This document shows, piece after piece, positions 1 through 52,933 of a DNA stretch of 52,933 nucleotides. How positions within the stretch are numbered: the stretch's first letter is position 1; each line of letters opens with the position of its first letter. The stretch is taken from assembly GCA_038087875.1 (NCBI GenBank), contig JAXLNO010002386.1, positions 310,001 through 362,933 of the forward strand, written 5' to 3'. Position numbers and translations under genes: made by a program. The notes below the pieces were generated by a model. That model was given only the letters and a program-made list of their open reading frames with translations. It was not told where the DNA came from and made no database searches. The DNA comes from Malacoraja senta. Taxonomy: Eukaryota.

Positions 1-803
1 CGGCGTTGGTCCCAACACCGCATGGTGCTCACAAAAAACCAACAATGTTGAAAAATCTTTTCCTACCGCACAGCCGCCGCCAGTGAGGCACGAGTGCAGC
101 ACGGGCACCGCCACAGCCGCCGCCACAGCGCCGCGATCACCACTACCGCCGCCACAGCCCCGCGATACGAAATGACGTCATCGCGTAGCGCGTCGCGTTG
201 CACGATGATGTCATCGCGTAGCGCGTCGCGTTGCATGATGTCGTCATCACCCGATGCCGCAAGCTTGTGTATAATTCCTGTAAATTTAGTGTTTAATTCC
301 TGTAAATTAATAGCCATTTAAATCATCTTGCGAGTGGGATTTTGTGGAACGCGCTGGTTTGGAACGTTGCGGTTACACTGAATTAAACCCCAATATCGGC
401 AGGAAAAATACTGCCGGTTGGTATATTTACATAATCACATTTTCGCAACTTGAAATTTTTATTAAAGGCATCCTAAGAAGCAAGTTTATATGAAAAAATA
501 AACGGTGTACCTTGCCTTGTCCCGTGCGTGAAATCCGTCCCGTTGTCGGCGTTGACGGCATTTGAAGATGATTTTAATTTTACTCCAACAATTAAATTAT
601 AAAGCGCTAATTTGAATAAACTTAATAAAACGGCAGTCACAGCGATTTTTCTTCATCAACTATTTAACCTGTTCAAGATCGTTTAGAACAGGCTGCCGAA
701 ATATCGCATTTTAAACCCGCCCCCCTCTCAAAGGCGCCAAAGTCGCGCACACGGGCAGTGACAGAACTGCAGCGCCACTGAAGGTAAGTTTTGTAACATA
801 CCT
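1..803. mobile_element. Right part of a CpG-rich non-autonomous DNA transposon (Kolobok-like terminus ...TTTTGTAACATACCT)
   Basis: GC/CpG-rich non-coding body with internal tandem repeats, ending abruptly at CCT before AT-rich DNA. The left end lies outside the window, so the superfamily is tentative. Confidence 0.4.
172..237. repeat. 33-bp tandem duplication ATGAYGTCATCGCGTAGCGCGTCGCGTTGCAYG x2
   Basis: Two adjacent near-identical copies are directly visible. Confidence 0.9.
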
Positions 804-920
804 AGAGTGTGTAGTAATATTTTCAAAACAATATTTGAAATGACATAAGACCAAGATTGCGTGAGAAGTCATCTTCTGATACAGTTTTGGATTTGGCAGG
901 AAATGCTAAAAATATGGTTT

Positions 921-1215
921 GGCACGGTGGTGCAGCGGCTGATCTGCTGCCTTACAGCACAAGGGACCCGGGTTTGATCCTGACTACGGTTTCAGTCTGC
1001 AAGGAGTTTGTACGTACTTCCCATGACAGGCGCAGGTTTCCTCCGGGTGCTCCGGATTCCTCCCACACTCCAATGACATACCAATTTGCTCAGTAAAATT
1101 CTAAATTGTCCCAAGCGTGCATAGAATAGTGATAGTATGCGGGGATCGCTGGTCGGCGAGGATTCGGTGGGCTGAAGGACCGGTTTCTGCACTGTATCTC
1201 TAAATTAAACTAAAT
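921..1215 (+). mobile_element. HE1-type tRNA-derived V-SINE
   Basis: Head GGCACGGTGGTGCAGCGG...GGGTTTGATCC, V-core TCCGGGTGCTCCGG..TCCTCCCAC, CR1-like 3' end and (TAAAC)n-type tail. Confidence 0.85.
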
Positions 1216-1789
1216 ACCTAGAAAGCAAGGAAAAGTTCAAGCCTAAGGAGAGGAAATCTGAATTCGCATTCTAGACCTTCATCATTTAATTTGGCAAATA
1301 AATTGTTGCAACTCTACCTCCACAGATGCTGTTGGATCATTTCCAACATGTTATATTTCTGTGTCAAGTTTATAGCACCATGTCATTATTTTCCACTGAA
1401 AATGGAAAGGTTGTTTGATAGATTTGTAATGTAATCATAGCCTAGAACATGGGTCTTTTGCTGATTAATATTGAGTCCAGCAATACATTCCTCAGGGCTT
1501 GAGCAATTGTGCTCTTGACCTGCTGTGAATATATCAGAGAGAAGAGTAAGGATGTGTAAAAGTGTAGGTATGCCGGCTGAAGTATGTAAATTTTTGAGAT
1601 GGTAGAGAAAATGGGAAGATGAATCACTTCTGTTCAGAAGACATTTAACAATGTTACACTTAAAGTGTTCATAAACATTTGTGAGGTAGGATCAGGTTAT
1701 TTGACTGGAAGGTAATTTTCCCCAAGTGAATGTGGGTGGTGGGAAAATTGAGAGAGGAGATTAATTGGAATGTGAGATTTACATGGAAA

Positions 1790-2560
1790 CATAGAAAATA
1801 CTGTAGGTGCAGGAGTAGGCACGTAAGCCTGACCTGTTTAACCCCCTGGAGATGGTCTGTAGTGATACCTTCTAACGAGGTTTTATGTAACTAACAATAT
1901 TGCTAGTTCAGAGTCTATAAGGCTCTTAGGGACCTTAACATTCTGGTGTAGATGTGTGACCCCACACAACCCAAGGTCCATGGGATATGCAAACATCTAG
2001 TTTGACCTTATGCCCCTGGTCTACTCTGCTTGACTAAGTCATAAACATAAAACCTTATTATTGCCCGCAGATCTTCCTATCCAGTGTTAACTTATGCAAT
2101 GACTGGACCCGTTGCGCTGAACTCAGCGCCATGAGCATAATCACTAGTAAGTGAGTTTGACCAAGGACAGGGATGTAGCTGGAGCCCACCGGCGAATTGA
2201 CGTAGCTCAATGTTAACAACCCATATCTCTACGTCCCTAGGCCTGGGAGGTTTTGAGTTGAAGATACCCTTCATAATCTAGATGTCAGAGGGTGAAGACC
2301 GCGCCAGCACGCATGCTGATCATCCAAAATCAGTACCCCGTTCCTGCTTTTTACCCATACCCTTCATTCCATTAGCCCTAAGAGCTAAATCTAACTCTAT
2401 ATTGAAAACATCCAGTGAATTGGTCTCCACTGCCTTCTGTGGCAGAGAATACCACAGATAATCAACTCTCTGGGTGAAAACGTTTTTCCTTATCTCATTC
2501 CTAAATGGCCTATCCCTTATTTTTAAACTATGACACAAGTTTCTGTGTTCGATGACTTTA
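1790..2560 (-). mobile_element. CR1 3' fragment interrupted by an unassigned ~490-bp insert (1821-2311)
   Basis: Flanks match the 3' end of the CR1 at 36738-40557 (TAGGTGCAGGAGTAGGC...CTGATCATCC). Confidence 0.8.
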
Positions 2561-2592
2561 TTCTCCTCAGTGATTTGGTGCACACGTTAATA

Positions 2593-3031
2593 GTTTAGTT
2601 TAGAGATATAGAGCAGAAACAGGCCCTTTGGCCCACCGAGTCCGCACCGGACAGCGATTCCCACACCATAACGCTACCCTACACACAAACCTGGGACAAT
2701 TTAATATTTACACCAAGCCCATGTATGTTTTTGGACTGTGGGAGGAAATCGATGGTCTTGGAGAAAACCCATGCAGATCACAGGGAGAACGTACAAACTC
2801 CATACAGACAGCACCTATAGTTAGGATCGAACCCGGGTCTCTGGCACTGTGAGGCAGTCACTCTACCAGGTCTACAGAACCCGGGTCTCTGGCACTGTGA
2901 GGCAGTCACTCTACCAGGTCTACAGAACCCGGGTCTCTGGCACTGTGAGGCAGTCACTCTACCAGGTCTACAGAACCCGGGTCTCTGACACTGTGAGGTA
3001 GTTGCTCTACCTCTACTGCACCGTGCCACCC
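2593..3031 (-). mobile_element. HE1-type SINE with an internal 48-bp tandem array (2829-3010)
   Basis: SINE tail, core and head on the - strand. Unit GAACCCGGGTCTCTGGCACTGTGAGGCAGTCACTCTACCAGGTCTACA starts at 2829, 2877, 2925 and 2973 (partial). Confidence 0.9.
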
Positions 3032-3049
3032 ATAATAGTGCTATCCAAA

Positions 3050-3955
3050 AGTCAAGAGAGTTTTTTTGTCATGTGTCCCAGATAGGACAATGAATTCTTG
3101 CTTGCTGCAGCACAACAGAATATGTAAACATAATACAGAGATAAAAGTTCAGTGTGTCTATATACCATAGACCATATATATACACAATAAATAAACATTT
3201 AAAGTGCAATAGGCTGTTATTGTTCAGAGTTTGTTTGATGTCGTGTTTAATAGCCTGATGGCTGTGGGGAAGAAGCTGTTCTTGAACCTGGATGTTCCAG
3301 ATTTCAAGCTCCTGCACCTTCTTCCTGATGGCAACGGAGAGATGAGTGTGTGGCCAGGATGGTGCGGGTCTGTTGGCAGCCATTTTGAGGCAGCGACTGC
3401 GATGGATCCCTTCGATGGAAGGGAGGTCAGAGCCGAAGATGCACTGGGCAGTAGTCACAAACTTTGTGGATTCTTTTCCGCTCCTGGACGTTCAAGTTAC
3501 CGAACCCAGCCACGATGCAACCAGTCAGCATGCTCTCTACTGTGCACCTGTAGAAGTCTGAGAGAGTCCTCCTTGACATACCAACTCTCCGTAATCTTCT
3601 CAGGAAGTAGAGGCGCTGCTGTGCCTTCTTTATGATTGCATCAGTGTGTTGGGACCTGGAAAGATCTTCGGAAATACGCACGCCCAGGAATTTGAAGTTC
3701 TTGACCCTTTCCACCATCGTCCCAGGATATAAACGGGATTGTGGGTTCCTATCCTACCTCTTCCAAAGTCCACAATCAGTTCCTTGGTTTTACTGGTGTT
3801 GAGGGCCGGGTTATTGTGCTGGCACCATTTGGTCAATCGGTCGATCTCACTAATATACTCTGACTCATCACCATCAGTGATTCGTCCCACAAAAGTGGTG
3901 TCGTCGGCGAACTTGATGATGGAGTTCGGACTACGTCTGGCTACGCAGTCATGAG
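3050..3955 (-). mobile_element. Rex1/Babar-type LINE 3' fragment (RT C-terminus, frameshifted)
   Basis: KFADD (about 3905-3915), SKTKELIVDF, FKFLGVRIS...KKAQQRLYFLRRL, and a Rex1-like tail. Confidence 0.85.
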
Positions 3956-4091
3956 TTTAGAGTGAGTACAGAAGAACAGTTTTCTTGTTTTTCAGTCATC
4001 AATATTCTCACTAGAATGGGCCATAAAAAAGTACTTCCTGTGGAAAAAGTTCAGTAACTTGGGGGAAAAATATTTAAACTAATTGGTCAAC

Positions 4092-4254
4092 TAAATTGTA
4101 AAAGACAATGTAAAAAGAATACACATGTGATCCATGAACTAGTTCAAAGAGCTGCCTTGCCTCAGGCACCATCCACTGAATGCTGCCGAGTGGTGTATTG
4201 TGGAATACTTTGTAAGATTGCATGGAATAAAAATATACATCAATCATAATTAAT
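4092..4254 (+). repeat. 163-bp direct repeat, left copy (TSD); right copy 5158-5320
   Basis: The two copies differ at one position by eye (gagCtgcc/gagTtgcc). Confidence 0.92.
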
Positions 4255-5157
4255 GTGCATAAATGTTCGATTAATGTAAGACACACTTTAATACAATTTA
4301 AAATTTTACATAGATTATATTATTCAAAAACTAAAATTCATAAAATTTTCCCTAATGTATCATCTATTTGTGATAAATGTCAATCCCAAGAAGCTACTAT
4401 AGCGCACTCATTCGTTTTCTGTACAAAAATTCAAAAAATTTGGAATGAAATTTTTGAAATCTTTACAAAGTTATTTAAAACAAGACTGATACCCAAAGCA
4501 GAATGGATTATCTTCGGAATAACGGAAGATGGTCCAGAACTAAATGTGTTTCAAAAGAAACTAATGGACTATGGGTTAATAACTGGAAAAAAGCTAATTC
4601 TAAAATTTTGGAAGAAGGCTCCAATACCAACTATAAATATGTGGATTTCAAATATGTTTGAAACATTACACCTAGAAGAGATAAGACTCCTCCTAGCAGG
4701 TAAACCAGATCATTTCCACCTGACGTGGTCTGCATTTATAGAATTATTACAAAAATAGGGTGCAAAAGTACTTTAAAAAAAAATTAAAAAAATTGAGGTC
4801 AGGTAAGGGGGGATGATAGTTGAAGAGTTGGTATGTCCCATTTACGTAATGCTCAAAAAAATATTTGTTTCTCTCTTTTTCCTCTTTCTCTTTCTCTTTC
4901 TTTTCTAGGGCCTATTTCTTAACTCTTTTTCTTTTGTTTTTAATTTTGCTCTTATAGGGTCTTTGTCCTTTTTTGTTGTCACATTTCCTACACTTTCACT
5001 TTTTCCTTCACTTTCTTCTTTCTTTCAATGTTTTCCTTTTCTAGTGTAAAAATAAATGGAGTACATTAATTGTAAGAAGATATAAATGACGAGTACTAAT
5101 GTATGCGGTTGTAATGTAATGTACTTCTAATAAATAAAAATTAAAAAAAAAAAATAA
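4255..5157 (+). mobile_element. 5'-truncated L1/Tx1 fragment (ORF2 C-terminal Cys domain, 3'UTR, polyA)
   Basis: ORF 4255-4758 QFKILHRLY...CDKC...HSFVFC, T-rich 3'UTR, AATAAA and A-tail at about 5130-5155. Flanked by 163-bp direct repeats. Confidence 0.9.
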
Positions 5158-5367
5158 TAAATTGTAAAAGACAATGTAAAAAGAATACACATGTGATCCA
5201 TGAACTAGTTCAAAGAGTTGCCTTGCCTCAGGCACCATCCACTGAATGCTGCCGAGTGGTGTATTGTGGAATACTTTGTAAGATTGCATGGAATAAAAAT
5301 ATACATCAATCATAATTAATTTAAATGGCACAGAGGATGCCAGGTTTTATTTACACTCTGTTGTGTT

Positions 5368-6411
5368 AAAGAAGGAACTGCAGATGCTGGAAAATCGAAG
5401 GTACACAAAAATGCTGGAGAAACTCAGCGGGTGCAGCAGCATCTGTGGAGCGAAGGAAATAGGCAACGTTTCGGGCCGAAACCCTTCTTCAGACTGAAAG
5501 GGGGTGGGGAGAAGAAAGGAAAAAAGGAAAAAAGGCGGAGGAGGAGCCCGAGGGCTGGGGGAGGGGAGGAGACAACCAGAGGGTTGATGAAGGGGAGGGG
5601 ACAGCAAGGGCTAGCAGAGTTGGGAGAATTCAATGTTCAAGCCACCAGGATGTAGACTACCCAAGCGGAATATGAGGTGCATTTCCTCCAATTTACGGTG
5701 TTGCTCGCTGTGGCCATGGAGGAGACCCAGGACAGAGAGGTCATATACGGAATGGGAGGGGGAGTTGAAGTGCTGAGCCACCGGGAGGTCAAGTTGGTTA
5801 TTGCGGACCGACCGGAGGTGTTGGGCGAAACGATCGCCAAGCCTCCGCTTGGTCTCACCGATGTAGATCAGCTGGCATCTAGAGCAGCGGATGCAATAGA
5901 TGAGGTTGGAGGAGATGCAGGTGAACCTCTGTCGCACCTGGAACGACTGCTTGGGTCCTTGGATGGAGTCGAGGGGGGAGGTGAAGGGACAAGTGTTGCA
6001 TCTCTTGCGGTTGCAAGGGAAAGTACCCGGGGAGGGGGTGGTACGGGAGGGAAGGGAAGAATTGACAAGGGAGTTACGGAGGGAGCGGTCTTTGCGGAAG
6101 GCAGACATGGGGGGAGATGGGAAGATGTGGCGAGTGGTGGGGTCACGTTGGAGGTGGCGAAACTGACGGAGGATCACTTGTTGTATGTGACGGCTGGTGG
6201 GGTGAAAGGTGAGGACCAGGGGGACTCTGCCCTTGTTGTGAGTGGGGGGATGGGGAGAGAGAGCAGTGTTGCGGGGTGTGGCAGAGACCCTGGTGCGAGC
6301 CTCATCTATGGTGGAGGAGGGGAACCCCCGTTCCCTGAAGAATGAGGACATTTCAGATGCCCTGGTGTGGAACGCCTCATCCTGGGAGCAGACGCGGCGT
6401 AGACGGAGGAA
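5368..6411 (-). mobile_element. Penelope-like element 3' part: GIY-YIG endonuclease plus pseudo-LTR
   Basis: ORF 5611-6351: C..C..C linker, NLIYCIRC...IYIGETKRRLGDRF..H...VAQHFN...RKLEE...GLN. The pLTR contains a hammerhead. Confidence 0.92.
5462..5496 (-). ncRNA. Minimal type I hammerhead ribozyme (PLE pLTR)
   Basis: - strand agtCUGAAGA-A-GGGU(UUCG)GCCC-GAAAC-GUU-gcc: intact core, UUCG-capped helix II and palindromic ACGU helix III. Helix I is only 2 bp. Confidence 0.75.
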
Positions 6412-6494
6412 TGTTTACACTTTATTTGGAGACACAGAACAATGCTGCACAAGGCACGATGTACAGGAAGGAACTGCTGATGCTGGTTAAAACT

Positions 6495-7184
6495 CTCCAG
6501 TGAGTCCCTCAGCCCGTACTCCTGCAGTCTGGAATGGACAGATGATGTTTTGGGTCAGACACTTCTTCAGACTGATTGTAATAGAAAGCTGAAAAAGAGA
6601 TGTGGAGCTGGGACAAAGCCTGGCAAGTGATACAGGCGATAAGACACAAAAAGCTGGAGTAATACAGGCAACATCTCTGGAGAGAAGGAATGGGTGATGT
6701 TTCTGGTCAAGACCCTTCTTCTGACCCTTTGTCACCTTTTCACCTCTAGCCGTTGCCACTTACTCCACCCGTCTACTTATCAAAATCTGTTCTCAACTCG
6801 CACCAGCTTCTCGTTTTCACCCAACAAATAAATAACAATGGCCTGTTTTCCTTTATCATCGTTACTTTTTTGCATATCTTTCATTCATTGTTCTTTATCT
6901 CTCAACATCATTTTCTATATCTCTTGTTTCCCTTATCCCCAACTAGTCTGAAGAAGAATCTCGACCTAAAAAGGCACCCATTCCTTCTCTCCAGAGATGT
7001 TGCCTGGCCCGCTGAGTTACTCCAGCATTTTATGTCTTATCACCTGTATCACTTGCCAGGCTTTGTCCCAGCCCCACATCTCTTTTTCAGCTTTCTATTA
7101 CAATCAGTCTGAAGAAGTGTCTGACCCAAAACATCATCTGTCCATTCCAGATTGCAGGACTACGTGCTGAGGGACTCACTGGAG
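6495..7184. repeat. Large inverted repeat (arms about 6495-6721 and 6948-7184) built from PLE pLTR pieces
   Basis: The outer ~168 bp of the arms are reverse complements with 7 mismatches counted by eye. Four decayed hammerhead-like motifs, two per strand. Confidence 0.88.
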
Positions 7185-7529
7185 CTTGGTGCAGCCAACA
7201 CCAAGGCTCAGTGGAGGTCTACAGTCTAGGGTCCTTCGTGGCAATACATTGGGGGGCTGCAACTGGTGAAGACGGCCCTCAAACAAGGGACGGGCTATTA
7301 ACCCAGGAGGGCTATACGAGTGGCAAGGGTGCTTGATATAAGGATAGTTTGTGAACACAACCAAAAATAACCGTAATTAATCCATGTGTGGACACTGAGA
7401 ATGGCAGAAACGTTGTTTGCCCTGTTCTTATTTTGTATACATTTCATTATTCTGAATAATATTTATCCTTGGTGGGGAAAAAATCCCTCCAGATATTACC
7501 TGACCTGCTGAGTCCCTGCAGCCCTTTGT

Positions 7530-8760
7530 GTTTTGCAGTGGATAGTATATATGATGTGGATGTGAATATTGGTGGTTTGATTAGTAGGTTTACAGATGAC
7601 ATGTACATTGAAGAAGGTTGTCTATGGATCCAGTGGGATACAGATTAGCTAGAGAGCTGGATGGAGCAATAACAGAAGGAATGTAATCCAGACATGTGTG
7701 AAGTTGTGCGTGTCGGCATGTCATGTTCTAGTAGGACATAAACGGTAAGAACCTGGGGGGTGTTAATATACAGAGTGTCCTTGGGTTGCAAGTTCATTGA
7801 TACGTGAAAATGCTGACAAGGGTAGACAGGAAAGCAAAGAATGCACTTTGGCATGCTTGTCCACTTAGACAGAGAAACATATAAAATTGGTGCAGGAGTA
7901 GGCCATTTGGCCCTTCAAGCCAGCACCACCATTCAATATGGTCATGGGTGATCAACCAGAATCAGTACCCTGTTCCTGCTTTCTCCCCATATCCCTTGAT
8001 TTCGTTAACCCTAAGAGCTAACTCTCTCTTGAATACATTCAGTGAATTGGTCTCCGCTGCCTTCTGTGGCAGAGAATTCCACAGATTCACAACACTCTGG
8101 GTGAAAAGGTTTTCCCCATCTCAATCCTAAATGGCCTACCCCTTATTCGTAACCTGTGACCCCTGGTTCTGGACTCCCCCAACATTGAGAATATTTTTCC
8201 TGCATCTAGTCTGTCAAATCCATTATTAGTATTCTATTTCTATCAGATACCCTCTCATCCTTCTGAATTCCAGTGAATATAATCCCAGTCGATTCATTCT
8301 TTTATTATATGACAGTCCCGCCATCCCGGGAATTAACCTAGTGAACTTTGCTGCACTCCTTCAATAGCAAGAATGTCCTTCCTCAAACTAGGCGACCAAG
8401 ACTGCACAAAATACTCCAGGTGCAGTCTCACCAGGGCCCTGTATAACTGAATAGACTCTGGCATCAAGTATATGAGTTGAGAAATCAAACAAAACATTGG
8501 TTAGGCTGCACATGGAGTATTGTGTAGAGTTCTGATCGCTCCACTACTAACATTACTGTGTGGGGATCACTGGTCGGCGTGGGCCGAAGGGCCTGTTTCT
8601 GCAATGTATCTCTAAACTGAAAAGGATGTGATGGCATCAAAAATAGTGCAGAATGGTTTTGCCAGGTTGTTGCCTGGAATAGAGGTCTGGTGTTATGTGA
8701 AGAGATTGGATAGGCTGCATTTATTCTCACTAGAATGCAGGAGTGAAATAATGAGGGCTA
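7530..8760. mobile_element. Decayed + strand CR1 RT fragment interrupted by a - strand CR1 3' fragment (about 7875-8445)
   Basis: Degenerate CR1 RT C-terminal sequence, plus a CR1 3' end matching 36760-37320. Confidence 0.7.
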
Positions 8761-8771
8761 TAGATTGTGTC

Positions 8772-9215
8772 AGAAGGAACTGCAGATGCTGGTTTAAACT
8801 GAAGAAAGACACAAAAAGCTGAAGTAACTCAATGGGACACGCAGCATCATTGGAGAGAAGGAATGGGTGATATTTCGGGTTGAGACCTTTTTGGGTCGAA
8901 ACCCTTCTTCAGGAAGGACCTACAGATGCTGGTTTACACCGAAGACAGACATAAAATGCTGGAGTAACTCAGTGGGACAGGCTGTATCACTGGAGAGAAG
9001 GAATGGGTGACATTTCGGGTCGACATCCTTCTTCAGGAAGGATTAACAGATGTTGGTTTACACCGAAGACAGACATAAAATGCTGGAGTAACTCAGCAGG
9101 ACAGGCAGCATCTTTGGAGGGAAGGAATGAGTGACGTTTCTAAACATCATCCATTCCTTCTCTCCATAAATACTGCCTGCCCTGCTGAGTTACTCCAGCA
9201 TTTTGTGTCTATCTT
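8772..9215. repeat. Three tandem PLE pLTR units (starts 8772, 8911, 9035; about 124 bp) followed by an inverted unit
   Basis: Repeated AGGAAGGA..CAGATGCTGGTTTA...GAAGGAATG.GTGA..TTTC, then reverse-complement sequence at 9141-9215. Confidence 0.88.
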
Positions 9216-9671
9216 TGGGGTATAGATAGGATAGAGAGTAACTGTCTCTTTCCCGGGGCAGTGGAGACTAGAACTGGAGGTTTAAGGTGATGGGAGAGAA
9301 ATGTCAAGGGGATCTGAGCAGACGATTCTCACCGCAGGAGTTATCTGGAATGAGCTGCAGGGGAGATGGTAGAGGCAGATATAATCACAATGTCTATAAA
9401 GCATTTGGACTTTTGGTAGGAAAGTCAGGGAGGGATAAGGGCGTAATTCATGTAATTGTAGATAAACATCTCGGTCAGCATAGACAAGATTGTGCAAAAG
9501 GGCCTGTTTATATGCTGCATGATTCAGTTTATTTTAAGATTCTTTCTGTGGTTTTCATGTTGCTATCTCTATTAGCCAGAATAAGCACTGAAAATGGCTC
9601 AAGCAGTCTACACCAGAGAGAACACTGCGTGAACCAAAGGAAGTGAGATAGGTAAAATAGGTTATTTCGTT

Positions 9672-11705
9672 TTTTAGTTTAGATACACAGCGTAGAAACA
9701 GGCCTTTCTGCCCACCGAGTCTGCACCGGCCAGCGACTAACCCGCACACTAATACTATCCTATGTACACGAGGGACAATTTGACACATGCATCAAGCCAA
9801 TTAACCTACATTCCTGCACGTCTTTGGAGTGTGGGAGGAAATCGAAGATCTCAGCGAAAATCCACGCAGGTCACGGGGAGAACGTACTAACTCCATACAG
9901 ACAGCACCCATAGTCAGGATTGAAACCGGGTCTCTGGCACTGCAAACACTGTAAGGCAGCAACTCTACCACTGTGCCACTGTGCCACCCTTATTGGTAAC
10001 TTTGTGTGAACTTATTTTGTTAGGATGCAAATTCTATGGGATCGCTTTCTCAAAGAGATAGATAATGATGTAGAAACAACGAACTGCAGATGCTGGTTTG
10101 TACCAAAGAGTGTCACAAAGTGCTGGAGTAACTCAACGGGTCAGAGGTGTTCTACAGCATCTCTGTAGATAAAGGATGGGTGAAGCTTCAGGTTGGGATC
10201 CTTCTTCAGATTGATGTATCGGGTTGGGACCCTTCTTCAGACTAATCCTGCTTGAGACTGAAGTTGGGTCCTGACACGAAGTGTCATCCAGCCTTTTTCT
10301 CCAGAGATGCTGCCGGTCTCGCTGAGTTACTTTAGCACTCTGTGTCTAAGGTTGATAATGAGTTGTTCAATCCTGATTTTTTGTGATGTTAAATTTCTGC
10401 ATGTTCACAGGGCAGACTGTGAGAGTAAACAGTTCAAAAACTAGTCTAGCAGGAAATGTGTGGTATTTGAGTAAGTGTGAATGTGGGGCCTCTCCAGTGA
10501 GATGATTGGGGAACTCCCTGACAAAGGGGGATGTGGTGAACAAGTCACCAGGAGGTCATATCAAAGCAGAAGTTAAATGTTACATTGATATTTTTAGTCT
10601 GCTCTTGATGTACTGGCATGGTGCAATCCGATTTGGACAACTTACTGTATATTGCAGCTGAAGATGGTATAGATATATAGCATTGGAACAGGCTCTTCAG
10701 CCCACCAAGTCCACGCTGAACAGCGATCACCGTACAATAGCAATATCCTATAGACTAGCAACAATTTATAATCTTTACCAAACCCTATTAAACTACAAAC
10801 TCATCTTTGGAGTGTGGGAGGAAGCTGGAGCACCCAGGGAAAACCCACAGGTAGAATGTAAAAACTCCATACAGACAGCACCCATGGTCAGGATTGAACC
10901 TGGCGGTCTCTTGAGCTGTAAGGCAGTAACTCTACCGCTGTTCCACCGTGTCACCCTTTTGTGGGGATCATGCAGAAGCCTCCTCGTGGCAATCCACGGA
11001 ACCGACTACACGATGCACTCTGTGATGCGTCGAGCGACCAATTCTGTCAACATGTTGGACGACGACAGAAGCCAACAGTGAGCTACACCTCGTCTGACAC
11101 ACGAGCGAATGAACCCTTGTTAGACTAATCAATAAGTTTACGACTTATGAATATGATGTGATGCAACTAATTGAGAGTGCAGCATAGAGAGTGCAGCACA
11201 GAAACAAGCCCTTTGACCCATCAAGTCCATACTAACTATTTTGGGACCTAATCTCTTTTTATCTCCTGATATTTCCAATACCTACCCCTAGATTTTACTC
11301 TTTAACGACACACGGAGCAATAAATGGTGGCCTGTGAACCAAATAACTGCCGTGACTTTCCTTTGTGGGTGGAATATCTGAATATCATATTTCCAAATGT
11401 TGATCAGTAAGGGCGGCACGGTGGGGCAGCGATAGAGTTGCTGCCTTAAAGTGTCAGAGCCCCGGGTCCGATCCTGACTATGGGTGCTGTCTGTACGGAG
11501 TTTGTACATTCTCCCCATGACCAGTGGGTTTTCGCCAAGATCTTCGGTTTCCTCCCACACTCCAAAGACGTATAGGTTTGTAGGTTAATAGGCTTGATAT
11601 AAATGTAAATTGTCCTTCGTGTGTAGGATAGTGTTAATGTGCAGGGATCTGTGCGGACTCGTGCTGAAGGGCCTGTTTCCACACTGTATCTCTAAACTAA
11701 ACTAA
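9672..11705. mobile_element. Cluster of HE1-type SINEs (about 9672-9990 -, 10680-10955 -, 11411-11705 +) and a palindromic pLTR unit (about 10080-10330)
   Basis: SINE head, core and tail motifs as at 921-1215. Confidence 0.8.
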
Positions 11706-11889
11706 AATAATCTAAGTAAGCTTGATATTTAGAATCATATACAGCATAGAAACAGGCCCTTCAGCCCAGCTTATCTATGCCAGCCAAGATGCCTCATCTA
11801 CCCTTGACCCACCTATCTATATTTTAGGTACACAAAAATGCTGGAGAAACTCAGCGGGTGCAGCAGCATCTATGGAGCGAAGGAAATAC

Positions 11890-11922
11890 GCAACGTTTCG
11901 GGCCGAAACCCTTCTTCAGACT
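11890..11922 (-). ncRNA. Minimal type I hammerhead ribozyme in a solo PLE pLTR fragment (about 11828-11922)
   Basis: - strand agtCUGAAGAAGGGUUUCGGCCCGAAACGUUgc, with the same core as 5462-5496. Confidence 0.72.
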
Positions 11923-12178
11923 ATATTTAGCTTAGTTTAATTTATTATTAATGTCATGTGTACTGTTTTGCAGTGAAAATGTTTCTTGTGTGCTGTCCAG
12001 TCAGTGAAAAGACTACATTACAATGAAGCCGTTCACAATCTATAGATACAGGGTAAATGATATCATGTTTAGTGCAATGTAAATCCAATTGGTGTTTTGC
12101 CAATTTCCCTCCAAACCTTTCCTATCCATAGAAATGTCTATTACTTGAGAATAATTGTATTATTTTATTTGTGTCTAG

Positions 12179-12439
12179 GGCCTCACACACTGATCTATTA
12201 CTACACCCTGAACCACGGGAATACTCATCTACCAGAATATAGTGTCGTGGGTGTTCTGGACGGTTGTGAGATACAGTATTATGACAAAAACATGGTCATT
12301 ACAGTTCCAAGACAGAAATGGATGGCGGCTGCATTTGACAGGAATTACTGGGTAACAAATACAGTCTCTGAAACTGGTTTCCATGGAATCATCAAAGGGC
12401 AAGTCGATGAATGGATGCGGAGGCAGAACGAAACAGCAA
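12179..12439 (+). CDS. MHC class I-like alpha chain, alpha1-domain exon (261 bp, phase 1/1)
   Basis: Acceptor ttgtgtctAG at 12177-78 and donor GTTAGT at 12440. Translation GPHTLIYYYT...GVLDG...PRQKWM...NYW...RRQNET matches the class I alpha1 pattern (H3, Y7, G26, D29, P47-R48, W51, Y59-W60, R84, N86 sequon). Confidence 0.95.
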
Positions 12440-14570
12440 GTTAGTTCATTCATTTCAATACATTTGGAGTGTGATCAATGTTCATAAAAAACATCTCGAA
12501 GAAATACCTCGCTGTGCCAGAGACCCAGGTTTGATCCTGACTACACGTTCTCCCTGTGACCACAGATATTTCCTCCAGGTGCTCCGGTTTCGTCCCATAT
12601 CTTGAAAACGAGAGAGTTTGTAGGTTAATTGGGCTCTGTAAATTACTCTTGTGTGCTGAGAATGGGTGAGAAAGTGGGATTACATAGATGTGTAGGAAGG
12701 AACTGAAGATGCTGGTTTACAGCAAAGATAGGCACAATGTGCTGGAGTAACTCAGCGGGACAGGCAGCATCTCTGGATACAAGGAATGGATGACTTTTCA
12801 GGTCAAGACCCTTCCTCAGAGTTTCCCCTGACTTACTCCAGCATTTTGTGTCCATTTTGGGATAACATAGAACTAGTTTGAAAGATGATCGATGGTTGGC
12901 ATGGAATTGGTGGGCAGAATGGCCCGTTTCCATGCTAAGTCACTAACCTAAGAACTGCAGATGCTGCAAATGTGAAATAAAAACCAAAAATGCCATTGTC
13001 TGATGGCTTAATTGTCAGTTTATCACCAATGAAACCTGTCATTACCTTATCAGTGATACCCGCTATGTCCAACCATGCCTCCCACTCCTGTCTGTAACTT
13101 ACACATTCTCACAATTCTGAAGCATTAATTTTGTTTCTCTTTCCATAGGTTCTGTTGAACTTGCTGTGCTTCCAGCATTTTACAAATCATTGAAATGTTG
13201 GTGGCTTTTTGAATGGTTAAAATCCCTTGCGTACCTCACCAATTGTTTTTACTTTTATTGACAAATTTTGAAAGAAAAGTAGTGTGAAATATTTAAAGGG
13301 TAAACTAAATGGCATTGTGGTTCAGCCGTAGTGATGCTGCCGTAGTGCCAGAGACCCAGGGTTGATCCTGGCCTCAGGTGCTGTCTGTACATAGTTTGTA
13401 CGTACTCCCCGTGACCTGCGTGGGCTTTCCCCGGATGCTCCGGTTTCCTCCCACACTCCAAGCCTGTATGCCAAAGGGGATCACTGGTCACTGTGGACTC
13501 TAAGGGCTGTTTTCGTGCTATATCTCTAAATTATCTTGGGCACCAATTGTAAAGTAAGCTGTCCAAATCCGTCTGCACCACACTTGTATATCCATATAAT
13601 TTGCAATTGGACTTGTTTTATATTGTAAATCAATAAGTCCTATCACCATTACTGTGTAAATTCAATGACATTCGTAGTGTACCATTGAACAAAGCAGGAC
13701 TAGACGTGGGGGGGACCATGGTGAGGTGGGGGGGGGGAACAAAGGAGGACCTGGTGTGGGAGACTTTATAACTTTGTGCCCTTTATGTGAAGAATCTTGA
13801 CATACGTTGGATTTACAAAACAAAGAATTTCACTGTGACTTGTCACATGTCACAATAAAGTATCATTCATTCATGATTAATCATTTCTGAAAACATTGCT
13901 TTTTGTTACCTCTTTGGTTACACATTAAACAAATTATATTATTAATCTTTAACTGGACTAAAACAGGGTGAGGGTACAAACAGGGAACAATACATCAAAA
14001 TATTATGCACTGGGCATAATTTCTATCAATTTTCCACATCTTGCAATATTTATTATTATTTTCAAATTATATGTGAATACATGTGAATGACGTTTATTAG
14101 ATTATCATCAGATTCATTGAACCATGTTTATTGAATCATATTGCCTTCAAAAATGTTTTTTATATTTGCATTATTTATGGTGCACATATTATCTGCAACA
14201 TTGTTATGTTTATGAGATTTATGAGCATATTGTCGGGGCTCAAGGGTGGGAACAAGAGGGAGAGATTGGGCAAGCCAGGGCTTTATTCCATGGAGCACAG
14301 GAGGCTGAGGGGTGATCATATAGGGGTGCTTAAAATCATGAGGGGAATTGATAGACTGTATGCCCAGAGCCTTTTACCCAGAGAAGGGGAATCAAATAAC
14401 CAGAGGACATGGGTTTAATGTGAGAGGGGGAAGATTTAATTGGAACTTGGGACAATCTTTGTGCTCAGAGAGTGGTCAGCATATGGAATGACCTGCCAGA
14501 GAATGGAGTTGCGGCAGGTACAATAACAATATTTAAAAGACACATGGACAGGGACATGCATAGGTAGATA

Positions 14571-15045
14571 AAAGTGCTGGAGAAACTCAGCGGGTGAGGC
14601 AGCATCTATGGAGTGGAGGAAATAGGCAACGTTTTGGGCCAAAAACCCTTCTTCAGACATGTGAGGGTGGGGGGAGTGGGGCCGGGGGGGGGGGGGGGGC
14701 AGGAAGAAGAAAGGAAGAGGTGGAGCCAGTGGGCTGAGGGAGAGCTGAGAAGGGGAGGAGAAATTAATGACTACCTGAAATTTGGGAAGTCAATGTTCAT
14801 ACCGCTGGGGTGCAAACTGCCCAAGCGAAATATGAGGTGCTGCTCCTCCAATTTACGGTGGTCCTCACTCTGGCCATGGAGGAGGCCGAGGGCAGAAAGT
14901 CGGATTTGGAAAGGGAGGGGGGAGTTGAAGTGCTGATCCACCGGGAGATCAGGTTGGTTGTTGCGAACCGAGCGGAGGCGTTCGGCGAAACGATCGCCAA
15001 GCCTGCGCTTGGTCTCACCGATGTAGAGCAGCTGACATCTAGAGA
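14571..15045 (-). mobile_element. Penelope-like fragment (frameshifted GIY-YIG 3' part plus pLTR)
   Basis: Closely similar to 5410-5890. Hammerhead core has GAAA changed to AAAA. Confidence 0.85.
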
Positions 15046-15951
15046 GAAACGTTTTGAATGATGTCTACCCATTGCAGGGTAAATGGGACTAGCTTAAATG
15101 GGGTATCTTGATTAGCTTGGACAAGTTGGGCCAAAGGGCTTGTTTCCCTGCTGTGTGACTCTCTATGACTGCTTTATAGCAAAGAGCGCTGCTGTCTCAC
15201 AGCTCCAGTGACCCGGGTTCAATCATCTCCAGTGCAGTCTGTGTGGAGTATAAGCATTCTCCCTGTGACAATGTTTGTTCTCCAGTTTCCTCCCACATAC
15301 CAAAATGTGCTGAATTAGTAGATTAAGCCACCGCTGCAAATAGGTGGATTTGTGGCATTGATAGAAATGAGAAAGAACCGTTTTGGGGAAAATTATTGTT
15401 GGAATAATTTTGTTCTCTGGGCTAGAGTGGGCTCAGGAGGCTGAAAGGCCTCTTTCTCTGTCACATGGAATTATGGGCAGTTATTTATCCTTGAATTGCC
15501 TTCTTTCTCATTTTAGTCAACAATGTAAAATTGAAGTAATTGACTGGATTGAACTATTTAACAATTGTAGATGAAAGGAAGAGCAGCGGCTGCTTTCCTC
15601 CACACACAAAGTGCTAAGGAACTCAACGGGTCAAGCGGCATCTTTGGAGAACATGGGAAGGCAGATATTTCGGGTGAGGATCCTACTTCAGACTGAAGTT
15701 GGGTCACGTTACAACATGCTTTGTACTCACACTCGCAGTCCAGTGTTAGTTTTCAAGTTATTTTTGTTATTCACAGCTTGTAGTTGTTACATATTCAGCA
15801 GAGAGAAGATGAGACAAACTAAAGCACCTGCAAAACACAACTAAAAGACCGCAGAAAGAAGCTTGAAAAGAAGGCTTATCTAAACAACGTACTTTCAAGA
15901 GAATTAGATTTAGCTCTTAAGGCTAAAGGAATCAAGGGATATGGGGGAAAA

Positions 15952-17770
15952 GATTAGTTAAAACAAATGTAGGTCCCTTGCAGTCAGAAACAGGTGAATT
16001 GATCATGGGGAACAAGGACATGGCAGACCAATTGAATAACTACTTTGGTTCTGTCTTCACTAAGGAAGACTTAATTAACTGCCGGAAATAGCAGGGGGCC
16101 GGGGGTCTAATGAGATGGAGGAACTGAGTGAAATCCAGGTTAGCCGGGAAGTGGTGTTAGGTAAATTGAATGGATTAAAGGCTGATAAATACCCAGGGCC
16201 AGATAGGCTGCATCCCAGAGTACTTAAGGAAGTAGCCCCAGAAATAGTGGATGCATTAGTGATAATTTTTCAAAACTCTTTAGATTCTGGAGTAGTTCCT
16301 GAGGATTGGAGGGTAGCTAATGTAACCCCACTTTTTAAAAAGGGAGGGAGAGAGAAAACGGTGAATTACAGACCAGTTAGTCTAACGTCAGTAGTGGGGA
16401 AACTGCTAGAGTCATTTATTAAAGATGGGATAGCAGCACATTTGGAAAGTGGTGAAATCATTGGACAAAGTCAGCATGGATTTACGAAAGGTAAATCATG
16501 TCTGACGAATCTTATAGAATTTTTCGAGGGTGAAACTAGTAGAGTGGATAAGGGAGAACCAGTGGATGTGTTATATCTGGACTTTCAGAAGACTTTCGAC
16601 AAGGTCCCACATAAGAGATTAATATACAAACTTAAAGCACACGGTTATGGGGGTTCAGTATTGATGTGGATAGAGAACTGGCTGGCAGACAGGAAGCAAA
16701 GAGTAGGAGTAAACTGGTCCTTTTCAGAATGCCAGGCAGTGACTAGTGGGGTACCGCAAGGCTCAGTGCTGGGACCCCAGCTATTTACAATATATATTAA
16801 TGATTTGGACGAGGGAATTGAATGCAACATCTCCAAGTTTGCGGATTACACGAAGCTGGGGGGCAGTGTTAGCTGTGAGGAGGGTGCTAGGAGGCTGCAA
16901 GGTGACTTGGATAGGCTGGGTGAGTGGGCAAATGCATGGCAGGTGCAGTATAATGTGGATAAATGTGTGGTTATCCACTTTGGTGGCAAAAACAGGAAAG
17001 TAGACTATTGCCTGAATGGTGGCCGATTAGGAAAAGGGGAGATGCAACGAGACCTGGCTGTCATGGTACACCAGTCATTGAAAGTAGGCATGCAGGTGCA
17101 GCAGGCAGTGAAGAAAGCGAATGGTATGTTAGCATTCATAGCAAAAGGATTTGAGTATAGGAGCAGGGAGGTTCTACTGCAGTTGTTCAGGGTCTTGGTG
17201 AGACCACACCTGGAGTATTGCCTACAGTTTTGGTCTCCTAATCTGAGGAAGGACATTCTTGCCATAGAGGGAGTACAGATAAGGTTCACCAGACTGATTC
17301 CTGGGATGTCAGGACTTTCATATGAAGAAAGACTGGATAGACTCGGCTTGTACTCGCTAGAATTTAGAAGATTGAGGGGGGATCTTATAGAAACTTACAA
17401 AATTCTTAAGGGGTTGGACAGGCTAGATGCAGGAAGATTGTTCCCGATGTTGGGGAAGTCCAGAACAAGGGGTCACAGTTTAAGGATAAAGGGGAAATCT
17501 TTTAGGACTGAGATGAGAAAAACATTATTTACACAGAGTGGTGATTCTCTGGAATTCTCTGCCACAGAATGTAGTTGAGGCCCGTTCATTGGCTATATTT
17601 AAGAGGGAGTTAGATGTGGCCCTTGTGGCTAAAGGGATCAGGGGATATGGAGAGAAGGGGGTACAGGATACTGAGTTGGATGATCAGTCATGATCATATT
17701 GAATGGCGGTGCAGGCTCGAAGGGCCGATTGGCCTACTCCTGCACCTATTTTCTGTGTGTCTATGTTTCT
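15952..17770 (+). mobile_element. 5'-truncated CR1 LINE (RT domain, ORF 16115-17578, mutated)
   Basis: NYRPVSL, QHGF, LYLDFQK.FDKVPH, GVPQGSVLGP, FADY (FADD mutated), CR1 3' end with CTATGT tail. Same family as 36738-40557. Confidence 0.95.
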
Positions 17771-18361
17771 AAATGCAGGAATGGGGTACTGATTCTAGAT
17801 GCAAGCATGATCATATTGAATGGCGGTGCTGGCTCAAATGGCTGAATGGCCTACTCTTGTGCCTATTTTTCTATCTTTATATAATTAGTATACATTCGGC
17901 TATTTGTGGTGTTTCTTGAAAACACGAATACGAGAGAATGTAAAGGATCTGCAGAACAACTAAGAGACTGCAGAAAGCAGCTTGAAAAGAAGGCTCTTCA
18001 TCTATAAAACATAATTATGTTTTATTCAGCTATCATTGTTTGTAGAGTTTCTTATTGGAATGAAAACTTCATCCAAGTTTTGACCCTTCCTTATTACTCC
18101 TGGTCCCAGGGGCATGGTTGGCATTAGCTCATTACCTTCATCCTAATAAAGGGTTGTTGTTCACAGTTGTGCCTAGGTTTTTATCAATTATAACCTTGAT
18201 TTCACAAACTGTTCTTTGTCTCTGGGCTAAAGTTCACAGACTCTCCTTTTCAAGGAGTGAGCAGTTTTAAGCAAACTGACTTCAGCAAATCCTTACGAAT
18301 TCCATCACCCCCCCACTTTGATTCATCAATCAATGCTAGAGGGAATTAATCATCTAAGTAA

Positions 18362-19042
18362 AGGGGCCTGTCCCACTTACGTGTCCTTGCACGCATATTA
18401 CGCGTTGAGCCGCGATGGTCCGGAGAAGGTCGCGCGCGATTACATGCGTACGTACAGCCGTCTGGAGCGCGTGACGTCATTTGAAGATGGACACAAAGCT
18501 GGAGTAACTCAGCGGGATCGGCAGCATCTCTGGAGAGAAGCAATGGGTGATGTTTCATGTCGAGACTCTTCTTCAGTCTGAAAAGAAGGGTCTTGACCCG
18601 AAACATCAACCATTGCTTCTCTCCAGAGATGCTGCTGGTCCCGCTGAATTACTCCTGCATTTCGTGACTATCTTCAATTTTCTTGGCCCCTCTCTGGGAG
18701 TAGAAGTGGGGGCGGATCCGGACTGCAACGGCCGTGAGCCCCAGGCCGAGTTCGGCGATCGTTCGCCTGCTTCTGCTCCTGTTGAAAGTGAGACTTTGCG
18801 TCGCGCCAGGGTCTTGGGCCTGTCCCACTTTGGCCGTCAGTTCCGCGACAGGCCGTTGGCGCGCGAAGATTTCATTCACTACAAAATTATTGGAGCCCCG
18901 CGCGATGTCGCGCACAACTACATAACCCTCCGCGCTTCTCAGTGAGACCGGTCCCGCGCGGCCATACGATGCCCGTGAGCCTCAACGCCACCACGAGGTC
19001 GCATAATTTGTGTGCCAAGGACACGTAAGTGGGATCGGCCCT
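18362..19042. mobile_element. MITE with ~30-bp TIRs (AGGGGCCTGTCCCACTTACGTGTCCTTG / CAAGGACACGTAAGTGGGATCGGCCCT), Kolobok-like
   Basis: Terminal inverted repeats are directly visible and the flanks are TAA-containing (degenerate TTAA). CpG-rich body. Confidence 0.75.
18481..18667. repeat. 187-bp palindrome of two back-to-back PLE pLTR/hammerhead units inside the MITE
   Basis: TTGAAGATGGACACAAAGCTGGAGTAACTCAGCGGG... pairs with ...CCCGCTGAATTACTCCTGCATTTCGTGACTATCTTCAA, centred near 18577. Confidence 0.88.
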
Positions 19043-19767
19043 TAAAAATACCAAGGAAGGGTAGCGCAGCTACACATCACTGGATATCCTTAACCTGTTC
19101 AATGCCACCGCCGAGTACACTAGGGATCATGGCCAATAGTGAAAAATAAACTTGGCAGTGAACAGCTTAATGGTCTCCATATTTTATAGAAATATGGAGC
19201 CTTCAATGCCCATGAGGGGTGACCTTATTATATCTATGTTTCTCTAAATATAGATATTTGTGGTAAAAGATGGGGCAGCTCGGGCCTCGAAAAGATCCAA
19301 CCTTATGTGCAGCTTTACATTTGTTTATATGCAATAAGCAAAAAGAACACAATAGAAGATAAAACATGATAATAACTATAAGCAAAGCCAAGAGATCGTG
19401 GCCTTACACGAGTTGCTGCCTTGCAGCACCAGAGACCCGGGTTTGAACCCGACTACGAGTGGTGACTGTACGGAGTTTGCATGTTCTCCCCGTAACCTGT
19501 GTGGCTTTTCTCTGAGATGTAGGTAAATTGGCTTGGTGTAATTGTAAATTGTCCCTAGTGTGAGCTGAAGGGCCTGTTTCAGCACTGTATCTCCAAAGCA
19601 GTGGTTCTTAACCTGGGGGTCATGACCCCCATGGGGGCCGTTTGGGGTTTTTTCGGGGGTCATGAAGGGGTTGTAAAGAACATCAATTTGTTGAGCCTAT
19701 TTTTAGGAACCTAACAAAGGTACATACCACACACAGTATTTTGTTCACGTATGCGCTTACATATACA

Positions 19768-21030
19768 TAGGGCCTATGAGAGGGGGGGGTGCAGGGGGTA
19801 CAGGGGGTACATCGTACCCGGGCCCAGAGTCCAATAGGAGCCCTGGAGCTGAAGGAGGGGGGGTGGGAATTTCGTGAAATCTCAGAAAATGTTTACATAT
19901 ATTTTGTGAAGACTAGCATTCACATTTTGTGCCTTCAGAGTTTTATATATCGTAATTCGTAGAAATTGTGATCCGTAATAAAGCAGGGAATTTTAACTGG
20001 CGGGTGTGTGGTCGGGGTAACCTGATTAAAAGAGGGGGAAGGGGAAGACCCATCACTACTGATGGATCTTCCCTGTAGGAGGGCGCGGGGGTGGAGCACT
20101 ATGACCCAGCAGAGTCATCACTACTGATGGATCTTCTTTGTAGGAGGGGGGAGAGCACTAGGACCCAGCAGAGTCATCACTATTGATGGGTCTTCCCTGT
20201 AGGATAGAGAGGGGGGAGAGCACTAGGACCCAGCAGAGTCATCACTATTGATGTATCTTCCCTGTAGGAGGAGGGAGAGCACTAGGACCCAACAGAGTCA
20301 TCACTACTGATGGATCTTTCCTGTAGGAGGGGGGAGAGCACTAGGACCCAGCAGAGTCATCACTATTGATGGGTCTTCCCTGTAGGAGGGAGGGGGGGAG
20401 CACTAGGAGCCAGCAATCAGACCATGTGCTGTCTGCATGGTTTAGGTTGTGGGCCTGGTGCTATGCTGGGAACTCTGGTGAGGTGAAGGCTCTGGCCCGC
20501 TGGTGGCAGGTGGAGAGGCGAGGGTCGGCAGAGTCGCTGGTGGAGGCCCGTGGGGAGCTGGAGTAGAGATATAGGCAGCAGCATCATTGGCTTTCTGAAG
20601 ACAGTGAAGGTCGGCGACAGTGACTGCGGTGGCCTCGCCCGGGGAGGTGGTGAGAGTCAGGAGCCGCGGCTGTTTCAGTGGTCCGGACCTGGGTTTGGAT
20701 CAGTATGTGGGTGAGGGTGTGTGGGTGTGTGTGGATGTGTGTGGGTGTATGTGAGTAGGTGAGTGAGTGTATGTGTGTGTTAGTGGGAGGGTGAATTTTA
20801 TAAATGAAGTTAAAACCATTAGATCTGTTGAACTTGTTAACAGACTATTGACTTGGTAACCTGTTTCCAAATGTTTGTGTTAGCTTCAGAATACTATTAA
20901 CAATTCCAGCAACAGTAGCTTCTGCAGAGAGGTCATTTAGCAAACTCAAGCTGATTAAGAATTATTTAAGGTCGACAATGTCTCATGAACGTCTTGTGGA
21001 TTTGGCCAGGCTAAGTATTCAAAGTCAGTT
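19768..21030 (+). mobile_element. Internally deleted second hAT element (Tip100/ZMYM1-like), nested in the Charlie
   Basis: 20861-21025 translates LFPNVCVSFRILLTIPATVASAERSFSKLKLIKNYLRSTMSHERL (hAT dimerisation domain). 19983-20480 is homologous to 52765-52933. Confidence 0.75.
20051..20415. repeat. Minisatellite, six 59-65-bp units CATCACTAYTGATGGRTCTTCCCTGTAGGAGG(G)nAGAGCACTAGGACCCAGCAGAGT
   Basis: Unit starts at 20051, 20116, 20175, 20240, 20299 and 20358. Confidence 0.92.
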
Positions 21031-21530
21031 TTATTCATCACATACACACGAAGGTGCAGTGAAATGAATTTGCCAGCAGTGATACACGTAAAAAGAACAC
21101 ACAATACACAATAAAATTGAACACAAACATCCACTACAGCATTCTTCACTGTGGTGGAAGGCAACACGTTTCAGCCAGTCCTCCTCCTTTGTTCACCCGT
21201 GTTCGAGGCCATAACCCCTCCGTAGTCGCATCTAGGGACGGACCGATGTACAAGGCACTCTCGTCGGGATGATCCAAACTCCGACGTTGGGACGGACAAA
21301 CACACTCTGCGGCTTGGAGGTCCCGACTCGGCACTTTCCTACTGGAGACCGCAGCTTCAGGATCTTATAGGCCGCAGGCCAGCGGTTCGAGCTCGTCTCT
21401 GGTGATCCCCAGCAAGGGATCCCAGACTCCGGATGGTAAGTCCATGCCACGCCCGCGGCTAGAAGCTCCGCAGACCACAGCTCCACGGTGTCAACGTATT
21501 GAATCAATAGTATCGAATCAAACATTGCCA
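21020..21530 (-). mobile_element. Non-autonomous retroelement with GC-rich body and Rex1/L2-type tail
   Basis: - strand ends ...CATTTCACTGCACC..GTGTATGTGATGAATAAAACTGACT. Related architecture at 24085-24770. Confidence 0.6.
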
Positions 21531-22115
21531 GAACAATACATTTTCATGCTGTGATTTGACATTTTTCACAAAAAAAGGCCAGCAAAGCTCTTTATATAAA
21601 GTAAATTTATATAATAAAAGTAAAACTTTTACTTTTTACTAATAATTATGTCTTTTGATGATATGATCTGCATTGAAACATAATAGGATGTTTCAATGTG
21701 AATTCTTTCTCCTTATCTGTATTGTAGCATAAACAAAGATGTTCAAAACAAAGCTAGATAAAATGCTGGAGAAACTCAACGGGTGAGGCAGCATCTATAG
21801 AGTGAAGGAAAACAAATGTGCTTTCTGATCCTTTTATGTTATTTATACTTATTTATATTTATCATGGAGGGTGTATAGGGGCATAAGGCCTCAAATGCAG
21901 AAAATCAACAGAGCGCCCCATTCCACCCCTCTCTCATCTTCCATACCCCTTTTTGCCGTGCAGGCTACAGCTCATGGCATAAAACTGTAGCATAGCGGAT
22001 AAAAACAGGATGACTAATGGAGAAGGGAAGGGGGCCCAAAAGAAACTTTGTACCCACTGATAAAATTCCTCTGAGGCCCTGCGTATACACGCACAAACAG
22101 TGTGTGTTGTGAACC

Positions 22116-23880
22116 ATGTCTTCCAAGACGCGCACGTATAGTGAAACATTTCTCAAGTTGGGCTTCACAAGCATTGTTCAAAATCCGTGGTCAAGCCGCG
22201 ATGTGTTCTCTGTGCCAAGGTTTAGAGTCACGAGAGCATGAAGCCCAGCAAACTGAAGATCCATTTGGAGTCTTGTCACAGTAACCTGGCGAAAAAGAGC
22301 GTGGACTATTTCAAACGAAAAGAAGCCGTACTCAAGGGTTCTCGCATTTATTCAACGGGTCACTGCGCTCATCAAAATGAAGCAGCGTTGGAGGCTTCAT
22401 ACCAGATTGCTTATCGAATCGCACAGACTAAGAAACCTCACACCATCGGTGAAGAGCTTATCAAGCCACGCCTTCTCGAAACAGCGAAATTGGTGCTGGG
22501 GAAGAGCAGTCAAACAAGTTCAGGCAGATTTCCATTTTGAATTAAACAGTTAAAAGTTGAATCTCGGATATGAGTAATGATATTCTGCTGCAAGTAGTGA
22601 GGGCTGTGACGAGCAATCCAGTGTATTCACTGCAACTGGGCGAGTCAACAGATGTTGCCTCATGTTCCCAACTGCTAGTCTACGTTCGCTACCTCAATGG
22701 AGAAGTACCTGTTCTCGGAGCCATTGGCTACTGCCACTCGGTGAGAAGATGTGTTCAGAATGCTGGAATCCTTCCTCATCAAACATGAGCTTGGCTGGGA
22801 ATGCCTTGTCAGGATGTGTACAGTTGGGGCACCTTCCATGGTCGGTTGCAGATCCGGTTTCCAAGCCTTCATGAATGATGTCGCTCCACATGTCTCCTTC
22901 CCCCACTGCATGATACATCGCCTTGCTTTAGCGATGAAGACTCTCCCTCTTGGTCTTCTAGAAGTGTTTTCAGGTGTGGTGAAGATTGTGAACCACATCC
23001 GACAGAGCGCAACAAACTCAAGAATCTTCAAAGCGATGTGTGAAGAAATGGGCGCCGATTTCACTATTCTGTTATTCCACACAGAGGTGCGCTGGCTTTT
23101 GCGTGGTAAAGTTCTCAATCATGTGATTCAACGTTGAGAGGAAATAGCGTTCTTGGAGAGAAGGGGTACTGAGAAGGAGAATCAGCTTCATGAAAAGATG
23201 CAGGTTGAACTGTTCGTGATGAAGGTTGCTTACTTGGCTGACTTCTTCGCTGAGGTGAATTCCTTGAACCTGTCACTTCAAGGAAACATCCCAATGCTAC
23301 ACACGGCTCGTGACAAAGTGGCAGCATTCAGGAGGAACCTTTACCAGAGAAGAGTCCAGGATGGTGACACGGCTATCTTCCCTGAGATGATGACTCTCCT
23401 GGATGCTACGCCTGATGCTGAATGCCACTTCCACGAGGAGATCTCAACCCACCTTCCGGCAATTAGTGAAGCCATCGAACGTTACTTCCCCGGACTGGAC
23501 GACCGCTCTCGTGATCAGTGGATCATCCGACCCTTTTCCGTTGAAGACGGTGGCATCAGTGATACTGACGTGACTGCGAAGGTTGAATTTTACCGAATTC
23601 GTGAAGATGCGCAGCTCAAGAGTGACTTCATGGAAAAGAGCTCGCCACGTTTTGGCTGAAAGTGAAGGACTGTCCTGCTCTTTCGAAGAGGGCCCTGACC
23701 CTATTGGTCCAGTCCCCCTCAACCTCTCACCGTGAGGGTGGATTCTCAACTATGGTAACTCTGAAAACGAAGGTACACAATAGGCTTGTGATCGACACTG
23801 ACATGAGATGCTGCAAGTCGAGCATTCGTGCTCGTTTTGATTGCCTGATGACTGCGAAGCAATTTCAGCCATCCCATTGA
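22116..23880 (+). pseudogene. Frameshifted Charlie/Buster (ZBED5/SCAND3-like) transposase
   Basis: MSSKTRTYSETFLKLGFT, MKPSKLKIHL, QL.ESTDV..CSQLLVYVRY, HCMIHRLAL, HTEVRWL.RGKVL, AYLADFF..NSLNLSLQG, FS.MVTLKTK..NRL. Split over several frames. Confidence 0.92.
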
Positions 23881-24084
23881 CTGAGCATTGGCTGACATGT
23901 TTTAATAAATCGGGCTGTTTTTTTTCAAATTTTGTTTCAGAGGTCATGGTACTGATCAAGAATGCCTGATGGGGTCGGGGGCCAAAAAGATTAAGAACCA
24001 CTGCTCTAAAGCTTAAAACTAAAGGGGCTAATAAAGGCCACAAAGTGGCTTTAGTGAGTCGGATTACAGAAAATCCCACATCTT

Positions 24085-24770
24085 TCTCAAGGTTTCATGG
24101 TTAGTTTATTGTCACATATACCAATTAAGGTACATTGAAATGCAGACTACCATACACCATACAAAAAAAAAGCAACAAGACACACAATAACATAAACGTT
24201 AACATAAACATCCACAACAGAGGAGCCCGCACGTTCCTCACTGTGATGGAAGGCAATAAAGTCTAATCTCCTTCCTCTTTATCTCCCGCGGTCGGGGCAG
24301 TCAAACAATCTGCAGTCGGTGGTCGAAACCCCCCGTTGGGGAATCGAAACTCCCACATCGGAGCGGTCGAAACTCCTGCGGCTTGGAGATCCCGGATGTT
24401 GGTCTCGACCGAGGACCGCGGGCTCCGCGATGTTAAAGTCTTGCAGGCTCTCACAGTTGGAGCCCTAAAGTCGATCCCCGACAGGGATTGCGAGCTCCAT
24501 GATGGTAAGTCCACAGGCTCCTGCGATGGAGCTCCCGGTCGATCTCTAGCAAAGGCCGCCATTCCTCAATGTTAGGCCGCATTGTGGACGGAGATACGAT
24601 ACAGAAAATATCGCATCAACGTCGAGGTAAGAGATTAGGAAAAGTTTCCCACAACTCCCCCCCCCCCCACAAACAAGCTAAAGAACACTAAAGAATATAC
24701 ATTTAACACGTACAAAACGGACACAAAGAAGGAAGGGACAGACATACTGTTGGCGAGGCAACCATTGCAG
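24085..24770 (-). mobile_element. Non-autonomous retroelement with GC-rich body and Rex1/L2-type tail
   Basis: - strand ends ...TATGTGACAATAAACT. Shares the CACTGTG.TGGAAGGCAA block with the 21020-21530 element. Confidence 0.6.
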
Positions 24771-24895
24771 CAAAAGGTGGATTGCTTAAGGATATAGAAG
24801 GGAATATGTGCCTGGAGTTTGTGGATATAGGCGAGGTTTGGTTTCACCAAGGAAGACATGTAGAATAGTAAGGACCATTAATAGTAAGTACATCA

Positions 24896-25670
24896 TAAAA
24901 TCCTCCAACATTTTTGCCACCTCCAACGGGATCCCACTACTGGTCACATCTTCCCATCTCCACCCCTTTCTGCTTTCCGCAGAGACCGTTCCCTCCGAAA
25001 CTCCCTAGTCAACTCGTCCCTTCACACCCAAACCACCCGCTCCCTGGATACTTTCCCCTGCAACCGCAGGAGATGCAACACCTGTCCCTTTACGTCCCCC
25101 CTCGACTCCGTCCAAGGACCTAAAGTCTTTCCAGGTGAGGCAGAAGTTCACTTGCACCTCTTCCAACCTCATCTACTGTATCCGCTGTTTCAGTTGTCAA
25201 CTTCTCTACATCAGTGAGACCAAGCGCTGGCTCGGTGATCGTTTTGCTGAACACTTCCGCTCAGTCCGTCTTACCCTACCCGATCTCCCGGTGGCTCAGC
25301 ACTTCAACCCCCCCTCCCATTCCCAATCTGACCTTTCTGTCCTGTCCAGCCCACATTGGAGGAACAGCACCTCATATTTCGCTTGGGTAGTCTATACTCC
25401 AGCGGTATGAACATTGACTTCTATAACTTTCGATAGCCCTTGATTTCTCTCTCCATCCCCTCCCCCTTCCCAATTCTGCCACCAGTCTTACTGTCTCCGC
25501 CGACATTCTATCTTTGTCCCTCCCCTGACATCAGTCTGAAGAAGGGTCTCGACCCAAAACAATGCCCATTCCATCTCTCCAGGGAAGCTGCCTGACCCGC
25601 TGAGTTACGCCAGCATTTTGTGTCTCTCTTCGATTTTAACATTTGCAGCATCTGCAGTTCTTTCTTACAC
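24896..25670 (+). mobile_element. Penelope-like fragment (frameshifted GIY-YIG plus pLTR with decayed hammerhead at about 25535)
   Basis: ORF 25135-25410 NLIYCIRCFSCQLLYISETKRWLGDRF. Homologous to 5368-6411. Confidence 0.88.
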
Positions 25671-25719
25671 ATGGAGAATCAATGTGGAGAATGCTAACAT
25701 GCAGGGACACTTTGAAGTT

Positions 25720-26250
25720 AAGCAAGAAGGAGATGTTGGATCACTTGAAGAGAAATGTGGATAAATCCCCAGGACAGAGGGGTGTAGTGGATGATAATGA
25801 TAATCGTTGAAAACATTAGTGCCGTGCTGGTTTCCGACGGGCACGGTGACGGACGCACCACACATCTCTCCTCCATGCAACTGGCAAGCTCCTATTTTGT
25901 CTCTACACATGCGTCTTCCATCAACGTCTTCACCATCGTCTTGATTGGCCATCCTGGGTCAAGTCTTCCATGGGTGGGTTCCCACAGCACAACCTTGTTT
26001 GCTGGCATTTCTGGGTGGCGGAGCCAGTGACCTGCGAGCCTCATCCTTCTCAACGTGATCTTCTCGGTCAGAGGTGGATTCTCCCCATAGAGCTGGGCGT
26101 TGGTGATGTGGTCCCTCCATCTGACATTTTGAACTTTTCCGAGCATTCGGGTGTAGGTACCATCGAGAGACTAGGACAGTGCTGGAGTGAGAGTCCATGC
26201 ATCACACCCATACAATAATATGGTCTCTACAGTTGTACGGAAGGCCAAAT
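25720..26250 (-). mobile_element. RTE-clade LINE 3' fragment
   Basis: LLYGCDAWTL...RML...W.DHITN..LY...RRMRLAGH..R...W.P..G, the RTE C-terminal pattern. Confidence 0.75.
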
Positions 26251-26404
26251 ATTCAGGCTGTAGTTCAGTGACAAGTAGAGTTCTGCAGGGATCTGTGCTG
26301 TGACCCTTGCTACTTGTGACATATATAAATGACTTGGACCCTGGTGTTCAGAAATTAACCAGTCATAACAATTAATCAAATAATGATTTTTATTTTTATT
26401 TCAG

Positions 26405-26680
26405 ATTATCACTACGTTCAAGGACAGTTTGGTTGTGAGGTGAACGATCACAGTCCCACTGTAGGGATATTGAAGTTGGCTTTTGATGGAAGATATGCAT
26501 TTAGTTTTGATAAGGACAAGCTAAAGTGGACGGTGCATGATCCAATAGCTGAGCCCTTCAAAGAGAAATGGGACAAGAATGAAAAAATGAACCGTTATTT
26601 CAAGAGCTTGTTAGAACATGACTGTGTGGATCTATGGCTTACATACTATGCAATTGGAAAGACATACCTGACCAGAAAAG
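26405..26680 (+). CDS. MHC class I-like alpha chain, alpha2-domain exon (276 bp, phase 1/1)
   Basis: Acceptor ttttatttcAG and donor GTGAGT at 26681. HYVQGQFGC(101)...AFDG...WT...KW...C(164)...Y171...GK..L.R is the class I alpha2 pattern, with the canonical 276-bp exon size. Confidence 0.96.
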
Positions 26681-27321
26681 GTGAGTTCAGAACAAAGGAT
26701 GTTGTTTTGTGATGGTAGGCAATGAGTAATATTATCTCTGACCCAATCATGACAGAGGGAAAGGTCATTCGGCCCATTGATTCTATGCTAGTTTTCTATG
26801 CAATGTCGACAAACTGTTCCACAGCTCTCTCTCACAACTTGCACTCAGCTCCCTCGGATTCTCCTTGCATTCAGCTCCACGACGGATAATTTGCAATGTC
26901 CAACTAACTCACCGGCATGTTTTTGGTATATTGGACAAAACTGGAGCACATGGAGGAAGCCAACTGAGTCATAAGGTCATAAGTAATGACTGCAGCATTA
27001 GAACATTCGGCCCATCAAGTCGACTTCGCCCGTCAATCATGGCTGATCTATCTCTCCCTCCTAACCCCATTCTCCTGCCTTCTCCCCATAACCCCTGACG
27101 TGCATACTAATCAAGAATTAAAAGTATCCATTGACGGACTCCACAGCCTTCTGTGGCAAATAATTCCACAGAATCACCACCCTCTGACAAAATAAATTCC
27201 TCCTCATCTCTTTCCTAAAGGAATGTCCTTTAATATTGAGACTATGACCTCTCGTCGTAGACTCTCCCACCATTGGAGACATCCTCTCCACATCCACATC
27301 TATCCAAGCCTTTCACTATTT

Positions 27322-29657
27322 GTTTGTTTAAAAAAATATATTGTTATTAGAAGCATGTGCATATCATAATACAAACATTTCTTATATATCAATCCTACTT
27401 TGCTAATAGGTGGGAGTCCAGCTATCAAAATAATAGTGGTCCTCATTTATCAATTGTATATTAAATCTGCTTCTATTTATTTTTTTATTTTTTTATAGAT
27501 AGAAAGTGAGAAATTTGAAAAAAGGCATGATAAAGAAGAATGGAATAATTTGCCAATAATACAACTTTGGAGATAGGTCCGTAGGTTATAAAGCATAACT
27601 ATTCATCTAATCCTGAGCTTGGATTTCAGTCAGATTCCCATGCTGAACCAATTTACCCTTTCAAAAAACCAATAAATGGAGACCATATTCTATTAAATAA
27701 TTCATGTTTGTCAATTAAGACAAGTCTAGTTCTTTCCAAATGTAAGGTCTCTGATATTTCCATAATCCACATTTTAATTGTGGGGGTTATAGGACCTTTC
27801 CAAAATGTTAATATTAATTTTTCCCAATTATTATACTATAATCAAGAACGTTTCTTTGGTTTATTATAAGGCTTAGGCTTTGTTCTGATATTCCTAATAT
27901 TATTAGTTTTGAGTCGGGATCCAGAAGGGGAGGGGCCATCTTGGGGAACGGCTGCTAGGTCAGCAGCTGTCCGTTTAATTCACTTTTTTTTTGTAGTTCT
28001 AGTGAGTCCTGTTTGTGGGAGAAATAGACTTTTTAATGTAGGGGGAAGGGGGTAACTATATTTCTAGGTCCCTACCTGGTCGGTGAGGCAGCTTTTTCTC
28101 CGGGCTGCCCCGTCGACCCGTCCTCGTGGCCTACCAGCGGGCGTGGAGCGCCGTTTTCCTGGAGGGGACCGCCCAGCACCTCGGCTTCGGTGGCGGCATA
28201 GCGCTGGAGCGGGCGATGCCTTGCCTGGGTCGCCACGCTGGATCGACGCGCTGGAGCTCTGGTGAGCTGTGACTGCCGAGGTCAACACCTCCAGGCTGCG
28301 GGTCTGCGGAGCGGAGCGGGCGGTGCCGCCATCAACATCGGGAGTCTGGGAGATCCAAACCGGCGCGGCCTTGTCGGCTTCGGAAGCCACGGACTTCGGT
28401 AGGGAAGCGGCTGTTCCAGGTGGCCCAGCCGCTGAGAGGACTCTCCCGACGCCGGGGCAACAGCACCCGGCGATAACGGCCTGGAACATCGGGCCTCCAT
28501 AGAGGCAATAGCTGAGGCCTCAATAGGCCTGACTTTGGGAGAACTGGGGATGGGGACTGGACATTGTGCCTTCCCCCACAGTGGTAACCATCCAGTGGGG
28601 GGGATGATTTCTGTGTGTTAGTGATTATTTTAGTCTGTGTCCAAGATGGCTGCTGGAAGGGAGAGTGTACGCTGGCGCGGTTTAGCTGCCGCTGCTCTCT
28701 CGTCACATTGTGTTTCTGATTTTTTTGTTTTTGGATCGAATTCTGTCTTTAATTTGTCTATTGGTGATGTCTTTACTATTTATTTTACTCCGATTATATG
28801 TTTTTTTACTTGTTAAATACTGTAAGGTGTCCTTGAGACTCTTGAAAGGCGACCATAAATAAAATTTATAATTATTATTATTATTATTATTGACTACTTC
28901 ATAAATTATTCTGAAAATGTCCTTCCAGAAATTTTTGATTTTTATACAATTTACAAAGGTATGAGTTAAGTTAACCTCTAAATGCTGGCATTTATCACAA
29001 ATAGGAGAGATATGTGGGAAGATTCTATTTAATTTTGTTTAGGAATAATGTCATCTATGTAATACTTTAAATTGTATTAAGGCATGTCTGGCATTTAACG
29101 AGCATTGATGTATATATTGTAGACTTTAGTCCCAAATATCTTTCGTTATGGGTTGGCCTAATTCATTTTCCCATATAAATCCGTCAGTGGGACCTCACTA
29201 TTTAAGAGGGTATTATAAATATGAGATATTAATTTTTCTGTATTAGGATGTTTATTCAAACATTCATCAAGGATTTCTGGTTCCCTAGTTCTGTAATCTT
29301 GTGTATTTGATTTAATGTAATCTTTAAGTTGTAAATATCTGAAAAAGTTATTTGAGTGTGGTCCGTAAATCTGTTGTAACTCCTGAAATGAAAGAAAAGT
29401 GCATTTCCTAGAAAGATGTCCCATCTTTTTAATTCCATAATTTTTCCATTGTGTAAAGCCTTTATCCAACATGGAAGGTTTGAATAAAGGGTTGTTTATA
29501 ATGGGGAGACAGAGTGATAAATTATCCAATTTTAAAGTCTTTTTTAATTGTTTCCAAATTCGTATACCACTATATATTATAGAATTTTCACTATAGGTTT
29601 TTTAATGCAATTTTGTGGGAGCAAATATAATTGAACCAATATCAAAAGGCAAACAGT
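27322..29657 (-). mobile_element. L1/Tx1 3' fragment inserted in a CR1 fragment, itself carrying a GC-rich L2-tailed element (about 28050-28890, +)
   Basis: 12-bp TSD CTTTCACTATTT at 27310-21 and 29658-69. ORF 29158-29529 is L1 ORF2-like (NNFFRYLQLKDYI). Tail TGTAAGGTGTCCTTGAG..TTGAAAGGCG..ATAAATAAA(ATT)n at about 28820-28890. Confidence 0.8.
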
Positions 29658-32600
29658 CTTTCACTATTTTGTATGATTCAATTGATGTCTTTCATATTAG
29701 TTAACCATGGATTTTCTTGACCACAGTTGACAGCCCCTAATGGGATTGCATGTCTATCACACATCTCAAAAGAGCACAGCGTTAAGCTTCGAAGGGCAAA
29801 ATTTACACGAGATGTGCAGGTCAAGTGTTTTTTTGCACAGAGACAGCTTGATACCTAGAATGCGCTACCAGGAGTGGTGGTAGAGGAGGACATGATAATG
29901 GTGCTTAAGAAAGTTTTGGACAGGCTCGTGGGTATGCAGGGAATACAAGGATATTGATCACATGCAGGCAGTGGAGATTAGTTTTGGTTTAGTTTAGAGA
30001 TAGAGTATGGAAACAGCACCTTTGGGCCACTGAGTCTGCACTGACCAGCAATTGCCCATTCACTATTTCTGTCCTACAAGCTAGGGACAATTTACAGAAG
30101 CCAATTAACCTGCATGTCTTTTGTATTTGGGAGGAAACCGGAGCCCCCAGAGAAAACCCACAGGGTGACAGAGAGAACGTACAAACTCCGTCCAGACAGC
30201 ACTCTAGTCAGGATCGAACCCGGGTCTCTAATGCTGTAAGACAGCCACTCTATCACTGTGCCTCTGTGTTGCCTTAGTTTAACTTGGTATCCTGTTCCAC
30301 ATGGACATTGCAGGCTGAAAGTCCTGTTCTTGTACTGTTCTATGTTCTATATATTCTCATTGGACAGGGCAGGGATATGTTTTCCACTCCTCCAGCCTCC
30401 ATGTTGAATACTTACTCCCAGTTTAAATCTGATTCAATTAGTCAATCCATTTCTCCCTCCCCTCCTGCCCTGCTCCCCATTCTATATCTTGAAGTAGTCA
30501 TTCCGTTTTCAATTCAATTCAATTTATTTGTCTTTTGGACAAATTTGTCATTTGGACCCCTTGAGGTCCAAACGAAATGTCGTTTCTGCAGCCATACAAT
30601 ACAAAACGAAGAAGACCCGAGACACAACACAATTTACACATACATCCATCACAGCGCTGTGATGGAAGGCAAAAAAACGTATCTATTTCGCTCCCTGGTC
30701 TGTCTACTATCCCCACAACTTTCCTCTACTTTCCTGTCTTGGTGCAAGCAACATCTATCCATTTACCACTTTCCATAGACCCAGGCAGTTCTTCAAAGTG
30801 AAACAGCGTGAAACACTTGGACTTCCAGTCAAATCTACTGCATTTAGTTTTCATGACGTAATCTTCCACATTGCATCAATGAAACAAATAGAATGGCTGC
30901 TTTCTGGAGAACCTGCATTCAATCCATGGGACTTTCTAAGATTCCTAATTCCTGCCACTCTAATTCTCCATTCAACACCCACCATGATCCATCCATCTGT
31001 TTCTCTTACACTAGGCTAACAAGGGTGAAAGTGTCCATGAGGACCAACAACTCAGCTTCTGTCTGGACATGTTGCAGCCTTTCAAACTCAATTACACATT
31101 CAACAAGTTGCATTCCCTGTCGATAAAAGAACTGGTCCTTTCAACTGTTAAATTGAAGACAGAAAGAACAGATGCAAGAAGTATGAAGCAGGATCCCAAG
31201 CTGAAAGATTACATAACCATGTCTTCCAGATGCTGCCTGAACCACTGAGTTACACCTGCACGTTTTTGTGTGTTTTTTAATTACAGTAAAGTTATCCACC
31301 AGCAAAATCATGACAGCCTGACCTACTTGAGTACTGCAGTATGTGCTGCATTTTATGTAACTCTGTTTAGTTTCATGCATGCAGAGATGCAGTGAAATGG
31401 TTTGGATGGAACAGCAGATGCTGGACACCCCGTCCCTTCTCTCCAGAGATGCTGCCTGTCCCGCTGAGTTACTCCAGCTTTTTGTGTCTATCTGCAGTGA
31501 AATGGTTGTTCTGCATTCTCCCCAGTCAAGTCATACTGTACATAAGTACAATTCGTCCTCTTCTGGAACAGCACGCAGAGATCCACCACATTCCAGTACT
31601 ATCTTGCAGATTTCAAGTCTCTGAGAAGTCTGATTTTGCCCTAAGGAAATACCCAATTTCTAATTTTCTCATGTTAAGGCTCAGTGTCATAACAGCACTG
31701 GATTGATGAAGTTGAGGCGCCTGCCTCAGTTTAAGTTTTTCTGTTTCAAGATTGTGACCGAACCCTCGTCACTGGAACTGTGCCGCAGTGCCACCCATTA
31801 CGTATCAGTCCCAATTATCTTTCAACATGCTGGAATCACTTGTTTTTTTTATCCTTTTTAGACTTTTTTCATGAATTGTTCAGCATAAACAGTTATGCTA
31901 CAACAAAGTTAAGCGTTGCTACCACTTAGTTCCAGAGACGTAACAACACAAGAGATAGTGTTGGAAGAATGATCAAACTCACACATAGTGGTTATTAGTA
32001 ACTTTGCAGAGGAAACACAAGGTGCTTTCTTCTCAGCATGCTTACTACCAGTCTACCAGAGAGAGAGCTGTCTAATAAGCCTGTGGGCGGAGCCACAGTA
32101 TGAGTGACACTAATCTACAGATAGGCACAGGGATAAGTTTCGGATTATTATTGTCACGTTTAGTTTCGAGGTACAGCATTGAAATAGGCCTTTTGGCCCA
32201 CTGAACCTGTGCTGACTAACGACCACCCAAATATTAGTTCTATCCTACACACTAGGGACAATTTACAGAAGCCAAAAAACTTACAAACCTGCACGTCTTT
32301 GAATGTGACGGAACTGTAGCACCCGGAGATAACTCACATGGTCACAGAGAGAATATATGAACTCTATATAGACAGCACCCATTGTCAGGATTGAACTTTG
32401 GTCTGTGGTACTGTAAGGCAGCAACTTTCCAGGTAGTTGCATGCTATCCAATTGGATGAGATAACAACATACATATATATGATCAAGTCAACTCAAGTAC
32501 TGAAGGTAGAGCAAAGGGGAAGGTACAGAGTGTGGCATATAGTTCTCAGCAATGTAGTACACCAGTTCCATTAGATAAGGGTTTCGACACAAAACGTGAC

Positions 32601-33219
32601 ACATTCCTTCTCTCCAGAGATGCTGCCTGACCCGTTGAGTTACTCTAGCATTTTGTGTCTATCTGCGGTTTAAACCAGCATCTACAGTTCCTTCCTGTAT
32701 AGTTCCATAAACAAAGTCCACTGTCTGTAATGGGGTAGTGGTCAATTGGACAGTACCCTAGCTTATGGAACGATCATTCAGAAGCCTGATTTTCTCCTCA
32801 GTTATCAAGTTTCCGAGTAAGCCATTTGGTCCTCTAACCTGCCCACCATTCAATATGACCATGGCTGACGTTCCTCAGGCATCAACTCCTGTTCGGTGCC
32901 AGTTCCTCATTGCACTCAATTCTCAAATCTTTCAAAAGTTTAACTACCGCCACATTAAATACTTCCAATGATTTTGTCTTCACAAATCTCTGGCGCCAGA
33001 GAATGACCACACTCTGCAAAAAGAGATTTTGTAAACAAATGACTGGTCTCTTTTATCTCTTATTGAAGAGGAGTGAAAATACTGCCAATTTTAAGCTTGT
33101 CCCTCCCCAATTGGCCCTCATTTCGTAACTTGTCAATTATTTATTATTGTCAATAATGTGCCCTAGTGAAAAGATTTGCCGTTGGTATTAGTTTATTATT
33201 GTCACGTGAACTGAGATAT

Positions 33220-33507
33220 TGTAGCGGCACCAAACGTGGTGAATAAAGGTGAGACGTCAGGCCGGTTCAAAGAGTCGTTTATTCAGTGCTGACACGTTAG
33301 GTTGGTGCCGACTATCATAACAGTGTTGCTGTAGCTGAGCGAGGTTGTTCCCTCGGGCTCAGCTACGGGTTGAACTCCTCAAGGTCTCGAGGTGAGATGA
33401 CCTTAAGTACCAGGACACTCCCTCTAGCCCATGACGTCACGTGCCCGCCCTCGTACTTCCTAACGAGGGTTCGAGCATAAGTGGCCCGTGTATAGGCTGC
33501 CGCCACA
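33220..33507 (-). mobile_element. Solo LTR, 288 bp (Gypsy-like)
   Basis: TG...CA ends with inverted termini TGTAGCGGC/GCCGCCACA and a 4-bp TSD ATAT (33216-19, 33508-11). TACTTAAG then AATAAA on the - strand. Confidence 0.82.
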
Positions 33508-33992
33508 ATATAGTCAAAAGTTTGTGTGTTATCCAATCAGATCATACTACACATGTGCAATCAAGCCATCCACAAGTAGAACAGCGCAAAGAGAAAACTA
33601 CTCAGAGTGCAGAATATCGGGTTACAATATCATAGCATTACAGTTACAGAGAAAGTGCAGATCAAAAAGAGTTGCAAGGTTCACAATGAGATTGGTTGGA
33701 AGATCAGGACAACATCTTATCTTACATGAGAATCATTCAGTAGTCCAATAACAGTGGGGAAGAAACTGCTCCTGAATTTAATGGTACGTACTTTCAAACT
33801 TTGTTGTGTACTGTCTTAACATGGAGCGTACGATCCCTTTTAAACCACGTGGTTGGTTGATGGGACGAAAGAGGCAAAATGGGGCAGATGTGGACAGTAA
33901 CTTGGTTGTTGTAGTAGACTGAAGTATATTTTGTGGTGGGTGACTGTGCACGTTTTACTGAAGATGAAAATAACCATCTTACTGTCTTGTAG

Positions 33993-34259
33993 TTTCCCCT
34001 GAGGTCACTCTCGCTGCCCGCCCTGATGACCATTCAGTCCTGTACTGCACTGTGTTTGGATTTTACCCACCGGCCATCAATGTCAGCTGGTTGCAGAATG
34101 GTCAACATGTCTCTGAGACCAAATCTTCTGGGGTCATACCCAACAACGATGGAACATATCATCTAAAGTCTGTCCTTGAGTATGATCCGTATGATGGGAA
34201 ACAGTATTCCTGTCATGTCGATCACAGCAGCCTGCCCGGTGGGAAGACCATCATCTGGG
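33993..34259 (+). CDS. MHC class I-like alpha chain, alpha3 Ig C1-set exon (267 bp, phase 1/1)
   Basis: Acceptor ctgtcttgtAG and donor GTAAGA at 34260. SPEVTL...LYCTVFGFYPPAINVSW...PNNDGTY...YSCHVDHSSL is a C1-set motif with both cysteines. Confidence 0.95.
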
Positions 34260-34544
34260 GTAAGAACATTAAATATTCTTTCATAGATAATCATTATCTT
34301 CTGTTGTTTCCATTTTAATCATTGTGACTACATCCCATATTCCAAGATGCTTAAACTTTCTTTGTTTAGTGGTGTTGCTCTAATCAATCACGTAATCAGC
34401 ACCCACTCTCCACATGAGCAGAAGACTTTGTCAACAGAAAATTTATCAAAAGTAAATAAATAACTAATATACAAGGAAGGAGTATTTGAGATTCTCAGTT
34501 GTGGAACTGAAATCCATGAAAGGTATGTTTAAATAAAAAATGAA

Positions 34545-35295
34545 TCTTTCCTCATGATGTGATTAACAGCAAGGCACTGGGGGAGTACATGCCCCAATCC
34601 GAATCAATGGTCCGAAGCGGAAATGATTGAGAGCTTCATGTTCCTTGGCATGAATTTATCCGATATTCGGTCATGGACTGGCCACATAGCCAAGGAGGCA
34701 CACCGACACCTCTACTTCCTCCGGAGACTGAGAATATTCATCATGTCTCTGGTGACTCTAGCAAACATCTATAGATGCTGCTAGAGAAAACATGTTGTTG
34801 GGTTGCATCACATCTTGATTTGGGAACTGCACTGCCCAAGACTGCAAGAACATACAAAGAGTTAAAGATCATCACACAGCCCAGACTTCCCACTATTGAT
34901 TCAGTCTACACCAGGTTGCCTTGGAAAACGAGACTTATCCCACCCCGGTCATTCCTCCTTCCTGCTCCCATCAGGCAATAGGTACAGAAAGTTGAAAGTA
35001 TACACTGCCAGACTCAGGAACACCCCCTTTCCATCTGTTAACAGGCTTCGGAAGGGTCCTTCCATAATGTAGGTTCAATGCCCGATTCACCTCAACCTCA
35101 TTGCACATTGTCTATGGAACTGATGCGTTACAATGCTGAGAACGATATTCTGTACTCTGTATCCTCCTCTTTGCTCTATCTGTTGTTTTTGAGTTTGTAT
35201 TTATGTATAGTCTTATAATTTGTTTGGATAGCATACAAAACAAACCTTTGCTCTGTATTTTGAAACATCTGGCATTAATAAAACAAAACCTAATG
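34545..35295 (+). mobile_element. Decayed Rex1-type LINE 3' fragment
   Basis: Degenerate homology to 3050-3955 (FMFLG..., CTCTACTTCCTCCGGAGACTGAG). Confidence 0.6.
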
Positions 35296-36834
35296 AAGTA
35301 AGTTCCCTGACGCAAGTTACAGCTTCAGCAACAACAAATATAACTGCCTGACAAACAGCGATCGTAGTAGTTTGATTCCAAGTATGCTGCACTAACCTAC
35401 ACAAATGCTCACTTTTGAAGATTTCCTCGAACAATGCACAACTAAGGAATCTGATGTTTCACTCTGAAGACTGTTGACATACTCCAGAACTTAATTTCCA
35501 ACCTATCTATGTATCATCAGCAATCTAGGCTACAGCGCCATCAGTCCCTTCATCTGCTCTTAATACCAACGATAAGTAGTTCACTTTCTTGCATTAATTC
35601 CCAACCTGCAGTTGCAGTTTCCCAACCTGAACACTCCTTTAAGACAACTCTCTGCTTGCTCTAAATTGTTTTTTTCCATTCATGCTAATTATTACCCCCA
35701 ATGTCATAAGCCTTTGCATCACTAGATTGATATCTTATGAAAATCCAGATATTGTGCGACATCTGGTGGTCAGGCCACTTATTGCTAGAACCCTCGTCAG
35801 GGGAGCTGGGACTATCACGTGAGTGACAGGGTTTTGGTGGGAGTTGGTGATGAATCAGTCGCCAGTCAACTGGTGTGCCCGATAACAACGGCAGGAACTT
35901 TGCTCAAGTCCTTACTAAACGCGAGTGGGCCAAATCTGTATTTCTTTAAAAAACATTGATTTGTTCACGACGCTTGGATCTCTACAATATATTGTATTTC
36001 TTTTGTTTCTCATTCCAATTTTGTTACCTATTCTGCTTTTCCATCATTTTGTTTTTGAATTTTAGACTGTGCACACCTGCTGCTCCAATATACATTGTCT
36101 ACGGGTTCCTGTTGCATTTTCAAAGAATTCTAATCAATTTCTCAAACAAAGTTTGAAGAAGGGTCCCAAAACGAAACGTCACCTGTCCATGTGTAAGAAG
36201 AAACTGCAAATGCTGGTTTACACCGAAGATGGACACAAATTGCTGGAATAACTCAGCTGGTCAGCCAGCATCTCTGGAGAAAAGGAATAGGTGATGAATC
36301 CATGTTCGCCAGAGATGCTGCCTGTTCCGCTGAGTTACTCCAGCATTTTGTGTCTATCATGTATATTCTTTCCACTGACTGGTTAGCATGAAACAAAAGC
36401 TTTTCACTTTACCTCAATACACGTGACAATAAACTAAACTAAAGCTTTTGTGTAAATCAGTATCTGCATCTCTTTCTTTCTACAATTTTCCTGTTAATGC
36501 CCTGATAATGCACTTTATTGTTTTGTTATTACTTAAATGTTCTGCCATTATTGAAAGGAATCCAGCATTTTCCCCAAAACAAATGTTAGTTTATATAGGG
36601 TTAAAGCTTTCTGCTTTTAATTCACCTTCTTTCTTGAATTAAGTTGTGTCTGTGATGGTGCCATAGATCATAGAGTTGTACAGAACATATATTGTCCCTT
36701 TGCCATGCTGCAGAACTCCGTGATTCAAAACACCATATAGATACATAGATACATAGAAATTAGGTGCAGGAGTAGGCCATTCGGCCCTTCGAGCCTGCAC
36801 CGCCATTCAATACGATCATGGCTGATCATCCAAC

Positions 36835-39800
36835 TCAGTATCCCGTACCTGCCTTCTCTCCATACCCCCTGATCCCTTTAGCCACAAGGGCCACATCTAA
36901 TTCCCTCTTAAATATAGCCAATGAACTGGCCTCAACTACCCTCTGTGGCAGAGAGTTCCAGAGATTCACCACTCTCTGTGTGAAAAAGTTTTTCCTCATC
37001 TCGGTCTTAAAGGATTTTCCCCTTATCCTTAAGCTGTGACCCCTTGTCCTGGACTTCCCCAACATCGGGAACAATCTTCCTGCATCTAGCCTGTCCAACC
37101 CCATAAGAATCTTGTACGTTTCTATAAGATCCCCTCTCAATCTCCTAAATTCTAGCGAGTATAAGCCAAGTCTATCCAGTCTTTCTTCATATGAAAGTCC
37201 TGACATCCCAGGAATCAGTCTGGTGAACCTTCTCTGCACTCCCTCTATGGCTATAATGTCCTTCCTCAGATTTGGAGACCAAAACTGTACGCAATACTCC
37301 AGGTGTGGTCTCACCAAGACCCTGTACAACTGCAGTAGAACCTCACTGCTCCTATACTCAAATCCTCTTGCTATGAAGGCCAACATACCATTCGCTTTCT
37401 TCACTGCCTGCTGCACCTGCATGCCTACTTTCAATGACTGGTGTACCATGACACCCAGGTCTCGCTGCATCTCCCCATTTCCTAATCGGCCACCATTTAG
37501 ATAATAGTCTGCCTTCCCGTTTTTGCTACCAAAGTGGATAACCTCACATTTATCCACATTATACTGCATCTGCCAAACATTTGCCCACTCACCCAGCCTA
37601 TCCAAGTCACCTTGCAGTCTCCTAGCATCCTCCTCACAGCTAACACTGCCCCCCAGCTTAGTGTCATCCGCAAACTTGGAGATGTTGCTTTCAATTCCCT
37701 CGTCCAGATCATTAATATAAATTGTAAATAGCTGGGGTCCCAGCACTGAGCCTTGTGGTACCCCACTAGTCACTGCCTGCCATTGTGAAAAGGACCCGTT
37801 TACTCCTACTCTTTGCTTCCTGTTTGCCAGCCAGTTCTCTATCCACATCAATACTGAACCCCCAATACCGTGTGATTTAAGTTTGTATCCTAATCTCTTA
37901 TGTGGTACCTTGTCGAAAGCCTTCTGAAAGTCCAGATACAACACATCCACTGGTTCTCCCCTATCCACTCTACTAGTTACATCCTCGAAAAATTCTATAA
38001 GATTCGTCAGACACGATTTACCTTTCGTAAATCCATGCTGACTTTGTCCAATGATTTCACCACTTTCCAAATGTGCTGCTATCCCATCTTTAATAACTGA
38101 CTCTAGCAGTTTCCCCACTACCGATGTTAGACTAACTGGTCTGTAATTCCCCGTTTTCTCTCTCCCTCCCTTCTTAAAAAGTGGGGTTACGTTTGCTACC
38201 CTCCAATCCTCAGGAACTACTCCAGAATCTAAAGAGTTTTGAAAAATTATCACTAATGCATCCACTATTTCTGGAGCTACTTCCTTAAGTACTCTGGGAT
38301 GCAGCCTATCTGGCCCTGGTGATTTATCGGCCTTTAATCCATTCAATTTACCCAACACCACTTCCCGACTAACCTGGATTTCACTCAGTTCCTCCATCTC
38401 CTTTGACCCGCGGCCCCCTGCTATTTCCGGCAGATTATTTATGTCTTCCTTAGTGAAGACGGAACCAAAGTAGTTATTCAATTGGTCTGCCATATCCTTG
38501 TTCCCCATGATCAATTCACCTGTTTCTGACTGCAAGGGACCTACATTTGATTTAACTAATCTCTTTCTCTTCACATATCTATAAAAACTTTTGCAGTCAG
38601 TTTTTATGTTCCCTGCCAGTTTCCTTTCATAATCTATTTTCCCTTTCCTAATTAAGCCCTTTGTCCTCCTCTGCTGGTCTCTGAATTTCTCCCAGTCCTC
38701 TGGTATGCTGCTTTTTCTGGCTAATTTGTACGCATCATCTTTTGCTTTGATACTATCCCTGATTTCCCTTGTTATCCACGGATGCACTACCTTCCTTGAT
38801 TTATTCTTTTGCCAAACTGGGATGAACAATTTTTGTAGTTCATCCATGCAGTCTTTAAATGCCTTCCATTGCATATCCACCGTCAACCCTTTTAGAACTA
38901 ATTGCCAGTCAATCTTGGCCAATTCACGTCTCATACCCTCAAAGTTACCTTTCTTTAAGTTCAGAACCGTTGTTTCTGAATTAACAATGTCACTCTCCAT
39001 CCTAATGAAGAACTCAACCATATTATGATCACTCTTGCCCAAGGGGGCACGCACAACAAGTCTGCTAACTAATCCTTCCTCATTACTCAATACCCAGTCT
39101 AGAATAGCCTGCTCTCTCGTTGGTTCCTCTACATGTTGGTTTAGATAACTATCCCTCATACATTCCAAGAAATCCTCTTCCTCAGCACCCCTGCCAATTT
39201 GATTCACCCAATCTATATGTAGATTGAAGTCACCCATTATAACTGTTTTGCCTTTGTTGCACGCATTTCTAATTTCCTGTTTGATGCCATCCCCAACTTC
39301 ACTACTACTGCTAGGTGGCCTGTACACAACGCCCACCAGCGTTTTCTGCCCCTTAGTGTTTCGCAGCTCTACCCATACCGATTCCACATCCTCCAAGCTA
39401 ATGTCCTTCCTTTCCACTGCGTTAATCTCCTCTCTAACCAGCAACGCCACCCCACCTCCTTTTTCTTTCTCTCTATCCCTCCTGAATATTGAATATCCCT
39501 GGATGTTCAGCTCCCAGCCTTGGTCACCTTGGAGCCATGTCTCCGTGATCCCAACTATATCATAATCATTAATTGCTATCTGCACGTTCAACTCATCCAC
39601 CTTATTACGAATGCTCCTTGCATTGAGACACAAAGCCTTCAGACTTGTTTTTACAACGCTCTTACCCCTTATACAATTATGTTGAAAAGTGGCTCTTTTT
39701 GATTTTTGTCCTGGATTTGTCTGCCTGCCACTTTTACCTTTCACCTTGCTACCTATTGCTTCCGCCCGCATTTTACACCCCTCTGTTTCTCTGCTCACCC

Positions 39801-40134
39801 ATTTAAGAACCCCACCACCTCTTATTCTCTGTTTATTATTGTTTTCTTCTTTCCCCCCTACATGTTGGGTCTGAGTGCTTTCCTTCTCTGCCTCCTGCCT
39901 CACACACTGTCTAATAGCATTCTCTATTTGAGTCCCTCCCCCCAACCATTCTAGTTTAAAGTCTCCCCAGTAGCCTTTGCAGATCTCCCCGCAAGGATAT
40001 CGGTCCCCCTCAGGTTCAAGTGCAACCCATCCTTTTTGTACAGGTCGAACCTTCCACAAAAGAAGTCCCAATGATCCAGAAATTTGAATCCCTGCCTTCT
40101 GCACCAGTCCTTCAGCCACGCATTTATCCTCCAC
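36835..40134 (-). CDS. CR1 ORF2: APE endonuclease plus reverse transcriptase (first in-frame ATG at 39771)
   Basis: Open frame of 1099 codons: LNARSIRNK, ITETWL, GGGVALLV, GDFN, SDHN; NYRPVSL, QHGF, DFQKAFDKVPH, GVPQGSVLGP, FADD. Confidence 0.95.
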   Translation of the reverse strand: MEDKCVAEGLVQKAGIQISGSLGLLLWKVRPVQKGWVALEPEGDRYPCGEICKGYWGDFKLEWLGGGTQIENAIRQCVRQEAEKESTQTQHVGGKEENNNKQRIRGGGVLKWVSRETEGCKMRAEAIGSKVKGKSGRQTNPGQKSKRATFQHNCIRGKSVVKTSLKALCLNARSIRNKVDELNVQIAINDYDIVGITETWLQGDQGWELNIQGYSIFRRDREKEKGGGVALLVREEINAVERKDISLEDVESVWVELRNTKGQKTLVGVVYRPPSSSSEVGDGIKQEIRNACNKGKTVIMGDFNLHIDWVNQIGRGAEEEDFLECMRDSYLNQHVEEPTREQAILDWVLSNEEGLVSRLVVRAPLGKSDHNMVEFFIRMESDIVNSETTVLNLKKGNFEGMRRELAKIDWQLVLKGLTVDMQWKAFKDCMDELQKLFIPVWQKNKSRKVVHPWITREIRDSIKAKDDAYKLARKSSIPEDWEKFRDQQRRTKGLIRKGKIDYERKLAGNIKTDCKSFYRYVKRKRLVKSNVGPLQSETGELIMGNKDMADQLNNYFGSVFTKEDINNLPEIAGGRGSKEMEELSEIQVSREVVLGKLNGLKADKSPGPDRLHPRVLKEVAPEIVDALVIIFQNSLDSGVVPEDWRVANVTPLFKKGGREKTGNYRPVSLTSVVGKLLESVIKDGIAAHLESGEIIGQSQHGFTKGKSCLTNLIEFFEDVTSRVDRGEPVDVLYLDFQKAFDKVPHKRLGYKLKSHGIGGSVLMWIENWLANRKQRVGVNGSFSQWQAVTSGVPQGSVLGPQLFTIYINDLDEGIESNISKFADDTKLGGSVSCEEDARRLQGDLDRLGEWANVWQMQYNVDKCEVIHFGSKNGKADYYLNGGRLGNGEMQRDLGVMVHQSLKVGMQVQQAVKKANGMLAFIARGFEYRSSEVLLQLYRVLVRPHLEYCVQFWSPNLRKDIIAIEGVQRRFTRLIPGMSGLSYEERLDRLGLYSLEFRRLRGDLIETYKILMGLDRLDAGRLFPMLGKSRTRGHSLRIRGKSFKTEMRKNFFTQRVVNLWNSLPQRVVEASSLAIFKRELDVALVAKGIRGYGEKAGTGY

Positions 40135-40550
40135 CTCGCTCCATTCCTACTCTCACTGTCGCGTGGTACAGGCAGTAATCCCGAGATTGTTACCTTTGCT
40201 GTCCTTCTCTTTAACTCCCCTCCTAACTCCCTAAATTCTCCTTTCAGGACCTCTTCTCTTTTTTTACCTATGTCATTGGTACCTATATGTATCACGACCT
40301 CGGGCTCCTCTCCCTGCCCTTTCAGGATGTCTTGGACACGTTGGGACACATCACAGACCCTGGCACCAGGGAGGCAAACTACCATCCGGGTCTCCCGACT
40401 GCGTCCACAGAATCGCCTGTCTGACCCCCTAACTATAGAGTCCCCTATTAATATTGCCCTCCTCTTCTTTTCCTTACCCTTCTGAGCAACAGGACCGGTC
40501 TCTATACCGGAGGCCCGGCCGCTGTCGCTACCCCCAGGTAGGCTGTCCAC
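39951..40550 (-). CDS. CR1 ORF1 C-terminal SGNH/GDSL esterase domain (N-terminus missing)
   Basis: GDSIVRG, PGA, HIGTND and DGLHLN blocks. Confidence 0.88.
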   Translation of the reverse strand: MDSLPGGSDSGRASGIETGPVAQKGKEKKRRAILIGDSIVRGSDRRFCGRSRETRMVVCLPGARVCDVSQRVQDILKGQGEEPEVVIHIGTNDIGKKREEVLKGEFRELGGELKRRTAKVTISGLLPVPRDSESRNGARWRINAWLKDWCRRQGFKFLDHWDFFCGRFDLYKKDGLHLNLRGTDILAGRSAKATGETLN

Positions 40551-40763
40551 CCCAACATATCATCTTATATACCTTGAAAAGCCCCAAAGATAGACACAAA
40601 ATGCTGGAGTAACTCAGCGGTCAGGTAACATCTCTGGAGAAAAGGAATAGGTGGCATTTCGGGTCGAGACCCTTCTTCACTCTGAAGTCTTCAGACAGTG
40701 CCCATCTATTTAGCTGCACAGCTTAACAATTGATTTGTAAAATTATGAATTCTTATTTTTCAG

Positions 40764-40871
40764 AAGGAAATAGGAAGAAAGACAGGCACATAGGCCTTAT
40801 TGCCGTGTGTGTGCTGATATTGATGGCTATTGTCTTGGCAGTAATTGTTTGGTGGAGAAAAAAGAGGAGAG
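40764..40871 (+). CDS. MHC class I-like alpha chain, connecting peptide/transmembrane exon (108 bp, phase 1/1)
   Basis: Acceptor tcttatttttcAG and donor GTAAGA at 40872. Encodes (E)GNRKKDRHIGLIAVCVLILMAIVLAVIVWWRKKRR: a hydrophobic span followed by a basic stop-transfer sequence, in the correct phase. Confidence 0.88.
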
Positions 40872-41119
40872 GTAAGATGGAAAAATTGTGATGCACTGTT
40901 GCTAGTAATGGTATTGGGCTTGAAGAAATGATCGATCTCAAGTAGGATAAGGCAGCAGCTACACCTGAAATGCCTCGACAGTCACCACTGTCAACTAGCC
41001 TTTGTGCTGTTGTTAAATGTTTCTGATAATCAGATATTTAAAAATTGTGAATTCAGTGTAAAAACATGTTATACATTATGGATTCACTGCCCCAAATCCT
41101 AGAAATATCAATGAGTCAT

Positions 41120-43390
41120 TAAAAGGTACAGCATGGGGGCAGTCCTTTCGGCCCACTGTGTCCATGCCAACCACCAACCACCTGTTCTCATGAATTCTAT
41201 CTCATTGCACCTTCTCATCCAGTCACCCACCCACTAGGGGCAATTTACAGTGGCCAATTAAACTATAAACTGACACATCTTAGCATGTGTGAGGAAACCG
41301 GAGCCCCTGGAGGGATCCAATTCGGTTACACGGAGAACGTGCAAACTCCACATAGATGGCACTCAAGGTCAAAATTGAACCCGGGTCTGTGTCGCTGTGA
41401 GGCAGCAGCTCTACGAGTTGTGACACTGTGCTGCTCTGTTGGGGGCTCGCACTGTTCATGATCCAAGTCAGCTATGAGGCAGATTGGTTGCAGTTTAACA
41501 TTTACTAGTTTTGTTTAGTTTAATTTAGAGATACAGTGACGAAACAGGTCCTTAGGCCCACCGAGTCTGCGCTGACCAGCGATCCCCGCACATTAACACT
41601 ATCCTATACACGCACACCAAGCCAATTAACCTACATACCTGTACGTCTTTGGAGTGTGGGAGGAAACCTTAGATCTTGGAGAAAACACACGCGGTCACGG
41701 GGAGAACGTACAAACTCTGTACAGACAGCATCAGTAGTCGGGATCGAACCTGGGTCTCCGGTGCTGCAAGCACTGTAAGGCAGCACCTCTACCACTGCAC
41801 ACAGTAGCTGCCACCAAGGCCGCTGTTGCTGGAAAACTCCAAATTAAGTGGGAATGTGAGTAGTGGGAGAAATGGTTCAAGGTGGAAAGCCGAATGAATG
41901 AGCAACAACATGACAGGTGGACTACAATGTGAAACAGGACAGCACAGAGCCAGAGACCTGAATTAAATACCGACATTGGCTGTTGTATCTGTAGAGTTTG
42001 CATGTTGTTCCTGTGACCATGTGGGTTTTCCCAGGTGCTCTGGTTTCCTCCCACATCCCCAAAACATTGTTTGGTAGGTTAGTTGTCCCCTAGATTGTGC
42101 ATGATACAATGTGGGGAGAGCTGATGAGAATGTGGGATAAATATAGGATTAGTGTACATGAATGGTTGGTGCAGGTCAGTGGGACAAAGGCCATGTTTGT
42201 ATGCTGCATATTTCCATGACTCTTTATGATGTAGAAAAATGCTGACTATTTTTGATTTATAAGATTGGGAAAGACTGTGAGGGAGAGTGCTATAGCAACT
42301 CAGCAGGTCAGGCAACATCCCTGGAGACCATGGATAGGTGACAATCTGGTTCGAGACTCTTCAGGCAAATTACAATGGGTATTCCACCGCTTAAGTCTTT
42401 TTTTAATTTTTATTTTTTTAATTTTATTTATTAGAAGTACATTACATTACAACTACATACATTAGTACTCGTCACTTATATCTTCTTACAATTAATGTAC
42501 TCCGTTTGTTTTTTACACTAGTAAAAGGAAAGGATAAGATTGAAAGAAAGAAGAAAGTGAAGGAAAAAGTGAAAGTGTAGAAAATGTGACAACAAGACAA
42601 AACAAAGACCCTATAAGAACAAAATTAAAAACAATAGAAAAAGAGTTAAGAAATAGACCCTAGAAAAGAAGGAGAAAGAGAAAGAGGAGAAAGAGAAAAA
42701 CAAATAGTTTTTATGAGCATTACGCAAATGGGACATACCAACTTTCCAGCTATCATCACCCTTTACCTGACCTCAGTTTTTTTTTTTATACGCTTAAGTC
42801 TGATAGTAGTGTACAGATGCACCTCAACCACTGACTTGCTCAACAAGTGCTTAAATTAGTTGAATTAAAGTATGTTTGGAGTAACATGCAGCAGTCCTTA
42901 AAATCTACCATTTCCCAAATCCCAAGAGAGCTGGATGATCAGGGTTTTAGTGTATTATTATCTATATCACTGGTTTCTTGCCTGTGATCACACTGTTGTA
43001 AGCGATATTCTGGTGATGAATTGCAGTTCACTTTCCTCCTGTGTAAAGGAGTTATTGTGTTGAATATAACAAGTGGATGGAAAGTCAGTGTAGGATTTAG
43101 AGTTTGTACGTAATGCAGCATGGTAGTGCAGCTGGTAGAACTGCTGCCTCACAACGCCAGAGACCCAGGTTCAATCTGGACCTCGGGTACTGTCTACGTG
43201 GAGTTTGCACATTCTCTTGTGACTATGTGGGCTTCCTCAGGGAGCTCCGGTTTCCTCCCATATCCCAAAGATGAGCAGGTGTGCAGGTAATCATCCTTGG
43301 TAAGACACCCTGATAGTGTAGGGGTGGATGGGAAATCTATTATGAATGGGTGATTGCTGGTTAGTATGGATTTGGTGGCACAAATGGCCT
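41120..43390. mobile_element. HE1-type SINE cluster (about 41120-41415 -, 41510-41800 -, 41900-42230 +, 43120-43390 +)
   Basis: SINE head, core and tail motifs. Further copies at about 12510, 13310, 15180, 19410, 29985, 32155, 51040 and 51305. Confidence 0.75.
42398..42790 (-). mobile_element. L1/Tx1 3'UTR fragment, same family as 4255-5157
   Basis: Reverse complement of about 4780-5155. 10-bp TSD CGCTTAAGTC at 42388-97 and 42791-800. Confidence 0.9.
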
Positions 43391-44652
43391 GTTTACACAC
43401 TGTATCACTGTTTTCAAGAGAGAGTTAGATTTAGCTCTTAGGGCTAAGGGAGTCAAGGGATATGGGGAAAAAGCCAGATCGGAGTATTAATTTTGGATGA
43501 TCAGCCATGTATGGCTCAAAGGGCCGAATAGCCTATTCCTGCACCTATTTTTTAATGTTTCTATCTTTCTATTAAATAAACTAAATTGGAAGACAGAAGG
43601 TATTGACTGATGCATCTTCACGCCAGCTGTAAATGTCATAAACTGTGAGAATTGATTGCAAATGTTATACAATATTATAAACTAAACTGGGTGATCAAAA
43701 TGACAAGATGGATGAAGAGCAGAGTTTTCATTGAAATAACAGACGTGCAGCTTTCTCGAGCACTTGGCCTTGGTTGTGTAATATTTCCTCTTCAAAATAC
43801 AATGTTCCCAGGCATTGCTGGTCTAAGACACCATTCAGCAAGTATATTTCCTGAAATTGAGATTCTGCTTTCATGGTATCAAGATGTCTAACAGCTCCAG
43901 CACCCAGATCAGAACCTTGCCAAAACTAAGAATGCAGCAACAATTTAGTCATTGAACATCAACGACATGCATATTTGAACTGAGGCAATGGTTAGCTTAT
44001 TATCACTGTAAACCAGTCATGGTCATGGGTCTGCCATTGTGGTCACTATTAGTGAGGGTGATTAACTATCATTTAGCAGTGAAACGGAAAAGAATTGGCT
44101 TTTCAAGCCCACGGTGCCATAGTCATACGGCATGGAAATGGGCCCTTTGCCTCAACTTGGCCATGCCAACCAAGATGCCATGTTTAAACTACAATTTTCC
44201 TGCAATTGACCCATATCTCACTGAACCTTTCCTATCTACAGTATGTACCTGTCCAAGTGTGTTCTAAATGTGTTTTAATACCTGCCTCAACTCCTTCCCC
44301 TGGAATGTTCTTCCATATTTCCACTTCCTCTGGTTCCGAGTAACTCGTTTCCTTCTCACCTTAAACCTAAGTCCTCTGGTTCTTGATTACACAAGGCTGG
44401 TTAAAAGATTCTGTGCATTCAATCTATCTATGCTCCTTGATTTTATAAACTTCTATAAGATCACCCCTCAGCCTCTTGCGTGCCAAGGACTAAAGTCCAA
44501 GCATTCTCATCCTCTCCCTGAATCACAGGCCCTGTTAATGACATCCTTCCGATAGTGGAGTGACCAAAACTTAACACAATACTCCAAATGTGGCCTCACC
44601 AACATCTTGTACAACTGTAGCAGAACATCCCAACTTTTGTATTCAGTACCTT

Positions 44653-47600
44653 TCTTTTAAATTTTTTTTATTGCTTTATTCCAAAAAACAAAAACAAAAA
44701 TAAAACATAAAAAACAGAGCAAAAAGAATAATGATAAACATAACAATGATATTGATACATAGGGATCAGGATTAAACACATTAATAACAGGTATAACCTA
44801 ATATGAGACCAGTGTCAAAATACACAATGAATATAGACCTCTCGGTCTTTATGTAAATGTAGTTAAATCTTTAAAAGGAAACATAAATGTTTAAAAAAAG
44901 CAAAGATAAAAAGACAAAAAGAAAAAGAAAAAACAAAACCCCCCTAAACTAAAAAATAAATTAAAAAATTGATAATAATAAAATAAGAATAAAAATAAAG
45001 TAAATAAATAAATAAAACAAAACAGAGCAAAACCGAATCTGAACTGAGAAATTCAACAATTTAAGTCTGTTTGTCGTCAAGTCCGTTCCACTCTATGAAG
45101 GTAAAATAATTTTTATAAAGGTTAAAGAGGGAACAATTTATGTTGTATAAATTTTCTATAAATTTATACAAATTTTCTATAAATTTTCCCCAAGTCTTAT
45201 CAAATTTAACCAAGGGTTCAACAATGTCACTTCTGATTTTTTCTAAATTTAAACATGATATCGTTTCAGAATATCACTGGAGTGTGGTCGGAGGGTTGGA
45301 ATCTTTCCATTTAAAGAAAATAAATCTTCTGGCAATTAATGTGGTAAAAGCAATCAACCGATGGGCGGAGTGGGACAAATGAATAGAATCTAACATTGGT
45401 AACCCAAAAATTGCAGTAATAGGATGAGGTTGTAAATCTATACCTAAGACTACCGAAATAGAATCAAAAATGTATTTCCAATATTTTTCCAAAAGAGGGC
45501 AGGACCAAAACATATGGGTCAGTGATGCCACTTCAGAGTTACATCTGTCACAGGTAGGATTTATATAACCATAAAAACGAGCTAACTTATCTTTTGACAT
45601 ATGAGCTCTGTGGACCACCTTGAATTGTATCAAAGCGTGTCTTGCACACATTGAAGAGGTATTAACTAATTGAAGGATCCTCTCCCATTTCTCTATAGAT
45701 AAAGAAATTTGGAGTTCTCTTTCCCAGTCATTCTTAATTTTATCAAATGTATCTATTTGCAATTTTAAAATCAACTCATGATTAGTCGTTATTAATCCTT
45801 TCTGATAAGGGTTCAACTAAAAAAAATTCCAAAATTTCGGGTTGATGTGGTAGCGGAAAAAGGGGTAGTTCCTTTTGTCTAATTTGGAAATATCTAAAAA
45901 AGTGTGAATTAGGTAAGTTATATTTATTGGAGAGTTGTTCGAAAGACATAAAACAACCCTCCAAAAACAAATTACGAAAAGCTACTAATCCCTTCCTCTT
46001 CCATAACAAAAAAACTTGATCAGTACTAGATGGTTGGAAGAGAAATTTGGATAAAATCAGATAGTCCAAAAAACGTATGAAATTGAAACTGTATTCGGAA
46101 CGTATGTCTTATTATTGGGTTCATCATATATTTATTCAATCTCGTAATTGTAAAAGGTAACGAGGCCCCTAGAATAGAAGCCAATTATAGACCTTGTAAG
46201 GAATCACATTCTAGGTTTATCCATCCAGGGCATTGGGTATCTTCTAAATCTTTTGTCCAAAATGTTAAATAACTAACATTGACTGCCCAATAGTAGAGTC
46301 TAAGGTTCGGCAATGCCAAACCACCAACTTTTTTTGATTTCTGTAGGTATTTTTTACCTAGTCTGGGATTTTTATTCTGCCATATATATGAAGAAATTTT
46401 AGAGTCTATAATATCAAAGAAAGATTTGGCAATAAAAATTGGTATCGTCTGAAATAAATACAGAAATGTAGGTAAAATGAACATTTTAATAGCATTGATT
46501 CGGCCAATTAAGGATAAGGACATTGGTGACCATTTAGTGAACTGATGTTTAATATGGTCAATTAAAGGAATAAAATTAGCTTTAAATAAATCCTTGTGTT
46601 TCTTGGCGATCTTAATACCTAAATAAGTAAAACTTTCGGTAGTCAATCTAAATGAAAGCTGTCCATAACTCGAAACAAATTTATTTAATGGGAAAGCTCA
46701 CTCTTACTAAGGTTTAGTTTATAACCAGAAAAACTACTGAATTGATTAAGTAATGCTACTATTGCCGGAATAGATTTCTCAGGGTTAGAAATAAATAATA
46801 ACAGATCATCTGCATAAAGAGATAGCTTATGTGTCTTATTCCCCCGGACAATACCAAAAATATTAGGGGATTCCCTAATAGCAGTGGCTAAAGTTTCCAA
46901 AGCAATATCAAATAGTAAAGGACTTAAGGGACAGCCCTGTCTAGTACCTTGAAAGAGCCTGAAAAAAGGGGATCTCTGATTATTAGTAAATACAGAAGCC
47001 TGAGGTATAAGATATATCAGTTTGATCCAAGAGATAAATTTTGGACCAATCTTAACTTTTTCAAGTATATTGAATAAGTATTCCATTCTACTCTATCAAT
47101 AACCTTCTCGGCATCAAGTGAGATGACACATTCTGGGGTTTTATTAGACGCTGTATGTACAATATTTATTAATCTCCTAACATTAAAGAATGAGTAACGA
47201 TTTTTAATAAAACCTGTCTGATCTTCAGAGATAATTTACGGTAAAATCTTTTCCAATCTCATAGCTAATATTTTGGAAATAATTTTAAAATCTACATTTA
47301 ACATTGATATAGGTCTATATGATGTCACTTCAGTAGGGTCTTTATCTTTTTTTTAAATTAAAGAAATAGAAGCTTCATAAAAAGATTGTGGTAATCTATT
47401 CCTTAAAAAAGGCTTCCTTAAATACCTTGCATAGCCATGGAGACAATAAATTTGAGAAATACTTTAAAAATTCTACTGTAAACCCATCTAAACCGGGAGT
47501 TTTACCAGAATTCATTGAAAAAATTGCTTTCTGTATTTCTTCTTCCGTGATGGGTTCATCTAACAACAGGGACTCATTGTATGGTAAATTTGGTAAGTTC

Positions 47601-50510
47601 AGTTTCTTTAAAAACTCATGCATTATATTGGAATCAGTAGGAAAATCTGATTGGTATAGGGAGGTATAAAATTCCTGAAAGGATTTATTAATTTCATCAT
47701 GGTCTACAGTTACTGTACCATCCCGTTTACTCACTTTAGTAATCTGACTCTTGGCCGACACTGCTTTCAATTGATTAGCAAGTAATTTACCAGATTTTTG
47801 CCATTTATATAAAATTTACTTTTGGTTTTAAGTAACTGGTTCTCAATCGGTGATACTAATAACAAATCATATCTCAATTGAAGTTCAACTCTATTCTTAT
47901 AGAGCTCTAAACTAGGAGCTTTTGAATATTTTTTATCAATTTCTTTAATCTCGTCAGCCAATGTGTGTATTTCTTTTTGTGTTTGTTTTTTTAATCCCGC
48001 GGAGTATGAAATAATTTGTCCATGAATATATGCCTTAAAAGCATCCCAAACTATATCATTGGATATCTCTTCATTAGAGTTTGTCAAGAAGTAAAAAGCA
48101 ATCTGATCTTTCATAAACTTAATAAAGTTTAAGTCTTGAAGCAAAGTAGTATTAAATCGCCATTGTTTAGCACTAAACTTGGAATCAGGTAGTTTGATCA
48201 ATAGTTTCACTGGTGCATGATCAGAAATAGCAATTGTATCATACTCACATGCAATGACCGATGGAACTAGCCGAGAATCTAGTATAAAATAGTCGATCCT
48301 AGAATAACTATGATATACATGAGAGAAAAATGAAAATTCTTTGTCATTTGCGTGTAAGAATCTCCAAATTTCTAACATTCCCGAGTCAAGTAAAAAATAA
48401 TTAATAAAATTAGCTGATTTATTTGGAAGCACATGATCAGATGTAGATCTATCAATCGAGGGATTCAAACAGCAATTGAAGTCTCCACCCATTATTAAAA
48501 AGTGTTCATTTAAATTAGGAAAGGATGCAATTAACTGTTTAAAAAACTCAGGGTGATCAATATTTGGTGCATAGACATTCACCATAGCGACTTTTTGCCT
48601 ATAAAGGACACCGGTAATCACCAAGAATCTGCCATATGGATCAGAAATTGTTTCATGCTGAACAAACGGAATTGAGGGGTCGATAAAAATAGAGACTCCT
48701 TTCCCCTTAGCCTGTGAATTTGAATGAAACTGCTGTCCTCTCCAAAACTTGAAAAATCGTGACTTGTCATCTTGCCTTACATGAGTTTCCTGAACAAAGA
48801 TAATCTGAGCATTTAGTCTGTGAAGAACTTTTTTTTTTTAATCCTCTTAATGGGATGGTTCAAGCCATTCACATTCCATGAAAGGAACTTTATCCATATT
48901 GCTTGTAAAAATCATGTGGGATGTAATGGGTTAATTTCTTGAAGCCTAAAAGTTCATAATACTGGAAGAAGTAAAATCTAGGGCGGAGCCAGGTGACGAC
49001 ATTTCAGCCAATTTTGTAGTTCAGAATTTGCACAAATGGAGATCACTAAATAGGGAACAAAAGACCCCTCCCCCTCCCACCCCTGTAGAACCCCAAACTG
49101 ACCAAAAGACAGTCAGCAAACTACCTAATCCCCTCCATGATCCCATCTCTCCCAGTAACAGCGCTCAGCATAAAATGAATAATATTTAACCACTACGTCA
49201 TAGCACATTCGTTATTATCTCTTTGAGAGAGAAGAAAAAAAAATACAGACTGGCATGGAATGCTGCTTATTATTATCCAAGGTCAAGATATGAAAAACAA
49301 GAACTGCGTTCTCTTAGTTTGTCTAACGACAGGGGAACACGAATTAACAAAGAAATTCTTAAAAGAATATATATAAAAGAAAAACAACTCGTCCAGTTAA
49401 ATTCTTAATCATTACCAAACGAAATGTTGTCAAAATAGGAACAGTAAATCTCCAATTATAACTTAATCAGCTATCAATTACTCCCCTTCCTCGTCGTAGC
49501 TCTTCAGACGCAGCTGGAGGCGTCTTGAGGACTGTTAAAAAATCGAAAGTTACCATTGAAAAGCCGAATACGCAATCTAGCTGGTGACAATAAAGCTGGG
49601 CGCAGTTTTTCTGATATAAATCAGACATTACATTATAAAAAGTCTTTCTTATTTCCAAAAGCTCGTAACTATAATCAGGGACAAACCGAAACTTACATCC
49701 TTCATATTCAACCACACCAAACATTTTTGCTGCCTGGAGAATATTCTCCTTCATTTGAAAAAAATGAAACCGAATGATCAAGTGTCTCGGTTTATTACCG
49801 GATCTCTTCCCAATCCTGTGTGCGTTATCCATGAACGGAAGGTTTTCATTGTGCTCAATGTTGAATGTTTCCTTTATCATTTTAGAAGCATATTTTATAA
49901 CGTTATTTCCTTCTTGGCCTTCCGGCAAACCAACAATTCGTCAATTCAAACGATGGCTTCTGTTTTCTAAGTCCATATTTTTAGACTTGTATTGCTGAAG
50001 TGCTCGAGTGTTTTCATTCATTCGCCGTTCCAATTTTTCAATCTTCAAATCTCTCGCCTGTCCCAGGGTGCGCAAGATATCAATTTGATCATTTTGTTCA
50101 CGAAGTTCATCTTGTAACAAAGACAGTATTCCTTGGACTTCCTTCAATTTGGTCGAAACTCCTTTCACCATTTCTTCCAAACTGCCAAATCTTGTTTTCA
50201 TTTCATTTTTCAGCTCATTTTTCAATTCTTCGTTCATTTTCGATATTGCTTCTATGATGCTGGAATCAGAAGCTGCAGCTGTGGTTGTGGCTTTCCCCAG
50301 TTCCTTCTTTGGGGATCCTCCTTTCCTTCTTGTCTCCATCCTTTTCACGATTAAGGCGTGTAAAAGTGTTATCAACACTTTATGAACAGTTAGACGGTGT
50401 CTTAAAGTCAAATAGTCACCAGTAACATTGAAAGAGTGGTCAGTGGAAGTTAAAAATTAAGGGAGCAAACGAGTTTGCAACCTTACAGCATGCCGCCACT
50501 AGGAGAGTCT
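44653..50510 (-). mobile_element. Near full-length but frameshifted L1-clade LINE (about 5.9 kb)
   Basis: ORF1 coiled coil plus RRM pieces (49467-50411). ORF2 pieces: endonuclease GGDFN, RIDYF, SDH (47767-48900); RT GTRQGCPLSPLLF, YADD (46685-47086); C-terminal CDRC..HMFWSC (45274-45816). AATAAA and A-tail near 44660. Confidence 0.93.
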
Positions 50511-51680
50511 AGCTACTGACATGTTATTGATGTTCATGATTATTCTGTTCTTTGTGCCTGGCCATTTTGACTTTGTCACATTTTACTTGGTTTATGATAT
50601 TGTACAAGATTTGCAATCACACCTCCAAATTGACTAAAATTATCCCAATTAACTAAATGCCTACTATGGCATTTAAATTATTGCATTATATTCAGTGCAG
50701 GGTAGAAGCTGCAGTTTTTTTTAAAAGGGCAAGTTGTTATTACATACTATGTGGTGTGTGCCTGGAAAGCACTGCCAGGGATGGTGGCGTCTGGGGTGCA
50801 CCTTCGTGGGTGCATGGAGATGCAGGGGTTTGAGGGACATGAATCATTTGCAGGCAGATGCTGCCTAACTGGTGTCTGTCCGACTGATCTGGAGGGATCT
50901 GATGGTCAGGCAGGGAATATTTCCAGTGACCCAATGGTGCTGAGTTCGCTGAATTTTACGGTGAATGGGAATGCCCCTGTAATAGAGGAACAGGTCCTTT
51001 GTCCAACAATGTTTGTGCTGAACATGACGCAACCCGAGGCAGAGTGGCGCTGCTGATAGAGCTGCTGCCTCTGTGCGTCATAGACATCAGTTCAATCCTA
51101 ACCTCGCTTGTCGGCTGTGTGAAGTTTGCATGTATTCCCTATGACCGCATGGGTTTCCACTGTCCTCCAGTTTTCACACACATACTAAAGATGCCAGTTT
51201 TATGGGTTAATTGGTCTCTGTAATTTGACCCTAGTGTGGAAGCGAAAGTTAGATAACATAGAACTTGTGTGAACGAAACTATTTGAAGGAGTATTGAGTT
51301 TTATGTTTAGTTTAGAGAGAGAGCATTGGAACAGACACTTCGGCCCCACTGAGTCCGCACCAACCAACGATCACCCACATAAGCTAGGGACACAAGTCAA
51401 TTAACCTACAAACCTGCACATCTGTCTTTAGAATGTGGGAGGAAACTGGAGCATCTGGAGAAAACCTATGCAGTCACAGGGAGAAGGTACAAATTCCGTA
51501 CAGACATCACCCGTGGTCAGGATCAAACCCAGGTGTCTGGCGCTGTGCCTTTATATCTGGAAGGAAGATGTTATGTGGGATGAATCAACAGTTAAAGCGA
51601 ATAAACTAGTTGCATCTTTCTGAGTTCTGTTCTCTGCTATGCCATTTCTTTGTTGTCTAATATTTAATTTCCCTCCTCAG

Positions 51681-51721
51681 ATTATCAAAATATTCAACCA
51701 AAGCAGAACGTGCACTGCTAA
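51681..51721 (+). CDS. Probable terminal cytoplasmic exon of the class I-like gene, (D)YQNIQPKQNVHC-stop
   Basis: Strong acceptor tttaatttccctcctcAG, phase 1 continues from the TM exon, TAA at 51719-21, followed by ATTAAA (51755) and AATAAA (51774). Linkage across the 10.8-kb intron is inferred. Confidence 0.7.
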
Positions 51722-51773
51722 CCAATCGCTGAGTAGAATGATTTCATGGATGTGATTAAAATGCAGGAACTGA

Positions 51774-51779
51774 AATAAA
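51774..51779 (+). terminator. Candidate polyadenylation signal AATAAA of the class I-like gene
   Basis: AATAAA about 50 nt after the stop codon, with ATTAAA at 51755-60. Confidence 0.5.
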
Positions 51780-52697
51780 TGGAAAGAGTTAAATTAAGTT
51801 TATCAAACATGACAGAAATTCTGCCCTGCATTTGTCCAAATTAGAGCTATCTAGCAATTTATGTTGATAACAACTGATACGACTGAGGCCTCAACTCCTT
51901 TACTGTGCTTATTCCACATAAGACACAATTCCCTGGTCTTTTAGAATATATCCACGCATTATCCATCAATTCACCACCACATCATGCCTCTTTAATACAT
52001 TCATAAGGTTAACTCTGTTTCTTGTCATCTCCAAGGGACACAGAACCAGTGATTTCAGCCATTCATGGTTAGGCAACACTTGCTTATTCCAGAAATCTCT
52101 TCTAGCTGATATCAAATATTAATATATCCTTTCTTAAATTTGAGGACCAAGCTGTGCACAGTGCTCCTGATTTGTCCTTAGCAACATCATGTACCATAAT
52201 TACAATAGTAACCTACTTTGAACGCCAATATGCTACTCACCTTCTGCGTTGTGTGCTGCATCTACCTGCTGGCTTTTTGTTTTGCACTTTAAGCACTTGA
52301 ATCTTTTGTACTCCACTCATTTGCTATCTCACTCCATTTAGATAATACCTTCTTTTAATTGCTCTTACCAGAGTGTGTGAGCACATATTTTCCATCATTA
52401 AACTCCATTTGCCATGTTTATGTTCATCTAACAAAGAGTCATGGAGCCATATAGCATGGAAGTAGGTACTTCAGCCTAACGCTCCAAGCTGAACAAGATG
52501 GTACATCTAGGTTAGTCACATTTGCCAGCGTTTGGCCCACTTTCCTCTCAACATGTTCTATCCATGTACCTGTCCAAGTGTCTTTTCAATGTTGTTATTC
52601 TGCCTTCGCTGGCAGCTCATTCCATACACCCAGTAACCTCTTAGTAGGAAAGGTTGCCTCTCAGGTTCCTACTAAATCTTCCTCCTCACCTTAAACC

Positions 52698-52933
52698 CAG
52701 GGGTGCAGTGCTGCCAGAGCTCACCCGAGCACCGATCCGGCACCTCTGTTAAAGAAAAAATAAACAGCGTGGAATTTTAACTAGCAGATGTGTGGTCGGG
52801 GTAACCTGATTAAAAGAGGGGTAAGGGGAAGACCCATCACTACTGAGGTTCCCTGTAGGAGGAGGGGAACACTATGATGCAGCAGAGTCAGACCATGTGA
52901 TGTGTGCATCGTTTGTGGTTGTGGGCCTGGAGC
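52698..52933 (+). mobile_element. Left part of a non-autonomous hAT-like element related to 19768-21030
   Basis: Starts CAGGGGTG. 52765-52933 aligns with 19983-20480 but has one minisatellite unit. Confidence 0.6.

What the first reader, a model, noticed from the sequence alone, without database searches (positions are those of the whole stretch)
40764..51721. Cartilaginous-fish class I-like protein with a human CD1b-like tail (RKKRRDYQNIQP)
Seen: splicing the TM exon to the 51681 exon gives WW-RKKRR-D-YQNI-QPKQNVHC*, a YxxPhi motif 6 residues from the membrane. Established: the human CD1b tail is RRRSYQNIP, and its YQNI recruits AP-2/AP-3 for lysosomal lipid loading. Classical class I tails usually carry YxxA instead. 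Inference: this gene may encode an endosome-routed, CD1-like presenter (ancestral or convergent), although its ectodomain still looks like class I.
Basis: partly seen in the sequence, partly recalled or inferred. Interest (0 to 1): 0.82.

Follow-up and report, generated by a model that had tools for sequence, protein, structure and literature searches.

The report
Skate UGA gene's tyrosine sorting tail
The short exon is real: it is the spliced last coding exon of a skate copy of UGA, a shark and ray class I-like gene already on record as CD1-like, and its Tyr-x-x-Ile/Val signal is kept across sharks and rays, so the molecule probably passes through endosomes or lysosomes as CD1b does.

Summary
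TM exon 40764-40871 joins a terminal exon at 51681 in phase and reads ...VIVWW-RKKRR-D-YQNI-QPKQNVHC*. A 3.5-kb mRNA contig from a related skate lies on the window exon by exon, with breaks at the predicted splice sites, including 40871|51681. A contig from the RNA-type run X1 starts to fit at 51679, with no depth over the intron just upstream.

The gene belongs to the elasmobranch non-classical class I lineage UGA. PDB 9CH4, "shark nonclassical MHC class I, UGA", matches all three ectodomain exons at E about 1e-35, and the ML clade has 100/99 support.

The tail rule [KR]4-5-[DEAG]-Y-x-x-[I/V] holds in about 20 shark, ray and skate species. None of 38 other class I-like tails in my sample has a YxxPhi.

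Trafficking itself is untested.

UGA and its CD1-likeness were already on record (a 2025 review and the PDB title). This scan has also reported the same YQNI tail on other UGA copies of this genome (s1-140134, s1-140082). This is therefore a further, apparently intact copy of a known kind. Its leader exon is not in the window.

The parts
12179..12439 (+). alpha1 exon (phase 1 at both ends)
   Evidence: The open frame reads GPHTLIYYYT.... It matches 9ch4_A at E 1.1e-37. mRNA L001 fits 12177-12439 at 92% identity.
26405..26680 (+). alpha2 exon
   Evidence: Pfam PF00129, E 2.1e-13. It matches 9ch4_A at E 4.2e-35. L001 fits 26407-26680 at 94.5%.
33993..34259 (+). alpha3 (C1-set Ig) exon
   Evidence: PF07654, E 3.2e-20. 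It matches 9ch4_A at E 3.3e-35. L001 fits 33991-34259 at 95%.
40764..40871 (+). Connecting-peptide, transmembrane and basic stop-transfer exon (EGNRKKDRHIGLIAVCVLILMAIVLAVIVWWRKKRR)
   Evidence: Read directly and translated. L001 fits 40763-40871 at 94.5%.
40872..51680 (+). 10.8-kb intron between the TM and tail exons, swollen by minus-strand LINE pieces (endonuclease ORF 47770-48837, further ORFs 45277-47092 and 49470-50456) and a very high-copy short repeat at about 51390-51550
   Evidence: ORF lists. Pfam Exo_endo_phos on 47770-48837. Contig depths up to about 46,000 over 51393-51533 in all four runs.
51681..51721 (+). Coding part of the terminal exon: (D)YQNIQPKQNVHC plus the TAA stop
51683..51694 (+). 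YQNI, a tyrosine-based YxxPhi sorting motif
   Evidence: Codons TAT CAA AAT ATT. Tyr and Ile/Val are kept across the lineage.
51722..52697 (+). 3' untranslated region of the same terminal exon (at least this long)
   Evidence: L001 goes on to fit 51679-51953 and 51952-52697. The X1 contig runs past 51899. The AATAAA at 51774 is therefore not the only, or not the main, poly(A) signal.

Best explanation
The window holds exons 2 to 6 of a skate member of UGA, an MHC-linked non-classical class I lineage of sharks and rays.

Shown:
- The gene has five phase-1 exons spread over 40 kb by retrotransposon insertions.
- The TM exon is spliced straight to a terminal exon 10.8 kb away.
- The result is a 13-residue cytoplasmic tail, RKKRR-DYQNIQPKQNVHC.
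- A Tyr-x-x-Ile/Val sits 5-7 residues after the membrane in essentially every full-length orthologue. It lies at the very C-terminus in sharks and is followed by 8 more residues ending in Cys in batoids.

Inferred:
- This is a working tyrosine-based sorting signal.
- At the cell surface it would be bound by the mu2 subunit of AP-2 and pulled into clathrin pits.
- Its closeness to the membrane, the short tail and the Ile/Val at Y+3 are the layout of LAMP-1 (GYQTI) and CD1b (SYQNI). Part of the pool would therefore go on, possibly through AP-3, to late endosomes or lysosomes.
- There the ligand loaded in the ER would be exchanged before the molecule recycles to the surface.

Taken together with the reported lipid-filled UGA groove, the gene would work like CD1b or mouse CD1d. 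By sequence it is not a CD1 family member.
For: Splicing:
- The cross-species mRNA L001 lies collinearly on all five exons, with breaks at the predicted sites.
- The X1 contig starts at 51679 and intron depth there is zero.
- The same run holds words of the alpha3 exon (0.62) and of the tail exon (0.38).
- Three Logan 334-aa products, on contigs of 1.4-3.5 kb, end ...RKNRRDYQNIQPNQNVPC.

Lineage:
- 9ch4_A matches at E 1e-37, 4e-35 and 3e-35, against 1e-9 to 1e-12 for any other solved class I.
- The 9CH4 title names UGA.
- The ML tree gives a UGA clade at 100/99 and skates at 100/100. The window is 94% identical to the Amblyraja copy.

Motif conservation:
- Skates: DYQNI or DYQTI.
- Pristis: AYENI.
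- Hemitrygon and Hypanus: DYESI.
- Mobula: DYENI.
- Heptranchias, S. canicula and Carcharodon: DYNIV.
- Heterodontus: AYNAV.
- Stegostoma: GYNVI.
- Chiloscyllium and Hemiscyllium: DYSVV or DYSFV.
- S. torazame: DYNTV.
- Cetorhinus: DYNVV.
- Mustelus: EYNAV.

Control: 0 of 38 other class I-like tails have a YxxPhi.

CD1 parallel:
- Tails of CD1b, CD1c and CD1d are basic residues followed by Y-Q/E-x-I. Examples are human CD1b RRRSYQNIP and pig CD1d RRRVYQNIQ (PMC5002277).
- CD1b, CD1c and CD1d use AP-2. CD1b and mouse CD1d also use AP-3 to reach late endosomes and lysosomes (PMC10545705).
- UFA and UGA are reported as CD1-like lipid binders (PMC12562908; PMC10751288).
Against: - No adaptor binding, localisation or ligand data exist for this protein in what I could reach.
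- The mRNA that shows the junction comes from another skate (92-95% identical exons).
- The X1 contig differs from the window at 12 letters and 10 gapped positions over 221 nt. It may come from a paralogue or a sister species. The letters of its 77-nt upstream part were not printed.
- The leader exon is not in the window. I cannot show that this copy is complete, and other UGA copies in this genome are broken (s1-140082).
- Some RefSeq isoform models end differently: Leucoraja X5, Chiloscyllium X1 and X2, Rhincodon X1 and X2 (GYSLT), Heptranchias X2.
- Several extra paralogues lack the motif: Pristis b and c, and Hemitrygon 2.
- A YxxPhi alone does not say which compartment is reached.
Confidence: 0.8

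Rival explanations
1. The tyrosine is just the old class I tail tyrosine (the Y320 equivalent) kept in a shortened tail. It serves general class I turnover or dendritic-cell endolysosomal routing. It is not a CD1-type adaptation tied to lipid loading.
For: MAFFT places the UGA Tyr in the same column as the conserved tail Tyr of classical-type batoid, turtle and teleost class I (GYNPT, GYVAP, GYAAA, DYSKA). The ectodomain is class I by profile.
Against: The classical tails have A, P, T or K at Y+3, never a bulky hydrophobic (0 of 38). Their Tyr lies 10-14 residues from the membrane, inside a tail of about 30 Ser-rich residues. UGA differs on both counts, and those are the features that define a strong YxxPhi lysosome-type signal. 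A short alignment column is weak evidence of homology.
Confidence: 0.15
2. The motif is a phosphotyrosine signalling site (ITIM-like or Grb2-type pYxN), or a basolateral sorting signal in epithelia, and not an endosomal loading signal.
For: The window's YQNI and the YENI of Pristis and Mobula fit pY-x-N. YxxPhi signals also direct basolateral sorting through AP-1B (established knowledge, not tested here).
Against: Asn at Y+2 is not conserved: skate YQTI, stingray YESI, shark YNAV, YNVI and YSVV. An ITIM needs a hydrophobic residue at Y-2, and here it is Arg or Lys. The residues that are conserved are Y and Y+3, which is the adaptor-binding pair.
Confidence: 0.04
3. This particular copy is a silent or incomplete paralogue of an expanded skate family. 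Its intact-looking tail would then reflect recent duplication and not present function.
For: The leader exon was not found in the 12 kb upstream. Rhinoraja has 10 near-identical RefSeq products on one chromosome record. Earlier notes report a frameshifted UGA copy and a disabled class I-like gene nearby in this genome. The X1 contig is not identical to the window.
Against: All five visible exons are open. They have canonical GT-AG borders and the right phases, and are 94% identical to the Amblyraja product with no frameshift. Introns of 6-14 kb make a leader exon beyond the window's start unsurprising. No differences from the window were listed within 51681-51721 in the X1 contig.
Confidence: 0.2

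Closest known systems
Elasmobranch non-classical MHC class I lineage UGA (PDB 9CH4, 'Crystal structure of shark nonclassical MHC CLASS I, UGA', released 2026-03-18)
   Same: Identity to 9CH4 is roughly 65% over alpha1, and all three ectodomain exons match at E about 1e-35. The window sits in one well-supported clade with shark and ray orthologues. It has the same exon plan and the same short basic tail with YxxI/V.
   Different: The skate and other batoid tails carry 8 extra residues after the motif, ending in an invariant Cys. The review describes UGA as single- or low-copy, whereas the family looks expanded in skates (10 RefSeq products in Rhinoraja, several copies in this genome).
Mammalian CD1b, CD1c and CD1d (for example human CD1b tail RRRSYQNIP, pig CD1d RRRVYQNIQ)
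   Same: A short cytoplasmic tail: a basic stop-transfer stretch, one spacer residue, then Y-Q/E-x-I/V close to the membrane. The window's YQNI is letter for letter the CD1b motif. UGA is reported to hold CD1d-like lipids.
   Different: The ectodomain is not a CD1 by profile (PF16497 below its cut-off, PF00129 above). Six of eight classical peptide-end-binding residues are retained. Orthology to CD1 is unresolved, and adaptor use is untested.
LAMP-1 type lysosomal targeting signals (GYQTI at the C-terminus, 6-9 residues from the membrane; recalled from Bonifacino and Traub 2003 and Rohrer et al. 1996, not checked here)
   Same: Rhinoraja copies read DYQTI. Shark tails end directly after the motif. 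Stegostoma has GY. The spacing from the membrane is 5-7 residues.
   Different: Most UGA tails have Asp or Glu, not Gly, before the Tyr. The batoid motif is not C-terminal.
Classical-type batoid class I (for example Hemitrygon P0189, Mobula P0190)
   Same: The alpha1-alpha2-alpha3-TM plan, and a tail Tyr in the aligned column.
   Different: Only 33-38% identical. The tail is about 33 residues and Ser-rich, reading GYNPT with no hydrophobic residue at Y+3. T143 and Y159 are present.

Membership tests
Elasmobranch UGA lineage | Close sequence match to the solved UGA heavy chain over alpha1, alpha2 and alpha3 | tested here: met
   9ch4_A matches at E 1.1e-37, 4.2e-35 and 3.3e-35. The next solved class I chains score about 1e-9 to 1e-12 on alpha1 and alpha2. 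The entry title names UGA.
Elasmobranch UGA lineage | Falls inside the clade of shark and ray orthologues, apart from classical class I | tested here: met
   IQ-TREE: a 19-row clade at 100/99 on a 0.54 stem, batoids 99/99, skates 100/100. The window is nearest to Amblyraja. 9CH4 itself was not in the tree.
Elasmobranch UGA lineage | Linkage to the MHC class Ib cluster | not testable with these tools
   No marker gene lies in the window, only repeats and this gene. Linkage is stated in PMC10751288 and PMC12562908 for the UFA and UGA lineages.
Elasmobranch UGA lineage | Hydrophobic groove holding lipid | not tested
   This rests only on the literature statement. My AF2 model was too weak (mean pLDDT 65) to measure a pocket. 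By alignment, T143 is Phe and Y159 is Leu.
CD1 | Matches the CD1-type profile (Pfam PF16497 MHC_I_3) better than the class I profile | tested here: not met
   On alpha2, PF00129 scores 50.7 bits (cut-off 28.3) and PF16497 scores 17.2 bits (cut-off 35). On alpha1 no family passed at E 0.01. No CD1 chain is among the top 60 solved matches to alpha2 or the 27 matches to alpha1.
CD1 | Short tail with a YXXZ motif, as in CD1b, CD1c and CD1d | tested here: met
   RKKRRDYQNI against RRRSYQNIP.
CD1 | Orthology or shared synteny with tetrapod CD1 | not testable with these tools
   PMC10751288 itself calls orthology hard to assess.
Tyrosine-based YxxPhi sorting signal | Y-x-x-bulky hydrophobic in the cytosolic tail of a type I membrane protein | tested here: met
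   YQNI follows a 23-residue hydrophobic span and RKKRRD.
Tyrosine-based YxxPhi sorting signal | Y and Phi kept under selection while neighbours vary | tested here: met
   Tail table of about 50 products from about 20 species. Control: 0 of 38.
Tyrosine-based YxxPhi sorting signal | Binds AP mu subunits and drives internalisation or lysosomal delivery | not testable with these tools
   This needs bench assays.
Classical MHC class I (peptide presenter) | Full set of invariant peptide-terminus-binding residues (Y7, Y59, R/Y84, T143, K146, W147, Y159, Y171) | tested here: not met
   By alignment with classical-type sequences, Y7, Y59, R84, K146, W147 and Y171 are kept. T143 is Phe and Y159 is Leu, and the Leu is seen in every UGA row aligned.

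The most novel reading that the evidence does not exclude
The lipid-type groove and the membrane-proximal YxxI/V tail of UGA may be inherited, together with those of CD1, from one ancestral endosome-sampling lipid presenter. That ancestor would already have existed in the first jawed vertebrates, so CD1 and UGA would be true homologues and not look-alikes. A smaller new point is that skates have expanded this supposedly low-copy gene into a family of about ten.
Probability: 0.2. Interest if true: 0.85.

Novelty: new member of a known kind. Interest (0 to 1): 0.5.

Why it matters
If the tail works as it reads, the lysosome-sampling route that lets CD1b and mouse CD1d pick up processed lipids is not a tetrapod invention. 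The same design of short basic tail plus YxxI/V has been kept for the whole history of sharks and rays, on a molecule reported to hold lipids. This gives a simple handle on an open question, the age and origin of lipid antigen presentation. The handle is a Y-to-A tail reporter and adaptor binding with shark and skate tails. For genome annotation, the finding shows that the last coding exon of these genes can lie more than 10 kb from the TM exon and is easily missed or replaced by read-on models, as in Leucoraja isoform X5.

Tried and rejected
- Leader exon: tblastn with the Rhinoraja and Amblyraja signal peptides and regex searches of all + frames found nothing. L001 letters 1-151 have no match either. 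I conclude that it lies outside the window.
- Alternative tail of Leucoraja isoform X5 (AGEFDV...): no match in the window. I treat it as a model artefact or a locus-specific exon.
- AATAAA at 51774 as the poly(A) signal: rejected as the sole site, because the mRNA continues to at least 52697.
- Primary UGA/UFA paper: five library searches and a search for the code 9CH4 found only the 2023 and 2025 mentions. The Almeida 2020 and 2021 papers and Briken 2002 are not held. The supplement of PMC10751288 has no UFA entries or matching accessions.
- AF2 model of the Amblyraja orthologue: mean pLDDT 65, pTM 0.47. I used it only to pull the 9CH4 title and date, and drew no groove conclusions from it.
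- ITIM and Grb2 readings: rejected on non-conservation of Y-2 and Y+2.
- Read laying did not print the loose-end letters at 51679, so the partner of the X1 contig was not read directly.
Full report
**What is in the sequence**

On the + strand the window carries five open, phase-1 exons with canonical GT-AG borders:
- alpha1, 12179-12439
- alpha2, 26405-26680
- alpha3, 33993-34259
- connecting peptide, TM and stop-transfer, 40764-40871
- a terminal exon starting at 51681

The TM exon ends in a lone G. With AT at 51681-51682 this makes Asp, followed by TAT CAA AAT ATT (YQNI, 51683-51694), then QPKQNVHC and TAA at 51719-51721. Joined, the exons give a 316-residue mature chain with no stop or frameshift. 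So is the count of six residues between the membrane and the Tyr.

**Is the junction used?**

Yes, on three lines of evidence.

1. A 3,455-nt Logan contig (L001, SRR11241640) encodes a 334-residue relative on one uninterrupted frame. It lies on the window in five collinear blocks whose ends are the predicted exon borders:
   - 12177-12439
   - 26407-26680
   - 33991-34259
   - 40763-40871
   - 51679-51953, continuing to 52697

   Its own sequence reads ...CAGGAGAG|ATTATCAAAATATTCAACC... across the join. Exon identity of 92-95% shows that it comes from another skate, so this is cross-species evidence.

2. In the RNA-type run X1, which holds words of both the alpha3 exon (0.62) and the tail exon (0.38), a 585-nt contig fits 51679-51899 only from its 78th letter. 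Depth is zero over 51581-51674. The 2-nt overlap is expected because both the TM exon and the intron end in AG. The tool did not print the 77 upstream letters, so I did not read the partner directly.

3. tblastn with the skate tail has a single good hit in the window, at 51680-51718.

The 3' UTR runs on for at least 1 kb, so the AATAAA at 51774 is not the main end. The 10.8-kb intron is explained by minus-strand LINE fragments and a very abundant short repeat.

**What gene is it?**

- Each ectodomain exon matches one solved chain far better than any other. 9ch4_A scores E 1.1e-37 on alpha1, 4.2e-35 on alpha2 and 3.3e-35 on alpha3. Other class I, MR1 and ZAG chains follow at about 1e-9 to 1e-12 on alpha1 and alpha2.
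- Foldseek returned the entry's title: "Crystal structure of shark nonclassical MHC CLASS I, UGA", released 2026-03-18.
- A whole-library HMMER search and two word-index searches recovered orthologues named only "class I ... F10 alpha chain-like" or "MR1-like" in about 20 elasmobranch species.
- The window is 93.7% identical to the Amblyraja radiata product, about 91% to Rhinoraja and Leucoraja, 56-72% to other rays and sharks, and 33-38% to classical-type batoid class I.
- In an ML tree the UGA rows form a clade with 100/99 support on a long stem. Shark and batoid sub-clades follow the species tree, and the window sits inside the skates. Classical-type sequences form a separate clade.
- Pfam scores alpha2 as class I (PF00129, 50.7 bits) and not as the CD1-type domain (PF16497, 17.2 bits, cut-off 35).
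- By alignment, six of eight peptide-end-binding residues are kept. T143 is Phe and Y159 is Leu.

**The tail across the lineage**

Skates:
- the window: RKKRR-DYQNIQPKQNVHC
- Amblyraja: DYQNIPPNQNVPC
- Leucoraja and three transcript-derived products: DYQNIQPNQNVPC
- nine Rhinoraja products: DYQTI[QP]PN[QR]N[MR]RC

Other batoids:
- Pristis: AYENIRANQNLRC
- Hemitrygon and Hypanus: DYESIRAHRRVNC
- Mobula: DYENI[PR]AHRNVNC

Sharks end directly after the motif:
- Heptranchias, S. canicula and Carcharodon: DYNIV
- Heterodontus: AYNAV
- Stegostoma: GYNVI
- Chiloscyllium and Hemiscyllium: DYSVV or DYSFV
- S. torazame: DYNTV
- Cetorhinus: DYNVV
- Mustelus: EYNAV

Only the Tyr, the Ile/Val at Y+3 and, in batoids, the last Cys never change.

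Exceptions are one Rhincodon isoform (GYSLT), several alternative isoform models, extra paralogues in Pristis and Hemitrygon, and the Pristiophorus UniRef models.

None of the 38 has a Yxx[LIVMF] anywhere in its tail. The classical-type ones read GYNPT, GYVAP, GYAAA and DYSKA in long Ser-rich tails.

**How it most likely works**

Shown: a short tail with a conserved, membrane-proximal YxxI/V on a class I-like chain.

Established for the comparators:
- CD1b, CD1c and CD1d tails are basic residues followed by Y-Q/E-x-I/V. Examples are human CD1b RRRSYQNIP, pig CD1d RRRVYQNIQ and horse CD1c SYQNIQ... (PMC5002277).
- CD1b, CD1c and CD1d are internalised through AP-2.
- CD1b and mouse CD1d also bind AP-3 and reach late endosomes and lysosomes, where lipids are exchanged (PMC10545705).

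Reported for the lineage:
- UFA and UGA are CD1-like. Crystal and mass-spectrometry data suggest lipids like those of CD1d (PMC12562908, citing a personal communication).
- UFA was called CD1-like earlier (PMC10751288).

Inferred:
- The skate protein is endocytosed through its YQNI.
- By the LAMP-1/CD1b rule, recalled and not tested here, a motif 6-9 residues from the membrane in a short tail favours lysosomes. On that rule the protein would sample late compartments.

I give the splicing and lineage claims about 0.95, and the sorting function about 0.7.

**Rivals**

- The Tyr may be the old classical tail tyrosine, since MAFFT puts them in one column. What defines the UGA tail, though, is the hydrophobic Y+3 and the shortened spacing, and classical tails lack both.
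- A phosphotyrosine reading fails because Y-2 and Y+2 are not conserved.
- This copy may be silent or incomplete. The leader exon is not in the window, and other copies in this genome are broken. All visible exons here are intact.

**Comparison and novelty**

By sequence the gene is a UGA member. In its tail it works like a CD1, but by profile it is not one.

The lineage, its CD1-likeness and a crystal structure are already on record. I found no text that describes the tail motif, but the primary paper is not in the library.

This scan has already reached the same conclusion on two other UGA copies of this genome. One (s1-140134) has its tail exon 14 kb from the TM exon. The other (s1-140082) is frameshifted.

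This window adds a further copy, intact as far as the window shows, and an independent replication with direct mRNA collinearity. I score it as a new member of a known kind, of moderate interest.

Noticed in passing
window 34260-34318: Reading through the alpha3 donor gives GKNIKYSFIDNHYLLLFPF*. This is almost the same as the C-terminus of the RefSeq model of 311 aa in Leucoraja (P0180); the 298-aa Rhinoraja model (P0167) ends in a shorter, related read-through tail. It is either a real secreted isoform made by intron retention or a shared annotation artefact.
   Followed up: partly
P0234 (Scyliorhinus), P0225 (Cetorhinus); in the window, alpha3 34259 joined to 51681: Shark RefSeq isoforms skip the TM exon and join alpha3 straight to the tail exon (…W|DYNTV*). 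All exons are phase 1, so the same skip in this gene would stay in frame and give a soluble chain ending in DYQNIQPKQNVHC.
   Followed up: no
Rhinoraja longicauda products P0151, P0165-P0173 (one 41-Mb record): Ten near-identical UGA products on one chromosome record, together with several copies in this genome (earlier notes), point to an expansion in skates. The 2025 review describes the lineage as single- or low-copy.
   Followed up: partly
window 51716-51718 (last codon, Cys): Every batoid UGA tail ends in Cys (…VHC, …VPC, …RRC, …LRC, …VNC). Shark tails stop before it. Its function is unknown. A possible parallel is the conserved tail Cys of CD1c noted in PMC5002277.
   Followed up: no
P0016 (Leucoraja erinacea XP_055486430.1, on the same 127-kb contig as UGA copy P0180): This neighbouring class I-like gene is sister to the UGA clade (98/94) and 40% identical to the window. 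It has a longer tail without YxxPhi. Earlier notes call this a UGA-sister lineage.
   Followed up: partly
window 36835-40550, minus strand (alpha3-TM intron): A LINE that looks intact. One ORF of 1099 aa carries endonuclease and reverse-transcriptase domains. It is preceded by an ORF of 199 aa with a GDSL-type esterase domain, an ORF1 type known from CR1/L2-like elements.
   Followed up: partly
window about 51390-51550: A short repeat just upstream of the tail exon draws contig depths of 10,000-46,000 in all four runs laid, with many partial joints. It looks like a very abundant SINE-like element.
   Followed up: no
window 1-12178: No leader exon for this gene was found upstream of alpha1. The 5' 151 nt of the related mRNA have no match in the window.
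   Followed up: yes
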